Below, piece after piece: positions 1 to 64,000 of a DNA stretch of 64,000 nucleotides. Position 1 is the stretch's first letter, and every line of letters starts with the position of its first letter. Under the pieces are notes generated by a model. That model was not told the DNA's origin, searched no databases, and saw only the letters and a program-made list of their open reading frames with translations. The position numbers and the translations under genes are program-made. Source of the DNA: Callorhinchus milii (Eukaryota); NCBI RefSeq assembly GCF_018977255.1, contig NW_024704742.1, positions 94,924,001 to 94,988,000 of the forward strand, read 5' to 3'.

Positions 1-481
1 GATGGAATTTGAGTCAGCTGATTTGAGATAGGACAATAGTTAACAGGATATAATTGTCCTCGGAGCCTGATGCGGGAGAGGACATGGACTGCAGAGTTCT
101 GGATAATCTGCAGCCTGTGGAGAGAGGAGTTGGGGAGGCTGACAAGCAGGAAATTTGCGTATTCGAGTCTGTATGTGATGAATGTGTGGAGGAGCTCTCA
201 GCGGCCTGGGGTGAAAGTCAGTGGGGAGCCGGGCAATGTCACGAAGGTGGGGAAAGGCAGAGGTGGTAATGGCACAGATGTCGTGGAGGAAGGACAGTTC
301 AGGGTCGAACAGGACACTGAGGTTCCTTACTGGCTCCGTGAGGTGTAGAGTGGATCCATGAAGGGTAATGCCGTCAGCGCCCAAGGTATGGAGGCGCTGA
401 CAGGAGCCAAGCAGGAGAGCCTCGGTCTTGTTGGCATTCAACTGGAGGAAGTTTGCTCTAATCCAGCACTTGATGTCCGAC
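1..481 (-). mobile_element. L2-clade LINE ORF2 fragment (post-RT region), degenerate
   Basis: ORF 40..558 contains [24 protein letters not shown] and VRNLSVLFDPELSF; similar to the copy at 6760-9480. Confidence 0.88.
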
Positions 482-1604
482 AGGGGACAACGACAACAAC
501 AATTTGCATTTATATAGTACCCTTCACGTGGGTAGCGTCTTGGAGTGTATTGAAACAATTGAGTCCATTGTTAATAATGTATTTTTAATAATGTTTATTG
601 TCAGGCAATGAAAAGCCAATATATCCTGTCTCATTCTACCTCTAATAGAATACTGATCCTTACCTTTTTGGGGGTTTTGCTATTATAATTGATAACAGGC
701 GGTGTATCTAGCTGATTGAATTTTGTTTGAGAGAAATTACATAAACTTCTTAATAGTTGTAACAAAGGTCTCAAACACCAGCTCATGACCTATGTGTTGA
801 AAAGGATGAATACGTCTCCCAATATTCCAGTAGAAATAGTGAAACTTTTCAGTTTTCAAGTTCCATGAAAGGTGAATAACAGCTGTGTTTCTAATGTACA
901 ATACTAGTGCTAAGACTTTCCATCATCATAGCAATCCAGTAGGGTCACTGCTGCGTGGCCCCTGGAAAACATGCTGGGAATCTAAACCACTTTTTCTTCA
1001 GGAAATCACCTTTCTGTAGGAAAGCTTATGACTGCATGGCATACAGGGAATCCCTAGAAAAAATGCTTTCCATTTTGTGAGAGCTTTTACCAGTGGCCAT
1101 GCTGAGTGCTGCCGTTAGAGGGTTTTGTAGACATTTATGTCACATTTGGTTACGTGAATGTGATAAAAGTGGCATTGATACAATAGGCCATTGAACGCAT
1201 TGTGTTCATAGTTGTGTTAGCTCATCCACTTCTCATCCCAATTCCATGCTCATCCCAATTCCATGCTCTTCCCCCATATTCCTTTTGATTCTTTTATATC
1301 TTTCCTCTTCAAATGTTTATCAAATTCTCTTTTAAACATTGTTATGATACCAGCCTCAGTAGCTATTTGGAGCAAAACATTGCACATTGTCATAAATTTA
1401 CTAAAAAAAACATTCTTTTAACCTCTGCTGAGCATATGTCCATTTATTACCAAATAGCAAGACAAATCTTTCACTACTTGTCCTCTCAAAACCATTAGAA
1501 TTGGCATTCCTCTTAATGCCTAGCCCTGTTGTATAGGTTAAGACATTTTAGAGTGGTGCATTTCATAACAGCCTGATAACTTGCCAAGATCACATTAGAA
1601 TTGT

Positions 1605-1984
1605 GGAGTCCTGTAGCTCAATGGTTAGAGCACTCCCCTCGCAAGCGAGAGACCTGAGTTCAATTCCCAACAGGGCGAAATGTTGGGCAAGTTTCCTCAT
1701 TCCACTCCACACACCTCTGTTTACCTAGCAGTAAATAGGAACCTGGTTGTTTGTCGATTGGTGGATTGCTTTTCTGGGGATAATAATCCCTCAAGAAAAA
1801 CAACAATAAATAATCTGGTCACTCAATCTACGACTGTTTGTGAGACACTGCTCTGCGCAATTGGCTGCCGTGTTTTGCCCACAAGTATAGTCAATTCACT
1901 TTACAGAATATTCTGCGAAGCGCTTTAAGTCGTCTGGAAGACGTGAAAAACGCTATATCAAATGCAAGGATCATTATTATTATT
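1605..1984 (+). mobile_element. tRNA-derived SINE, long form
   Basis: A box (tagctcaatgg), B box (gagttcaattc), body shared with about 10 copies, L2-like 3' end with (ATT)n. Confidence 0.9.
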
Positions 1985-2759
1985 TAATTCCCCTCCGATT
2001 AGAGATGAGAATAAAGTGGGACTTTAAAGTTTCAGATATAAAGCAATACAATCTTACCAGAATTCAGTTAAATAATTCACAACAATAATAAACTGACAAG
2101 TGATTTATTCTATTGCGATCAACTGGCTCTAATTCAAAATGCTTTTATTTTGTGGAGGGGGAGTCTTGAGAATACCCTAATAAGTACATGACATTGAAAC
2201 TTTTACATCAAGTATTGCTTCAGGCAGTTAAATAATGAGTGTGTTGATCCATCAGGGATGGATATTTGAGATATCACAGACAGCCATTAGCTCTACTTCA
2301 TTCTAGTTACTTGCTGTTGATGTATGGTATTTGTGCCTTGCATGAATGAACCTTGGACACAGTGCTGGGAGCCAAGTGAACCAACAATTAGATCAAACCA
2401 AAGCACAGTGAATTGTTTGGCTTCTACATAAGCGCATGAGCAAGCACGGAACAAGTAAAGACTGTTCAGCACATGAAACCTGCTCTTTTACAGACCAGGT
2501 ACAACCCATTGTCTGGACATCACTGTATCCACAACTACTGCATCTAGTTAATCTCTTGACAGAAAGTTCTGTTTAAGTATTGTCTGACAGTCAAAGGGGT
2601 TTGAAACCTCCAAAGTATCTATCCATCCAACATTTCTACTATTCAAAAATGGCTGTTCTGTTCTTCCTACTTCCCTCCTTCCAACAGGAATGATTGCCTC
2701 ATGGGTCCAGTTAATCATTTTACCACAATAATCTCCCATTTAATTTCTAACCAGATTTC

Positions 2760-3080
2760 ATAAAATTATAGAATTATACAGCACAAAAGGAGGCCATTCG
2801 GCCCATCATGTCTGTGCCAGCTCTTTGAAAAGAGCTATCCAATTCAATCCCACTCCCCCGCTCTTTTTCCCATAGCCCTGCAAACGTGTCCTCCCCAAAT
2901 AATTTTCTGATTATTTTTATGAGGTTCAATTGAAGCATCAGCTTTTGCTGGAAGACTGTTCTACGTCTCCAGTATAATGTGGGAAACAGTTATTTCCTCT
3001 AACCTCTAGGTTTGCCTGAAATCTATGTTCCTTACCCTAAAGGCCTTCCAGAACATACTGCTGTTGAAAATCTATTATTT
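2760..3080 (-). mobile_element. CR1-type 3' end (related pieces ~18110-18620, ~33210-33440, ~39366-39516, ~43190-43540)
   Basis: atagaatt tail repeat and ggaggccattcggcccatc motif, shared with 39366-39516. Confidence 0.65.
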
Positions 3081-4585
3081 CCAAATCATCCATATGGCAA
3101 TCAATTGGCCTTTTAGCAACCACGCTGCCACCAGAAAACACACCAAAGTATATCCAAGAGACTTAGGTAATCAATTAAAGTTATTAAAGTTAAGTAATCA
3201 ATTAAAGAAATTCTCTTATTGTAAAGTGTAGAGATTTTGAGGATACATGTTTCTGATGTAAAAAATCCATTCTGAGGATTTACAATCTAATGGTCAAGAT
3301 TACTTTATCCATTGATTTATGTATGGTTTGTGACTGCCGGGTGCCAAGACATGCCTACAAGATTTGTGCACACCTGACTGAATAATACATGAGCAAATTT
3401 GTATAGTGCTTTGAGACGTCCTCCTGACGTGAAAGGCGCAATATGAATATGTTGTATTGGATCCGTCACTGTATATAACGATAAGATGAATTTACTGTTC
3501 TTTATTTCCTTCCTTGGCATTTTCCTTGATGTTATGGTAACCTGAGGCACTGCATCATCAGGGTTTGTCTTCAGCTTCATTATTAATATTTTCTTATTTG
3601 TTTTCATATGTAAAATACATAATTTATTTTCACACCTATTGCCTACAAGGTTTGCACAAAGGACAGACCTAACTGAATAACACATGAGCAAATGCGCTTG
3701 GTGTGTTCTATGCAATGATTCACTGGCGTATATAGACACTCAGAGGTCACACACCAAGCATGCATCAGCAGATAAGGTAAGCTTGAACACTACATTATAT
3801 CCTAAATCTTCCCTGAAATCCAAGACCAAACACCAAAAGTACAAGTGAAACATCAACATAAATAGTTTTACTCTAGAAAATCTGCGGGCCCTCATGGCAA
3901 AGATGTTGACATTCTTAAGGCTAATCTCAAATCTAATCTCTCCTGGCTCATCTATCTCATGTACCTCTATGATGTTTCACCAAGTGGAAAGCAGCAAACA
4001 TTGTGTCAAGCCCAAAGGGAAAATCCAAATTGAACTTGGCACTTTCTACCAAATTGAGGAGTCATTGAAAAATTATGTGAGCTTTTCAAACTTGATCCAT
4101 TATTTCCTCAGAGAATCCCCAAAATGTCTGATTTCTGGGTTATCAATATCACTTGGTGGGTGCTGTACATGTGCACAAAGTGCAGGGATGCTGTATTCTG
4201 GAAGAGGAAACAGTGACTTGACTCAGCAGTGACCTGACTGACAATCTAGAAGTCGGTCATTTTTTCATTTGAGAAGCCAATGAATCAGCCTGAGTCCATG
4301 GTAGTTTTTTTAAAAAAAAATGAAATAAAACCGACATATAAGTATTTATAATTCTAGTTGTGTAAGAATAACTTTGCATTAAGGTGTTCTCAAGGCTAAT
4401 CTTTTAGTTGGTTTTGTTGAACGCACAACCAACTAAAAGATGAATTGAATTTTACTGTCCATAATTACTTCAGGTTTGGGTGCTCATACCTTTTAAAGTG
4501 AATTTTGGAACCATTTGGGCTGTTGGCATAAATTAACTCAGTGTTTACCATTAACTTGTATGAAGATGTTTAAAGATGTACTCAC

Positions 4586-4774
4586 AAGTGTCAGATTTGA
4601 GCATGGTGATCGAATTCCTGAAGTACTGTGGGTTCTCGATGACAGGAATCTTGGTCATTCCGATGATAACAGCATCTGGACCACCTTCTGACGAGGACGG
4701 GGTGTTGCTGCCGTTAGTTACGTGATGCAAAGGACTGGCGGAGTCATCATCAGTGCTGATAACTGAGGAAGGTC
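4586..4774 (-). CDS. NTRK2: TrkB-type intracellular juxtamembrane exon with Shc/FRS2 NPQY site (189 nt)
   Basis: tag acceptor, gtgagt donor, phase 1-1. [63 protein letters not shown], near-identical to TrkB. Confidence 0.97.
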
Positions 4775-4919
4775 CTAAAACAGATTAACATCCATTAAAA
4801 CGTCATGTGCATACACATGCATGTCATTGAAATGTCTCACCCCAACCACATGAATATTTCTTGATGTAGACGTTTTGCCTTCCAAAATAAAATTGATAGT
4901 CATTACACTTCACATCCAC

Positions 4920-5800
4920 CTGACATGAAAGGCACTGTTTGCTCTTCCAACGTACATCACTTTATATTTATCCACATTAAAATTCGCCTGTCACTCCTTA
5001 ACCGATTCACTTAATTTAGTCCATTGAATCGTGCATTGAATGTAATCAATCTCCATCATACCCGTAAAGGGCCATATTGCTTGGTATCATCAGCAAATGT
5101 TATGCCACTAGAGGTAATCTGCTTCATATCATTTATGAATAGCGTGAACAGCAGCAGGGCACTCAGAACCGATCCAAATGGAACTCTGCTGGCCATTTCT
5201 CCACCGCGCAGATATTTTCTCGCTTATTTTGCTTTGTGTTATTTCAATGCCTTCTGTCCCACAAAGAGTCATGAAGTGGGTGACAAATTTTTACTTGGCA
5301 GATTGTTGGCCACAGCACAGGGAGAAACTCCTTTCCCTTTTTGAATAGTACCATGGGAGGTAGCCAAAATGCTCTTAATTCTATAATCTATGACCGTTTT
5401 CTTCATAATTTCTCAAATTATTTTCAAATGTAATTTTGTTGTTGTTATTGATGTTGTTATTTATGAAAATTCAGGTAAATACTCTAACAGGCATTGTGTT
5501 GCCCTCATCCTTTAGTTTTGTTACTTCCTCAAAGAATTGCAGTATTGTAAAATGCCACTTATTGCTTAATATTTGTTGACGATTCCTTATAAGTTAACCA
5601 TGTGCTCTTTAGATGCGGAGTGACAATAATTTTCATTACTCCTCTCCACATTTCTCCATTATAGATGGGTGACAAGTTGACCTAAATCCAAATTTCCATC
5701 TGTCAGTCTTTATTATCTGGATACCATTTGCTTTCATTCAGTTCTCAATACAGCCTTCATATTCAGCCGGGTCCTCGGTACTCCAGGGCACCACTGATGG
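4920..5800 (-). mobile_element. Degenerate CR1-clade LINE RT fragment
   Basis: Reverse strand shows residual RT motifs (GSVLS..LFTLFINDM, TFADDTK) around 5080-5190; boundaries approximate. Confidence 0.6.
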
Positions 5801-6759
5801 AAGACCAGCCAGCGTAGCTCATCGTAAGGACTTAGAGTTGCAAAGCAATCAATGGGGGGCAGGGATTCTTCCCCTCAGTTAACCTGCAAGCCATTGCTCT
5901 AACTGATAGGGTGGTCCTAAACTGGACAAGAGACAGGAAACTTGTCAGGCAGTGTTTGCAATTGCAACCATGTGTTTTTTTTTAGCTGTATTCATGTAGC
6001 TTGTAAAATATTAATCCGGGACTCTATTTTAAACTGTTAGTTACATTATAAATGTGTCAAGCAATAGTAGATCATCTAAGCTGTCAAATGCTTACCTTGC
6101 TTAACAAAACTTTGGTTCACTTGTGTTTAAGAACTAACAATACAATGTGAACACATAACTAAATTGTATGATGTTGATATTTTCAAGTGGATCTTGTGGA
6201 TTAGGCAATTCCTAAACAGTACTTCTTTTAGGTCACTGAGTGTCTTAGGGGCCACTGCTGAACTGGGCTTTTGTGGCACTATTTGGAACACGATCAAATT
6301 CAGACTCACTGTAAATCACAGAAAAGTAAGCCTGTTTGTATTGGTATCAACCTGCTCGACAGTCATGGGACAAGTAGATCTCTCATCTGCAACAGTCTGA
6401 TGGCTATATGGATAAAAGCCAACCACAACTTCATTGTCGACTCAAACTCCAATTGTACAAATGGCCGAATTTGTGGCCTTCTGCAGCCACAGTCTGAATC
6501 AACCTGACCTCTGATCCCTGCTCATCCCTGTGCCTCAAACCCAGACCAAACAGCTACTACTTTTCCTTTTTGTATTCATTCTATTCACAGCATTGTTTAT
6601 ATTTCAGTACTTCGTTGCTTTGATTCATAAGATGGAGAAATCATATTTTTCTAACTGGAAACCTATTTAAAATTTAATGAGCCACAACAAAGTAAAAATG
6701 TTTGTGTGTGTATGTGTATGTCTGAGCAGAGGGGGAAGGAATCATTGGAGCAACAAAAT

Positions 6760-9480
6760 ACAACAACAACAAAATTATATTTGTATAGCGCCTTTCACGT
6801 CGGGAGGACATCCCAAGGTGCTGGACAGACAGAGTTACGGACCCAAGCTGAGGGGAGGTGGGAGGGTAGGGGGTAAGTAGGGAGATTGAAAGCACGGTCG
6901 AAGAGGAGGGTCTTGAGGTGGGTCATGAAGGTGGAGAGGGAGAGGGCCAGATGGAGGGACTGCGGGATAAAGTTCAAGAGGGTGGGTGCAGGGTGGCAGA
7001 AGGCCCGCCCACCGATAGTGGGGCAAGCAAGGAGGGGGACGTGAAGCAGGCTGGAGCCCACTGAGCAGAGGGAGCGAACGGGGTGGTAGACGGTTAGGAG
7101 GTTGGAGAGGTAGGGAGGAGCAAGATCATGGATGGCTTTGAAGATGAGGACCAGAATCTTGAACTGCATCCTCTGGGTGATGGGAAGCCAGTGGAGTTGG
7201 GCAAGGATGGGGGTGATAGGGTCACGGAGACTAGTGCGGGAGAGGACATGGGCTGCAGAGTTCTGGTTGATCTGCAGCCTGTGAAGGGAGGAGTTGGGGA
7301 GGTCGACAAGCAGGGAGTTTGCATAGTCGAGCCTTGATGCAATGAAGGCATGTATGAGGGTTTCAATAGCTTGCGGTGTGAGACAGCGTCGGAGCCGGGC
7401 AACGTTGCGGAGGTGGGGGAAAGCAGAACGGATCATGGCGCAGATGTGGGGTAGAAAGGATAGTTGAGGATCAAACAAGACTGCAAGGTTCTGGACTGGC
7501 TTAGCAACTATGGATGGTGATGCTGTCAGCGCCTGAGGAGAGGAGGTGCTGACGGGAGCCAATCGAGAGAGCCTCAGTCTTGTTGATGTTCAACTGAAGA
7601 AAGTTAGCTCTCATCCAAGATTTGAAGTCTGACAGACATGCTAACATGTGGAAATTGACCCCATGTCTGCGGATGATGTCACCAAGAGGGAGCATATAGA
7701 TGATGAAGAGGAGGGGACCAAGGACAGAGCCCGGAGGAACGCCACACGAAAGAATCCGGGGGCTAGAGGAGAAGCCTTTTGAGGAGATGAAGTGCAGGCG
7801 GAGGAGATGTACGATCTGAAACAATCAAGGTGGTTGAGGTTAGAGGAGAGGCTGTGAATGAGGATAGAATGGTCGAGTGGTCAATAGAGGTGTCGAAAAC
7901 GGCAGAAAGATCAAGGAGAAAGGGGGAACCCTGGTCATAGATGGACAGAATGTCATTTGTCACTTTGACCAGGGCTGTTTCTGTGCTGTGGGCGGCATGG
8001 AAACCTGATTGGAGGGGTTCGAGAAGGGAGTGGGGGGAGAGGAAGGAGCGAAGCTGAGAAGCAACAAATCGTTCCAGGTCCTTGGAGAGGAAGGGGAGGT
8101 TGGACATGGGGCGGTAGTTAGGGAGTAGAGAAGGGTCCAGGGAGAGTTTTTTTAATAATACTAATGATGACAGCATTTTTTAAAGGGGTGGGAACAGTAC
8201 CAGAGGACAGGGAGAGGTTAACAATGTCAGTGAGTAGAGGGGCAAAGAGGTGGAGCTGGGAAGTAAGGAGGGGGTTAGGGATGGGGTCGAGGGAGCAGGT
8301 GGTGGGTTTCATACGGGTTATGGTGGTGATGAGAGAGGAGAAGGAGACAGGTTCAAAGGTGTGGAGGGAGGGGTGGGTAGTGGCTGGGGTGGGAGGAGGA
8401 GATGGAGAGGGAGTAGCAGTTGCAATGGCAGAGGTAGTTGAGTGGATTCCCTCGACTTTGGATTTGAGGAAGTTCAGCACTGCCTCGCAGTTGGCATTTG
8501 AGATGAGGATGGGTGAGGCATGAGAGGGTGGGCAGAGGAGTTGGTTCATGATGGAGAAGAGGAGCCTGGGGTTGTCCTTAGCCTCCAAGATTGTCTTGGA
8601 GTGGAACAATGATTTAGCGGAGGCGAGGGCGGAATGGTAGGATTTGACATGGTCCAGCCAAATCTGCCGGTGGACAGTTAGGTTTGATTTAAGCCAGGTA
8701 TGCTCAGCGGAACGTGCTTGGGCTTTAAGGGAGCGGAGGTGGCTGGTGTACCAAGGTGATTTTGGTGATTAGGAGATGGTTCGGAAGAGAGAGGAGCGAG
8801 GGATCGAGAGTGGAGGAGAGGGAGCTGTGGAGAAGCGTGACCGGGGAGGATAGGTCATTACGGGAGGTCGCCCAGAGGGGAAAGAGTGCAGATGACTCTA
8901 AGGCAGCCGAGAGGGAGGGAATGGAGATTTTTTCCAGGGGCGTATGAGATGGAGGTGAGTTGGGTGGTGGTGGGGAGAGGGATTGAGGAGTTAAGGGGTT
9001 GAAATGATGTTCCAAAATCACTTTGTCGATGATGGTGAGGTCCGAGATAGTGAGACCCCAAGTGATCACCAGGTCGAGGGGGTGACCGTGGACGTGGGTG
9101 GTGGAGTGGATGTGGAGGGAGACATTGAGGGAGGAGATAAGGGAGGAAAAGTCAGCAGAGGTAGAGCAGGAGGGGGTGAAGTGAAGGCTGAAATCATCAA
9201 GAATGAGGAGGCGTTCAGAGCAAAGGGAGAGGGAAGATAGGAGAGTGGAGATGTCAGGGATGAAGATAAGGGAGGGCTTGGGGGGGCGGTAGAGAAGGAG
9301 CATTTTGAGGGAAAGGTTGGAGGGGAGATAGAGGGTAAGGTGTTCAAAGGAGGGGAAGGTTCCAGAGGAGTAAGGGGATAGGCTGAGCGGGGACCGGGAG
9401 ATGAGAGCCACCCCACCACGGCGGTTAGGTCGAAGGGTATGATGGAAAGTGTAGCCAGGTGGTGTGGCCTCAGTCAGGGG
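6760..9480 (-). mobile_element. 5'-truncated L2-clade LINE (partial APE endonuclease + RT + 3' tail), frameshifted
   Basis: Endonuclease motifs (LLYRPPK, HGHPLDLV), RT motifs ([37 protein letters not shown]) and a (TTG)n tail near 6760. The YADD segment is deleted. Confidence 0.93.
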
Positions 9481-10458
9481 ACATTTGTTTTAGAATAAAA
9501 GATGAATCAGGTTTCAGAGATCATTCCAAAGTTGCATGGCAAGACATTCACTGCAAAGAGCTGATTTCAAAGAACTTAGTGCCATTTAGCAGAAAGCAAT
9601 TTCTAAAATGCATTTATAATATGGTTTACTGAAAATGTATTACCCTCACTTTCAGGAATCTCCTGACATAAATCAAACACTCATTTCTAAAAGAGTGTGT
9701 AAGTACTGTGTCACTCAGATTAAATGGGGTCATTTAAATTGTTCATCAAAATCAGAATGAACAAGATTGAAAGAATGAACGAGATTGTTTATCATCGCCC
9801 AGCATCGATTTTCTTTTCCCAAATCCGCCTATTTCTTTTACCCAGAATATTTTAGCTTTCCAAAATAAAAGATTCAGTGGCATTTTCCTAGTCTTAAAAT
9901 AACCAGAATAAAACTGGTCAGAAGCTGTTACTTAGCCTAGGTTCATCTTTTTGGTGATAAATACATGGGGATTCCAGGAACAACCAAGACATCCTGTTAT
10001 AGTTTATTAACTATTACAGAAAAATAATAACCATTGAATTTACAATGAACTTTAATGTAATGGATGTTTTGTGAACTCTAAAGTTGGACTTTGTCATAAT
10101 TTTATTTAGCAATCGTTCTGAAGTGGACCTTCGGTGGTCAATATCCCTTTAAGAAGTTGCTGGTGAGACATTAATTATTAGAACAGATTCAGAAGTTAAG
10201 TCAAAAGCACAAGCTAAATCCCTCCTGAATACACCTAAACTGCTCCATTTACGACGTGAATAATGTGCACTATCGTAAATCCTAGCAAATTAAAAAGTGC
10301 ATAAGGAATGCCTGGCGGCGATCACAGGGCAGTAATCTGATCCAGGGGTCCAGATGATGTCATAAAGCTCATACCATTATGACTATTTAAGTCACCAAAT
10401 AACATTACTGTCTTGAAATCACATTTTTTAAAAAAAGACCAAGCCAAAAGGTGCTTAA

Positions 10459-10818
10459 GACAGCCAGTAGATTCATTGCTAGTAGATAGGACATCCAGTG
10501 GCATCAAATACGACAGCCAGTGCATTCAGTACTATGAATAGGACAGCCAGTGCATTCGGTACTACCAATAGGATCACCAGTGCATTCAATGGCATCAAAT
10601 ACGACAGCCAGTGCTTTCAGTACTATCAATAGGACAGCCAATGCATTCAGTGGCATCAAATACAACAGCCAGTGCATTCAGTACTATGAATAGGGCAGCC
10701 AGTGCATTCAATACTATCAATAAGACAGCCAGTGCATTCAGTGGGCAGCCAGTGCATTCAGTGGGCAGCCAGTGCATTCAGTGGGCAGCCAGTGCATTCA
10801 GTGGTATCAAATAGGACA
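10459..10818. repeat. Minisatellite, ~30-bp unit (gacagccagtgcattcagtactatcaatag) with a 20-bp sub-array
   Basis: About 12 visible cagccagtgcattca-type cores; degenerate units continue to about 11100. Confidence 0.92.
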
Positions 10819-10919
10819 ATAACAACAGAATTGTCAAGGCACTGCACAGTTAAGGGTTTGCACCCGAGATTGGGGTTGGAATCACAGAAGTATCAGAGAG
10901 GATATCCAGTGGGATTCAA

Positions 10920-11025
10920 TGGGTTCTGACGAAGAGTCATGGACCCGTAACGTTGACTCACTTTTCTTTCTCCATAGATGCCTGACCTGCTCAGTGTTCC
11001 CAGCGACTTCTGTTTTTATTTCAGG
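10920..11025 (+). mobile_element. Penelope-like element pLTR fragment
   Basis: ctgacgaagagtcatggacccgtaacgtt...gacctgctcagtgttcccagc...ttctgtttttatttcag resembles chondrichthyan Penelope repeats (from memory). Confidence 0.6.
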
Positions 11026-12315
11026 ATATCAAGTGGATTTAGTGCTATCAAATAGGGCAACATTTAGTGGTAACCGAGAGGACATCCAGGGCATTCAGTG
11101 CTGGTGGATTGTAATGACATTAATGGAAGCATTAACAACTGATCGCTCAAAATTTATCAATCAGCAATCAAGAAATAATTGGGCTATTTGATATAATTTA
11201 TTGTTACTGTACATCTCTAAGTCTAAGAAGGCAACCAGTACCTCTCCTGACAGTTATCACACATCAGTTTGTGAGGGTGGATGCACGCCCCTCCCACACG
11301 AGGGGAGGACTACACATCAGTGACGTGCAGTCACCCTCACAGATAGAATTAGAGACTCACTAAATAGGGTGAGTATAGAGATTATTAAAAAAATAACAAA
11401 TAGTGTGCAGTAAGTTTCAGGTTGGCGTAATCGACGGTTCAGGGGAGAATTCTAAACTCATGCTTCACTGCTGTTGTTAACAATGTCATCTGAACTCACT
11501 GAATCTATCACCTGACAGTCTCCACAAAGGGATTTCTCAATGCAAAGAAGTAAGGAGAAAACTGTTGGTGCTGGCAAACAGCCACAATCTGACAGGAGTT
11601 AACTATTCTGTGTTACAACATTAGTTTTAGCTTTCCGCAGGTAAATTCATTAACTAGTTGAAACTTAGTTATACAAACAATGAAGATTCAAGTGTTGGTC
11701 CCTGGTCTGTGGTAAATTAGATGATCTCAGCAACAGAGATGCCACAATTGGCCTCTGCATGACTTGGGACAAATTCACATTCACTTGACTGCCATTTTTT
11801 GTGAATCACTTTGAGGTGTCATTTTTTTTCTTTTTCTTAAATCTAAACATTATTCACGTGTAAACTTTGGCAGTGAATGGCAGCACGCCACTCAGCTGTA
11901 GAAGGCATTGCATCTCAGCCTGACCTTCTCCCCAACTGGTGGTCACACATGCACACAACTAAGAAAAGGGACCAGGAACAGAAACTGGCTAGATTTTTCC
12001 TCACTGAACCTGCAACTTTACGATGCCACCCCATTGAAACTATCAGCACAGATCAGTTAGAACCAAATAGCTCCTGGTGCCTAAATTGCAGCTCTATCCT
12101 TCATGCTATCGGAACTGACCACTTGTTTCAATATTATCGTTATTATATCAAAAGTAAGAATGATTTATTATTATTGTCATGCTCAGCTGTGATGCTTTCC
12201 ATAGTTGCCTAGTCTGTTGACACTATCTGCACTCATACATAAGGAATGACAACTTGGGCAAAATATCAAAAGTTGGTTAGGTCTTATGGAACTGTACCCA
12301 GCATTAGTAAGGTGT

Positions 12316-12978
12316 GGAGTCTGGTAGCTCAGGGGTTAGAGCACTCGACTCACAAGCAATACACCCGAGTTCGATTCCCGGCAGGGCAAAACTTTGGGGA
12401 AGTTTCCTTACTCCACAAGCCTCGTAAATAGGAACCCAGTTAACAGTCGATTGGCAGATCGCTTTTCCGGGAGTAATCCCTTCAAAAAAAAATTGGGTTA
12501 CTCAATTCACGACTGTTTGTGGGACACTGCTGTGCGCAATTGGCTGCCACATTTCACCCACAGTCAATTCACTTCACAGTATAATAATAATAATCCTTAC
12601 ATTTGATATAGCGCTTTTCACGTCTTCTAGACGTCTCAAAGCACTTCAGAGAATGTACTGTCAAGTGAATTGACTGTACATTTGTGGGCGAAACACGGCA
12701 GTCAATTGCGCAAAGCAGTGTCCTACAAACAGTCGTGGATTGAATGACCAAATTATTATTGGGTTTTGTGGGAGGGGATTATTATCCCCGGAAAAGCCAT
12801 CCACCAATCAACTAACAACCGGGTTCCTACGTACTGCTAGGTAAACAGAGGTGTGTGGAGTAAGGAAACTTGCCCAATGTTTCGCGCTGCCTGGGTATAT
12901 TCTGTGAAGCACTTTGAGACGTCTTGAAGATATGATAAGGCGCAATATCAAATGCATGGATTATTTATTAGTATTATT
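12316..12978 (+). mobile_element. tRNA-derived SINE interrupted by an antisense copy of the same family
   Basis: Head at 12316, body breaks at about 12583 and resumes at about 12895 through to the tail. Confidence 0.85.
12584..12894 (-). mobile_element. 5'-truncated SINE (long form) nested in the opposite orientation
   Basis: Reverse complement of the family body with an (ATT)n tail at 12584; gtata on both sides. Confidence 0.85.
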
Positions 12979-13965
12979 CTGCACTTTGAAAAGTGGAGAA
13001 GGTTGAATCAGAAGGCAAGAAACATTAGATTTAACTTTCTGAAGGCAGTTAAAAGCAGTGCTATCATCAGGAAGCTGTTATAACATCACAAATGTTATGA
13101 CATTATAAAAGTTATTTCAAGGTATATTGAGTCTTGCTGTGAATTGACCCAGACTAATGTCAGAAAGATTCAGCAGCATTCTGACTTTTCATTGGCATCA
13201 GAGGCATTAATAAAAGGGCACAAGTTCAACTTGTCAAGGGCAATTTTGAGTAGACACCAGGCATATTTTGTTACCCAGAGGGTAATTATACACTGGATTG
13301 GTTACTGGGAATGGTGACTGAGGTCAGAATGCTGGACTTATTTATGAAACAGCTTGATGCTGTGATGGGAAGGTGGCAGGATGAGTATTCTGGAATGATG
13401 AGATTGAATAGCTAAAGGGCCTTCTTCATCTGAAAGTTTCTTGTGATTATGCAAAACTTGCCTGATCTAGAGGGGCATTGGTCAAGGGTGAAAGAAGAGA
13501 TTTTTTTTGAAAAAACTTAGGGAATGCTTTGTGGGTCTTGGGGGTAGTGGGAGGAGAAGGAAGGAACATTTAAGGACCTATCGAAACCACAAATTATTCT
13601 TTTGTTGCCACACACTTTTATTTAGTTGGCAAAATTAAATTATTCAGTGCTCATTCATAGGTTTATGAGGTTTACTTCCGTTTCATATGGAATTCTCATC
13701 ACAAAGGTTGATGGACCTTTTAGGAAGTCCAGAAAGTCCATTTGCTCTTTATCCATTCTAAATGACCATTCAGATCCAAGTCACATCAGGAGTGGCGCTT
13801 GTGCCTCCATCACTGCAGTCTCTGCAATTCTCCAATAAGGAGACACCAGACATCACAGAAAAAAGTTTCAAACAGTAAAAAGAAGTGAGAGAGATTCACT
13901 CAGCCGGGAGCTCAACTGTAGTAACCAATTATGATTGACACTTCACCTTATAAAATATGTTTTTT

Positions 13966-14336
13966 ATAATAATAACCCTTGCGTTTGATATAGTGCCTTA
14001 TCACGTCTTTGAGAAGTCTCAAAGCGCTTCACAGGATATACAGTAAAGTGAATTGACTGTATATTTTGTGAGCAACATGCAGCAGCCAATTGCACACAGC
14101 AGTGTCCCACAAACAGTCATGGATTGAGTGACCAAATTAATATATATATATATTTTAAGGAGTTATTATCCCTGGAAAAGCGATCCGCCAATCGACTAAC
14201 AACTGAGTTCTTACTTACTGCTAGGTAAACAGAGGTGTGTGAAGTAAGGAAACGTGCTCAACATTATGCCCTGCCTGGAATCAAACCAATCTCTTGCTTG
14301 CAAGGCGAGTGCTCTAACAACTGAGCTATGTAACTC
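13966..14336 (-). mobile_element. tRNA-derived SINE, long form
   Basis: Full-length reverse-complement copy of the 1605-1984 element. Confidence 0.88.
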
Positions 14337-14939
14337 TGGAATATATATGGAAATCTGAAATATATTGTGGTAATCTGAAAGATTTCTATTTCCCTGACAT
14401 TAACCACATCAAATGTACTATTTTTTGAAGTTAAAGCAAAATGCAAAATGACAATCCTGTATGCTTGTAGCTTTACGTTGCAGCCCAGGTATGTCACAAA
14501 TGAACACTGTCACTTTAATTATCCACTTTCCATTGTAGCATGCAATATACTTAAAATGTACTCAAGCTTATGAAGACCTCTATCACAAGGTATAAGCACT
14601 CTCTGTAAAAGTGCCTGCGAACAGGGTTTGACAGGCATTCATGCTAAAAGCCATTCTCGGGTCTTGACCCCAATATGTTATCTCGGAATAATGGATGGAA
14701 GAGTTGTGCACAGTTTTCACAGAGAAATGAAATCCATTGTACACTGAGAGTCGAACATCCCAGATCCTGTTAATCAAGTGCACTAAGTAACCAAATAGCT
14801 AGCAACAGGATAAGGTCAGATGGAACCAACCAGACTCTTGTTTTCTAAAAGTCAAAATTAGGAAAAAAGAGGCATCAAATGTGTTTAGAAAATATACCCT
14901 GTACCTGAATGAAGATTGTCTCTATTTTTGAAATGCCTG

Positions 14940-15370
14940 CGTATGTCAACTTATCTCAGTTGAAAACACTCTCATCTCTGAGGAAAAAGGCTGTGGGTCC
15001 AAGCCGCACATCAGGACTTTGTACTCAGATAGTCGAGGCTGACAGTCCAATACAGTGCTATGGATATGCTGTGTGGTTGGAGATGCCATCCTTTATGATA
15101 TGAGGCATTAAACAGAGGTACTGCTCGCCTGTTCAGGTGGATGTTAAAGATCCCTTAGCATAATTCAAAATGAGAGGGGAGTTTCTTCTGGTTTTTGGCC
15201 AACCAACCTCCAGATAAAATTTGTTATTCATTTCATAGCTGCTTGTGGGGTACTGCTTTGTTCAAATGGCTGCTGCGTTCATTGACAAAATGCTAAAGCA
15301 AATTCTGTGAAGCTCTTTGAGATGCCTTCTGATATGAAAAGCACTGTATTAAATCCAGGGATTATTTATT
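14940..15370 (+). mobile_element. Older Deu-domain-type SINE
   Basis: Core cctgttcaggtggatgttaaagatccc...ggccaac resembles the DeuSINE central domain (from memory). Repeated near 35700-36035, 45055-45310 and 55633-55940. Confidence 0.7.
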
Positions 15371-15399
15371 TGTGTGTGTGTGTGTATGTTCTGCACCAC

Positions 15400-15995
15400 T
15401 GCACTGTTAAACCACATTCCGCAACATCACCCGGATTTGCCACTGATTCACCACTTAGGTTACCGAAACCCTCATCCGTGCATTCATCTAGGCTTGACTA
15501 CACCAACTCCCTGCTTGTCAGCCTTCCCAACTCTTCCCTCCCCAAGCTGCAATTCATCCAAAACTCTGAAGCTCATATCCTTGCCCACACCAGGCTCCGC
15601 GATCCCATCACACCCAACCTCCTCTGACTCCCCATTCCCCCAGAGGAGAGTTCAAAATACTCATCCTTGCCTTCAAGCTCCTCCACGGTGTTGTTCCTTA
15701 TTACTTCTGTGACCTGTTGACCCCATACCATTGGTGGTCGGGCCTCCAGCTTTTCGGCCCCCACCCTTTGAATTCCATTCCACATTCCCTTCACCTCGCT
15801 CCCTCCTTTGCCTCCTTCAAGGTGGGTCTCAAAACCCTCCTTTTTGACCGAGCCTTCAGCCACCCTCCTACCTTCCCTGACCTCCACCCTCCCTGATCCC
15901 AACCCACAGTTCAGGTCCAAATCCCTGACTGTCCAGCACCTTGGGACATTCTCCCTACATGAAAGGCGATGTACAAATGTAATTTTGTATTGTAT
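15400..15995 (+). mobile_element. L2 LINE 3' fragment, internally deleted
   Basis: SRLDYTNSLLVSLP peptide and the L2 3' terminus (gcaccttgggac...tgaaaggcgatgtacaaatgtaa). Confidence 0.85.
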
Positions 15996-16185
15996 TTATT
16001 TTTGTCATTTGTCCCCAAATCTTTGTCTGCCTTGCTACCATCGGGCTCTTCTCCTATATCCAGGTAGCATGGCTATGAGCTGTATTCAGTTCTCTCTCCT
16101 CTTATTTCCCCCATTCTCACCACCCATTGTTAGGAACCATGCAAATAATTCATTTCCCTGCTGATTTTTAAATTTGTTATAAAAT

Positions 16186-16199
16186 GCTCCACCTGGTGG
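16186..16199 (-). promoter_or_regulatory. Candidate CTCF motif
   Basis: Minus strand reads ccaccaggtggagc; motif match only. Confidence 0.4.
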
Positions 16200-18769
16200 A
16201 CTGGAGGAATTTAAGGTAATGGTATTTTATAAAGGGCATTGGCATTCCAATCTCACTCAAGGATGGGACTGAACCTCAGGATTGTTGGCCAAGACACAGT
16301 TAGAAACTCCTTTCTCTTCCAAAGCGTTATTATTATTGGCATGTGATTATGCCAGTCATTATAATGGAACGTTTCAGAAGTCTGTACTGTGCACCAATGG
16401 CCAACTAGGAATAGTGTTGAAATCATCCGAGTTCATAGCTCTTACAGCTGACAGAGGTCAGAGCTTTTTGACCTCTCAGTCAGGTCTGAATTTTATGGCG
16501 GTTCTTTTAAGTGAAAGGAGAAGATGCTACCTTGGACTTTATGTTGGATGTACAACTGTAAATAACCTTTTATGGTTATTAACCTTGTATGGAAGGAGGC
16601 ATAGTGGCATGATTGGGCATACTTAGTGTACACCATGGTGTACACTATATTTACAAGTAGAATTTAGGCACATATTAGCAAGAGCCAACAAAGGCTTGGG
16701 GACCACAGAGAGTACTTTCACATTCATTTTTAAAACAGCTGAAGTTAATGGCCATATTGCTACTGATAATTCAGATAATCCCACTCTTTAAAGTGCGAGT
16801 TTCTCCCTCCCACCTTCCTTATTCATGATGGAGGTACCACTGTTTAGTAATTAAATAATATTATTCAATGAGAAAATAATTAAGAAAAACGTGCACTATT
16901 TGATCCTTATAAACTCATGCACTATTCAGAAAATAAGATGCAGATGTCACACTTAATAAATGTTTAAATCAATTGAAACTGGTGCTGGAATGTAAGCCAA
17001 GAGTAAATACTCACAGTGCACAAGTGAATTGGTCTTCATCAGGTTAAGAAAAACTAAATGGAACAAATGACTGGCCCCACAGGAACAAGAGATATTAGGA
17101 GATGAAGGAGTAGCCACAAAGCCTCAGCTGTTTTATTGTATCATATTTTCTGCTCTGCCACAAATAATTGAAAGTAAGTCTAAGAACACCAGGACCAGCC
17201 AGGCCATGCACAGCCCAGCTGTGCCTGGGTATTTGGTGTTAAATCTGAGTCAAAGTTGCAAATGCTACAGCATTCATCACTTTGAATTGGTTTCAGAGGC
17301 TAAGCTGTGAAATGTGTTGACAATCAATAATAATTAATGCTTGGCTCTCAAACGTTTTTGGCTGCTGGGTTTGCAGTTTTCTTTAAAAAAAAGCACTATG
17401 CAGTCTGTCTACATAGACACATTTCTACAAGCTTCTGCTCAAAACACTGTTGTGAAAAAGGAAAGCATGTTCACACGTGGGATAACTTTACCACCAGGAC
17501 CAGATGACAAGCAATCAAAGCAATGAGAATCATTCTACGTTGGCACCTACAAGGCTTCACGTTTCTGTGAGCTTCTTAAGTAAAACAAGAGAGTGTTGAT
17601 TCCATTCTCTGCTATTTGTTCACGAGTGTCATTTAGGCCAACTTGAATCTGCCCCGAGCATTTCCAAATTTATTAAATATACAAACTAGATACAGATTTA
17701 TTTTTAGTGCTACAAGATTTCATGCATCTGTTTTCCACCTAATGTGAAGACATTTGTTCATTCCTTGGATAAGGGAGAAAATGGGTAGAACATCTTGTTC
17801 AGATACAGCCCGGGGCTGCATCTCTGTACTTAACCTCACCACCAGCGGGAAGCTTGACTTCAAGTGTAAAATGTTCAATTCTTACCTGCAGTGAATCTCT
17901 GTAAACAGTATGACCTTTATCAGTAACTTGTGAGGGAGAAAGTTCTAATTCATACTGGAGAAAAAGCTTTGCAACCACTCAGTGGAAGACAGGTCTCTGT
18001 ACCTCTCCAAGCCCCATCTCTGCTTCTGCTAATTCATCCATATTACTTTATTTTCCTCTTATGACCAGTGTCCCAATGCAACAATACCCACAAGAAAATA
18101 TCCATAGTTCCATAGAAATGTATGACACAGTTTGAGGCCTTTTGAACAATTGGTGTTAGAACTTACTCCTCTAGCAAAGCTAATTCCCTACTCATCCCCT
18201 GCACTCTCCATACTCTTCCTCTGCACGTGCTTATCTAGTTCCTCTTTAAATGCTGTAAATAATTTTGCTCCAGCTGTCACGCCAGCAAATCATTCAACAT
18301 TCTGATGTGCTCTTGCGGAAAAAATCTTCCTAACTTCCTCTGCTACAATCATTTTTATAATTTTAAATTCAAATCCTCCAGTTCAGAAATAGTTCTTCAC
18401 TATCTAACCTCTCAGACCTTTTCATTATCATAAACACCTCTGTAATGTCACCTTTCAACTTTCTCTGGTCCAGAAGAAATAATTCCTCTTCTCCAGCTTC
18501 TCCTCATAACTAATATCCTCTCACCTTTGGTATTATCTTTGTGAATCTACATCCCACCCTTTCCAGATCCCTCCATAATGCTGTCCCCAAAACTGCATGC
18601 TCCCAACATACTATCCAGACTCAATTTGATTACCAGGCAGAAGTACTCAAGCAACATTTTCAGACAATGTCATGGAGAAGAGGATTAAACAATAGGATGA
18701 AGGCAGAGAAAAATAGAAAAGAAAAATAATATGAAATAATAATATTTGCAGTTGAGATAGAACCTGTCA

Positions 18770-19152
18770 CATCAGGAAGACATCTGAAAAAGCTTTACAT
18801 GTTTTACTGTAAAGTGTAGTGACTGTGTATTCTGTAGGTGAACATGACAGGCAATGTCCCTCAAGCAGCTATGATGTGAATGAGAAATTTGGATGATTGT
18901 TGACTGGGTCATTAGGATAAACTCCTTTTTCTTTTCGATTAGTGCTACGGGACCTTTATTGTCCACTTGAAAAGGCAGAAGGGGCTTTGTTTAACATCTA
19001 AAGGAGGCACCCCCAACAGTGCAGCATTCCCTCAGCACTATATTGGCATGTCAGCATAGACCATGTGAGTTCAATGTCTCTACAGAGAGTTTGGATGAAC
19101 AGCTTTCTGACACCTGAGGCGAGAATCCTATTGACTGAGCCAGGCTGACACC
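18770..19152 (-). mobile_element. Older Deu-domain-type SINE
   Basis: Reverse-complement copy; head ends in actgagccaggctgacacct, as in the copy at 28260-28660. Confidence 0.7.
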
Positions 19153-20619
19153 TGTTCCTCATGAACATAATAAAAGTCCACAGTATTAGAGGGTAAATCA
19201 TTGAAAGTACATAGTGCAAGTACATAATGCCAGTTCTAAATGATGTGACATTTTTGTACCACTGAATTTTGATTCTTCAGCACTGCAAATAACAAACTAC
19301 TGTATTATTACACAACTATTTTCCTTGGTCTTCCTGCTATCCTTAAATAAGCTAAATGTTTGAATTCAGAATAGCTGCTCTCACCCTGAAACTCATATGT
19401 AATTCTCCTACCACATATTTATCATATAAGATAGAGAGATCAAGGGAGGTCACGCGAGCGAAGGAGAGCTAGAGAAAAGTCATATCATTAGGAATTCAGA
19501 GTCTACGATTGAATACAGCAACTTCACAAGTTCACAGAGAGGTAAAGGATGATTTATCTCATTTGATCTCATCCTTCCTGAATACCCACCTTTTAGCAAT
19601 AAACTGTATCTTAAATGAGCCCAGCATCCAGGTCTCAACCATTCTGTTCCAGCTGATCCTTACCATCTCTGTAAAGAAATATTGCTGATAACTACAAGTT
19701 ACGCCACTTAAAGGATCAGTAATCCTCCAGTCTTCCCTTGTCCTAATCTGTGTAAGATACAGCATGTAGAAGTAGCAATGTTGTGAGGTAGGCAGAGAGC
19801 TAACATATGAAGACATAATTTGGTGGGTTTTAATGCTCAACAGGGTAGATCCTGTGTGTCAATGACAATCCATTTGCTTTTGTTTCTTGACTTGCCTGAA
19901 GTGACAGCACTGTAGTTTATCATGAAGGCACTGCTACACTAGAATTCTTTCAGTGGAAGAAAAATGTATCCATGGATGGCTTTACAATCATACTCATTTA
20001 GGATTATGAGAAAACTGACACCACATTTATTGTAGCTAAACCGCCCTCATCATCCAGCCGATGGGGTGTGTATTTATTGACAAACGGCTTGGTGATTGCA
20101 CCAACAAGCTCAGTGAATAGTTCACTCCTATTGTAACAATCCATGTAACAAAATGAACCTGGAAGTTTCACCATCAAACAAAAATCGTTAGAGGATAGGG
20201 AATTCTCCATGTGAACAATAAGCTTAATAATCTGAATGATCACATTTTCTTAAATTGTCCTTTTGTACCCTAGAGAAACTTATTATAAGTAGCATTAACT
20301 CTCTGATTTGTGGCAAAATTGTAGTGACATTTCTTAATGTACAGACACAGCAATACAACAGCCCGTGGGAAGACCAAAAGAGAATATTAAAAACAAAGGT
20401 TGAATGAGTTCTTTCATTGTACCACTAAACAAATGCTGTTAATATTGGCATCAGCATTAACAGACAGCAATAAAGAAATGTTTCCTTCAAAGGGTTACAA
20501 ATATTGTAGAAAATAAATTGGATAGGAAAATTGTCTTGAATATCTTCACCCCCACCCCCTCACCCTGAAAGGCACATTTGGTAAAGGAACAATCCAGTGT
20601 ACAAATTATATTTATAGAT

Positions 20620-20870
20620 AAGGAAGGACACAGGTTCAAACCCTCATTTGAACTGAATTTACTTATCTCAGCCATAATGACCGTATAGAAGTGTCTATAA
20701 TTGGCTTCAGTGCCCCTGGGCTGTGAATGGGAAAATCAGCGAGTGTGCCCTTCCCTGATTTGGAAAGAGTATGTGTGTGTGAAAGGGACTGTTGTTAGAT
20801 CCCATGCCAATTTGCCTACCGATTCACAGTCCGAACTCATGCATGAAGAATGGCCTAAACACCAGAGTAT
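20620..20870 (+). mobile_element. Ancient LF-SINE-like element (related copies ~11690-11800, ~25130-25360 minus, ~41745-41900, ~60160-60620 minus, ~63400-63640)
   Basis: Recurrent motifs aattggcytcagtgcccctggg, tatccagtsac and catgaagaatggcc across copies; family name from memory. Confidence 0.55.
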
Positions 20871-20988
20871 GTCAACACCTCCAGGATAGAAATTTGGAGT
20901 TTTTCTAAAAAAAACTATTATTATTTTAGGTCAATCCCATATATCTGTCCACTTAATGCACTTTGTGGTTTCAAAATCGACAATCGAC

Positions 20989-21316
20989 GGAGTCCTGTAG
21001 CTCAGTGGTTAGAGCACTCGCTTTGCAAGTGAGAGACCTGCGTTCAATTCCAGGCAGAGGGCGAAACCTTGGGCAAGTTTCCTTACTCCACACAGAGCCC
21101 TAATAATAATCCCTCCAAAACCCAAAACAATAATAAATTGGTCATTTTCAATCTACGACTGTTTGTGGGACATTGCTGTGCGCAATTGGCTGCCGCGTTC
21201 GCCCACAAATATACAGTCAATTCACTTTACAGTGTGTTCTGTAAAGCGCTTTGGGACATCCTCCTGACGTGAAAAGCACTTAATCAAAATGCAAGGATTA
21301 TTATTATTATTATTAT
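20989..21316 (+). mobile_element. tRNA-Ala-derived SINE, young short form
   Basis: ggagtcctgtagctcagtggttagagc head; near-identical to the copies at 39004, 40378 and 50345. Confidence 0.92.
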
Positions 21317-22439
21317 AATGTGCTTTTTCCATCGCTGAAATTCCCAGTGCTCCATTCTTTTCTTTATTCTCTGTCTCTGGTGCCACTTCACCCACATTGT
21401 GTCCAAGAAGCATGAATACGCTTCCTGGCTAGTCACGGCAAGGCTCAACTAAATCAGGAATTCTCGTGGGAAAAGGGCTTATTGCGGAAAACAAAATGTC
21501 CCATGTAGTCATTATTGTGCTGTAGGGCATTCAATATTCTATCAGAATAAAGGGGAAAGCCTTCATCCAGACATACAGAATCTGTATATGTGTTGGGAGG
21601 TGTTGGTTGCTTTATTCCTTGCAAAAGTTGCTTATTTCTTTATATCAATGAAGTTAATTATGTTTGAAAACATGTTAATCTTGGAACTAATCCCAGAAGG
21701 ATGAAAGGTGCATGTATATGAGTGTACGGGGGAGGGGGAGGAGGTGTGTACTCTGAACAGCAATTTCCTCTATTTCATTGACCATCTTTCAATATGAGCT
21801 TTCAGTGGCCTCTCATGGCAGATTCAACTGATTATCCCACTGAAAGCTCGCATCTAGACCCCCTTGCACGCAGTCAGCCATAAATCCCCCTCCTTCCCTC
21901 AAAATATAGCTGCTGAAACCTTGTCCAAAAGAAACATAAAAGGCTTATAAAACAGCCCCCAAAAATACTAGGAGTAAAATTAAATACACAATCACTGAGC
22001 TCAGACTAAGCTCAAGGTCTTTCTTTCCACCTCTCACCCCATTGTGCACAGATGTAGGGCAGTTGCTTAGCACTTTGAAAGTTTAAATGGAGGAAAAGTG
22101 AGGGTAACACAAGAAAAACATTCAGAAGCAGACAAGATCTACAGAGCAGGGCACCTGCAAAAAGCTGAAATACCAATGCCATATCTTATCTCCACATATC
22201 ATATCCTGGAATTTTCTCTACAGGAAATGTCTCAATTACATTGTAATGGCAAGGAGCCACCTATCTCTCCCCTTCCTTCCAAAAAACACAAACTGAGGCC
22301 AACAACCTCTACCATTTGCGTGGGACTTCACTGGGTGAACATTCCTTTTTTTTTATTATGTACTTTATTGCTACATGGATCAGCAAAGGGGATTTGTCTT
22401 TTGGCATAGCTCATCTCAATTTCAAAAGCAACATAAATA

Positions 22440-22620
22440 AATAATAATAATCCTTGCATTTGATAGAGCGCCTTATCACGTCATTGAGATGTCCTAAAGC
22501 GCTTCACAGAATATACTGTAAAGTGAATTGACTGTATATTTTGTGGGCAAAATACTGCAGCCAATTGCGCACAGCAGTGTCCCACAAATAGTCATGGATT
22601 GAGTGACCACATTATAATTT
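22440..22620 (-). mobile_element. SINE 3' fragment (similar fragments near 24480-24642, 25420-25620, 26580-26690, 31655-31768, 39600-39745, 62260-62385)
   Basis: Shared gcgctatatcaaatgcaaggattatt tail and tgtgcgcaattggctgc body. Confidence 0.8.
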
Positions 22621-23544
22621 TTCTAAATTGATTAAAATCATTCCTTTTAAAAATAAAGTCAAAACATGTTACTTAAATTGTGCTCAAACATTAAAAATGG
22701 TTTATATTTAACAAGCTGTAATCTTAAATCTTAGATATGAACTGTTACCAGTTACCAAAGGTTTAGAAAAGAAAATTGAATAATTCAGCTAGAGTAATAA
22801 TGCATTTTTGAAAAACTGTGGTACATTGTCCTTATTTTATTTTGCTAGAAAACAGCTTTGCATATTACCTTTGAAGCTTGTGCACTTGCAGTGCTGGCAC
22901 AGGATAAGTGAATATGTGTGAGATAGCTTTTAGTGAAGTGCACCATTAAAAAAGGAAAGAAGAGTTTCATGTAGCTCAATGAGAGCCATTATTTTTCCTG
23001 GATTCCAGTGGAGAGTTCAATAACTATTTCCTTTCCAAAACCAGCTGTACTTGTTCAGCCACCGATTGATTGGGTGAGCACAAGGGCAGGAAATATGCTT
23101 CGGGCTCACCTCTTCTTAAAAAGAAGAGGGAATGAGTAACTGCATGTTTCTGTCTTAGCTAATGAAACGGATGTAGCTTTTGGATTTTATCTTGTACAGA
23201 AGATTGTACTAGTCCTGAATGAGAAGGCCATCAACAATGCTGGTTTTCTTGTCAAGAGCACAGCAGGTTTAAGAATTTCACTGCACAAAACTATGACAGC
23301 ATTTAGCTTGCAACACAATGCTTCCTCTGTGGCAATAGGGTCCTCATTCACACTGGGTTTTGCATACACTCAAAACCATGAATCATTTGAGCATCACAGA
23401 TCAGTGTTACATTAAAAGTTTTTTTTCCAAAAAAAAGTTATTCTAACAGTTACACTTACCATACATAATACATAACAAAAGACATAAGAATTGCAAATGA
23501 TAAAAATCATAATCTTAATTCCAGTAAAATAGCTGGAATCAATC

Positions 23545-23660
23545 ACAAACAAAATACAACAAATCGAAACAAAGTACAACCAAAACAAAAAGTACCATTT
23601 TTTTTATTGTTGGCATTTTCAATCAAAATAAAACAAAAGAAAAAGAAATAAAAGAACAAC
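23545..23660 (-). terminator. Candidate intronic polyadenylation signal
   Basis: Minus-strand AATAAA at 23603-23608, with a U-rich upstream element and a long GU/U-rich downstream element. Confidence 0.45.
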
Positions 23661-23908
23661 TGCACTCTGAATCAAACAGGATGGAAGACATTCAGCAAAC
23701 CTTATGGGCCGTTACTTAATTATAACCCTTGCCATGTAGAATTGAGTTGACCCATCAAAGGAAGTGCAGTGGAGCAGCAATAATGAAGTCAAATGTGTAA
23801 TTCGTTTTAGCACTTTAGGATCGCTTTTGTCATGCAATTAAACAGGCATTATCCTTTTTGATACATTTCCTTAAAATCAAATCTGCATGACAGCCTTCTC
23901 CACTTGTT

Positions 23909-23937
23909 TCAGCATTCCACAATATGCCGTTGTCGTC
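23909..23937 (-). CDS. Candidate alternative terminal exon (coding part) of a truncated kinase-less receptor
   Basis: Long pyrimidine tract plus tag acceptor (23938-23975). Phase-1 join to the TM exon gives GRQRHIVEC-stop; AATAAA lies about 300 nt downstream. No transcript evidence. Confidence 0.45.
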
Positions 23938-26900
23938 CTATAAAATTTAATAAAAGAAAAATGAAGGCAGAGCTGCAAACCTTGCATGACACTCTCTGGA
24001 TAGTGAAATGGATTAAATTTGCTATATTAAACCTATATTTTATGCTCCTACTCCTTCCCCTCTCCCCTTTTTCCATAATGATGGATGTATATATCTTTCT
24101 GCGAAAGACAGAATGAGACAGCAATGTTGTTTCCGTATATGGTATTATAGATAATTCTGCAGCCCAGGCTCATCGGTCACTATGTGATATGCCCAGAGCC
24201 AATTTGAATAACTTCTGAAACGCTGTAAAAGAGATCTGAGAGCTGGTGACAACATCAGGGATCTTTGTAGTTTTCCACTATAACTGGAAATTCATGAAAT
24301 CACAGAAAGAATAACAGAAAGCTAGAATATAGAAACAGGCTACTCAGACCATTTAGTTTGTACTGCTGTTTTTCTCCATCACCTAGTCTGATCTCACTCT
24401 CTGGCTCCCTTCCTTTTAATGTTCCTCTTTTTCTAACATACATCTAATTCATGTATTATTTATTAATAAATAAATAATAATCATTTGTCACTACAACTGT
24501 TTGTGAGACACTGGTGTGCACAATTGGCTGCCATGTTTCATCCATAAAAATACACAGTCAATTCACTTTACAGTATATTCTGTGAAGGGTTTTGACTCGT
24601 TTCGATGATGTGATAAGGCGCTAAATCAAATGCAAGGATTATTCTCTTTAATAGACATCAAGGACTCTGCTTCACCAGTGGTTTATGATAGAGAATTCCA
24701 ATTCATTTTCTGTGTGAAGAAATGTTTGACTAACCTCTTTTTTTAATTTGGCTTGAGATTATTTTAACATTATTGACTTGCCAACCAATGGAAATAACCC
24801 ATTAAAATGTCCCCTATTATAATGTTTCATTTAGCAAACCATTGGCACCCAGTTTATTTTCTTTGGAAGTACTTAAGAAATTTAAATGTAAATCTTTGAG
24901 AAAACAGATTTCCATCCAAGGTTAAAGTCCACTCACTCAACAATCAGATCAACAGTCCTTTAATGTTTTTTGTTCACTTAAGCAAAATGATTGATTAGTA
25001 TGAAACTGCTGGCAAACAGATAATTGACTACCTTTCACATTTTCTTCCTTTTTTTAAAAAAAGAATCTTCTAAAACTGCTCATGGATGCTGTGGTATTGT
25101 TCTAAGAGTTTTAGCAGGCTGGTTAACCATGACCAATCCTGCTTTCACCCAAATTAAGACACATATTTCAGCAATCTTCACGGGATAATGGCAGTGATCA
25201 AAGGATCCTGGTACCATTGCTCACTGCAGTGCAATTGGTCTCCAGCATTCAGTTCCCCCACGGCTCTGGCTAAAATAGGATAATTCAAACACAGATCTTT
25301 AACATGAACCCTTTCAGTGGTTTTGGCTCATGCTCATTACATAGTGCAATTACCTAGTGAGCAAACGGGAAGCCCCAATTATTTTTTTTCCAATACTTGT
25401 TTTCCAAAGATGCTGCATTATTAGGGAACTTCTGCTGGTATCCTGGCCAACAACCTCCAAATAAAATTTTCATGACTGTTTGTGAGAAAATTGGCTGCTA
25501 CGTTGGCTTACAAATACACCATCACATTTTACAGTAAATCTTGTGAAGCGCTCTGAGAGATCAGCCTGACATAAAAGGCCTTATACCAAATGTAAGGATT
25601 ATGATAATTATATTTATTATTATCAATGTTCTCCTCACCCAACAAAGTCACACGTTTCAGAATCACAGGATGATATTGGGCAGAGAATGTCATTCTCCTG
25701 ACGCGAAAGGCACTATATAAATGTCACTTATATTGTACTATTATTGAAGACTTTATATTACAATATCACAAAGTGGTGCAAGAACACAGTAATAAAGTCC
25801 AAGGATGCTTATATCATTGCTCTTCTAATTCAAAACAAAAGGGATATTTCACTCTGTGCATTTGTAATCTTCAACTATTTTGACAGAAAAAACAAAAGAT
25901 TTTTTTTCTCTCAGAGATCCTGAAAGTCCTGACTATTTTTTCCATAGCTTCTATGGCTTCTAAAATGCTCTCAGAGATCCTGGTTTAGAAGCTATGATCT
26001 CAGGCCAATTACTGCTTTTCAGTCAGCAGCTGGTGCTACACACTGACTTCCTTTGCCTTGCCTGAAGGTCTCTGCACTGCTAGGACATCTTGATGATGGG
26101 ATGCCGCTGAAACTCCCAGCAGTACACAGAACGGTTCACCAGCAGGGCAGATGTGAGCTGTCGGAAGAACATCAGCAGGTGCACTGGGGCTGCTAACCCC
26201 TTAAACTGGAAAATCTTTGTCAAATTTTGAAATATGGTGGGACCCACATGCTAAATTGCTTGATTTACCAAATGGAATGCTAGATGATACCCTACAACTT
26301 AGACCACAAAATACAGTAAATCCTGTGAAGTGCTTTGAGACATCCTCCTGATGTGAAAGACACTATATCAAATGCAAGTAATATTATTATAAAAATATAC
26401 AACTTTTGTTATATCAAAATCAACCTCATAGAGTAGGGGGGCTGAGGGGAAATATCAGTTTTTTTGTATTGCATCAGTGTGGACTAATTAGGAAATTCTG
26501 ATCCTCTCATTTAAAAATGTTAAAACCAATCAATCAAATGTTTCTAAATGAGAAGATTCCAGGCAGTTAAATTAGTTAATTAATCCTTGCATTTAATATA
26601 GCGCCTTATCACATCTTTGAAATGTCTCAAAGCACTTCACTGAATATACTGTAAAGTGAATATTTTGACTGTATATTTTGTGGGCAAAACTTGAATTCAA
26701 GTTCTACTTGAATTGAGCAAGTTACTTCATAAATGAGTCTTGCACTCCAGCAACACCCCTCACTTGCATTACCTTGGTCTCCAGCATTCAGTGCCTGCAG
26801 TCAGTTTTGCTGACTTGTGCACAGCTCTATGGGAAAGATAATTGAATACTTCTCAGTATGTCTCGTTCATAGACATAGGATCAGCATCGAAAACCATTTT

Positions 26901-27447
26901 CTGGAAGAGGCTTCTGACTAAAGCTGCCCTGTAATTACCAGTTACATCCATTTCCAGGATGACCTAGAACACTGGGTGCAAAAGATCGAGTAAACATAGA
27001 CTTTGAATATTAGAGCACTTGTACCTCATTCCCTCACCACAATTTGAAATCAAGAATGTCCCAGTGAGCAGAGAATGTTCTTCCATCTGCTAGAGATGGT
27101 ACAGGACTGCTGTCCATGTCCAGACGTGCACTTCAGCATCTAGTGCCTAGGTGAAACTGCTCTAATAATGTTACAGAACAGTGCCACTGAGGTTGGTTAC
27201 TGGGCAGTTCAGCCGTTTCCCAGGCATGGGACATGGTGCACCTCTGTCAGGATGCATCACTGTCCTCTGCCCTCCTCAAAGTTAAGCCATGTGTAAATAG
27301 GGGAGATTTAGCTTCCCCATATGGTAGGTTTGACACAATATTTGCACCACAGCAGAGAGCTCCGTAAAGTTCCATGTTAACATTAATAACTCACAGGGAG
27401 TGGTGGCCTATGTAAACTCGGGAGAACAGATCAATGTACAGATTTTA

Positions 27448-27620
27448 TGTGTCTTACCTCTCATTGTAAGTTTCCTACGTCTCATTGAAGGTATCTGATC
27501 TTAGTGTAGATACCTGATCTGAGTGTAGGTGTCTTGCCTCTCATTGTAGGTGTCTGATCTCATTGTAGCTATCTTTCTTCCCATTTTAAGTATCTTATAT
27601 TTCAGTTTAGTTGTCTTATT
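27448..27620. repeat. Degenerate tandem repeat (gtgtcttacctctcattgtag-like, ~18-22 bp)
   Basis: Recurrent tctcattgta(a/g) units. Confidence 0.7.
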
Positions 27621-28259
27621 GCTCACTCACAAGTTAAATCTTAAGGCTGGCAGTAAGCCATGCTTATGCATCTTGAAAAAAAACCAGAATAACAAACATT
27701 GATGGCACAGATTGTTGATATACATTGCCTCATGCAAGCAGTTTGACAATGCACTGCACTTGCTTTCCACACTTATTTTAAACAAGTCAGTTTCTTTATG
27801 TTGAGAAATCTATCTCCAAGCTATACTATTACTATACAATATTGGTAAAGTTATGATAGATGTTTTCAAAAAAAATCAAGATCAATTTGTAAGTTCACAA
27901 CATACTATGCCATGGCTTTACGTACTGATAATGATCTGTACATAAAATAATTATTTACTTTGTTTAAAAACTATTTTTTGTTGCAAACTTCAACATAGCA
28001 GTACCTATCCTTGCATCAAAGGAGAGCTCTTGATTAAGTTTTGTGTGTGGATACAGGGAACAAAGCAGTCATGGGCTCGACCAACACTCACTATTCTGAA
28101 GCAAGTGTGGACTTACTCCTACCTCAGCAAAAAGCTACACCCTCCCCACCTACTGGCTACACTGGTACTGCAGTATTGCCATTCTAAACTGAGCTTCTAT
28201 AGAATTTATGATGAGCAATTGCCACCATTTTGCTGCTTTGTCTCATTAAAATAATAAGC

Positions 28260-28660
28260 CTATAATTATAATCTTTGCATATGATATAGCGCCTTATCAC
28301 GTCATCGTAAAAAGCTTCACAGGATTCTACTATTGTGTCAGTGACTGTGTATTTGTAGGCAAACGTGGCAGCCAATTTGTGCACAGCAATGTCCCACCAA
28401 AAAGCCATGAAGTGAATCATTGATTTTAATTGCAGGATTTTGGGCCTAGACCCAAGGAGGAACTCCTTGCTCCTTTCAAATAGTGCAACGGGATCTTTAA
28501 CATTCACCTGACCTCACCTTAACTTCTCCTCTTACGAACGGCACCTTCAACAATGCAGCACACCTCCAGCACTGCACTGGAATATCTGCCTGGACTGTGA
28601 CAACACACAACCTTCTGACTCAGAAGTGGGAGTGCTACCAACTGAGCCAGGCTGACACCT
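28260..28660 (-). mobile_element. Older Deu-domain-type SINE
   Basis: gggatctttaacattcacctga core, head and L2-like tail. Confidence 0.72.
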
Positions 28661-28974
28661 GCCATGACTAAGGCAGTGACGCGCTGCATAGGAACCTACA
28701 GAATTGGTTCTCCACTCTGATTATCACTTGCACCTCATATGGGAGCACAAGCTATTCAATGCTTTCCTATCCAAAGACACTTTCAATTGTATTTGAAGGG
28801 AAACACTGATGTACTTAAAATTTAACATAAAATAAGGATTTTTTTGAGATTGTATTTTAATTGTGTTTCATTTATAGTGTGACCTTCACCATCAGAACCC
28901 TTCATAAAGAAAGTTATTGCAAAGAATTATGAATGGTGATGACGTACTTTCTTAAGTTCTGTCCGTGCTTTTAG

Positions 28975-29540
28975 AATACAAATTTACATTTATTTAGCAT
29001 TTTTCATGTTGGACATCTTTCATGTTGGAAAAACATCCCAGAGCGCATAACAGCACTGGCTCCGAACTGGGGGTGGGAGCCAAGGGCAGTGGGGAGGAAA
29101 AAGATGAATGAAAGCACAGTCAAAGAGATAGGACTTAAGATCATCTTGAACAAGTTGAGGAAGGGAAGGGTTTCAGAGGGACTCGGGGATCAAGTTCTAG
29201 AGAGTAGCAGAAAGGGGGGCAGAAAGAGGGGCAGAAAGCCCGCTTGCTGATTGTGGGTCGGGTGAAGCAGGGAACACGGAGGAGGAAAGTGCTCCCTGAA
29301 GGGAGCAGCCGGGCTGGTAGGTTTGAATCAGAACAGCAGTGGTTCTGCAATGGAGAGTGGAGCCAGAGAGATAGATAGAGATGGGTGTCATCCGTATACA
29401 TGTGGAAGTTAACCTCTTAGTGAAAGTTCACCTTGTGTCTGGGGATGACATCGTCGAGTGAGAGTATATAGATCATGACGAGGAGGGGTGTCAGCATCTG
29501 AGGTGAGGTGACTGGACGCAAGTAGGAGAACCTCTTTTTA
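28975..29540 (-). mobile_element. L2 LINE fragment, heavily deleted
   Basis: MYTDDTHLYLS (YADD-like) joined to 3' UTR and tail sequence shared with the other L2 copies. Confidence 0.75.
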
Positions 29541-32500
29541 GAACAGTTTTGTTTAAATGTTGTCAACTTATGATGTTTGGAGTAGTCTGGGAAATGATGC
29601 AGAGTCTGACAATGAGCGAGAGCTGAATTAATGCACGTACTTCATGCTCAGTACCCTTAGATTAAGGCTGGTGTTTCTGTGGATGACAATTGAGCTTCCG
29701 TGCATTGTCAGCATCAATAGATGATTCAGTCTCATATTCCCATCTACGACATCGAGATTAACAACAACAAGATTATATTTGTATAGTGCCTTTCACGTCA
29801 GGAGGACATCCCAAGGCGCTGGGCAGAGTACAGCATTTCAGACAAAATGATTAAGATTAAGATGAAAATATCCAAAGACCAACAGAATTGGATGTTACAA
29901 AAAGAAGCAAATGTTAATCAAATTCCTCGCAATTGTCTTATTTTTAAAATTGGCCGCTGTAGTGGGAGGCTCTCTCTCAGGCTTTGAATTGCCTGGGAAA
30001 TGGAATACTGCTACTCAATGAAAGAACGGGGAAAAGCCCACTTATACTAACAACAGCACGTTACTTACATCACTACCACACCACTCAATACTTGTGAAAG
30101 ACTTCAGGTATCAGAGGTCCCTTTTTCTCTTTTTATTATAAACCCAGTGGAGATTGGAAAACAAACTTCACAGCAATAATTGTGTGTGTCCGTGCCCTGT
30201 ATTAAAGCTTTACAGTAGCCCACAGTTGCACAATATCAAAAATTATCCCCAAGTTTCTATCAACGAAGAAACGCATAGCTTGAGCAATCTATAGAGGTTT
30301 CTTTGATGCAAGTGGACAGACAGACATAGGACAAAACACTTCTGACCTTGAAACTGATTTATTGATTATCCAGCGCTCCTCTTAACAGAGCGAAAACTGA
30401 AACCGTTCTTACTGAATCATTAATGAATCCACATGCAGCGAATTTTCCATCATAGCTCTCATTTAACTATTGCATTCGCCAAGCTTTCTCCTTTGACAAC
30501 AACCAAAGAAGAAACAAAACCAAATTGAAGCAACAGTGCACCTTTGTATTGCTTCAACTCCTAAATCTTGTTCTCTTTTAATAAAGAATAAGATTCTTTT
30601 GTAAACTTTCAACAAACACTGAATATGATTGGAATTGCAACATTGCAGCATAGCCAATTTGTAGACTTTCTTCAACCTTTTTCCCCCTCCTCTTGAATCG
30701 CTAACCCCTTAACGATAGAGTCTTTTTTAAACATTATTGCTTGACAATTTAAACCGGGTAACTGCCCATGATCATAACATTACTATTGATGTAGCACCTC
30801 CTTAAATGATCAATGTCAAACCATTTCAGCTTTTACAACTGGCTCTAATCTTTTCATGAAAAACAGATAGGAAATTACATTTAAAAAGTAAACATCCTCA
30901 ATCATCAGTTTTGTAATTTTAACAATACAAGTTGTTGAAAACATTGAATTCGAGATCTTGCTTTTAAAGTGAGAAGATTAAGAGCAATCTGACTTATTCG
31001 CACCGAACTGTTTATTATAGATCATGCCCTCGCTGCACCATATGTTGTGTACTTTCTGGTATTCAAATCATTTAGAGGTTGTCTGTACATTCAAGGTGAA
31101 AGCATGGTGATCTTTGTTGTAATCAATACAACAGTGCCACTTTACATGGCCACAAAGGAGCACAGAGGCTGCGCTCTAATAAAATTGTGGCTTACTTCTG
31201 AAGCAATTGCAATGTCTGGACACACATTTAAAAATAGTGTTCTGTACACCATAGTAATCTCATTTTTCAGGTCTAATTTTAGGACTGCTGACGTCAAACT
31301 ACAGAGAAAGTTTTTTGCAAAAACACAAAGGTCACTGATAGTTGGAGGAAAGTACAGACAATCAGTATGTGCCAGTAGTCGTTCCATCTTGGGTCATACA
31401 ATCTCTTACCAGATCAAATTCATACCTATAGATTTTAGCTCTTGAAGTATTAACAGAGTCTAACCTATTCCCTAACAATCATTGTGCACATTGGTTTCAA
31501 GTGGTTCTCAACAGATACAAGTGACCTCTGTCACTGGCATGACATATTCTCTTAATCTGTGCTTTGTTAATTCTTGAGCACTGAATGTCAATGTCCACTA
31601 CTAGTCAGTTATAAGACTCATACAGTAAAACTCCACCCTGCCAGTATAAACTATACTTTCGCCCACAAAATACACAGTCAACCATTTTGCAGTATATCCT
31701 ATGAAAGCGCTTTGAGACGTCTCAACGATGTAATAGGGCGCTATATCAAATGCAAGGATTATTATTATACTTAGACAACAGTGAAAGACACTTCATGAGA
31801 TTAAGCATGAGAACAAGCAGGGTAGGAGATGGGAGGTGGTGTCAGGAGGGAGGGGACCAAAAGCTTCCAAATACTTCAACCTTACACTCACACTCTCGGC
31901 TTTTAGAACCCATCTAAAAATCGAATGCAAAGACATAGACTTTTAGAAAAAAAACTCAGTTTTGAAGCCGAGAAGGAGAGAACAAAGCAGAGATATTTAG
32001 GGAATGAGTTCTACAGAGTGGGGGAGGAGAGAAAAAGTGGCTGAAAACTTGTCCACCAATGGTGGAGCTGAGGGGATGAGGATGTGAAACAGGTATGAGT
32101 TAGCAGAGTGGTAAGAGTGGGTGGGGGAGACATGCCGCAGGAAATCCCAATGGTGGGGTGGGGCAGGGGCATTCGAGCATTAGAGTGAGGAGGAGATTGC
32201 AAAACTAATTTTATCTGATGACTTATACAATATCATCTGAGAGTGCTGCTTATAATTGGCTTCATTATTCTCAATATAGCGCTGTAACATGATATGACTG
32301 CATCAATATGGTAAAACTATCCACCTTCATTTGTAAGAACCAAACTTTCCAGCTTGGCTAAAAATATCAGGAACTAAACAACATGCTATTCTACTGTTTA
32401 TTGCGTTGCTGAAATAATCATTTTTATATAGCCAGTCAGGCTGGCTTGTGCTCATGGTGGTGAGAGAGGGGATGTGGAATGTGGTATAAAGTATGTTGGT

Positions 32501-34179
32501 CCCTATAAGTATGAGTCTTCATGGTTTGCAATTTGGAACTGTATTTAGAAAGTCACAATGTCAGATCTCTTACTGAATTGGTAAATGACTTACCTCCCAG
32601 GCATGAAGGAAAATATGACAACAACAACTTGTATTTTTATAGTGCCCTTCACGCAGTGTACCATCTCGGAACACTTAACCTGGGAAGAAGCCCAGTTGTC
32701 CCTGCCATATACATTTCTGCGTAAGGTAATGCTGTTTTTAGTGCCCCATTGTACGTAAATTAGTCATCATACAATAGTACAGCTCCTGTGGTCTGCACCT
32801 AATTACATAAAAAGCTGTTTGTAAGAACGCATTTTGAAAGTTGCCATGGAAGTTCAGTACTTGAGGGGTTGATTGTGGTATCATGCAGTATCACAATTAC
32901 TGGTACTAGTCTAGTACCATGCAACCTCTGCAAGTCACACAGTAGCTGTGTTTTTGATTTACGTAATCATCTTTATGTTTGCTACACAGATACATGTTTC
33001 AAAGGTAACAGTCTTATTCCTTGATCTAGTTTCTCACACATTACTGAAATAGATAGTATTAAAGGAGAACAAATCTCCAGTAACTCCAACTATAGTGCTT
33101 CTCCCAGAACATTTCAAATCTCCTGAATAGGAGAAGAGATATTCCTGTATTGTCAGACATACAGCAGAGTGTTGCTGAGATGAAGGGGTGATGTTCTGCA
33201 TTAAGCCGCATAGGAACATAGGATAATAGGAACAGGAGTAGCCCATTGAGCCCTTCGAGCCTGTTCCACCAATTTATTAGATCATGGCCGACCTGTGCCT
33301 CAACTCCAATTTTCCGCCTTTGGCCCATATCCCTTGTTACCCTTACTTAACAAAATCGATTCACCTCAGTCTTGAAAATGTGAATTGGTCCAACATCCAG
33401 AGCCTTTTGGGAGAGATAGTTGCAGATTTCCACTATCCTTTGGGCAGCTGTCATTCTGAAAGGGGAGCAGCATCTGCACCAGGTCTGCTACTCCATTGCC
33501 TTTATTGGTACTAGCTACAAATGCATGCAAGGTCAAGCTCAGTGCTGTGAGCCAGTCGAGTGAACAGACCTGAAGCTCAATCTGCATTTTAGACTAAGGT
33601 ATGCAGTTCCACCAGTGCTTTCCCACGTGTTTCCAATGTTTTTTTCATGGCAAATGTCAGATTTGGAGACACAGACATGGAAAAAAACAAATTCCATTTG
33701 GAGCAATAAATGAGCCAATAAAGGGGAAGTTCAGAGTCAAACTGGGCAAAAACTGTTAAGTTCCAATACATCCAGGTGGCATTGGTTTATTCAGTTATGT
33801 GATGATCCAAACCTACTTAGGAAAACTGTCAGACCATCTGACATTGATGCTGATTAAATCTGCTGAGCTGCTGCCAGTTAAGTAGAAGCCTATGTTCCAT
33901 GATTTTCTTTTCATTACAGGCTATTCTTTCTCAAGCTAAGATTTCCCTTAAAACTCAAACCACTAAGCGCAACACAATAAATTTACCTACAGATATTCCA
34001 CAGTGTTTCACCTGAATGAAGTTAGTAAATCCCAGTCAAACTTTTGTAAATCACTAACCAAATGTTTATATCAGTATAGCCTCACTGTAGAGAAAGTTAC
34101 CCAAAAATATTCCTCATCACCCAGTTTGAACAGAGAGTGTTCTGCTACACTTCAGCACAATGTAATAAAACTTTCTTAC

Positions 34180-34279
34180 CTTTCATTCCAAACTTTGCAT
34201 GCTTTCCAAACTTGAAGATTATTAGTACCAGTATCAACCCAGTGAATACCAATGCTGTGGTCCCAACGACAACATACAC
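34180..34279 (-). CDS. NTRK2: TrkB-type transmembrane + KFG exon (100 nt)
   Basis: cttctttctctcag acceptor, gtaaga donor, phase 0-1. VYVVVGTTALVFTGLILVLIIFKFGKHAKFGMK. Confidence 0.96.
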
Positions 34280-35699
34280 CTGAGAGAAGAAGTTTGGTAC
34301 AGGGTTAGGCATTGGGAGTCAGCTTTGTTTTACATGATCTTTAATCATTCTGCATTGGTGATGATGATCCAGAAAATGATTGATCTTATACTATCTTTGT
34401 AACTTGTCCTTATTTACTTTATGATTTTATACATCCAAAACAAATTTCAAGCATAAGTTGATAAGAAATATGAGGAATCAGGAAAAAAAATGCAGCCCAC
34501 TGCAGTCCATTCACTGTCCCAACATAACATTTAATTCTATATTAAATACACATAATGATTTGGCCTCTTTGAGTTGGTGTGATAAATTACTTCCAAATGA
34601 CAAATATGCTGTTCATAATTAAAATACATTTATAAATAATCTAAATATTCAAAACAATCTGGGGAAAGTTAGAAGTAAATTCACAGCCCTTGCAATTCTA
34701 GCACAGAATGAGCCTTGCCAAACCGCTGGTGCCCTCGTGATACTCCTGCCAAGAGAAAGCAATACTCTCACTTCCACTCTTCAATATAAGCAAACGATTG
34801 GAAAGATTTTCCTCATGCTCCTCAGTAGGAACAATGAACCAGCACAAAACAAATACAAAAGAAAATCAACCCACCGCGACTTTCAGGATGGAAAACGATC
34901 GAGCTATGTAATTTGTTGATCACTTCGCATTTTGTTTCTGTGGGAAACTATTGCAGTCCAAAGATTGTGATTTGGTGCATTTTAAGCAATAGTTTTTGAG
35001 CGGATGCCAAATTGATTTACAACGTTTATATTTATGCTATCCTTACTTCCATTTATACGGTGCAAATCAATGTGCTGGCAAAACCACTTTCCTCAAGGTG
35101 ATCTCAGCAACCAGGCTGTATTCTGAATCACTTTACAATAGTTTGTTTTACACCCAGTTTAGCTTTTTTGTGTTGATTCAACACAATAATATATCCAGGG
35201 ATGTATTACATTACAGCATCCAATTGTACTTTGAATAACCCCAATCATTTTTTTTGCTTCTATTGTCTTGCCTTCATAGATTATTCCAAAAATTATGAGC
35301 AAAGACGCTTTTCCCGACATCTGGACTAAATTTCCTATTTATGTCCTCTGATCCTACTTTCTTGGCTGAAAGTAATAATTTGGGTTTACTTTATCTATAT
35401 CATTTTTAAATATTTGGATGTGTTTTCCCCTTTGCTACGTTCTTTCCATACTCTGAAGCTCATGTTTCTCGAATTACAGGATAACAAGAGATGATTATCT
35501 CACTTATATCTGAGACCGATCATTATATATTGTTTTAGTATAACTGTTTTGTGGCAAAGTGGACAAAACTGAACACAGAATTTTCAATATTATCTGACCA
35601 GTCCATTTTAAAGTCATGGCCTAATTTCTGTAGCATTGTCCAGCTAAGCTGTCAGAGCCAAGTGTCAATCCTATATATGTATATATATATATATATGGA

Positions 35700-36035
35700 T
35701 GACGCCAACAGTGCAGCTCTCCCCCAACAGTTTACTGGAGTGTCAGCCTGCCCTATATATGTTGGCGTCATCCTTCAGTTGAGACTTTGAAGCAAAGTCC
35801 TGTCTGCCTGGTCAGATGGATGTTAAAGATCCCGCTGCACTATTCTAAAAGAGAAGGCAGTTTCTCTAGGTGTCCTGGACAACAATCTGCCAGTGGGACA
35901 CTGATGTACACAAATTGCTACTTGTTTGTCTCCAAAATACATAGTCATTACACTTTACAGTAAATCCTGTGAAACACTTTGGAGACAGGTTCCTGACATG
36001 AAAGACATTATATAAAATGCAAGGTTTATTATTAT
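35700..36035 (+). mobile_element. Older Deu-domain-type SINE
   Basis: gtcctgtctgcctggtcagatggatgttaaagatccc core plus tail. Confidence 0.7.
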
Positions 36036-38220
36036 TAAACCATCCTAGAATTAATTTACCGATTGCCATTGCTTCAACAGATTGAATGTGACATCCTTGA
36101 CATTACTCCAGATCCCTTTGTAAGCCTCCCTGCTCAAATTTCCATTCGTTGAAAAATTATGCTCCACATTTTTTTCCATAGCTGTCCAAGGCACCGCTGG
36201 CTAGATCAATGTCTGCAGCTACTGGCTTTGGGTAAAACTATTTGAACACAGACAGGAGATGTTCCCACAGCACTCATCAACTGAAACATCTCAAAGGCTT
36301 TAAATTCTACCCTTCCTTAGCCTCTATAACTATTTTGGCTTAAAATTTAAGACTCCACATAAAATTGTGGAAAACTCCCAAATTCAGGATTAAGTTGGAA
36401 CCACTTTCTCACAGAACAGTTTGCAATGTATGAAAGCAGCAGCTAGTCCTAAAATACTGAAAAATGTAATGCATTTCCAAAGATTTCAAAGGGTTTTATT
36501 GTGAGACCACAATGTATTCTCACAATAAATGCTTTATTTAATTTATGCACTTATATGCAAATGGGTCCTTTCAAATATTAACCTTTCACTTTGCCTTTTA
36601 TGACAAGTTAGTCACCATCAACACATTGAATTTAAATACATTTTCAGCACGTGATTAGTAGAATCACAGAAATTTACAGCACCGAAGAAGGCCATTGTGT
36701 TTGTGTTGGCTCTTTGAAAGGGAAATCCATTCAATCCCATTTGAGGTATATTTCCAAGTTGTAGTGGTAACGTGGATGTTCTGTTTTCAATTACAGTCAT
36801 AGTGTGACTCCTTTGTAAGGTTGATCACCTCATTTGAAACCACATCTTGCAGCAAAGGAATACTTTGTGGTGAAAAGTTGGATGCAAAAGGATGATCTCC
36901 TTCCATGCTTGGTGTTGATGATCACAAGGAAATCTGTTCAGTATTGAAGGATTCACTTTCAGCTTCTCTCTGATCTATGCGGTTTTTTCTCTCCCGAGCC
37001 ATGGTCTCCTCGACAGATTTGTTTCCTGATGCCATTTGAATGGAGGAACCAAGATGACAATGCTGAAATCTTTGGAATTAGCTCCTCACTGCCAAAAGCC
37101 CCTAGCCAAAGACTGATGCATATTTTTTCTTCTCCTTTGATTTAAGCACGAGTGGCACAAGCTCCAGCGGTTGGTGTCATAGGTACAGCACAATTAAAGA
37201 CTTTCATTTTTTTTATTTTGACACCGTTCCCAAGAGTTGTTGCAATTTGGTGTCTAGGTTTTGGCTTTGCATCATGTAACGTTTGTGTGATGTATGCTAA
37301 CATTTGAGCTTGTCTGAGCTTCAGATTCTGTTCTTGAGTCCCTTGGTTGTAAGCAACAGTTCTGCATGTGAATGCGTCGATCAGAACAAAAAGGTAGCCA
37401 CTGTATTAAGGACACTATTTTAATACAAATCTTGTCATGACACATACAAAGTCCTCCATTCTTCATATCTTGTTATTGTATGAGTGTTTAGTGGAATGTG
37501 CGATATCAGCTGCCTCCTGTTTCTCTAATAAGCTACGAAAATAGAAATTAATTCTATTCCTTATATATTTGGCCTCGGAGGTCAGCAATTCTGCAAATCT
37601 ATGAAATCTGTCAGAAATGGACCTTCTGTAAGTGTAGCAAGCTAAAAGTAACTCTACTTTAAGCTTAGCATGCTCAAATAACACACCGTAAATGTGCATC
37701 ACATAAAAAGAAGCTTTTGAGAATACAATTTTCAGAATCCCTTCTCTATGATGTAATTGGTTAGTGTCTTTTTCTCTGCTTATGTTACTGTTTTGTGTAA
37801 ATATATACATAGAGCACTTATACCCCAGTATTTTGTGATTTTTAGGTAAGTCAAATGTCAGCAAGAATGTATGGAAAACGATCAATATTAAAGGGTATGG
37901 GGAAGAAGTAGGTAATTGGGATAAGAGCAGTTAGCTCCAAGGGAGTAGCTGGCACCAACATAAACTCAATGGATTGAATGGCGTCCTTCTGTGCTGTATG
38001 ATTCTAACAAGAAAATTATATTTTAATCCATAGACCTTTCCACAGACTATATGGTTTGCTCTATCACAGCTACGGCCAATGTATTTCATCTCCTGGGAGA
38101 ATTGTCTGCATAAAATACCTTTGACCCTGTCTGCACCTACAGCCCCGCCCCCCCATATTGATCAAGCAAAACTCTTTTATCAATACTAGCCGTTCACTCC
38201 ATGTGACAGTAAATACTTAC

Positions 38221-38312
38221 AGCAATGCTATCTTCCTTTTTTTCAGTGACGGGTGGATTGTCTGAAGGCATTTCGCTAGTACCTGAAGACGGTTCAGCAC
38301 TGTAATAATCTA
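38221..38312 (-). CDS. NTRK2: TrkB-type stalk exon (92 nt, or 89 nt with the second AG)
   Basis: cag/tag tandem acceptor, gtaagt donor, phase 1-0. (V)DYYSAEPSSGTSEMPSDNPPVTEKKEDSIA, ending like non-mammalian TrkB EDSIT. Confidence 0.85.
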
Positions 38313-39003
38313 CTGGTGAGACACAAAATATTTGTAACCTGTTGTTAATGTGTTTCACCAACGAAAAGAGCTGAGCTCATACAACCATATGCTCCTGAGG
38401 TCATTATAAAACTGCACCAACCTCTCTCTAGGATGATACATATGCAATTGTTTTTGCTGCTTTAAAAATATTGAACTGAAAACTTTATGCTTTCCACCAA
38501 AAATATGTAGGCTTTTAACAACTGTTTTTAAAAAGTTACTTCTGATCCAAAATGTAGATTGAGGATTGCAGTGTGGAAGTTGTTAACATGCAATTAAAAC
38601 AAGCCCTAACAGTGATCAGCAATTCATCACTAAAGGCTGGTAAGTACTGCACTGAGTTGCTTTCCTGATAAAAACCTGTTAAAGATGGGGACTTAGATGG
38701 AGGTAAGGATTCCTCCTTATCTCAGTCAGATGGTTAAACAACCACTCATGATATTTGAGAAGCTGCAGATTGTGATAGGGCAGAGGGCTGCTGGACCTCA
38801 CTTGAGGAAGACAAAGCAAGGACAACAGCCCTCTGCTCTATCACTCAGATATCATTATTTAGCATGAATTTCCCTGGCCCAGCCTGTGCAATATCTCACA
38901 GAATGGCAGCAGATATCCATTAACTCTGATTGAGAGTTACATGAAGCAGCACAGGTGCCTGGGTGTGATGAATTTTTGGAGTTACTGTCCTTCAGAGCAG
39001 ATA

Positions 39004-39320
39004 TAATAATAATAATAATCCTTGCATTTGATATAGCGCTTTTCATGTCAGGAGGACATCCCAAAGCGCTTCACAGAACACACTGTAAAGTGAATTGACT
39101 GTATATTTGTGGGCGAACGCGGCAGCCAATTGCGCACAGCAATGTCCCACAAACAGTCGTAGATTGAAAATGACCAATTTATTATTGTTTTTGGTTTTGG
39201 AGGGATTATTATTAGGCGTGTGGAGTAAGGAAACTTGCCCAAGGTTTCGCCCTGCCTGGAATTGAACTCAGGTCTCTCGCTTGCAAAGCGAGTGCTCTAA
39301 CCACTGAGCTACAGGACTCC
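39004..39320 (-). mobile_element. tRNA-Ala-derived SINE, young short form
   Basis: Reverse complement of 40378-40707 with few differences. Confidence 0.92.
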
Positions 39321-39769
39321 ACATGAGGTACCATTTGCCGGTTCAAGTGAACGTTAAATAACCCATTCATAGAATCATAGAATTATACAACACTGAAGGA
39401 GACCATTCGGCCCATCGTATCTGTATCTGTAGTTTTAAAAGAGCTGTCCAAATCAATCCCACTCCCCTGCTCTCTCCCATAGCCCTGCAAACTTGTCCTC
39501 CCCAAATAATTATCTAGCACTACTCGAAATGAGAGGGAAGTTTCTCCCAGTATCTTGGCCACAATCCTAGCCAGATGAGGTTGGCCGATCACTTCATAGC
39601 TCTTTGTGAGACATTGCTGTGTCAGGTTGACCACCACATTTGCCTACAGAGTGCATGGTCACGACACTTTACAGTGAATCCTGTGAAGCACTTTGAGACA
39701 TCCTCCTGACGTGAGAGGTGCTATATCAAATGTGAGGATTATTATGTGAATATAAATTGCATTACTTAC

Positions 39770-39799
39770 CATAAAAGTCAGGGTCCACTGGTTCATTGC
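39770..39799 (-). CDS. NTRK2: TrkB-type stalk micro-exon (30 nt)
   Basis: tgtttgttttgatttag acceptor, gtaagt donor, symmetric phase 1-1. (G)NEPVDPDFY; positional equivalent of the short TrkB extracellular juxtamembrane exon. Confidence 0.8.
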
Positions 39800-40377
39800 C
39801 TAAATCAAAACAAACACAGTCAATTAAATACAGATATTTATTACATTGATTTTCTTCTTTAAAGTTTAACATTTTAACCATTTTAACTTAGTTTTTATTG
39901 TGAGTGAAAAAGTACAGTGATCCAGTTTCTGCTAATGCAGCATGATGGAAATTTATTTCAACAAATCTGCACATTTGCAGTTATAATTTTGGCCTTTTAG
40001 TTGTATTTTGTTTCTTTATCTCTTCATGAAAACGTATTAGTTTCTGTGGAGTTTTCTGGTTTCAGATATTTTCACGACTGAACCTGTGGTAGTTTGTTCA
40101 TAAGTGTTGGTGAGTTGCCAACTTTCATAACACAGAACAAGTCAGCTTTATATTTTTACATTTATTTTTAAACTGTCTATCTCTTTTCATAAGTTCTGAG
40201 AATGAGTGGAACCACCTGGAATACAGAGAACAGGGATAAAATGTATGCCGTATAATATGGTAATAACAATCACAAAGAACTCCTCCTTCTCCGCAACTCC
40301 TCACCATTCCCTGCATCCCACACTTACTTCTTAAGTATCACAAGGAACAGGTCATCAAACAACATATGCTTAACTTT

Positions 40378-40678
40378 GGAGTCCTGTAGCTCAGTGGTTA
40401 GAGCACTCGCTTTGCAAGCGAGAGACCTGAGTTCAATTCCAGGCAGGGCGAAACCTTGGGCAAGTTTCCTTACTCCACACGCCTAACAATAATCCCTCCA
40501 AAACCAAAAACAATAATAAATTGGTCATTTTCAATCTACAACTGTTTGTGGGACATTGCTGTGCGCAATTGGCTGCCGCGTTCTCCCACAAATATACAGT
40601 CAATTCACTTTACAGTGTGTTCTGTGAAGCGCTTTGGGACGTTCTCCCGACGTGAAAAGCGCTATATCAAATGCAAGG

Positions 40679-40707
<29 letters not shown>
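40378..40707 (+). mobile_element. tRNA-Ala-derived SINE, young short form
   Basis: Intact A/B boxes, TGC anticodon arm, long (ATT)n tail. Confidence 0.92.
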
Positions 40708-40709
<2 letters not shown>

Positions 40710-41347
40710 GATTGGTTTTCTTCATTCTCAGAATCTGTTCCTTGTGATAACTGTTATAAAAGGGACATGTTAGATGCCTCAGACTTATTCGTTAGCTACC
40801 ACTGGTGTAAATTTACAAGGCGAAAAGCACAGCTCACTGCACTGCTCCAAAAGCCGCTATTTACCACATTGTGTGACTTAGATCATTTCTTGACCCAACA
40901 CAATCTTCCTTTCATTCCTCTCATCAAATGCAAAAACTGTGTTTAAGGGGTACCTTCCTCTTCTGATCAGGTTTGAATTTGCACTCTTATTTCTCTACAT
41001 CTGTAACTGTTCATTGTGTCCCTCTGTTGCTTCATAATACCAATTCATGCTTTGATATGATGGACAATAATAGTCATCTCTCTATGTGGTATAGCGCCAA
41101 AAATGCTAAAACATCTCAAAGCATTTCACAGAGTTTATTGTAAAGTGTAGTGTTTGTGTATTTGTAGACTAACTGGCAACCAATTTGCAAATAAGATGGG
41201 TGGTCATGACAGTGGGAGAAATTCCCTTCCTTTTTCAAATAGATCTCTATGTCCACCTGAACAGGCTAATATGCTCATTACATGCTTTTAACAAACTGCA
41301 TTGAAACTACTTTCAAAAAATAGAATGTGTGATAACAAAACACCCAC

Positions 41348-41644
41348 CTAGAGGATGGAGCATAAAGTGAGCTGATATTGTACGCTCATCCTGTCCAAGG
41401 TCATTGTTTATGTACAGAGTGTAGTTCCCATTGTTCAGATGGGTTGGATTGTCCAACTGCAGGCAACCGTGTAGCTCACTGAAGTTCTCTTCGTGAATCT
41501 GTGTCAGTATGAAATCCGTCTCGTTCAGGAGATGATTGTTGTGGTACCATTGAATGGTGGGTGGAGGATTTCCCATCACACTGAATGGAATGCACCAGTG
41601 GTGGTCTGAGATGGCCTGACCTAAAAGTGTTATCCTCGGAGGAA
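41348..41644 (-). CDS. NTRK2: TrkB-type receptor exon, ligand-binding Ig-C2/D5 domain (297 nt)
   Basis: cag acceptor after a T-tract, gtgggt donor, phase 1-1. Contains [28 protein letters not shown] and ISAHFM, which are TrkB-type motifs. Confidence 0.96.
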
Positions 41645-41909
41645 CTGGAAAAAAAACAGAAAAATCTCAGTTAAACTGAAAGGTTTACAGAAAGTGCTCA
41701 AAGTTACACTATTCGGTTATTTGCAATTTATGTCATATGAATTTTTCTAAGTTGAGCTGCTTTCAGCCGAGCAGGAGTTAGTGCATTACAGTTAGCCTCC
41801 TGGATTAGAGAAGAGAAGAATCAACCAGGATTCTCACTCATAATTACTATCCAGTCACTGCTATTGAAAATGAGTCTGTGCGTGTATATGTATGTAGACA
41901 TAAAGTGAC

Positions 41910-42570
41910 TGGAGCAACTGGGACTTTTTCCATTGAAACAAGAAGGTTGAGGAGTGACCTAACAAGAGTTCTTTAAAATTATGAAGGGGTTCAACAGAGG
42001 CTATTGTAGGAGTCCTGTAGCTCAGTGGTTAGACCACTCCCTCGCAGGCGAGAGACCTGGGTTTGATTACTGGCAGGGCGAAATCTTGGGCAAGTTTCCT
42101 TACTCCACACGCCTGATAATAATCCCTCAAGAAAAAAAACACAATAATAAATTGGTCACTTCAATCCACGACTGTTTGTGGGACACTGTTGTGCGCAATT
42201 GACTGCCACGTTTCACCCATAAATATGCAGTCAATTCACTTTACAGTATATTCTGTGAAGCACTTTGAGATGTCTAGAAGACGTGAAAAGTGCTGTATCA
42301 AATGCAAGGATTATTATTATTTGTAGTAGTATTGGCCCAATGGGGAGAAATTATTTCCACCGGTTGGTGAGTCAGTGACTAGAGGGCATCAAACTAGTTA
42401 GCAAACGAGCAAATGGGGAGGTTAGGAGACTTTTTTCACACGTTAGAATGTGGAATACCCTGCCTGGAGTGGTGGTTGAATCAATATTTGCTTTCAAGTA
42501 GAATTAGATAGATATCTAAAAAGGAGCAAATCTACAGGGGCATGAGGAAAAGGGCAGGTAAATGGTACTG
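41910..42570 (+). mobile_element. CR1 LINE 3' ORF2 fragment (SINE-interrupted)
   Basis: LGLFSIETRRLRSDL-type CR1 C-terminal motif and the tggaat.ccctgcc segment. Confidence 0.75.
42009..42320 (+). mobile_element. tRNA-derived SINE inserted into a CR1 fragment
   Basis: Family head, body and tail; ttgtag at 42004-42009 and 42321-42326 is a likely target-site duplication. Confidence 0.88.
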
Positions 42571-42763
42571 AAAGGATTTTTTTTTGGAGTCAAGGTCTCA
42601 CTTAGTGAGATGTAAATGGTATTCCCCACTAGAGAGGCCCTTTATTGACATTTAGCACGAGTAATGGTACCACTTTCCTGAGGAGCATTTGTTCCAAATA
42701 TCTTCCCCCCTTTGAGTGTGGTTGACAATATAAAGAAAAATAAGCATAACAACACATCCTTAC

Positions 42764-42899
42764 AGAGCACAGTTAGGTTTACAAAGGCCTTTGATTCCCC
42801 CACTATGTTCTCTGCAATACAGATGAGCTGCTGGGCATTATCCTCTCCAGACACTTGGGTGAGTTTCAATATAACTGGTGGTTTCGAAGGTTCTGTTGT
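42764..42899 (-). CDS. NTRK2: TrkB-type receptor exon, Ig-C1 second half (136 nt)
   Basis: cag acceptor, gtaagg donor, phase 0-1. TTEPSKPPVILKLTQVSGEDNAQQLICIAENIVGESKAFVNLTVL (CxAENxVG motif). Confidence 0.92.
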
Positions 42900-43754
42900 C
42901 TGTAACGAGAAACAGGCAATAGTCACTGGATTAGCAACACCGCGTTGATTAAAGATCAGTTCACTAAAGCTTTTCAGCATGACTTGCCTAGTTAACTGAA
43001 CATGAATATCATCCAATATCAACAATTTTCAATAATAAATTATGATGTAATGGAAAGAGGTTACAGACCAGAAGCTGGAATCCATGTCTATTTTGCCAAT
43101 CTTAGCCAGGGTTTCATGGGGACAGCCTATTGACATTTAGTGTCCTGGCAATCAAATGGGTGAAGTCTTTTCAATGGTATCACAAGATCAGGTCGGATGA
43201 AGAAGGCTCTTCGGGCCCATCTGATCTCATCGCTTCAGAATATCCATGCAACTGGCTCCCATCACAGCATCAAAGCTGCTTTTTAAATTAGTCCAATGTT
43301 CTGGTCTCTACCATCTTTCCTAGCAACCTGTTCCAGTCATTAATTGTCCCCTGATTAAAGAAAAAACTTCCTGGTGTCTGTCCTGAAGTTGCTCTTTGCA
43401 ACTCTAAACCTATATCCCTCTGTTCTACTGTCGTCGTGCATCATAAAGTATTATTCTGGGTTTATTTTTTCAGCCCCATTTAAAATTGCATATACCTTCA
43501 TGAGGTCCCCTTTGTGTCAATTTCTCTCAAGACTGAGTATGCATTAGCCACTAATTTTAGGAAAATGGTGAAAGGGGTGAGAGTAAATTATTGGAAGAGA
43601 AAATGTTTATTTTTCTGTTAAAAAAAGAACTCTAGAATGAGATCATAATAGAGCACAGATGTTTCCCTTTTAAATAATTTGTCACAGTCTAATAAATAGA
43701 AGTAGAGGGAAAAGCCTAGAAATCCTGGCGGGTATGCAAATGTAATAGTCTTAC

Positions 43755-43891
43755 CTGGTAGGCGGACATGAGGTTGTGTTCTTTCCAGAAGATGGTTGGA
43801 GCTGGTAATCCGTTGCTGGTACACCCCACCACAAGTTCCCCACCTTCATTCAAAGTGATGTTGGAAGCGTTCACAGCAGCTTTAGGCAACT
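43755..43891 (-). CDS. NTRK2: TrkB-type receptor exon, Ig-C1 first half (137 nt)
   Basis: cag acceptor, gtaaga donor, phase 1-0. ELPKAAVNASNITLNEGGELVVGCTSNGLPAPTIFWKEHNLMSAYQ. Confidence 0.92.
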
Positions 43892-44499
43892 CTGAAACAA
43901 TGCCAGGCGAACAGTATAAGATGTACATTGAGTATTGGGCAGTAAGTACCATAGATTTCAATGCTCAAATTCAATTCAGAATAGTTTGCTGATAGCCAAA
44001 TCTTAATCTGTCACTGGGAAATCTACATGCCCCTCCCACCCCCAGTATTTCTCCTGTGACTTGTTGTGTATGTTACTGTTGAAATTGATAGAAAATCGGA
44101 GTACACGGTCTTGACGCTTCATAGTAAATCCCATGACTCACTTTAAAACATACTCTTGACATGAAAGGTGCTTTATTAAATACAAGGAGTATTATTATTA
44201 TTAATAACTATAAAATGTGTCCAAATGTTCGAGAAAGGTTGCGTATATTCCATTTAATTCAATTTCAATGGTATGAAAAGTAAGTTTGGTTTTTACTTAA
44301 TTTATTTTATTTTCTGGCATGCATAGATTCAACCACCAACGCCCCACAAACCCCCATCAGAAATTCTAAACATATCCCCTGTAAATAAAGTGTAGGAAAA
44401 TAATTCCAGTATTAACTGTGGCATCATGTTACATTTGACTGGCATTAAATAATAACTACAAAAACGTTGCACATTGATGTTAGGAAACACAGTTAAGAA

Positions 44500-44747
44500 T
44501 AGTTGTAAAGAGAGAAATTCCACCTAGACCTAGATTTGCTCAATTTTTTTAGCATTTTGAAGCATTCAGACATTTGCAAATATTTAACTACAATCTTTCA
44601 TTTTGAAGCCGTTTTTCTGTAAGTTCTTTTAAGAACTGTAGAAAACCGGCTTCAAAGTTAAAGCTGAATTTAACAATTTGCAAAATTCTGAAATTCTACA
44701 TAAAATAAATCTAGACCTGGGTGGAAGGTTTCAAATCTTTTCAACTT
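44500..44747. mobile_element. Foldback/MITE-like palindromic element
   Basis: Arms ttccacctagacctagattt / aaatctagacctgggtggaa and tttgaagccgttttt / aaaaccggcttcaaa around the centre gttcttttaagaac. Confidence 0.75.
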
Positions 44748-47700
44748 TCCTGAATGCTTGATTTTTGTCTCAAGCATTTGTGCCTTTTTAAAAAAATACA
44801 CATATACAATATTTTCCTATAGGTATGTTGGCAGGATTGTGCAGGATCCTATCAGAAAAAGATAAGACTTTTTGCTGTATAGAAATGTCTAAGTATTGAC
44901 ATCAAAAGTGAACAGGAACAATTGCAGGAGAATTCATTTTAGCAAAAAGATGACAGGCAAACTTTACCACAGATAGTGATTCAAAGAACTATATAGAATT
45001 TCCAGAAAGGAAACCTTTCTGTGTTTCCAAAAAAAACATTCTTTGGTTGAAATGTTAAACTGAGGTCCTGTCTTAAGGTAGATGTTAAAGATCCCGTGGC
45101 ACTATTCAAAAAAAGTAGAGTTTCTCACAGGGAAGATAAAATTGATCGTTCATTTCATGGTTATTTGTAGAGCATTGCAGTGTGCAAATTTGTTGTCTTA
45201 TTTGCTTACAAATACACAGTTGCTGCACTTCAGAGTAAATATCCTGCAAAGACATTGAGTTGTTCCGATGATGTAATAAGGCACATTATCAAATACAAGG
45301 ATGATTATTATAACTAAATTACAGGACATGCCCATTGGATTAATTGGCATCAAAAAGCCTTTGTCATAATATTTTATTAACGGGAGTTGACGATATATTG
45401 CTCAGTGTCCAGTTTCTTAATTACTATCTGCTGCATTTGTTTTATTGAGAAACCCAGTTGAAGTGCCAAGGCCATAAAGTAGGAAACCAAAAAGGTTAAG
45501 AAATAGAAGGTGACATTAAATAATTCTGGAAGAAGCGTTTAGGCTGAAGTATTTGATTTTGAAAGCTTGCAAACTGTTTAAGGAAAGACCAAATCAGGTA
45601 AAGATTGCTTTGAATCTGGGGAGAGAGTGCATGTGGAGCAGAAGATGGTAAGTTTAGTCTTGATTTCAATAACATGGAGGAGATGCTGCTAAGTGGAGGA
45701 ACATATTTGAAGTTTTGGAGGAGCAATATGCAGAGAGGTATCAAGAAAATAGAGAAAGAGAAGAAAGGTTATAATGAAGGCTGGGGATGCAAGGGTCACC
45801 TACCAGATGACATGTTTTCTTATATCCTTTACAGTAGTGCAAAGTAGTCTTGGAAACATGTCCCACAAGATAGGATTGCACTTTAAAATGTTAAGACTTG
45901 TTTTTTTAAAGGAATGTAAGTCTTTGACCTGAAACCAAGCTTCTTGGAGACAACTTTAGCAACGGAGATGTGTGAGTTTCACCTGAAGTCAGAGCAAGAT
46001 TATAAACTAATGATGATTGACAAACAGAGTCCTTTTTGTGACACCAATTGTGACAATTTAATATATTGGTTTTGAATTGCTTGGTGGACCCATAGTCATT
46101 TTGTTCTAAATTGTAACTTTAGCCATTGGTAGCATTTAGTGGACACATGTGGATACACAAATGTTGTGGTACCACATCTGGACAATCATACAGCAAGCAC
46201 TATACACTGACAGTTATTTTCACCTCAGTGTCAGTTCCTATGTAGCACAGAGGAAATGTAATGAAAATCTCATTTCAAGCAAACATTGCTGCCGTTTAAG
46301 ACCAATGGAAAATCAGGTGCTCTTGCCTGGCAATCAAAGAATCACCCTTTCATTACCTTCATAAAGGTGTCATGGACAAATGTAACCCTGGTCCTGCACC
46401 TCCTTTCCTTCTCTTTCAATACCGTTTATTTATTACTCGACACCTGGTGTATTCATTGAAGAATATTTTTCAACATATTGGAAAACCATTGCAATCTGGC
46501 ATGGCACAAGGCAATAAGGAGCCAAGCTGATGCCAAGTTTTCTATCCATTAAAGAAAACTTAGACTTCAAGTCACCTTAGAACAGTTTTAACTATTTTCT
46601 CGTGACCAAGTACAAAGGAGAACAGCCAGAGGCCTGGGAGCAGTCTCCTGGCATCTCTCTCAAAGTCAGGGTAATGGTCCAGCGCCAAGAAGATAGGAAA
46701 GAACAGAAAATTAACTTAGAAATAAAAACAAACAAAAAAGAAAGGACAGACCCAACAGCAACAATATTGATTTCCATGGCAACAATATTTGATTGTTTTT
46801 CTATTGAAAACATCAGTCTTAGGCAGCTGCATGTATTAACTAAAAAAAAGTGGACAATAGAATGTCAAATTCTTTTAAATTCTCAACTCTTGCACAATGC
46901 AGTTCATATTAATACAATCTCAGAATAATTAAGTCTCAGAAAATCTTCAGCTGATGTATACATTTATTTCACATCAAATATTTACTCTATAAAGATGAAT
47001 TTTGTGGGATTTGACAAAGCATTCCTTCTGCTAATTATCACAAGGAATGTGCTCTGAAACATCACAACTGCATAATATCAGAAGCTGACAGAAAACCATT
47101 TGAGGGAGATGTTATCTGGCAATAAGGGGTTTGCTTAGTCTCGATGCCACAATAGATATTAATACCCTCAAACTAACTGTAATGTCAACCCTTGATCAGC
47201 ATAGACATGTTCAAGCACACACTCCACATAGCAACGTGCAGATCACCAATTCATGATAGCATCTGGGACATAACTGGAGACAGCATCAAGACACATCTGT
47301 GCAACCCTGTTTGTATTGAAATAGGAGTGGACCAGGAAAAGGAGCACAACAAGTTAATTCATTCTCTGTTGATATAAGACATCCATGACTAGATCAGCTG
47401 TAAAAACATCTGCCAATCTAACCTCGATAAGGAATAGAACTCACTTAAGGTGCAGGTGGTGAATCAGTGCTAGTTTAAAGCATTGGATCTCAGTACAAAT
47501 GAAGCATCTGCTTGACCTGATTCAGAGATGTTCGACCTCTTCAATTAAAAAGGCTATAAGAACTAATTCACTTTCATCCTCGCAAACGCGCCCAATGCAG
47601 TCACGTGCAAGAGGATCATGCACAATGAACAGCAATAAGTAGAAGGAAATGAGATGGCTGTGCTGAGTTCCGAACAATGAGTTTAGTTAATTAATCTAAT

Positions 47701-48799
47701 AAAGCCGGCACTTAAATCATGTCAAACAGCTCCAGTCAACAAAAGCATTCAGCGACCACTGTTGAGGTAGCAGATCAGAGGATAAAAAATTAATAGAGCT
47801 GACTGCAGTAGAAGCGAAATATTATTCAGAAGTGAAATAATATTATCCAGAACTTTTTTCTAGGGGGGGAAGGAAATGTTGAATTAAATCTAGCAAAAAA
47901 TTGTTCTGGTGAATAAAAGCAGAATAGATGTGGATTACACATAAATTAACGTGTTGATGGTTTTACAAGCTGCATAATCGCTGCACAGAGAATTAGGTGA
48001 CAGTATATATCTTCCTAAATGTCGTCTATGGGATTCTGTGGCACAGTGACAAAGAGAAGTAAATATAAGAAGAATATATTCATGCTGTTTAATTAGTCAT
48101 TTCTTCCACAAAGTTTAATTAGATGTCCCAAAATGTAATTACAACAAACTCCTGCTGACTTAGCCGTCTCAGAGGTCGCTTTTTACCCTGCAGTTTTCTT
48201 TGCATGTGGCCCAAATGAGTAATTTACTGTTCCCTGTAGAGTGAGTGACAATGTTAGTTACACATACTTTCACTCCACATACAATCACTGTGGAGACAGA
48301 CACCTCAGCACCAAGGTACCCATGATTGGGATATTCTGATTCATTGCACCTTTATTATCAGTGCAACTGGGGTGGGGGAGGGGGGAAGAGGGTGGGAAAA
48401 GAAAAAGAGCTGTCAGAAGCTGATGGTATCAGAAAGCAACAGGCAGTAAGAATGTTAAAATTAGTGGCCTTGAGGCTCCTGCTTTTAAAGAGATATGTCT
48501 GTGGATGCTGACCTTGATTGAGTGAATGTAATTTACAGACTTAAGAGCGTGACAAGGCCTACAGAGATCCCCCAGTGAGTTATTCTCTGCTGTGGATGAG
48601 TTATTATTTTGTGGTTCAAACACACATGAATAGCACTGTTGTAAGAAAGAAATATCACAGAAACATGGCATAGCAACCAAATTTGCAGCGTTTCAGAATG
48701 CATTAAATGTCCTAATTATCACATCCACATCAAAGGCTTTGTGGATAATGCAAATTTCACTTCAAAATGGTTCAGGTTTTTCTATATTGTGCATTAATG

Positions 48800-49030
48800 T
48801 ATAAGGCTTAAAATTCCACATGGGATGTCAGACCATTTTGTCTTAAATTTTAAGATTGTACAGAAATATGGGAAAATCTTAAATTCAGTCTGGATTTGGA
48901 AGCGGTTTCTTTTTAAGAAACCAGCTTCCAAACTGGATGAATTTATGAATTGTCCACAATCCTACATGAGCTTAAATTTCAAGACAAAATCATCTTCCAG
49001 GCTAGGACTAGGTGGAATTTCAAACCTATA
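48800..49030. mobile_element. Foldback/MITE-like palindromic element
   Basis: aaattccac / gtggaattt termini, attttgtctt / aagacaaaat, centre gtttctttttaagaaac, TA at both flanks. Confidence 0.75.
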
Positions 49031-49269
49031 GTATGCAGTCTTCATTTTACTAAGCTTTTGTATTTGCCTAACAATTAAATCTTTCTAAGGAATCAGTCAT
49101 TGCTTTAAGAGTAAGTCTCACTAGAAGTCTTCAAAAGACATAATAATCCAGAAGAGATATTATTGTGGTTCTTAAAGTTCCTCCCAACCCTGAGTAGCTG
49201 CAGGCTTGTGTTCGTTTGAGCAGCTATTGTTACATTTTTAAAATAACATTTGCCACTTTAACGATGCAA

Positions 49270-49567
49270 GGGGTGAATTCTCCAGGGGTTAGTAAATGTT
49301 AGTAAATGTGCCCTTACAAGCACATAGGTTGCCAAATAAATAAAAATGGGAGGGAGAGAGACTGCTATTTTTACTCCCCAGCAGATCAATGGTCCAAACG
49401 TGTGAAAGTCAAAACACTTTCACACGTGTAGTTGGCAGCAAAATGTAGTGCCTGTGAATTTATTTTATGATTTTCCTGAAAGGCACATACACAGAATAAA
49501 CAGGTCTCACTGTTAACAGCTGAGTCCCAGGTTCCCTCAAACCGTTGCCATTACTAAATTCCACCGC
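49270..49567. mobile_element. Degenerate foldback element centred on a perfect 12-bp stem
   Basis: acgtgtgaaagt (49398-49409) pairs with actttcacacgt (49416-49427); weaker outer pairings atgtgcc/ggcacat and ttagtaa/ttactaa. Confidence 0.55.
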
Positions 49568-49709
49568 TGTCACACTCTCAGAGGAACTCAGCCACAACTA
49601 GCTCTACATGCCAACAACTAAACATGAAGCAGAGTAGGTCAAAGAGGTGGAACAGGAAACCATCACAGATAAAAATTGTGCTTTATTTTACTTCTCGAAC
49701 TGCAAGCTG

Positions 49710-49951
49710 AAGATTGAGGTGGGAACCTGACAGATGTATACAAAAGGGATTTGAGGGGTTGTGACAGGCTAAATAGGGAGAAGTTATTAATAGGGGAGTC
49801 ATAGGGGAGGCTCAAGGAGAAGGTTATAAGTTATCCACAAGATCAGCAAAAGGAGAACTTAGGAGGATTTTTTTCACCCACAGTGTTGTTGGCACATGGA
49901 ATGCCTCACCGAATAGGGTAGTGGAGATGGAGTTCTTGATGGACACTCACC
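49710..49951 (+). mobile_element. Internal CR1 fragment without tail
   Basis: Aligns by eye to about 51655-51910. Confidence 0.75.
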
Positions 49952-50344
49952 TATTTTATTTCTCGAACTGCAAGCTGTAATCTTGATTGAAACTCACCTT
50001 GCAATATCTGAGCGTGCACTCAGTTTCATGTCAGGCACTCTCACAGCAAATGTAGGTTAGCACTGCGTGGCTACCCAGGGATGAGAACAACTTAGGGAAG
50101 GTTAGCAGCTTATGATCTTGACAGCAACGAATGGCTCAAAACAATGGCTTGTTTTCACTCTCTTCCCCCCTCCTCCCCTATTACATTTCAGACCAAGTTG
50201 TCTTAGTCAGGTTTAATATTCGATTTATTTTTCATTGAAATCAGTTCCTTTAGTACTAACAATGACAGGATGATTAAATCACTGAAATAGTATTACAATA
50301 AAAGTCAGTTACCAGGTATATTTTTTAAAAATATTTTGCATATT

Positions 50345-50670
50345 GGAGTCCTGTAGCTCAGTGGTTAGAGCACTCGCTTTGCAAGTGAGAGACCTGAGTT
50401 CAATTCCAGGCAGAGGGCGAAACCTTGGGCAAGTTTTCTTACTCCACACACCTAATAATAATCCCTCCAAAACCAAAAACAATAATAAATTGGTCATTTT
50501 CAATCTACGACTGTTTGTGGGACATTGCTGTGCGCAATTGGCTGCCGCGTTCGCCCACAAATATACAGTCAATTCACTTTACATTGTGTTCTGTGAAGTG
50601 CTTTGGGACGTCCTCCCAGCGTGAAAGCGCTATATCAAATGCAAGGATTATTATTATTATTATTATAATA
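50345..50670 (+). mobile_element. tRNA-Ala-derived SINE, young short form
   Basis: Near-identical to 20989-21316. Confidence 0.92.
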
Positions 50671-50983
50671 AGGACAAAGTTACTGGTTGATTTCATAGAT
50701 GACCGATATGGCAGCAAATGTGAAGAAGATACTAAAATCTAAAATCCTAACCGTTCCCTGGGTATTTCAGACATGTGTTCTGACTGTTAAAGCCAGGATT
50801 TTAATGGCATTATTATCTTCAATCTATTGCCACCTTTTTATAGAGGTTGTTTCCACTTCCGATTTCCTCCTGTGTCTGTCAAACCTTTCAAATGTCACCA
50901 GAGGGAAGCAGAAAATTCTTCTGCAATGTACGTGTGGATGAATGGAAAATTGCAATGAATGGGAAAACAGAAAAGTCTGTTAC

Positions 50984-51141
50984 CACAGTCCGGAATCCTC
51001 ATGTGTGACAGTAACATCTTCCAGTCATTCTCCCCTCGGCACGTCAGGTTTTGAGACTCCAGGGTTGCCAGGTTTTTCTCCTGCATTAACTGGATCCACA
51101 CAATGTCACAGGAGCACAGGAGCGGGTTCTTTGTTAAGATG
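50984..51141 (-). CDS. NTRK2: TrkB-type receptor exon, LRR C-terminal cysteine cluster (158 nt)
   Basis: cag acceptor, gtaac donor, phase 2-1. ILTKNPLLCSCDIVWIQLMQEKNLATLESQNLTCRGENDWKMLLSHMRIPDC, with the NPxxCSCDIxW LRRCT motif. Confidence 0.93.
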
Positions 51142-51589
51142 CTGCAGGAAAAATATTTTCAAGCCATTAGAGTTGGCCACCGATAAAATAGTATTTGTTT
51201 CTTACGCACTTCATTACTGCTCAGATCGGTCACACACATGCATTCAGTATTCAGCCGAGGGACACTCACTGTGAATACAGGTTATCATTGTGTGGCTAAC
51301 TATTCATGAGAGGGACTGGGGGCAGCTCAGCCAGTCTGAATCAGCAATGCCTGAAAGTGAATATATTAACAGTACTATATATATTTAAATCCCTGACTGT
51401 CCAGCGCCTTGGGACGTCCTCCCAATGTTGAAGGTACTATACAAATGTAATTTGTTATCGTTAAAAATATTAATAACACTTAGGGAAAGTATTCATAAAG
51501 CCACCAGGTTATATTATTTCTCTCCATCCCTCCCAAGATGCTGCAGAATCTTCCATGCTCTATAGATATGAAAGCATGCAAGCAGGCAT

Positions 51590-52060
51590 CAAAAGATGAG
51601 GGGCTACAGTTTTGAGGAGAGATTGGAGAAACTGGGTGTTTTCATTGGAGTAGAGAAGGTTGGGTGGTGTGGGGGGGGGGGGGATCTGATAAACTGTACA
51701 AGATGATGAGGGGTTTTGACAGGGTAAATAGAGAGAAGTTATTTCCATTGATAGGGGACACGGTTATAAGATAGCCACAAGAACAGCGAAAGGAGAATTT
51801 AGGAGGAATTTACTTCACCCAGTGCTGTTGGCAGGTGGAATGCCCTACCAAATAGAGTCGTGGAGGTAGAGTTCATTGTAGCTTTCAAGAGGGGTGTAGA
51901 CACGCATATGAAAGAGAGGACCTTGAAGGGATATAAGGTTAAGGCGGGCGGTGGGATTAAATTATAAAAATGATCTTTCCCCTTACTCTGTGAACAATTA
52001 TGGACTTGATGGTCTGAATGGCCTCCTTCTGCACTGTAGCTTTCTATGTTTCTAGACTAT
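51590..52060 (+). mobile_element. CR1 LINE 3' end
   Basis: ERLEKLGVFSLE.RRL motif followed by a 3' UTR (tgaatggcctccttctg) and a ttctatgtttcta tail. Confidence 0.8.
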
Positions 52061-54583
52061 AAAGAACTTTTATTAAAATATAACTGAAATGAAATAACAA
52101 TCCTCCAATTACCCATCATTTGTGACCCATTTTTCTTGGGGGTCAGCCAGGTGTCTGACATATGAGGAACCCCATCATTATGATTATGAGTACCCCAACC
52201 AGATTGAGAGTTCCACACATGTATGCCACCCACACCTGGAGAAATATCCTTCTATGGAATGGAATGCACACTCTCTCCCTGGGGGAATGCTCTCTGCTTA
52301 CCTAATTCTGGAAAGCATTACTGCAGGTTAGCATTAGACTTGGGGACTCAAGACTGTTCATTGGGTTAGTGCTAGAGTTCAATCAACTAAAACCATATAG
52401 CTTGCCATTGAAATCGCTGCTTGGCAAGCTTCCCACTCCTGGTCTAACTAGACCCACCATAACCATTAAGGCTTTGGCTTGGCGGGGTAGCAGGAGCCGA
52501 TTAGGATCCCTGCTCCCAGTGACTAGTCTACCACTCTAAGTCGCACCAAGGAGCCAGGCTGGCTGGTCTATCATCAGCAATGCCCTGGAGGACTGTGGCC
52601 ACGCATACCTCAGGAACTAGATTATCAGACCACCACAGAGGGTTGACTAATTTCCAACTTTCTATTGCCAAGCATGTCACATTGGAGCCAGTTTAACTCC
52701 AAGGACTTACCTCCCCACAAGGAGAAGGACTCTGATTTATTTAAATTAAATTGTGACTGTAAACAACAGTTTGACTGAGCGATTCAACCTGTACTCTCAT
52801 TCTTCAGTCAGGCCACTTGTCCTCATTTGCAACCCGCAGTAAGTAACCCGCTGCCTCCATTATTGCTTAAATCCCTTGGGCTCAGGCCACAGACACGTTC
52901 AAATCAACTTTATTAAAAACAAAACACTGATTTATTTTAGTATCTATTTTGTTAACGTTGAAATGCACTGTGCGTGAGAAGTACTGAGTGTACAAATACT
53001 TCATTGATTGCTTTTTGAATTGCATATGTAACCAAATCAAATAATATCATTTTTATTAGATTATGGCCAGGCTGAAAAGAGGGTTTGTTTGGCTGGAAGT
53101 TGTTGTAAAAACCACAGTGGATGACTGGTTCCACTCAGACCTGAAACCTATTATTCTGCATAGGAGCCCTGTTGTGATATTGGACAACATTGAGAGTATC
53201 AGAATAGCATCTAATATTTTTAATTAAAAACAAGCTGCAGTAAAGGCAAATGCTCCTAATCTAACGCCAGCAATGGATGAACTTGTATGTGGCTGCTTAT
53301 CCAAGTTTTAACCCACCAAAGGCAATTCAAATGCTAATTAATGCTTTGCATCCAAACTGTTTGGATTGATGTCAAAGAATGGACACCTTCTCACTCCTCA
53401 TTAAACGAACAAAAGTTTATGGAAGATGAATGAAAACTACGTCTAAAGAGGAATTAAAATCCCAAATGAAACTAAATTGGGAATAGTGCACATTTAATTC
53501 TGGGAAAGTTTAAGAAAATCGCCCAATTAAAATGTTTTCAAACTGAAGTAAGCCATTTGGATTCAGTTCTAAAGAATATTTTTACATAGAATAATCTCAA
53601 CTAAATAATGCTTTTGGAAATAGTTTAGAAGCCAATGGCGCCTTTTGAAACATGGTGATAACAAAACGTTTAAAATAAATAAGAAAAGAATATCTGACTT
53701 GCTTTCCTCTTGTTTACAACTCCATTATGATGGAAACAAAGTGTCTTGTTTCTAACCTCTGAATTAATTTAGCTTCAGAAGCTAACAGTTTAAAAGTAAA
53801 ACTTTGTCATTAGGTGTAATCTTAAAGGATTGATTTGATAAAATAGTAATTTACATCCCAAATCTGATTATTATGTATATTATATATAAAATGTATTTTC
53901 TTGAACACCATGTTTCAGTCTAGCAAATAAACATTTTACTGCAATTGAATACCCTTTGCTTTATATTTTACCAATTAGGTAATTTAAAAAAATGCTTCTC
54001 ATTGCAAGGGCAAGCTTGTTTTCAGAATATATTAAAGCAACTAAATTCAGCTGTTAATTCTAATTTAATTCTTCATTGAGGATTGTAAGGAATAATGTAT
54101 ATTTCTTTCAGAAGTCTCAGGCATTAATTCAGGCAATTCATGGAATTGTAGCAGGAATTTCCAATGCTCTGTGAGTAACCAGGGTAAAGGAATGTTAAAT
54201 GAGTTAGGAACAGAACAAGGTGTGCACTCTCTTAATGGCGCCTTTAATATTGTTTTATGACTTAACCTCAGAGGTTATCCCCACTTCCTGGTATGATGTG
54301 TACAGAACACAAAGGAGTCTGGAATACTAACATATATGATTAGGGTGCAGAAAACCATTCCTTAAAAGAAAATGATTAACACAGACATGTTTGTATTGAA
54401 ACAAAGATATCAACTTACATCCAACATATAGTCATGAAAACAATATTATGATTATATTTACTCTTCATAATAGAGAATTCTTTCATTCTGATAATCCATT
54501 AAGAACACAGTCCAGGGCCATTACTAAGATTGTAAGACATGGAACACTGTAGCATTAATGTTGCACAAGAAAATATCACTTAC

Positions 54584-54652
54584 AGGTGTGTCAGCTCCAA
54601 ATGACGGAAAGGTTTCCAAGACAAGCTTGAAAAGCGATTATTGGAGAGGTTG
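54584..54652 (-). CDS. NTRK2: TrkB-type receptor exon, LRR3 (69 nt)
   Basis: cag acceptor, gtaagt donor, phase 2-2. NLSNNRFSSLSWKPFRHLELTHL (TrkB-like FRHL). Confidence 0.92.
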
Positions 54653-55332
54653 CTGGAATAGAATAAAAACAGATCCTGGGTGAGTGATGCTCTGATATGG
54701 AACCTAGGTTAAAGTGGTGTTTTACACATGGTCTGAGAAGGTGATATTATACAGTCCAACCTGTGAGAGAGATATTACATAGTGTAAACTGTGAGATTGG
54801 TGTTATGGGGTTGAAAACCCAACATTTCATAAGGGAATTCCAAGTTGAAACGTTTTTGGAGTTAAAACTATATTCCAAAATCTTACATCAAGAAACCTTA
54901 TATGTAACGTCATCTTCTAGCAGTTGTTTCACCAGCAAGTGGCTAGCTGATCAGAAGGAGCTATGATGTGGGAATAGAGGCCAGAAGTAATGCACTGAGA
55001 ACAGAAACGTGTTAATTAAGAAACTATCTCTAATTTTTTCCCCCTAGAACCAGTGTTTGAGCGCTATGTACAAGATACCAACTGAGTTAAGTTTGTATCC
55101 TATGTTCAGATGTACTCAAACACCAATAATTTCACTCAGCCTCAGCAAAACAATTTGGCCCAAATAATTGTTGTCAGGGACAGACTGGGTGGCATTATTT
55201 GGGTGGAGGCAAAGAACCGTGGGTTTGGGGTTCAGCCATTGCTCCACAGCCTGCAGATATGCATGGGCTGTGTCACTCCATTTGCAATCCAACTTCAACC
55301 ATCCTTCAGATCCAACATTGCAGCCAAGTTGT

Positions 55333-55631
55333 GGAGTCCTGTAGTTCAGTGGTTAGCGAGACACCTGGGTTCAATTCCAGGCTGGGCGAAACCTTGGGCA
55401 AGTTTCCTTACTCCACATGCCTAATAATAATCCCTCCAAAAAACAAAACAATAATAAATTGTTCATTTTCAGTCCGTGACTGTTTGTACACTGCTGTGCG
55501 CAATTGGCTGTCGCGTTTCGCCCACAAATATACGGTCAATTGACTTTACAGTCTATTATGTGAAGCGCTTTGAGACGTCGAGAAGACGTGAAAAGTGCTA
55601 TATCAAATGCAAGGATTTTTATATTATTATT
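55333..55631 (+). mobile_element. tRNA-derived SINE, short form with a deletion in the anticodon arm
   Basis: Family head, body and tail. Confidence 0.88.
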
Positions 55632-55984
55632 AACGTTGAACCAAGGTCCCCTCTGAGGTTAAAGTTCCCATGTTACTATTCAAAAAGCGCTATATCAAAT
55701 GCAAGGATTATTATTATTATTATTATTAAAAAGAGAAGGGAGGTTCTCTCTGGCCAACAATACCCAAAATAAAATTGATCATTCACTTTGTAGCCATATG
55801 TAGAACATCACAGCCAAATTGGCTGCCATTGTAACCTACAAAATGTAGAGTGACTACACTTTACAGTATATCCAGTGAAGTGCTTTGAGATGTCCTTCTG
55901 ACGTGAGAGTACTGTATCAATTCAAGGAATATTGCTATTAATAAAGGAAGTTGCACTGATGCACCCATGGCAGCACATTGCACC

Positions 55985-55998
55985 CCACTAGAGGGAGC
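55985..55998 (+). promoter_or_regulatory. Candidate CTCF motif
   Basis: ccactagagggagc matches the CTCF core consensus; motif match only. Confidence 0.45.
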
Positions 55999-57696
55999 AG
56001 TGTAATTCCAGCCGGCTCCTGCTCTACTCCTACCTGAGTATATGAGCTACATCCACACCACAATGCATTGAAAATAAAGCAATTACTAGGTATTAATTAA
56101 ATTTTAACAAAAAAAAGCAGTAATCAAAATATGATTGTGCGAAATAAAATAATCAGTCCATGTATACATTAATCAGAGTATTCCTTTATCTCTCCATCAT
56201 AACATTGTTTTATTAACAGACAGAACTAGGTAGCAATATGATTAATGTAGAATTTCCACCATGTGGGTCAGACACCAGAAACTTCCTCCCTCTCCCTGTA
56301 TGTACACCTCTTTCTTTTCTACTATATCCTTTTGTGGTATGATGCTTCCTGTAAGATTTAATACATAGGTTGCTCTAATAAAAAAAAGCACACCTGCAGT
56401 GAACATCTCAATAACACTGCTGCACAAGTCATTACAAACCTGAATGAAAGAGCAGTGGAGTTCGCAGTTATTGACTGATTTTTTTTCATCATTTCAAAGA
56501 TCTGCTTATCCTTCAGGTTCAATTTTGCTTCTCATTTGTTTTATTCAACTCAGCCTTTTGAGCTTCAAGAATCACATTACATTAGCGCATTGATATGACT
56601 TGCTCGTGATCAGTACATTTGTCTGTGCTTCTCTAAGACCATTAAAACAGACGCTTCACCTACAAAATACACAGTCACTACACTTTACAGTAAAGCTTCC
56701 TGGATGACTGTTTGTCTCTCTCAAGCCCAAAGTCGCGAAGCCAATACCAGCGACTTCAATTCTATCAAGCTGCGTACTGCTGATCATGCAATTACAGCAA
56801 TAGCTGACAATTCCTGATCAAAACTCATGAAATTCATCTATCTGTAACTCTTTGACCGCACTTTCAGTCCTCATTGCCCTCCCACCATCTTCGACTTCCA
56901 TTCCCATATCATATGCTTTGAAACACCAACACCGCCAGACATGAAAAGTGCTTTATAAATGTTGTTTGGATTGGATCCCATTCGGAGTGGTTGAAGTAGA
57001 CAAAGAGTTGTTGACACACAACATGATTGATGGGCTAGCTGTAAATGGGATCCTCTGGATCAACCATGAAACTGCCTCTGGGTTAAATACTGGCCAAGGC
57101 CTGGGCAGGGAAGAGTCACAACTCAGGAATGAGAGAGCAAGGGAGGACCAAATTTAAGCTACAAGAATGGATCAACAACAACAATTTATGTGCATGGTAA
57201 TTCAATACAGCCGGTAAGTGCACATGCGATACTTCGTCACTGCAGCTGACAAGTGCGCATGCGGTGACGAATCAAGACAATGTTTCCCGTGATTCATTGC
57301 GTCTTCATCCATCACCGAATGTGGACTTACCAACAAGCATTGAAATCGCACTGAATCACGGGAAATTGAGTTCTTCTGTCCATACGTCAACTGATCAGAA
57401 ATACATTTTCCGCAATTCAATTCAGCTGGCTGGTAAGTGCGCATGCATTGACGGATCAGGACATAATTTCCACAATTCAATGCAACCGGTAAGTGCGGGA
57501 GTAATGGAGGATAGGGCAACATCATTATGAATAAGGAGATGATTAATTAATCTAAATGGTTTTGATAGGAAACTGAATGGGACTCGAGTGAATGTATGAT
57601 GTAGGTGATTGTACAATTTACAAAGATAAAACCTATGTGAGTCTTACTGTATAACATCAAATAAAAGAACACATCAATTCAGAACTCAACACTCAC

Positions 57697-57768
57697 ATGT
57701 ACTGAAGCCGAGGGTTATACAGGAATCCTTGCCGTGAAATAAACGTGAGTCCACAATTAACCAAAGTG
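57697..57768 (-). CDS. NTRK2: TrkB-type receptor exon, LRR2 (72 nt)
   Basis: tag acceptor, gtgagt donor, phase 2-2. TLVNCGLTFISRQGFLYNPRLQYI; follows a 108-nt intron. Confidence 0.92.
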
Positions 57769-57876
57769 CTAGAAACAAAATAGAATATGTTCAATTATTC
57801 ACTGCTTCACTGGTTAAATGGTTTATGAATCTCTAGGCTATTTCCTGAATTAAACCATCTAAATTTCAGTACTCAC

Positions 57877-57951
57877 AGATTCCTCAGTCCAGTGTAAGGT
57901 TCCATGTCACGCTCATTGATACCTGACAGGTTGGGCTGGTTTGCAATGTAG
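57877..57951 (-). CDS. NTRK2: TrkB-type receptor exon, LRR1 (75 nt)
   Basis: cag acceptor, gtgagt donor, phase 2-2. Translates YIANQPNLSGINERDMEPYTGLRNL, matching TrkB [25 protein letters not shown]. Confidence 0.93.
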
Positions 57952-60696
57952 CTGTTGAATAAATAAGAAAGAGCCATTAATTTCTTTTCAAAACAATTTT
58001 TTTTGATACTAGGATTGTAACTTGCTTTGCTTGGCTTTGGTCATTGTTTCACCTTAATGAAAATAGGTTGCTCTTGAGTCTAGACAGTTCAGCACAAAAA
58101 ATATGATATTTCATATTCTTTTTTCAAAACCAACTTTGGGGAAAACCTATTTGAGTGAATCACAGAAGTGACACAAAAATGTCATGAATTGCCTAAAGCA
58201 AATAAATATCACTATATTGTAATTTCTTATGTACAGAAATACCAGTAGAAGTTGGAAGGATATATTCAGTGCAATGCAATATCACCAGATGGAAATGATT
58301 TGAGCTGTTGGGTTGAACGTTGGAACAATGTTGATTTGCAGAAGTAGCACAACAGTTTAGTTGTGAAAGAGCCCCAGAAAGATTTGATTTGTTCAGTCAA
58401 TCAGGACCAATATATGATGCCAATTTTACAACCCTGTATTCTTACAAACTCAATAAAAGAAATTGGAGCTGGCTGGAGCTTCTCCATTCAACTGAGTGCT
58501 CCAAATCAAGAATGCTCAAACGTGTCCAGCAAGATCCTATTCCTCCCCCCACCATCTATTAAATAATAATACTCACCAACCATCAAATGTCAGACACAAC
58601 AGTTATTTGGGGAGATTTGGATGCTTGTCACCAAATGTGAAACTTTCAGGCCTGGTTTTGTTGGTATTTTGCCTTTAATCACAGATTAGGATATCTCCTG
58701 CTCTTAAGGTATTTTTCTAGTTTACCCCTTCATTGTTTCTGTTCCACGAACTAACTTGGATGCATGTTTTGTTATAAAGTCTCCGCCGATTTTACTCTGA
58801 ACCCAGCCACCACAAGGTTTGCCAGATTCACTCAGGAGGTTTCTTGCTAGCTATTCCTCTAACGTTTCGAAGGGGCATTGACTCAGGTTGGCTCAGACCA
58901 TTATGCCAGCATGTGGGAGATCATCTCCTTCCACTTCAACTCCACAGTGTCAAAGTTGCCATTCCTACTAACCGCCCATTAGCAAAGGCAACATTTGACA
59001 ACACAATAATTGAAACAAATTACAGTACTGTACAAAATAAAGTCAAAATGGAGTTTTGGTGAGATTCAGAGGAATAACATAATTCCACTGGGGAGAGGAA
59101 CCACTCATGGAAACTGAAAATATTAACTGAATGGATAAATACCTGAAAACGTCACATTTCTGAGAAATGAACTTGATATCTGACAGATCCTTTCCTTTTT
59201 ACCACAGCAATCAGTGTTATCTATTTGCCATTTACTATGAAGAAACCACCAATTAAGCTACTGAGATATACGCAATATTGTCAATGTTGAGAAAGGTGCT
59301 CTGTGTGCATTTCCAGATGTCTATTCACTTCCTTAGGCAGTTGGAGTTTCTGTAATACTGTCTGTTTAGTTCACCTCATTGCACATTGATTGAACAAAGC
59401 TCAGAAGCTGTGCACCCTGTGTAACTGTAAAGATCCACCTCCAGCATTTTAATCTGAACCTGTCGGGAATGTCTATGAAACAAATTGAGAGTGCACAGTA
59501 TCCATTGAAATATCCCAACTTGATCATTCAAGCCAGGGTTGTTTGTGTCTGTCACTTATAAACAATCACCTGGGAGAACCCCTAACATTTACAATACATG
59601 AGTGAGATTGGAAAAAAATAATAATCACTAAAAATCTTTACAAAAGATAGCATCTGCCAGGATTGAGAATCCTGCCCACTACAGCACAGATTCACTAATT
59701 TGTTATATGATCAAATGGCCATTCTCTGGATGAATTTGAAGATGGACAGGCAATTAGGTAGGTTGCTCTGAACAGAAAAAACGTTCCCCCATTCAAAATT
59801 AAAATGTATGTCAAATTGTAATCATTTAAATTACATAAGTAATGTGTGGTATAACTAGAATACTTGATGAAGAGCAACAGGATATAAATTGTATCCTGCG
59901 GTTTCTTCTCTTCTATCCTCTATACAGTGTACGCTAGGCTTTTAATCCCCTCATAATCTCACTTTAGAACTGCTGAATGAATCTCTGCTGTCAATGAAAA
60001 GACAGCAGCACCATAGATTCTGGGAATCCTCAGTCAATTTGACATCAGATCTTGTTTTTATTTTTTCTGCCTCTCCAATTTTCTCCTCCTTCCGCCTGAA
60101 GGTATTGGCGTATGCTGATGTGTGACCCCATGGTGACTGGTTCACCTTGAATATCTTGCCCAAGAGGCCATTCTTCATGTGTCAGTCCAGACAGTGTCAG
60201 CAGGTAATGTGTCTATGGAGGACACAACAGCCAAGCCTGATCCTATCATCACCTGACACCTACATGCCCATTCTACAGTGAGGTTCACTGCATAGTGATT
60301 TATTTTTGGTCAGCTGGGTGTCTTGACATATGTGGAAACCCATCACCGTGCTTAAGAGTATCCAAACTAAACTGAGAATTTCACATATTTATGCCACCTA
60401 CGTCTGGAAAGCAATGCATGCTCTCTCTCTAGAGGGAAACATCTAGATAGTGATCAGGATTCAGGAGAGGAACTCAACCTATTTTTCCCTCAATACCCCA
60501 TCAGCCAAGGGTAATTATAGGACCTTTACTGCTGTCCCAGCTAATTCCAGCTACCTCACCCCAGATTGGGGACCAAACAAAAAAACTTTCTGGTCTGTAT
60601 GCCTCAGTTCATACAAAACAGTGCATTTATTGAGCAAGCTTCAACAATGTTTTTTTTTGTTTCCTGAGGTGGGAGAATACGTTCTAAAAATTTATG

Positions 60697-60920
60697 ATAA
60701 TAATAATAATAATCCTTGCACTTGATATAACGCCTTATCATGTTGTTGAGATGTTTCAAAGCGCTTCACAGAATATTTTGCAAAGTGGACTGACTACGTA
60801 TTTTGTGGGTGAAATGCAGCCAATTGCATACAGCAGTGTCCTACAAACAGTCGGTGGATTGAATGACCAAATTATTATTATATTTTGGGGGTAGGGATTA
60901 TCACGCGGGAAAAGCGATCC
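60697..60920 (-). mobile_element. SINE 3' portion abutting an L2 fragment
   Basis: Reverse complement of the family 3' body with an (ATT)n tail. Confidence 0.8.
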
Positions 60921-61917
60921 CCTTCTTTTCCTTATCTACATGCTCCCTCTCGGCGATATCCTCAGACATGGGGTCAGCTTCCACTTGTATGCAGATGACA
61001 CCCAAATCTTCTTCTCCTCCAGCTGCGACTCCCAGTCTGCTGATGTCCTGTCAGCTTGTTTTACGGACATCAAGGCCTGGATGAACACAAATTTCCTGCA
61101 GCTGAATGTAGGCAAGACGGAAGCCATCATTTTTGGCTTCCAACAATGTCTTCTCCCCTGTGGGTCTAAACTCCTCAACCTCCCTGGGCTCTGCCTCAGA
61201 CTCACCAAACAGTGCGCAATTTAGGCATCAGGTTCAATCCTTTCCTTTCTACCCCACATCTGTTCCCTGACCAGGATTACTTTTTTCCACCTCCGTCACA
61301 TTGCCTCCTCTGTCCATTCCTCACAACCAAAGCAGCCGAAACCCTTGTCCACGCCTTCATCACTTCCTGGCTGGACTATTCCAATGCCCTCCTCGCTGGT
61401 CTGCTCAGCTCCACCATACACAAAATGCAATTAATCCAAAACTCCACCCCCCCCGGATACTCACCTGCACAAAACTCCGTACCCCAATCACACCAGTCCT
61501 AGCCAGGCTCCACTGGCTCCCAATTACCGAACGGATCGACTTCAAGATCCTCTCACCCATTTTCAAATCCCTTCATACGCTCGAACCTCCCTACCTATCC
61601 GACCTGCTTATTCCCTACTCTACCACCTGCTGCCTCCACTTGGCCTCCTGTTTGTCCCTCGTCCCCTGCTCTCCATCATCAGTAGCATTGCCTTCAGCCA
61701 CTATACCACTCAGGAACTCTCTCCTTCAATCCCTCCACTTTGCCCCCTCTCTCCCCCACTTTCCTGCATAAAGACCTTCCTTTTTGATCGTGATTATGGT
61801 TACCTCCCCCTTCCCTCTCACCCTGGCTCGGGGTAGGACTCTGCCACTGTCAAGCGCTCTGGGACGCTATCCCGCGTGAAGGGTGCTATATAAATGTAAG
61901 TTGTTGCTGTTGTTGTT
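60918..61917 (+). mobile_element. L2 LINE 3' ~1 kb (RT YADD to tail), frameshifted
   Basis: MLPLGDILRHGVSFHLYADDTQIF, LHWLPITERIDFKIL and a (GTT)n tail. Confidence 0.92.
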
Positions 61918-62619
61918 AGGTCTATAATCAAAATCTAACATAAGTTAGAGCACCAAGTTAGTAGAGGATGGGAGAAAATTTAAGGTAAATATAAGTGACA
62001 GTTAATGAGTGTTCAATTGCAACTTAATCTGTGGTTTCAGATAACCCAATTAACCACTTTGTTTTTATTTTATGAAATAATCGGAACCTCATGAATTAAA
62101 TTAGTGTATTACTCATTCCCAAACATTGATTTCCTATTAATTTCTTTAACAAACACTTCAATAATATACAACTCTAGTACATGGATTATGTTCAAATATA
62201 TGTTTGCATAACATTAAAAACTGAGCATATTTTTGGTCTTCACAAGTTTATTACTACAATATTATTTTTGTAGGTGTTCACCCACAAAAATACAGTCACT
62301 ATAACGTATAGAAGATTTGTAAAGAGTTTTGATGTGTTCTGGACATTATTGGCACTATATAAAATGCAAGGATTATTATTATTTTTGACACATTTGATCT
62401 TCATGAATGTGTTGCTTTAATATTATTGCTTACAGTAATGAAAGTTGGGTCATATTTGAATAACATGCACATTATTATTTGATGCTCTCTAAAATGTAGT
62501 TAAATTGTGTCAATTTTCCAAGGGTGTCTGCATATTAGAGATTAAAAGATTGCTTGAAACTTAGACTAAAACTTATTCTTTCTCATATCAAATTGTTCTC
62601 TGACAAAGCTAAACTTATT

Positions 62620-62860
62620 TTACACATTTACACTTATATAGCAACTTTCGTGTCAGGAAGATGTCTCAAGGTGCTTGACAGTCCCAGCTTGGCACCCACC
62701 CGAATTAATAGGAAGGATGACAGAAAACATGATCAAAGAGGAAGGTCTTGACATGCACATTGAAAGAGGCGAGGGAAGGGACCTAGTCAGAGGGACTCGG
62801 GTTGGAGTTCCAGAGTGTGGGGGAAGACAAACTGAAAGCCCGACTGCTGTTTTCACTAAC
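62620..62860 (-). mobile_element. L2 LINE 3' end fragment
   Basis: Similar to the 3' end of the 6760-9480 element. Confidence 0.65.
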
Positions 62861-64000
62861 ACAACAAGACCTTCACCTTTTTAAGTCTGCAAACACCCCT
62901 TGGTAACCAACATTGCTTGTCCTATACATTTAGCTTCTATGACTGCAACTAGTACCAGTGAAAGGTATCACACGATAGAGATCTAAAATCTCCAATAGCA
63001 CTATTGCTTTGTCATACTGGTCAATGATTGGATTATCTATGTCCAGAATATAGGAACTGAGACATCGCAACATCGGGTGTAGGGGTATTCCCTTACACTC
63101 TTCAGACATCTTGAGACTGCCGGTAGATCCAATGCAGGGGGATAATAAACTACTTGGTCAATGTCTAAAAACTGATTAGGTGTAACTAAGCATTTGGGGT
63201 CACATCTTCAGCACCTTTTCAACACATAACATACTTCAAGATCTACCATCCAGAGTTCTCTAAATTTCCACTGCAGTAATATTACAAAGATTAAATCACA
63301 TCACTTAACAGTTTCAACCAATTTTCTCGAGCTACAAAAATACCTTATTCTTTAAATTCCTGGAGATTCAAATTCTCTAAAGGTTCATTTGACACTAGCC
63401 AATGCTTAGTTTTGGAATTAAGCCAACACACAGATGGCAGACGGAAAGATCCCTGGTTGTATTCCTAGTCTGTGCTGAGTTACTAGACTTTTGTCAAGCT
63501 GGTGGTAGCAAGTGCATTGATACAATGGGTGGGGTGGGGAGAGGGTTCTCATCCCTGATTGCCTACCAGTGACTCCTATGGGAAAGTGTATTTGAATGGA
63601 TATCAGGCTAAGATAGGATCATGTTTGACAGTGATGTTCAGTACTATTTATATATTCTATCGGGATTCACACAATATCTCTTGAAATCCCATGTACAGTA
63701 CTTTTCACTAGAAGTCAGTACCTCTATGAGAGAAAACTGGAGGGAAGAAATGAATATTTGGCATATTAAGGATTACTTTTGGAATGTTTGTGCAGTTTGT
63801 GGGGCCTCATAATAGAAAAGATATTTGAGACAAGGAAAGGGTACAGTGTAGGTTCACAGGGACACTTCCAGAGAACACAGAGTGACACAGAGAACATAGA
63901 GTGTTTATCGTAATGAAAAAGGCTTGAAAAACTGGGCTGTTTCATCCTAAACAGATCTAATAGACAAGTTCAAAATTCTGAAAGCATTTTTGGAGGATCA

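What the first reader, a model, noticed from the sequence alone, without database searches (positions are those of the whole stretch)
23460..23975. Candidate novel terminal exon encoding a kinase-less TrkB with tail GRQRHIVEC*
Seen: on the gene strand a strong acceptor (ctctgccttcatttttcttttattaaattttatag, ending at 23938). In the phase left by the TM exon it gives ...KFGMK-GRQRHIVEC-TGA. About 300 nt later is AATAAA (23603-23608), with a U-rich upstream element and a long GU-rich downstream element, all in repeat-poor DNA. A consensus donor (ATG/gtaagt at 23460/23459) lies about 140 nt beyond the signal, so the exon could be terminal or internal. Known: truncated TrkB isoforms (T1, tail FVLFHKIPLDG) arise from a terminal exon in this same intron. 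Inference: this lineage or paralogue may make a truncated receptor with an unrelated tail.
Basis: partly seen in the sequence, partly recalled or inferred. Interest (0 to 1): 0.7.

Follow-up and report, generated by a model that had tools for sequence, protein, structure and literature searches.

The report
Cartilaginous-fish kinase-less TrkB receptor tail
Elephant shark, skate and two other likely sharks or rays splice a short last exon into the gene for the brain growth-factor receptor TrkB, encoding a receptor with no kinase and a tail unlike the mammalian truncated form (T1), which likely acts as a BDNF decoy and suggests the decoy role is older than the T1 tail.

Summary
The exon is real. 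The window is Callorhinchus milii ntrk2 (TrkB). The predicted protein, ending KFGMK-GRQRHIVEC, is already a UniProt entry (V9KMQ8) under the generic receptor name. Six Logan proteins, the representative identical to little skate TrkB over 464 aa, end GRQRHIVEW. Contigs from four studies and three organisms fit the 34180-23937 junction: directly in one, through graph overhangs or shared depth in three. The first 221 nt of the exon, mostly UTR, are about 95% identical in two other organisms, more than the TM exon (85%). It behaves as a terminal exon: one contig ends at the AATAAA, another runs unbranched through the 23460 donor into a UTR of at least 1.9 kb. It sits in the same intron as TrkB.T1, but its tail shows no homology to tetrapod or teleost T1 tails, and no intact T1 exon lies in the intron. 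It works like T1 (inferred) but is not T1. No paper searched describes it. New variant of a known kind; interest 0.4.

The parts
34180..34279 (-). TM exon of ntrk2 (VYVVVG...KFGMK-G), phase-1 donor shared by full-length and truncated forms
23938..23972 (-). Polypyrimidine tract and AG acceptor of the terminal exon
   Evidence: used in contigs
23909..23937 (-). Coding part of the terminal exon: (G)RQRHIVEC plus TGA
   Evidence: skate GRQRHIVEW
23716..23936 (-). Conserved block (coding part plus proximal 3' UTR): 8 and 10 substitutions (4 and 3 gaps) in 221 nt in organisms D and B; holds one TGCATG at 23836-23831
23603..23608 (-). Proximal AATAAA, likely poly(A) signal of the short form
   Evidence: X2 contig ends at 23611; cleavage site not shown
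23520..23597 (-). GU/U-rich tract after the AATAAA, likely downstream element; includes a weak T1-like stretch from 23558
   Evidence: function inferred
23454..23460 (-). Consensus donor G|GTAAGT, crossed without a branch by the X1 contig
22001..23602 (-). Extended 3' UTR of the long form (lower end is the edge of what was laid; contig length projects to about 21290); further AATAAA at 22841, 22369, 22357, and beyond at 21616, 21368
   Evidence: X1 records 1 and 2, depth 42 and 59 against 1-5 in unique intron bins
22917..22995 (-). Second block in the long UTR matched by a low-depth contig of organism B (8 substitutions, 1 gap in 79 nt)
   Evidence: record 24
4586..4774 (-). Competing full-length-specific juxtamembrane exon (GPSSVIS...NPQY...KSDT)

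Best explanation
This is a spliced alternative exon of elephant-shark ntrk2, likely terminal, that encodes a kinase-less TrkB ending GRQRHIVEC, is shared with skate, and likely serves as the cartilaginous-fish counterpart of TrkB.T1 by capturing BDNF and dampening full-length TrkB. Shown: the TM-exon donor (34180) joins either this acceptor (23937) or the full-length exon (4774); the stop comes after 8 new residues, before the Shc-site exon and the kinase. Partly shown: transcripts end near the proximal AATAAA or run on into a UTR of at least 1.9 kb (contig ends are weak hints; no poly(A) tail seen). Inferred: the choice differs between samples; the protein reaches the membrane with an intact ectodomain, binds BDNF/NT-4 and acts as scavenger and dominant-negative partner, as described for T1. 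T1-type tail signalling is not expected, since the tail differs. Speculative: the donor 143 nt past the AATAAA could bind U1 and damp the proximal site (mechanism recalled, untested).
For: V9KMQ8 (P0001, 467 aa) maps exon by exon to the window and ends in the exact tail. Six of six members of the skate-type Logan cluster end GRQRHIVEW on contigs of 1127-3358 nt; P0006 is 100% identical to Leucoraja erinacea TrkB over 464 aa. X11 record 9 has the TM exon at letters 1800-1900 and the new exon from 1901; X1 record 2 and X6 record 25 carry 28- and 30-letter overhangs at the exon start, as a graph branch after the TM exon would give; X2 record 22 (1937 nt) shares its depth, 86.4, with the TM exon and ends at 23611. 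Substitutions in the 221-nt block are rarer than in the TM exon (8/221 vs 15/101, p=0.0007; 10/221 vs 14/101, p=0.005). T1's decoy roles rest on the shared ectodomain (PMC8934854 section 6).
Against: No protein-level, tissue or functional data. The runs are not on record as RNA (spliced joins suggest they are) and are contigs, so ends and isoform ratios are hints only. The 34180-23937 joint row was not among the 15 of 1286 joints printed; three of four runs support it indirectly. The conservation test is biased upward because the aligner sets the block's end. An 8-A run follows the AATAAA, so the X2 end could be internal priming. 28 of 36 chondrichthyan proteins read are full-length forms; no shark-named protein with the tail was found. 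For T1, the specific tail was essential for its own signalling, so 'works like T1' covers only the decoy part.
Confidence: 0.8

Rival explanations
1. The exon is the true orthologue of the T1 exon: one ancestral gnathostome terminal exon whose coding start changed by an acceptor or frame shift in one lineage. Compatible with the best explanation; it concerns origin.
For: Same intron, same donor phase, short tail, own stop, long UTR with several candidate poly(A) signals, as described for T1. MAFFT pairs QRHIVE with medaka QRIPVE. No intact T1 exon elsewhere in the intron.
Against: Tail ranks 191-710 of 1261 AG-led peptides against T1 profiles, shuffle p 0.17-0.60, while 7 of 8 teleost tails beat the background maximum against the tetrapod profile. 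Nucleotide core test rank 357 of 1801. The R in medaka QR is N or S in the other 7 teleost tails profiled.
Confidence: 0.45
2. Independent origin: cartilaginous and bony fishes each gained their own terminal exon in this intron (convergence).
For: No detectable peptide or nucleotide homology, although each tail type is conserved within its own clade.
Against: Short tails lose homology signal easily; identical position and architecture are more simply explained by one origin; no outgroup data.
Confidence: 0.45
3. The tail is incidental: selection acts on the RNA (splicing, poly(A) and protein-binding elements), and the peptide is conserved only because it lies in that block.
For: The UTR part is as conserved as the coding part, about 95% over 221 nt; the last residue differs (C vs W).
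Against: 7 of 8 tail residues, the length and the stop are kept in skate, whose TM exon peptide is only 18 of 33 identical.
Confidence: 0.35
4. Poison cassette: a 478-nt internal exon closed by the 23460 donor that triggers nonsense-mediated decay to tune full-length TrkB.
For: The donor is a strong consensus, 1 of 2 in the intron; decay targets are rare and contigs drop rare variants.
Against: X1 record 2 crosses the donor unbranched; X2 ends 150 nt before it; X11 and X6 contigs end 385 and 429 letters after the junction.
Confidence: 0.05
5. Cryptic splicing noise or a gene-model artefact.
For: None of the RefSeq-named chondrichthyan entries read carries the tail.
Against: Same exon in three organisms plus skate proteins, at depths far above unique intron bins in X1.
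Confidence: 0.02

Closest known systems
TrkB.T1 (NTRK2 exon 16, tail FVLFHKIPLDG)
   Same: Full ectodomain and TM, alternative last exon in the intron after the TM exon, same phase, own stop and 3' UTR, no kinase (PMC8934854 passages).
   Different: 8 new residues RQRHIVEC/W instead of 11, with no detectable homology; intron of 29 kb against two 50-kb introns in mouse (PMC12435732 passages); no tight TGCATG cluster.
Teleost truncated Ntrk2a (tail CVLFQNIPVEVVSR and variants)
   Same: Same position and architecture at the protein level.
   Different: Scores as T1-like (13-28 against the tetrapod profile); the shark tail does not.
UniProt V9KMQ8_CALMI
   Same: It is this protein, residue for residue over the exons in the window.
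   Different: Named only 'BDNF/NT-3 growth factors receptor' in the UniRef line seen; nothing there marks it as a truncated isoform.
TrkB.T2-type and T-Shc-type truncations
   Same: Kinase-less TrkB forms.
   Different: GK-starting tails such as hamster GKQSHACFAS look like donor read-through (inferred; T2 label recalled), which here would read GKKVLLHCAEV. Forms ending WPRGSPKTA keep the Shc-site exon (T-Shc label recalled), which this form lacks.

Membership tests
NTRK2/TrkB gene | Exons encode the protein named ntrk2 for this species, with TrkB juxtamembrane sequence | tested here: met
   XP_007904999.1 (P0121) and V9KMQ8 map to window exons; no tree was built
TrkB.T1 | Shares ectodomain, TM and first juxtamembrane residues with full-length TrkB | tested here: met
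   P0001 and P0121 share the sequence up to KFGMKG where compared
TrkB.T1 | Alternative exon between the TM exon and the first full-length-specific exon, with its own stop | tested here: met
TrkB.T1 | Own 3' UTR with several polyadenylation sites | tested here: inconclusive
   Short and long contigs and several AATAAA; no poly(A) tails seen
TrkB.T1 | 11-residue tail FVLFHKIPLDG or a recognisable homologue | tested here: not met
TrkB.T1 | BDNF scavenging and dominant-negative action on TrkB.FL | not testable with these tools
   Inferred from the shared ectodomain
TrkB.T1 | Tail-dependent Ca2+ release and RhoGDI1 association | not testable with these tools
   Described for T1; tail differs here
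T2-type read-through truncation | Tail encoded by the intron directly after the TM donor (feature recalled) | tested here: not met
   Read-through gives GKKVLLHCAEV; the tail exon lies 10,242 nt away
T-Shc-type truncation | Keeps the NPQY Shc-site exon (feature recalled) | tested here: not met
   That exon (4774-4586) lies downstream of the stop
NMD poison cassette exon | Spliced onward from a downstream donor | tested here: inconclusive
   No branch at 23460 in X1, but contigs drop rare variants

The most novel reading that the evidence does not exclude
The shark exon is the ancestral last exon of truncated TrkB, and the bony-vertebrate T1 tail was born inside it: the GU-rich element just past its poly(A) signal (from 23558, reading C-I-L-F, 7 nt, I-P-A against teleost C-V-L-F-Q-N-I-P-V) gained an acceptor and became the FVLF-HK-IPL coding exon. 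The famous T1 tail would then be an exonised poly(A) element.
Probability: 0.1. Interest if true: 0.65.

Novelty: new variant of a known kind. Interest (0 to 1): 0.4.

Why it matters
TrkB.T1 is the main adult TrkB form in mammals, and it is unsettled how much of its action comes from ligand capture and how much from its tail (PMC8934854). A kinase-less TrkB with a different, equally frozen tail in chimaera and skate means that truncation is either as old as jawed vertebrates or evolved twice. It offers a natural tail-swap test of decoy versus tail signalling. It also matters in practice: probes to shared ntrk2 exons in skate or shark would count both forms, and the RefSeq-named entries read here show only the full-length one.

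Tried and rejected
No whole genome is held. Only 22001-38400 was laid, with 4 of 21 runs, so the distal UTR end and the full-length junction were not seen in reads. A protein search on residues 405-467 of P0001 returned only the two C. milii clusters from 10 candidates. The 50%-representative search gave 32 hits, none with the tail. Clusters of bowfin, coelacanth, lungfish, gar and sturgeon listed no truncated form with a tail (one 212-aa partial), so basal bony-fish tails stay unknown. Ungapped T1 scan of the intron: best 15 of 60 (AG-phase) and 27 of 60 (any frame, with a stop). T1-like stretch at 23558: rank 1 of 29,358 and 0 of 1000 shuffles in a scan designed after seeing it, but rank 2-1556 with 7-4430 equal or better control hits across 18 settings once all columns were scored; mouse-primer alignment not significant (15-30 equal peaks, shuffle 0.2); kept as a weak lead. 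Rfam on 20500-24600: only a tRNA-like SINE head and one sub-threshold hit. Rbfox control through the UTR TGCATG: chance of one such site is 0.09, and UTR sites did not mediate the effect in mouse (PMC6715404 passages). Three look-ups of earlier findings were empty. No structure or complex job was sent: a 9-residue tail gives nothing to fold.

Full report
Locus. The gene lies on the minus strand. Its Ig2 exon matches Callorhinchus milii TrkB at 100%, and tblastn maps the C. milii proteins V9KMQ8 (P0001) and XP_007904999.1 (P0121, named ntrk2a) onto exons from 51140 to 34180, then 23938-23912 for P0001 and 4775 onward for P0121. The N-terminal exons and the kinase exons were not found in the window. 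Jawed vertebrates have three Trk genes (PMC4898815, passages), so this is the ordinary ntrk2.

Observation. The signals are selective: 12 of 1801 AGs in the intron match or beat this acceptor and 4 of the 12 have AATAAA within 500 nt (three of them cluster at 29068-29346); the downstream donor is 1 of 2 G|GTRAGT sites.

The protein exists in databases. P0001 (467 aa) ends KFGMKGRQRHIVEC. That V9K-series entries come from C. milii transcript assemblies is my recollection, not a tool result. A Logan cluster has 6 of 6 members ending GRQRHIVEW, on contigs of 1127-3358 nt, the representative on 26 contigs; identical ends on different contigs point to a real stop. The representative is 100% identical to Leucoraja erinacea TrkB over 464 aa. 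Of 36 chondrichthyan proteins read, 28 continue into the full-length exon, 7 carry this tail, 1 carries GLDHHITE and none has a T1-type tail (15 of 17 members of one cluster were listed).

The junction in contigs. Four of 21 runs, from four studies, were laid on 22001-38400. They are not on record as RNA, but X1 and X2 skip the 3941-nt GT-AG intron upstream. X11 (organism D) has the TM exon at letters 1800-1900 and the new exon from letter 1901 of one contig; 34179/23936 equals 34180/23937 because both sides offer a G. X1 (organism A) and X6 (organism B) have contigs that start the exon with 28 and 30 extra letters. For X1, 28 is what a 31-mer graph branch gives when both downstream exons begin GAC; X6's TM contig stops at 34179. 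In X2 the exon contig (1937 nt) has the same depth figure as the TM exon, so I read it as one mRNA-length contig. The joint row itself was not among the 15 of 1286 printed. Branching in X1 and X6 but not in X2 and X11 hints that isoform choice varies by sample; contig depth cannot measure it. The eight substitutions that X6 and X11 share in the TM exon give the shark/stingray-type peptide LACTGLILMLIILKF (compare), so B and D are likely non-skate elasmobranchs. Their tail peptides were not read directly: none of the listed differences falls in the coding part, but only 6 of 10 and 5 of 8 were listed.

Conservation. The block 23716-23936 has 8 and 10 substitutions (4 and 3 gaps) in 221 nt, against 15 and 14 in the 101-nt TM piece (Fisher p 0.0007 and 0.005; with gaps 0.008 and 0.028). 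The aligner sets the block's end, which favours the block. A second block, 22917-22995, is matched by a low-depth contig of B. Between chimaera and skate the tail keeps 7 of 8 residues while the TM exon keeps 18 of 33.

Terminal or internal. X2's contig ends at 23611, three letters before the AATAAA; an 8-A run there allows internal priming. X11 and X6 contigs end 385 and 429 letters after the junction. X1's contig runs unbranched from 23936 to 22584, across both the AATAAA and the donor, and a second contig at depth 42 continues from 22460 past the edge of the lay, against depth 1-5 in unique intron bins; its length projects to about 21290, at the next SINE. The best reading is a last exon with short and long UTRs. 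A rare cassette use of the donor is not excluded.

Relation to T1. T1 is defined by an exon between the TM exon and the first full-length exon, an 11-residue tail conserved among rodents, human and chicken, and its own UTR with several poly(A) sites (PMC8934854, passages). Among 287 of 307 fetched proteins with the KFGMK-type motif, tetrapods show FVLFHKIPLDG or close variants and teleosts CVLFQNIPVEVVSR or variants; 7 of 8 teleost tails beat the background maximum against the tetrapod profile. RQRHIVEC ranks 191-710 of 1261 and is no better than its shuffles; a nucleotide test gave rank 357 of 1801. No intact T1 exon is in the intron. So it fails T1 membership on the tail and matches on architecture. 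Both tails have stayed fixed within their clades for roughly 400 million years (dates recalled), which suggests a discrete event, an acceptor change or a second origin, rather than drift. I cannot separate these.

A weak lead. The GU-rich tract after the AATAAA reads C-I-L-F, 7 nt, I-P-A from 23558, with no AG before it. A scan built after seeing it ranked it first. With all columns scored it ranked 2-1556 over 18 settings, with 7-4430 equal or better hits in 88.7 kb of control sequence; nucleotide tests gave 11-27 of 979 windows as good. It is not established.

Mechanism. Shown: splicing and the open frame. Inferred: surface expression and BDNF binding through the unchanged ectodomain, giving ligand scavenging and inactive heterodimers with full-length TrkB, the best-studied T1 mechanisms (PMC8934854 section 6, first part). 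The same section says T1's own signalling needs its specific tail, so that function should not be assumed here. The C-terminal VEC/VEW resembles a class II PDZ ligand only loosely (recalled), and the variable last residue argues against it.

Literature. Nine searches listed no paper on a truncated TrkB in cartilaginous fish; one search found 0 papers with the peptides or the accession. Seen as passages: PMC12435732, PMC6214035, PMC12686537 (states that zebrafish has truncated trkb2), PMC6715404, PMC4898815, PMC13694853 (skate ntrk2a; 'truncated' and 'isoform' occur 0 times). PMC8934854: abstract, passages and part of section 6. Other papers were seen as listings only. No supplements were read, and older subscription papers on fish Trks are outside the library; either could hold a mention.

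Verdict. A real, conserved, apparently undescribed cartilaginous-fish truncated TrkB, already deposited as a sequence. New variant of a known kind; interest 0.4.

Noticed in passing
window 33787-33812 (-): UniProt A0A4W3ITT0 (P0122) ends GLDHHITE, using an AG about 370 nt after the TM donor. Only low-depth unspliced X1 pieces were listed around there; probably a gene-model artefact.
   Followed up: partly
window 23532-23558 (-): T1-like reading C-I-L-F, 7 nt, I-P-A inside the GU-rich tract; not significant under neutral scoring.
   Followed up: yes
window 23831-23836 (-): A TGCATG (Rbfox motif) in the conserved UTR block; 15 such sites are spread over the intron with no mouse-like cluster.
   Followed up: partly
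window 23454-23460 (-): Strong unused donor 143 nt past the proximal AATAAA; could be a U1 site that damps that signal.
   Followed up: no
P0005, P0006 (skates): The skate TrkB transmembrane segment is strongly changed (18 of 33 identical to C. milii) while catshark and stingray keep the usual sequence.
   Followed up: no
P0106, P0232, P0249, P0257, P0266-P0268, P0306, P0307, P0312: Teleost Ntrk2a has a T1-homologous tail (CVLFQNIPVEVVSR and variants), so T1 spans bony vertebrates, wider than the rodent-human-chicken range quoted in the review.
   Followed up: partly
window 20989-21327 and 22424-22634: Copies of a SINE-like repeat (up to 25 copies in the window; tRNA-like head at 20995-21057); one sits inside the long 3' UTR.
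   Followed up: partly
window 6795-9489 (-): Broken ORFs resembling a LINE endonuclease/reverse transcriptase (family recalled, not searched) in the same intron.
   Followed up: no
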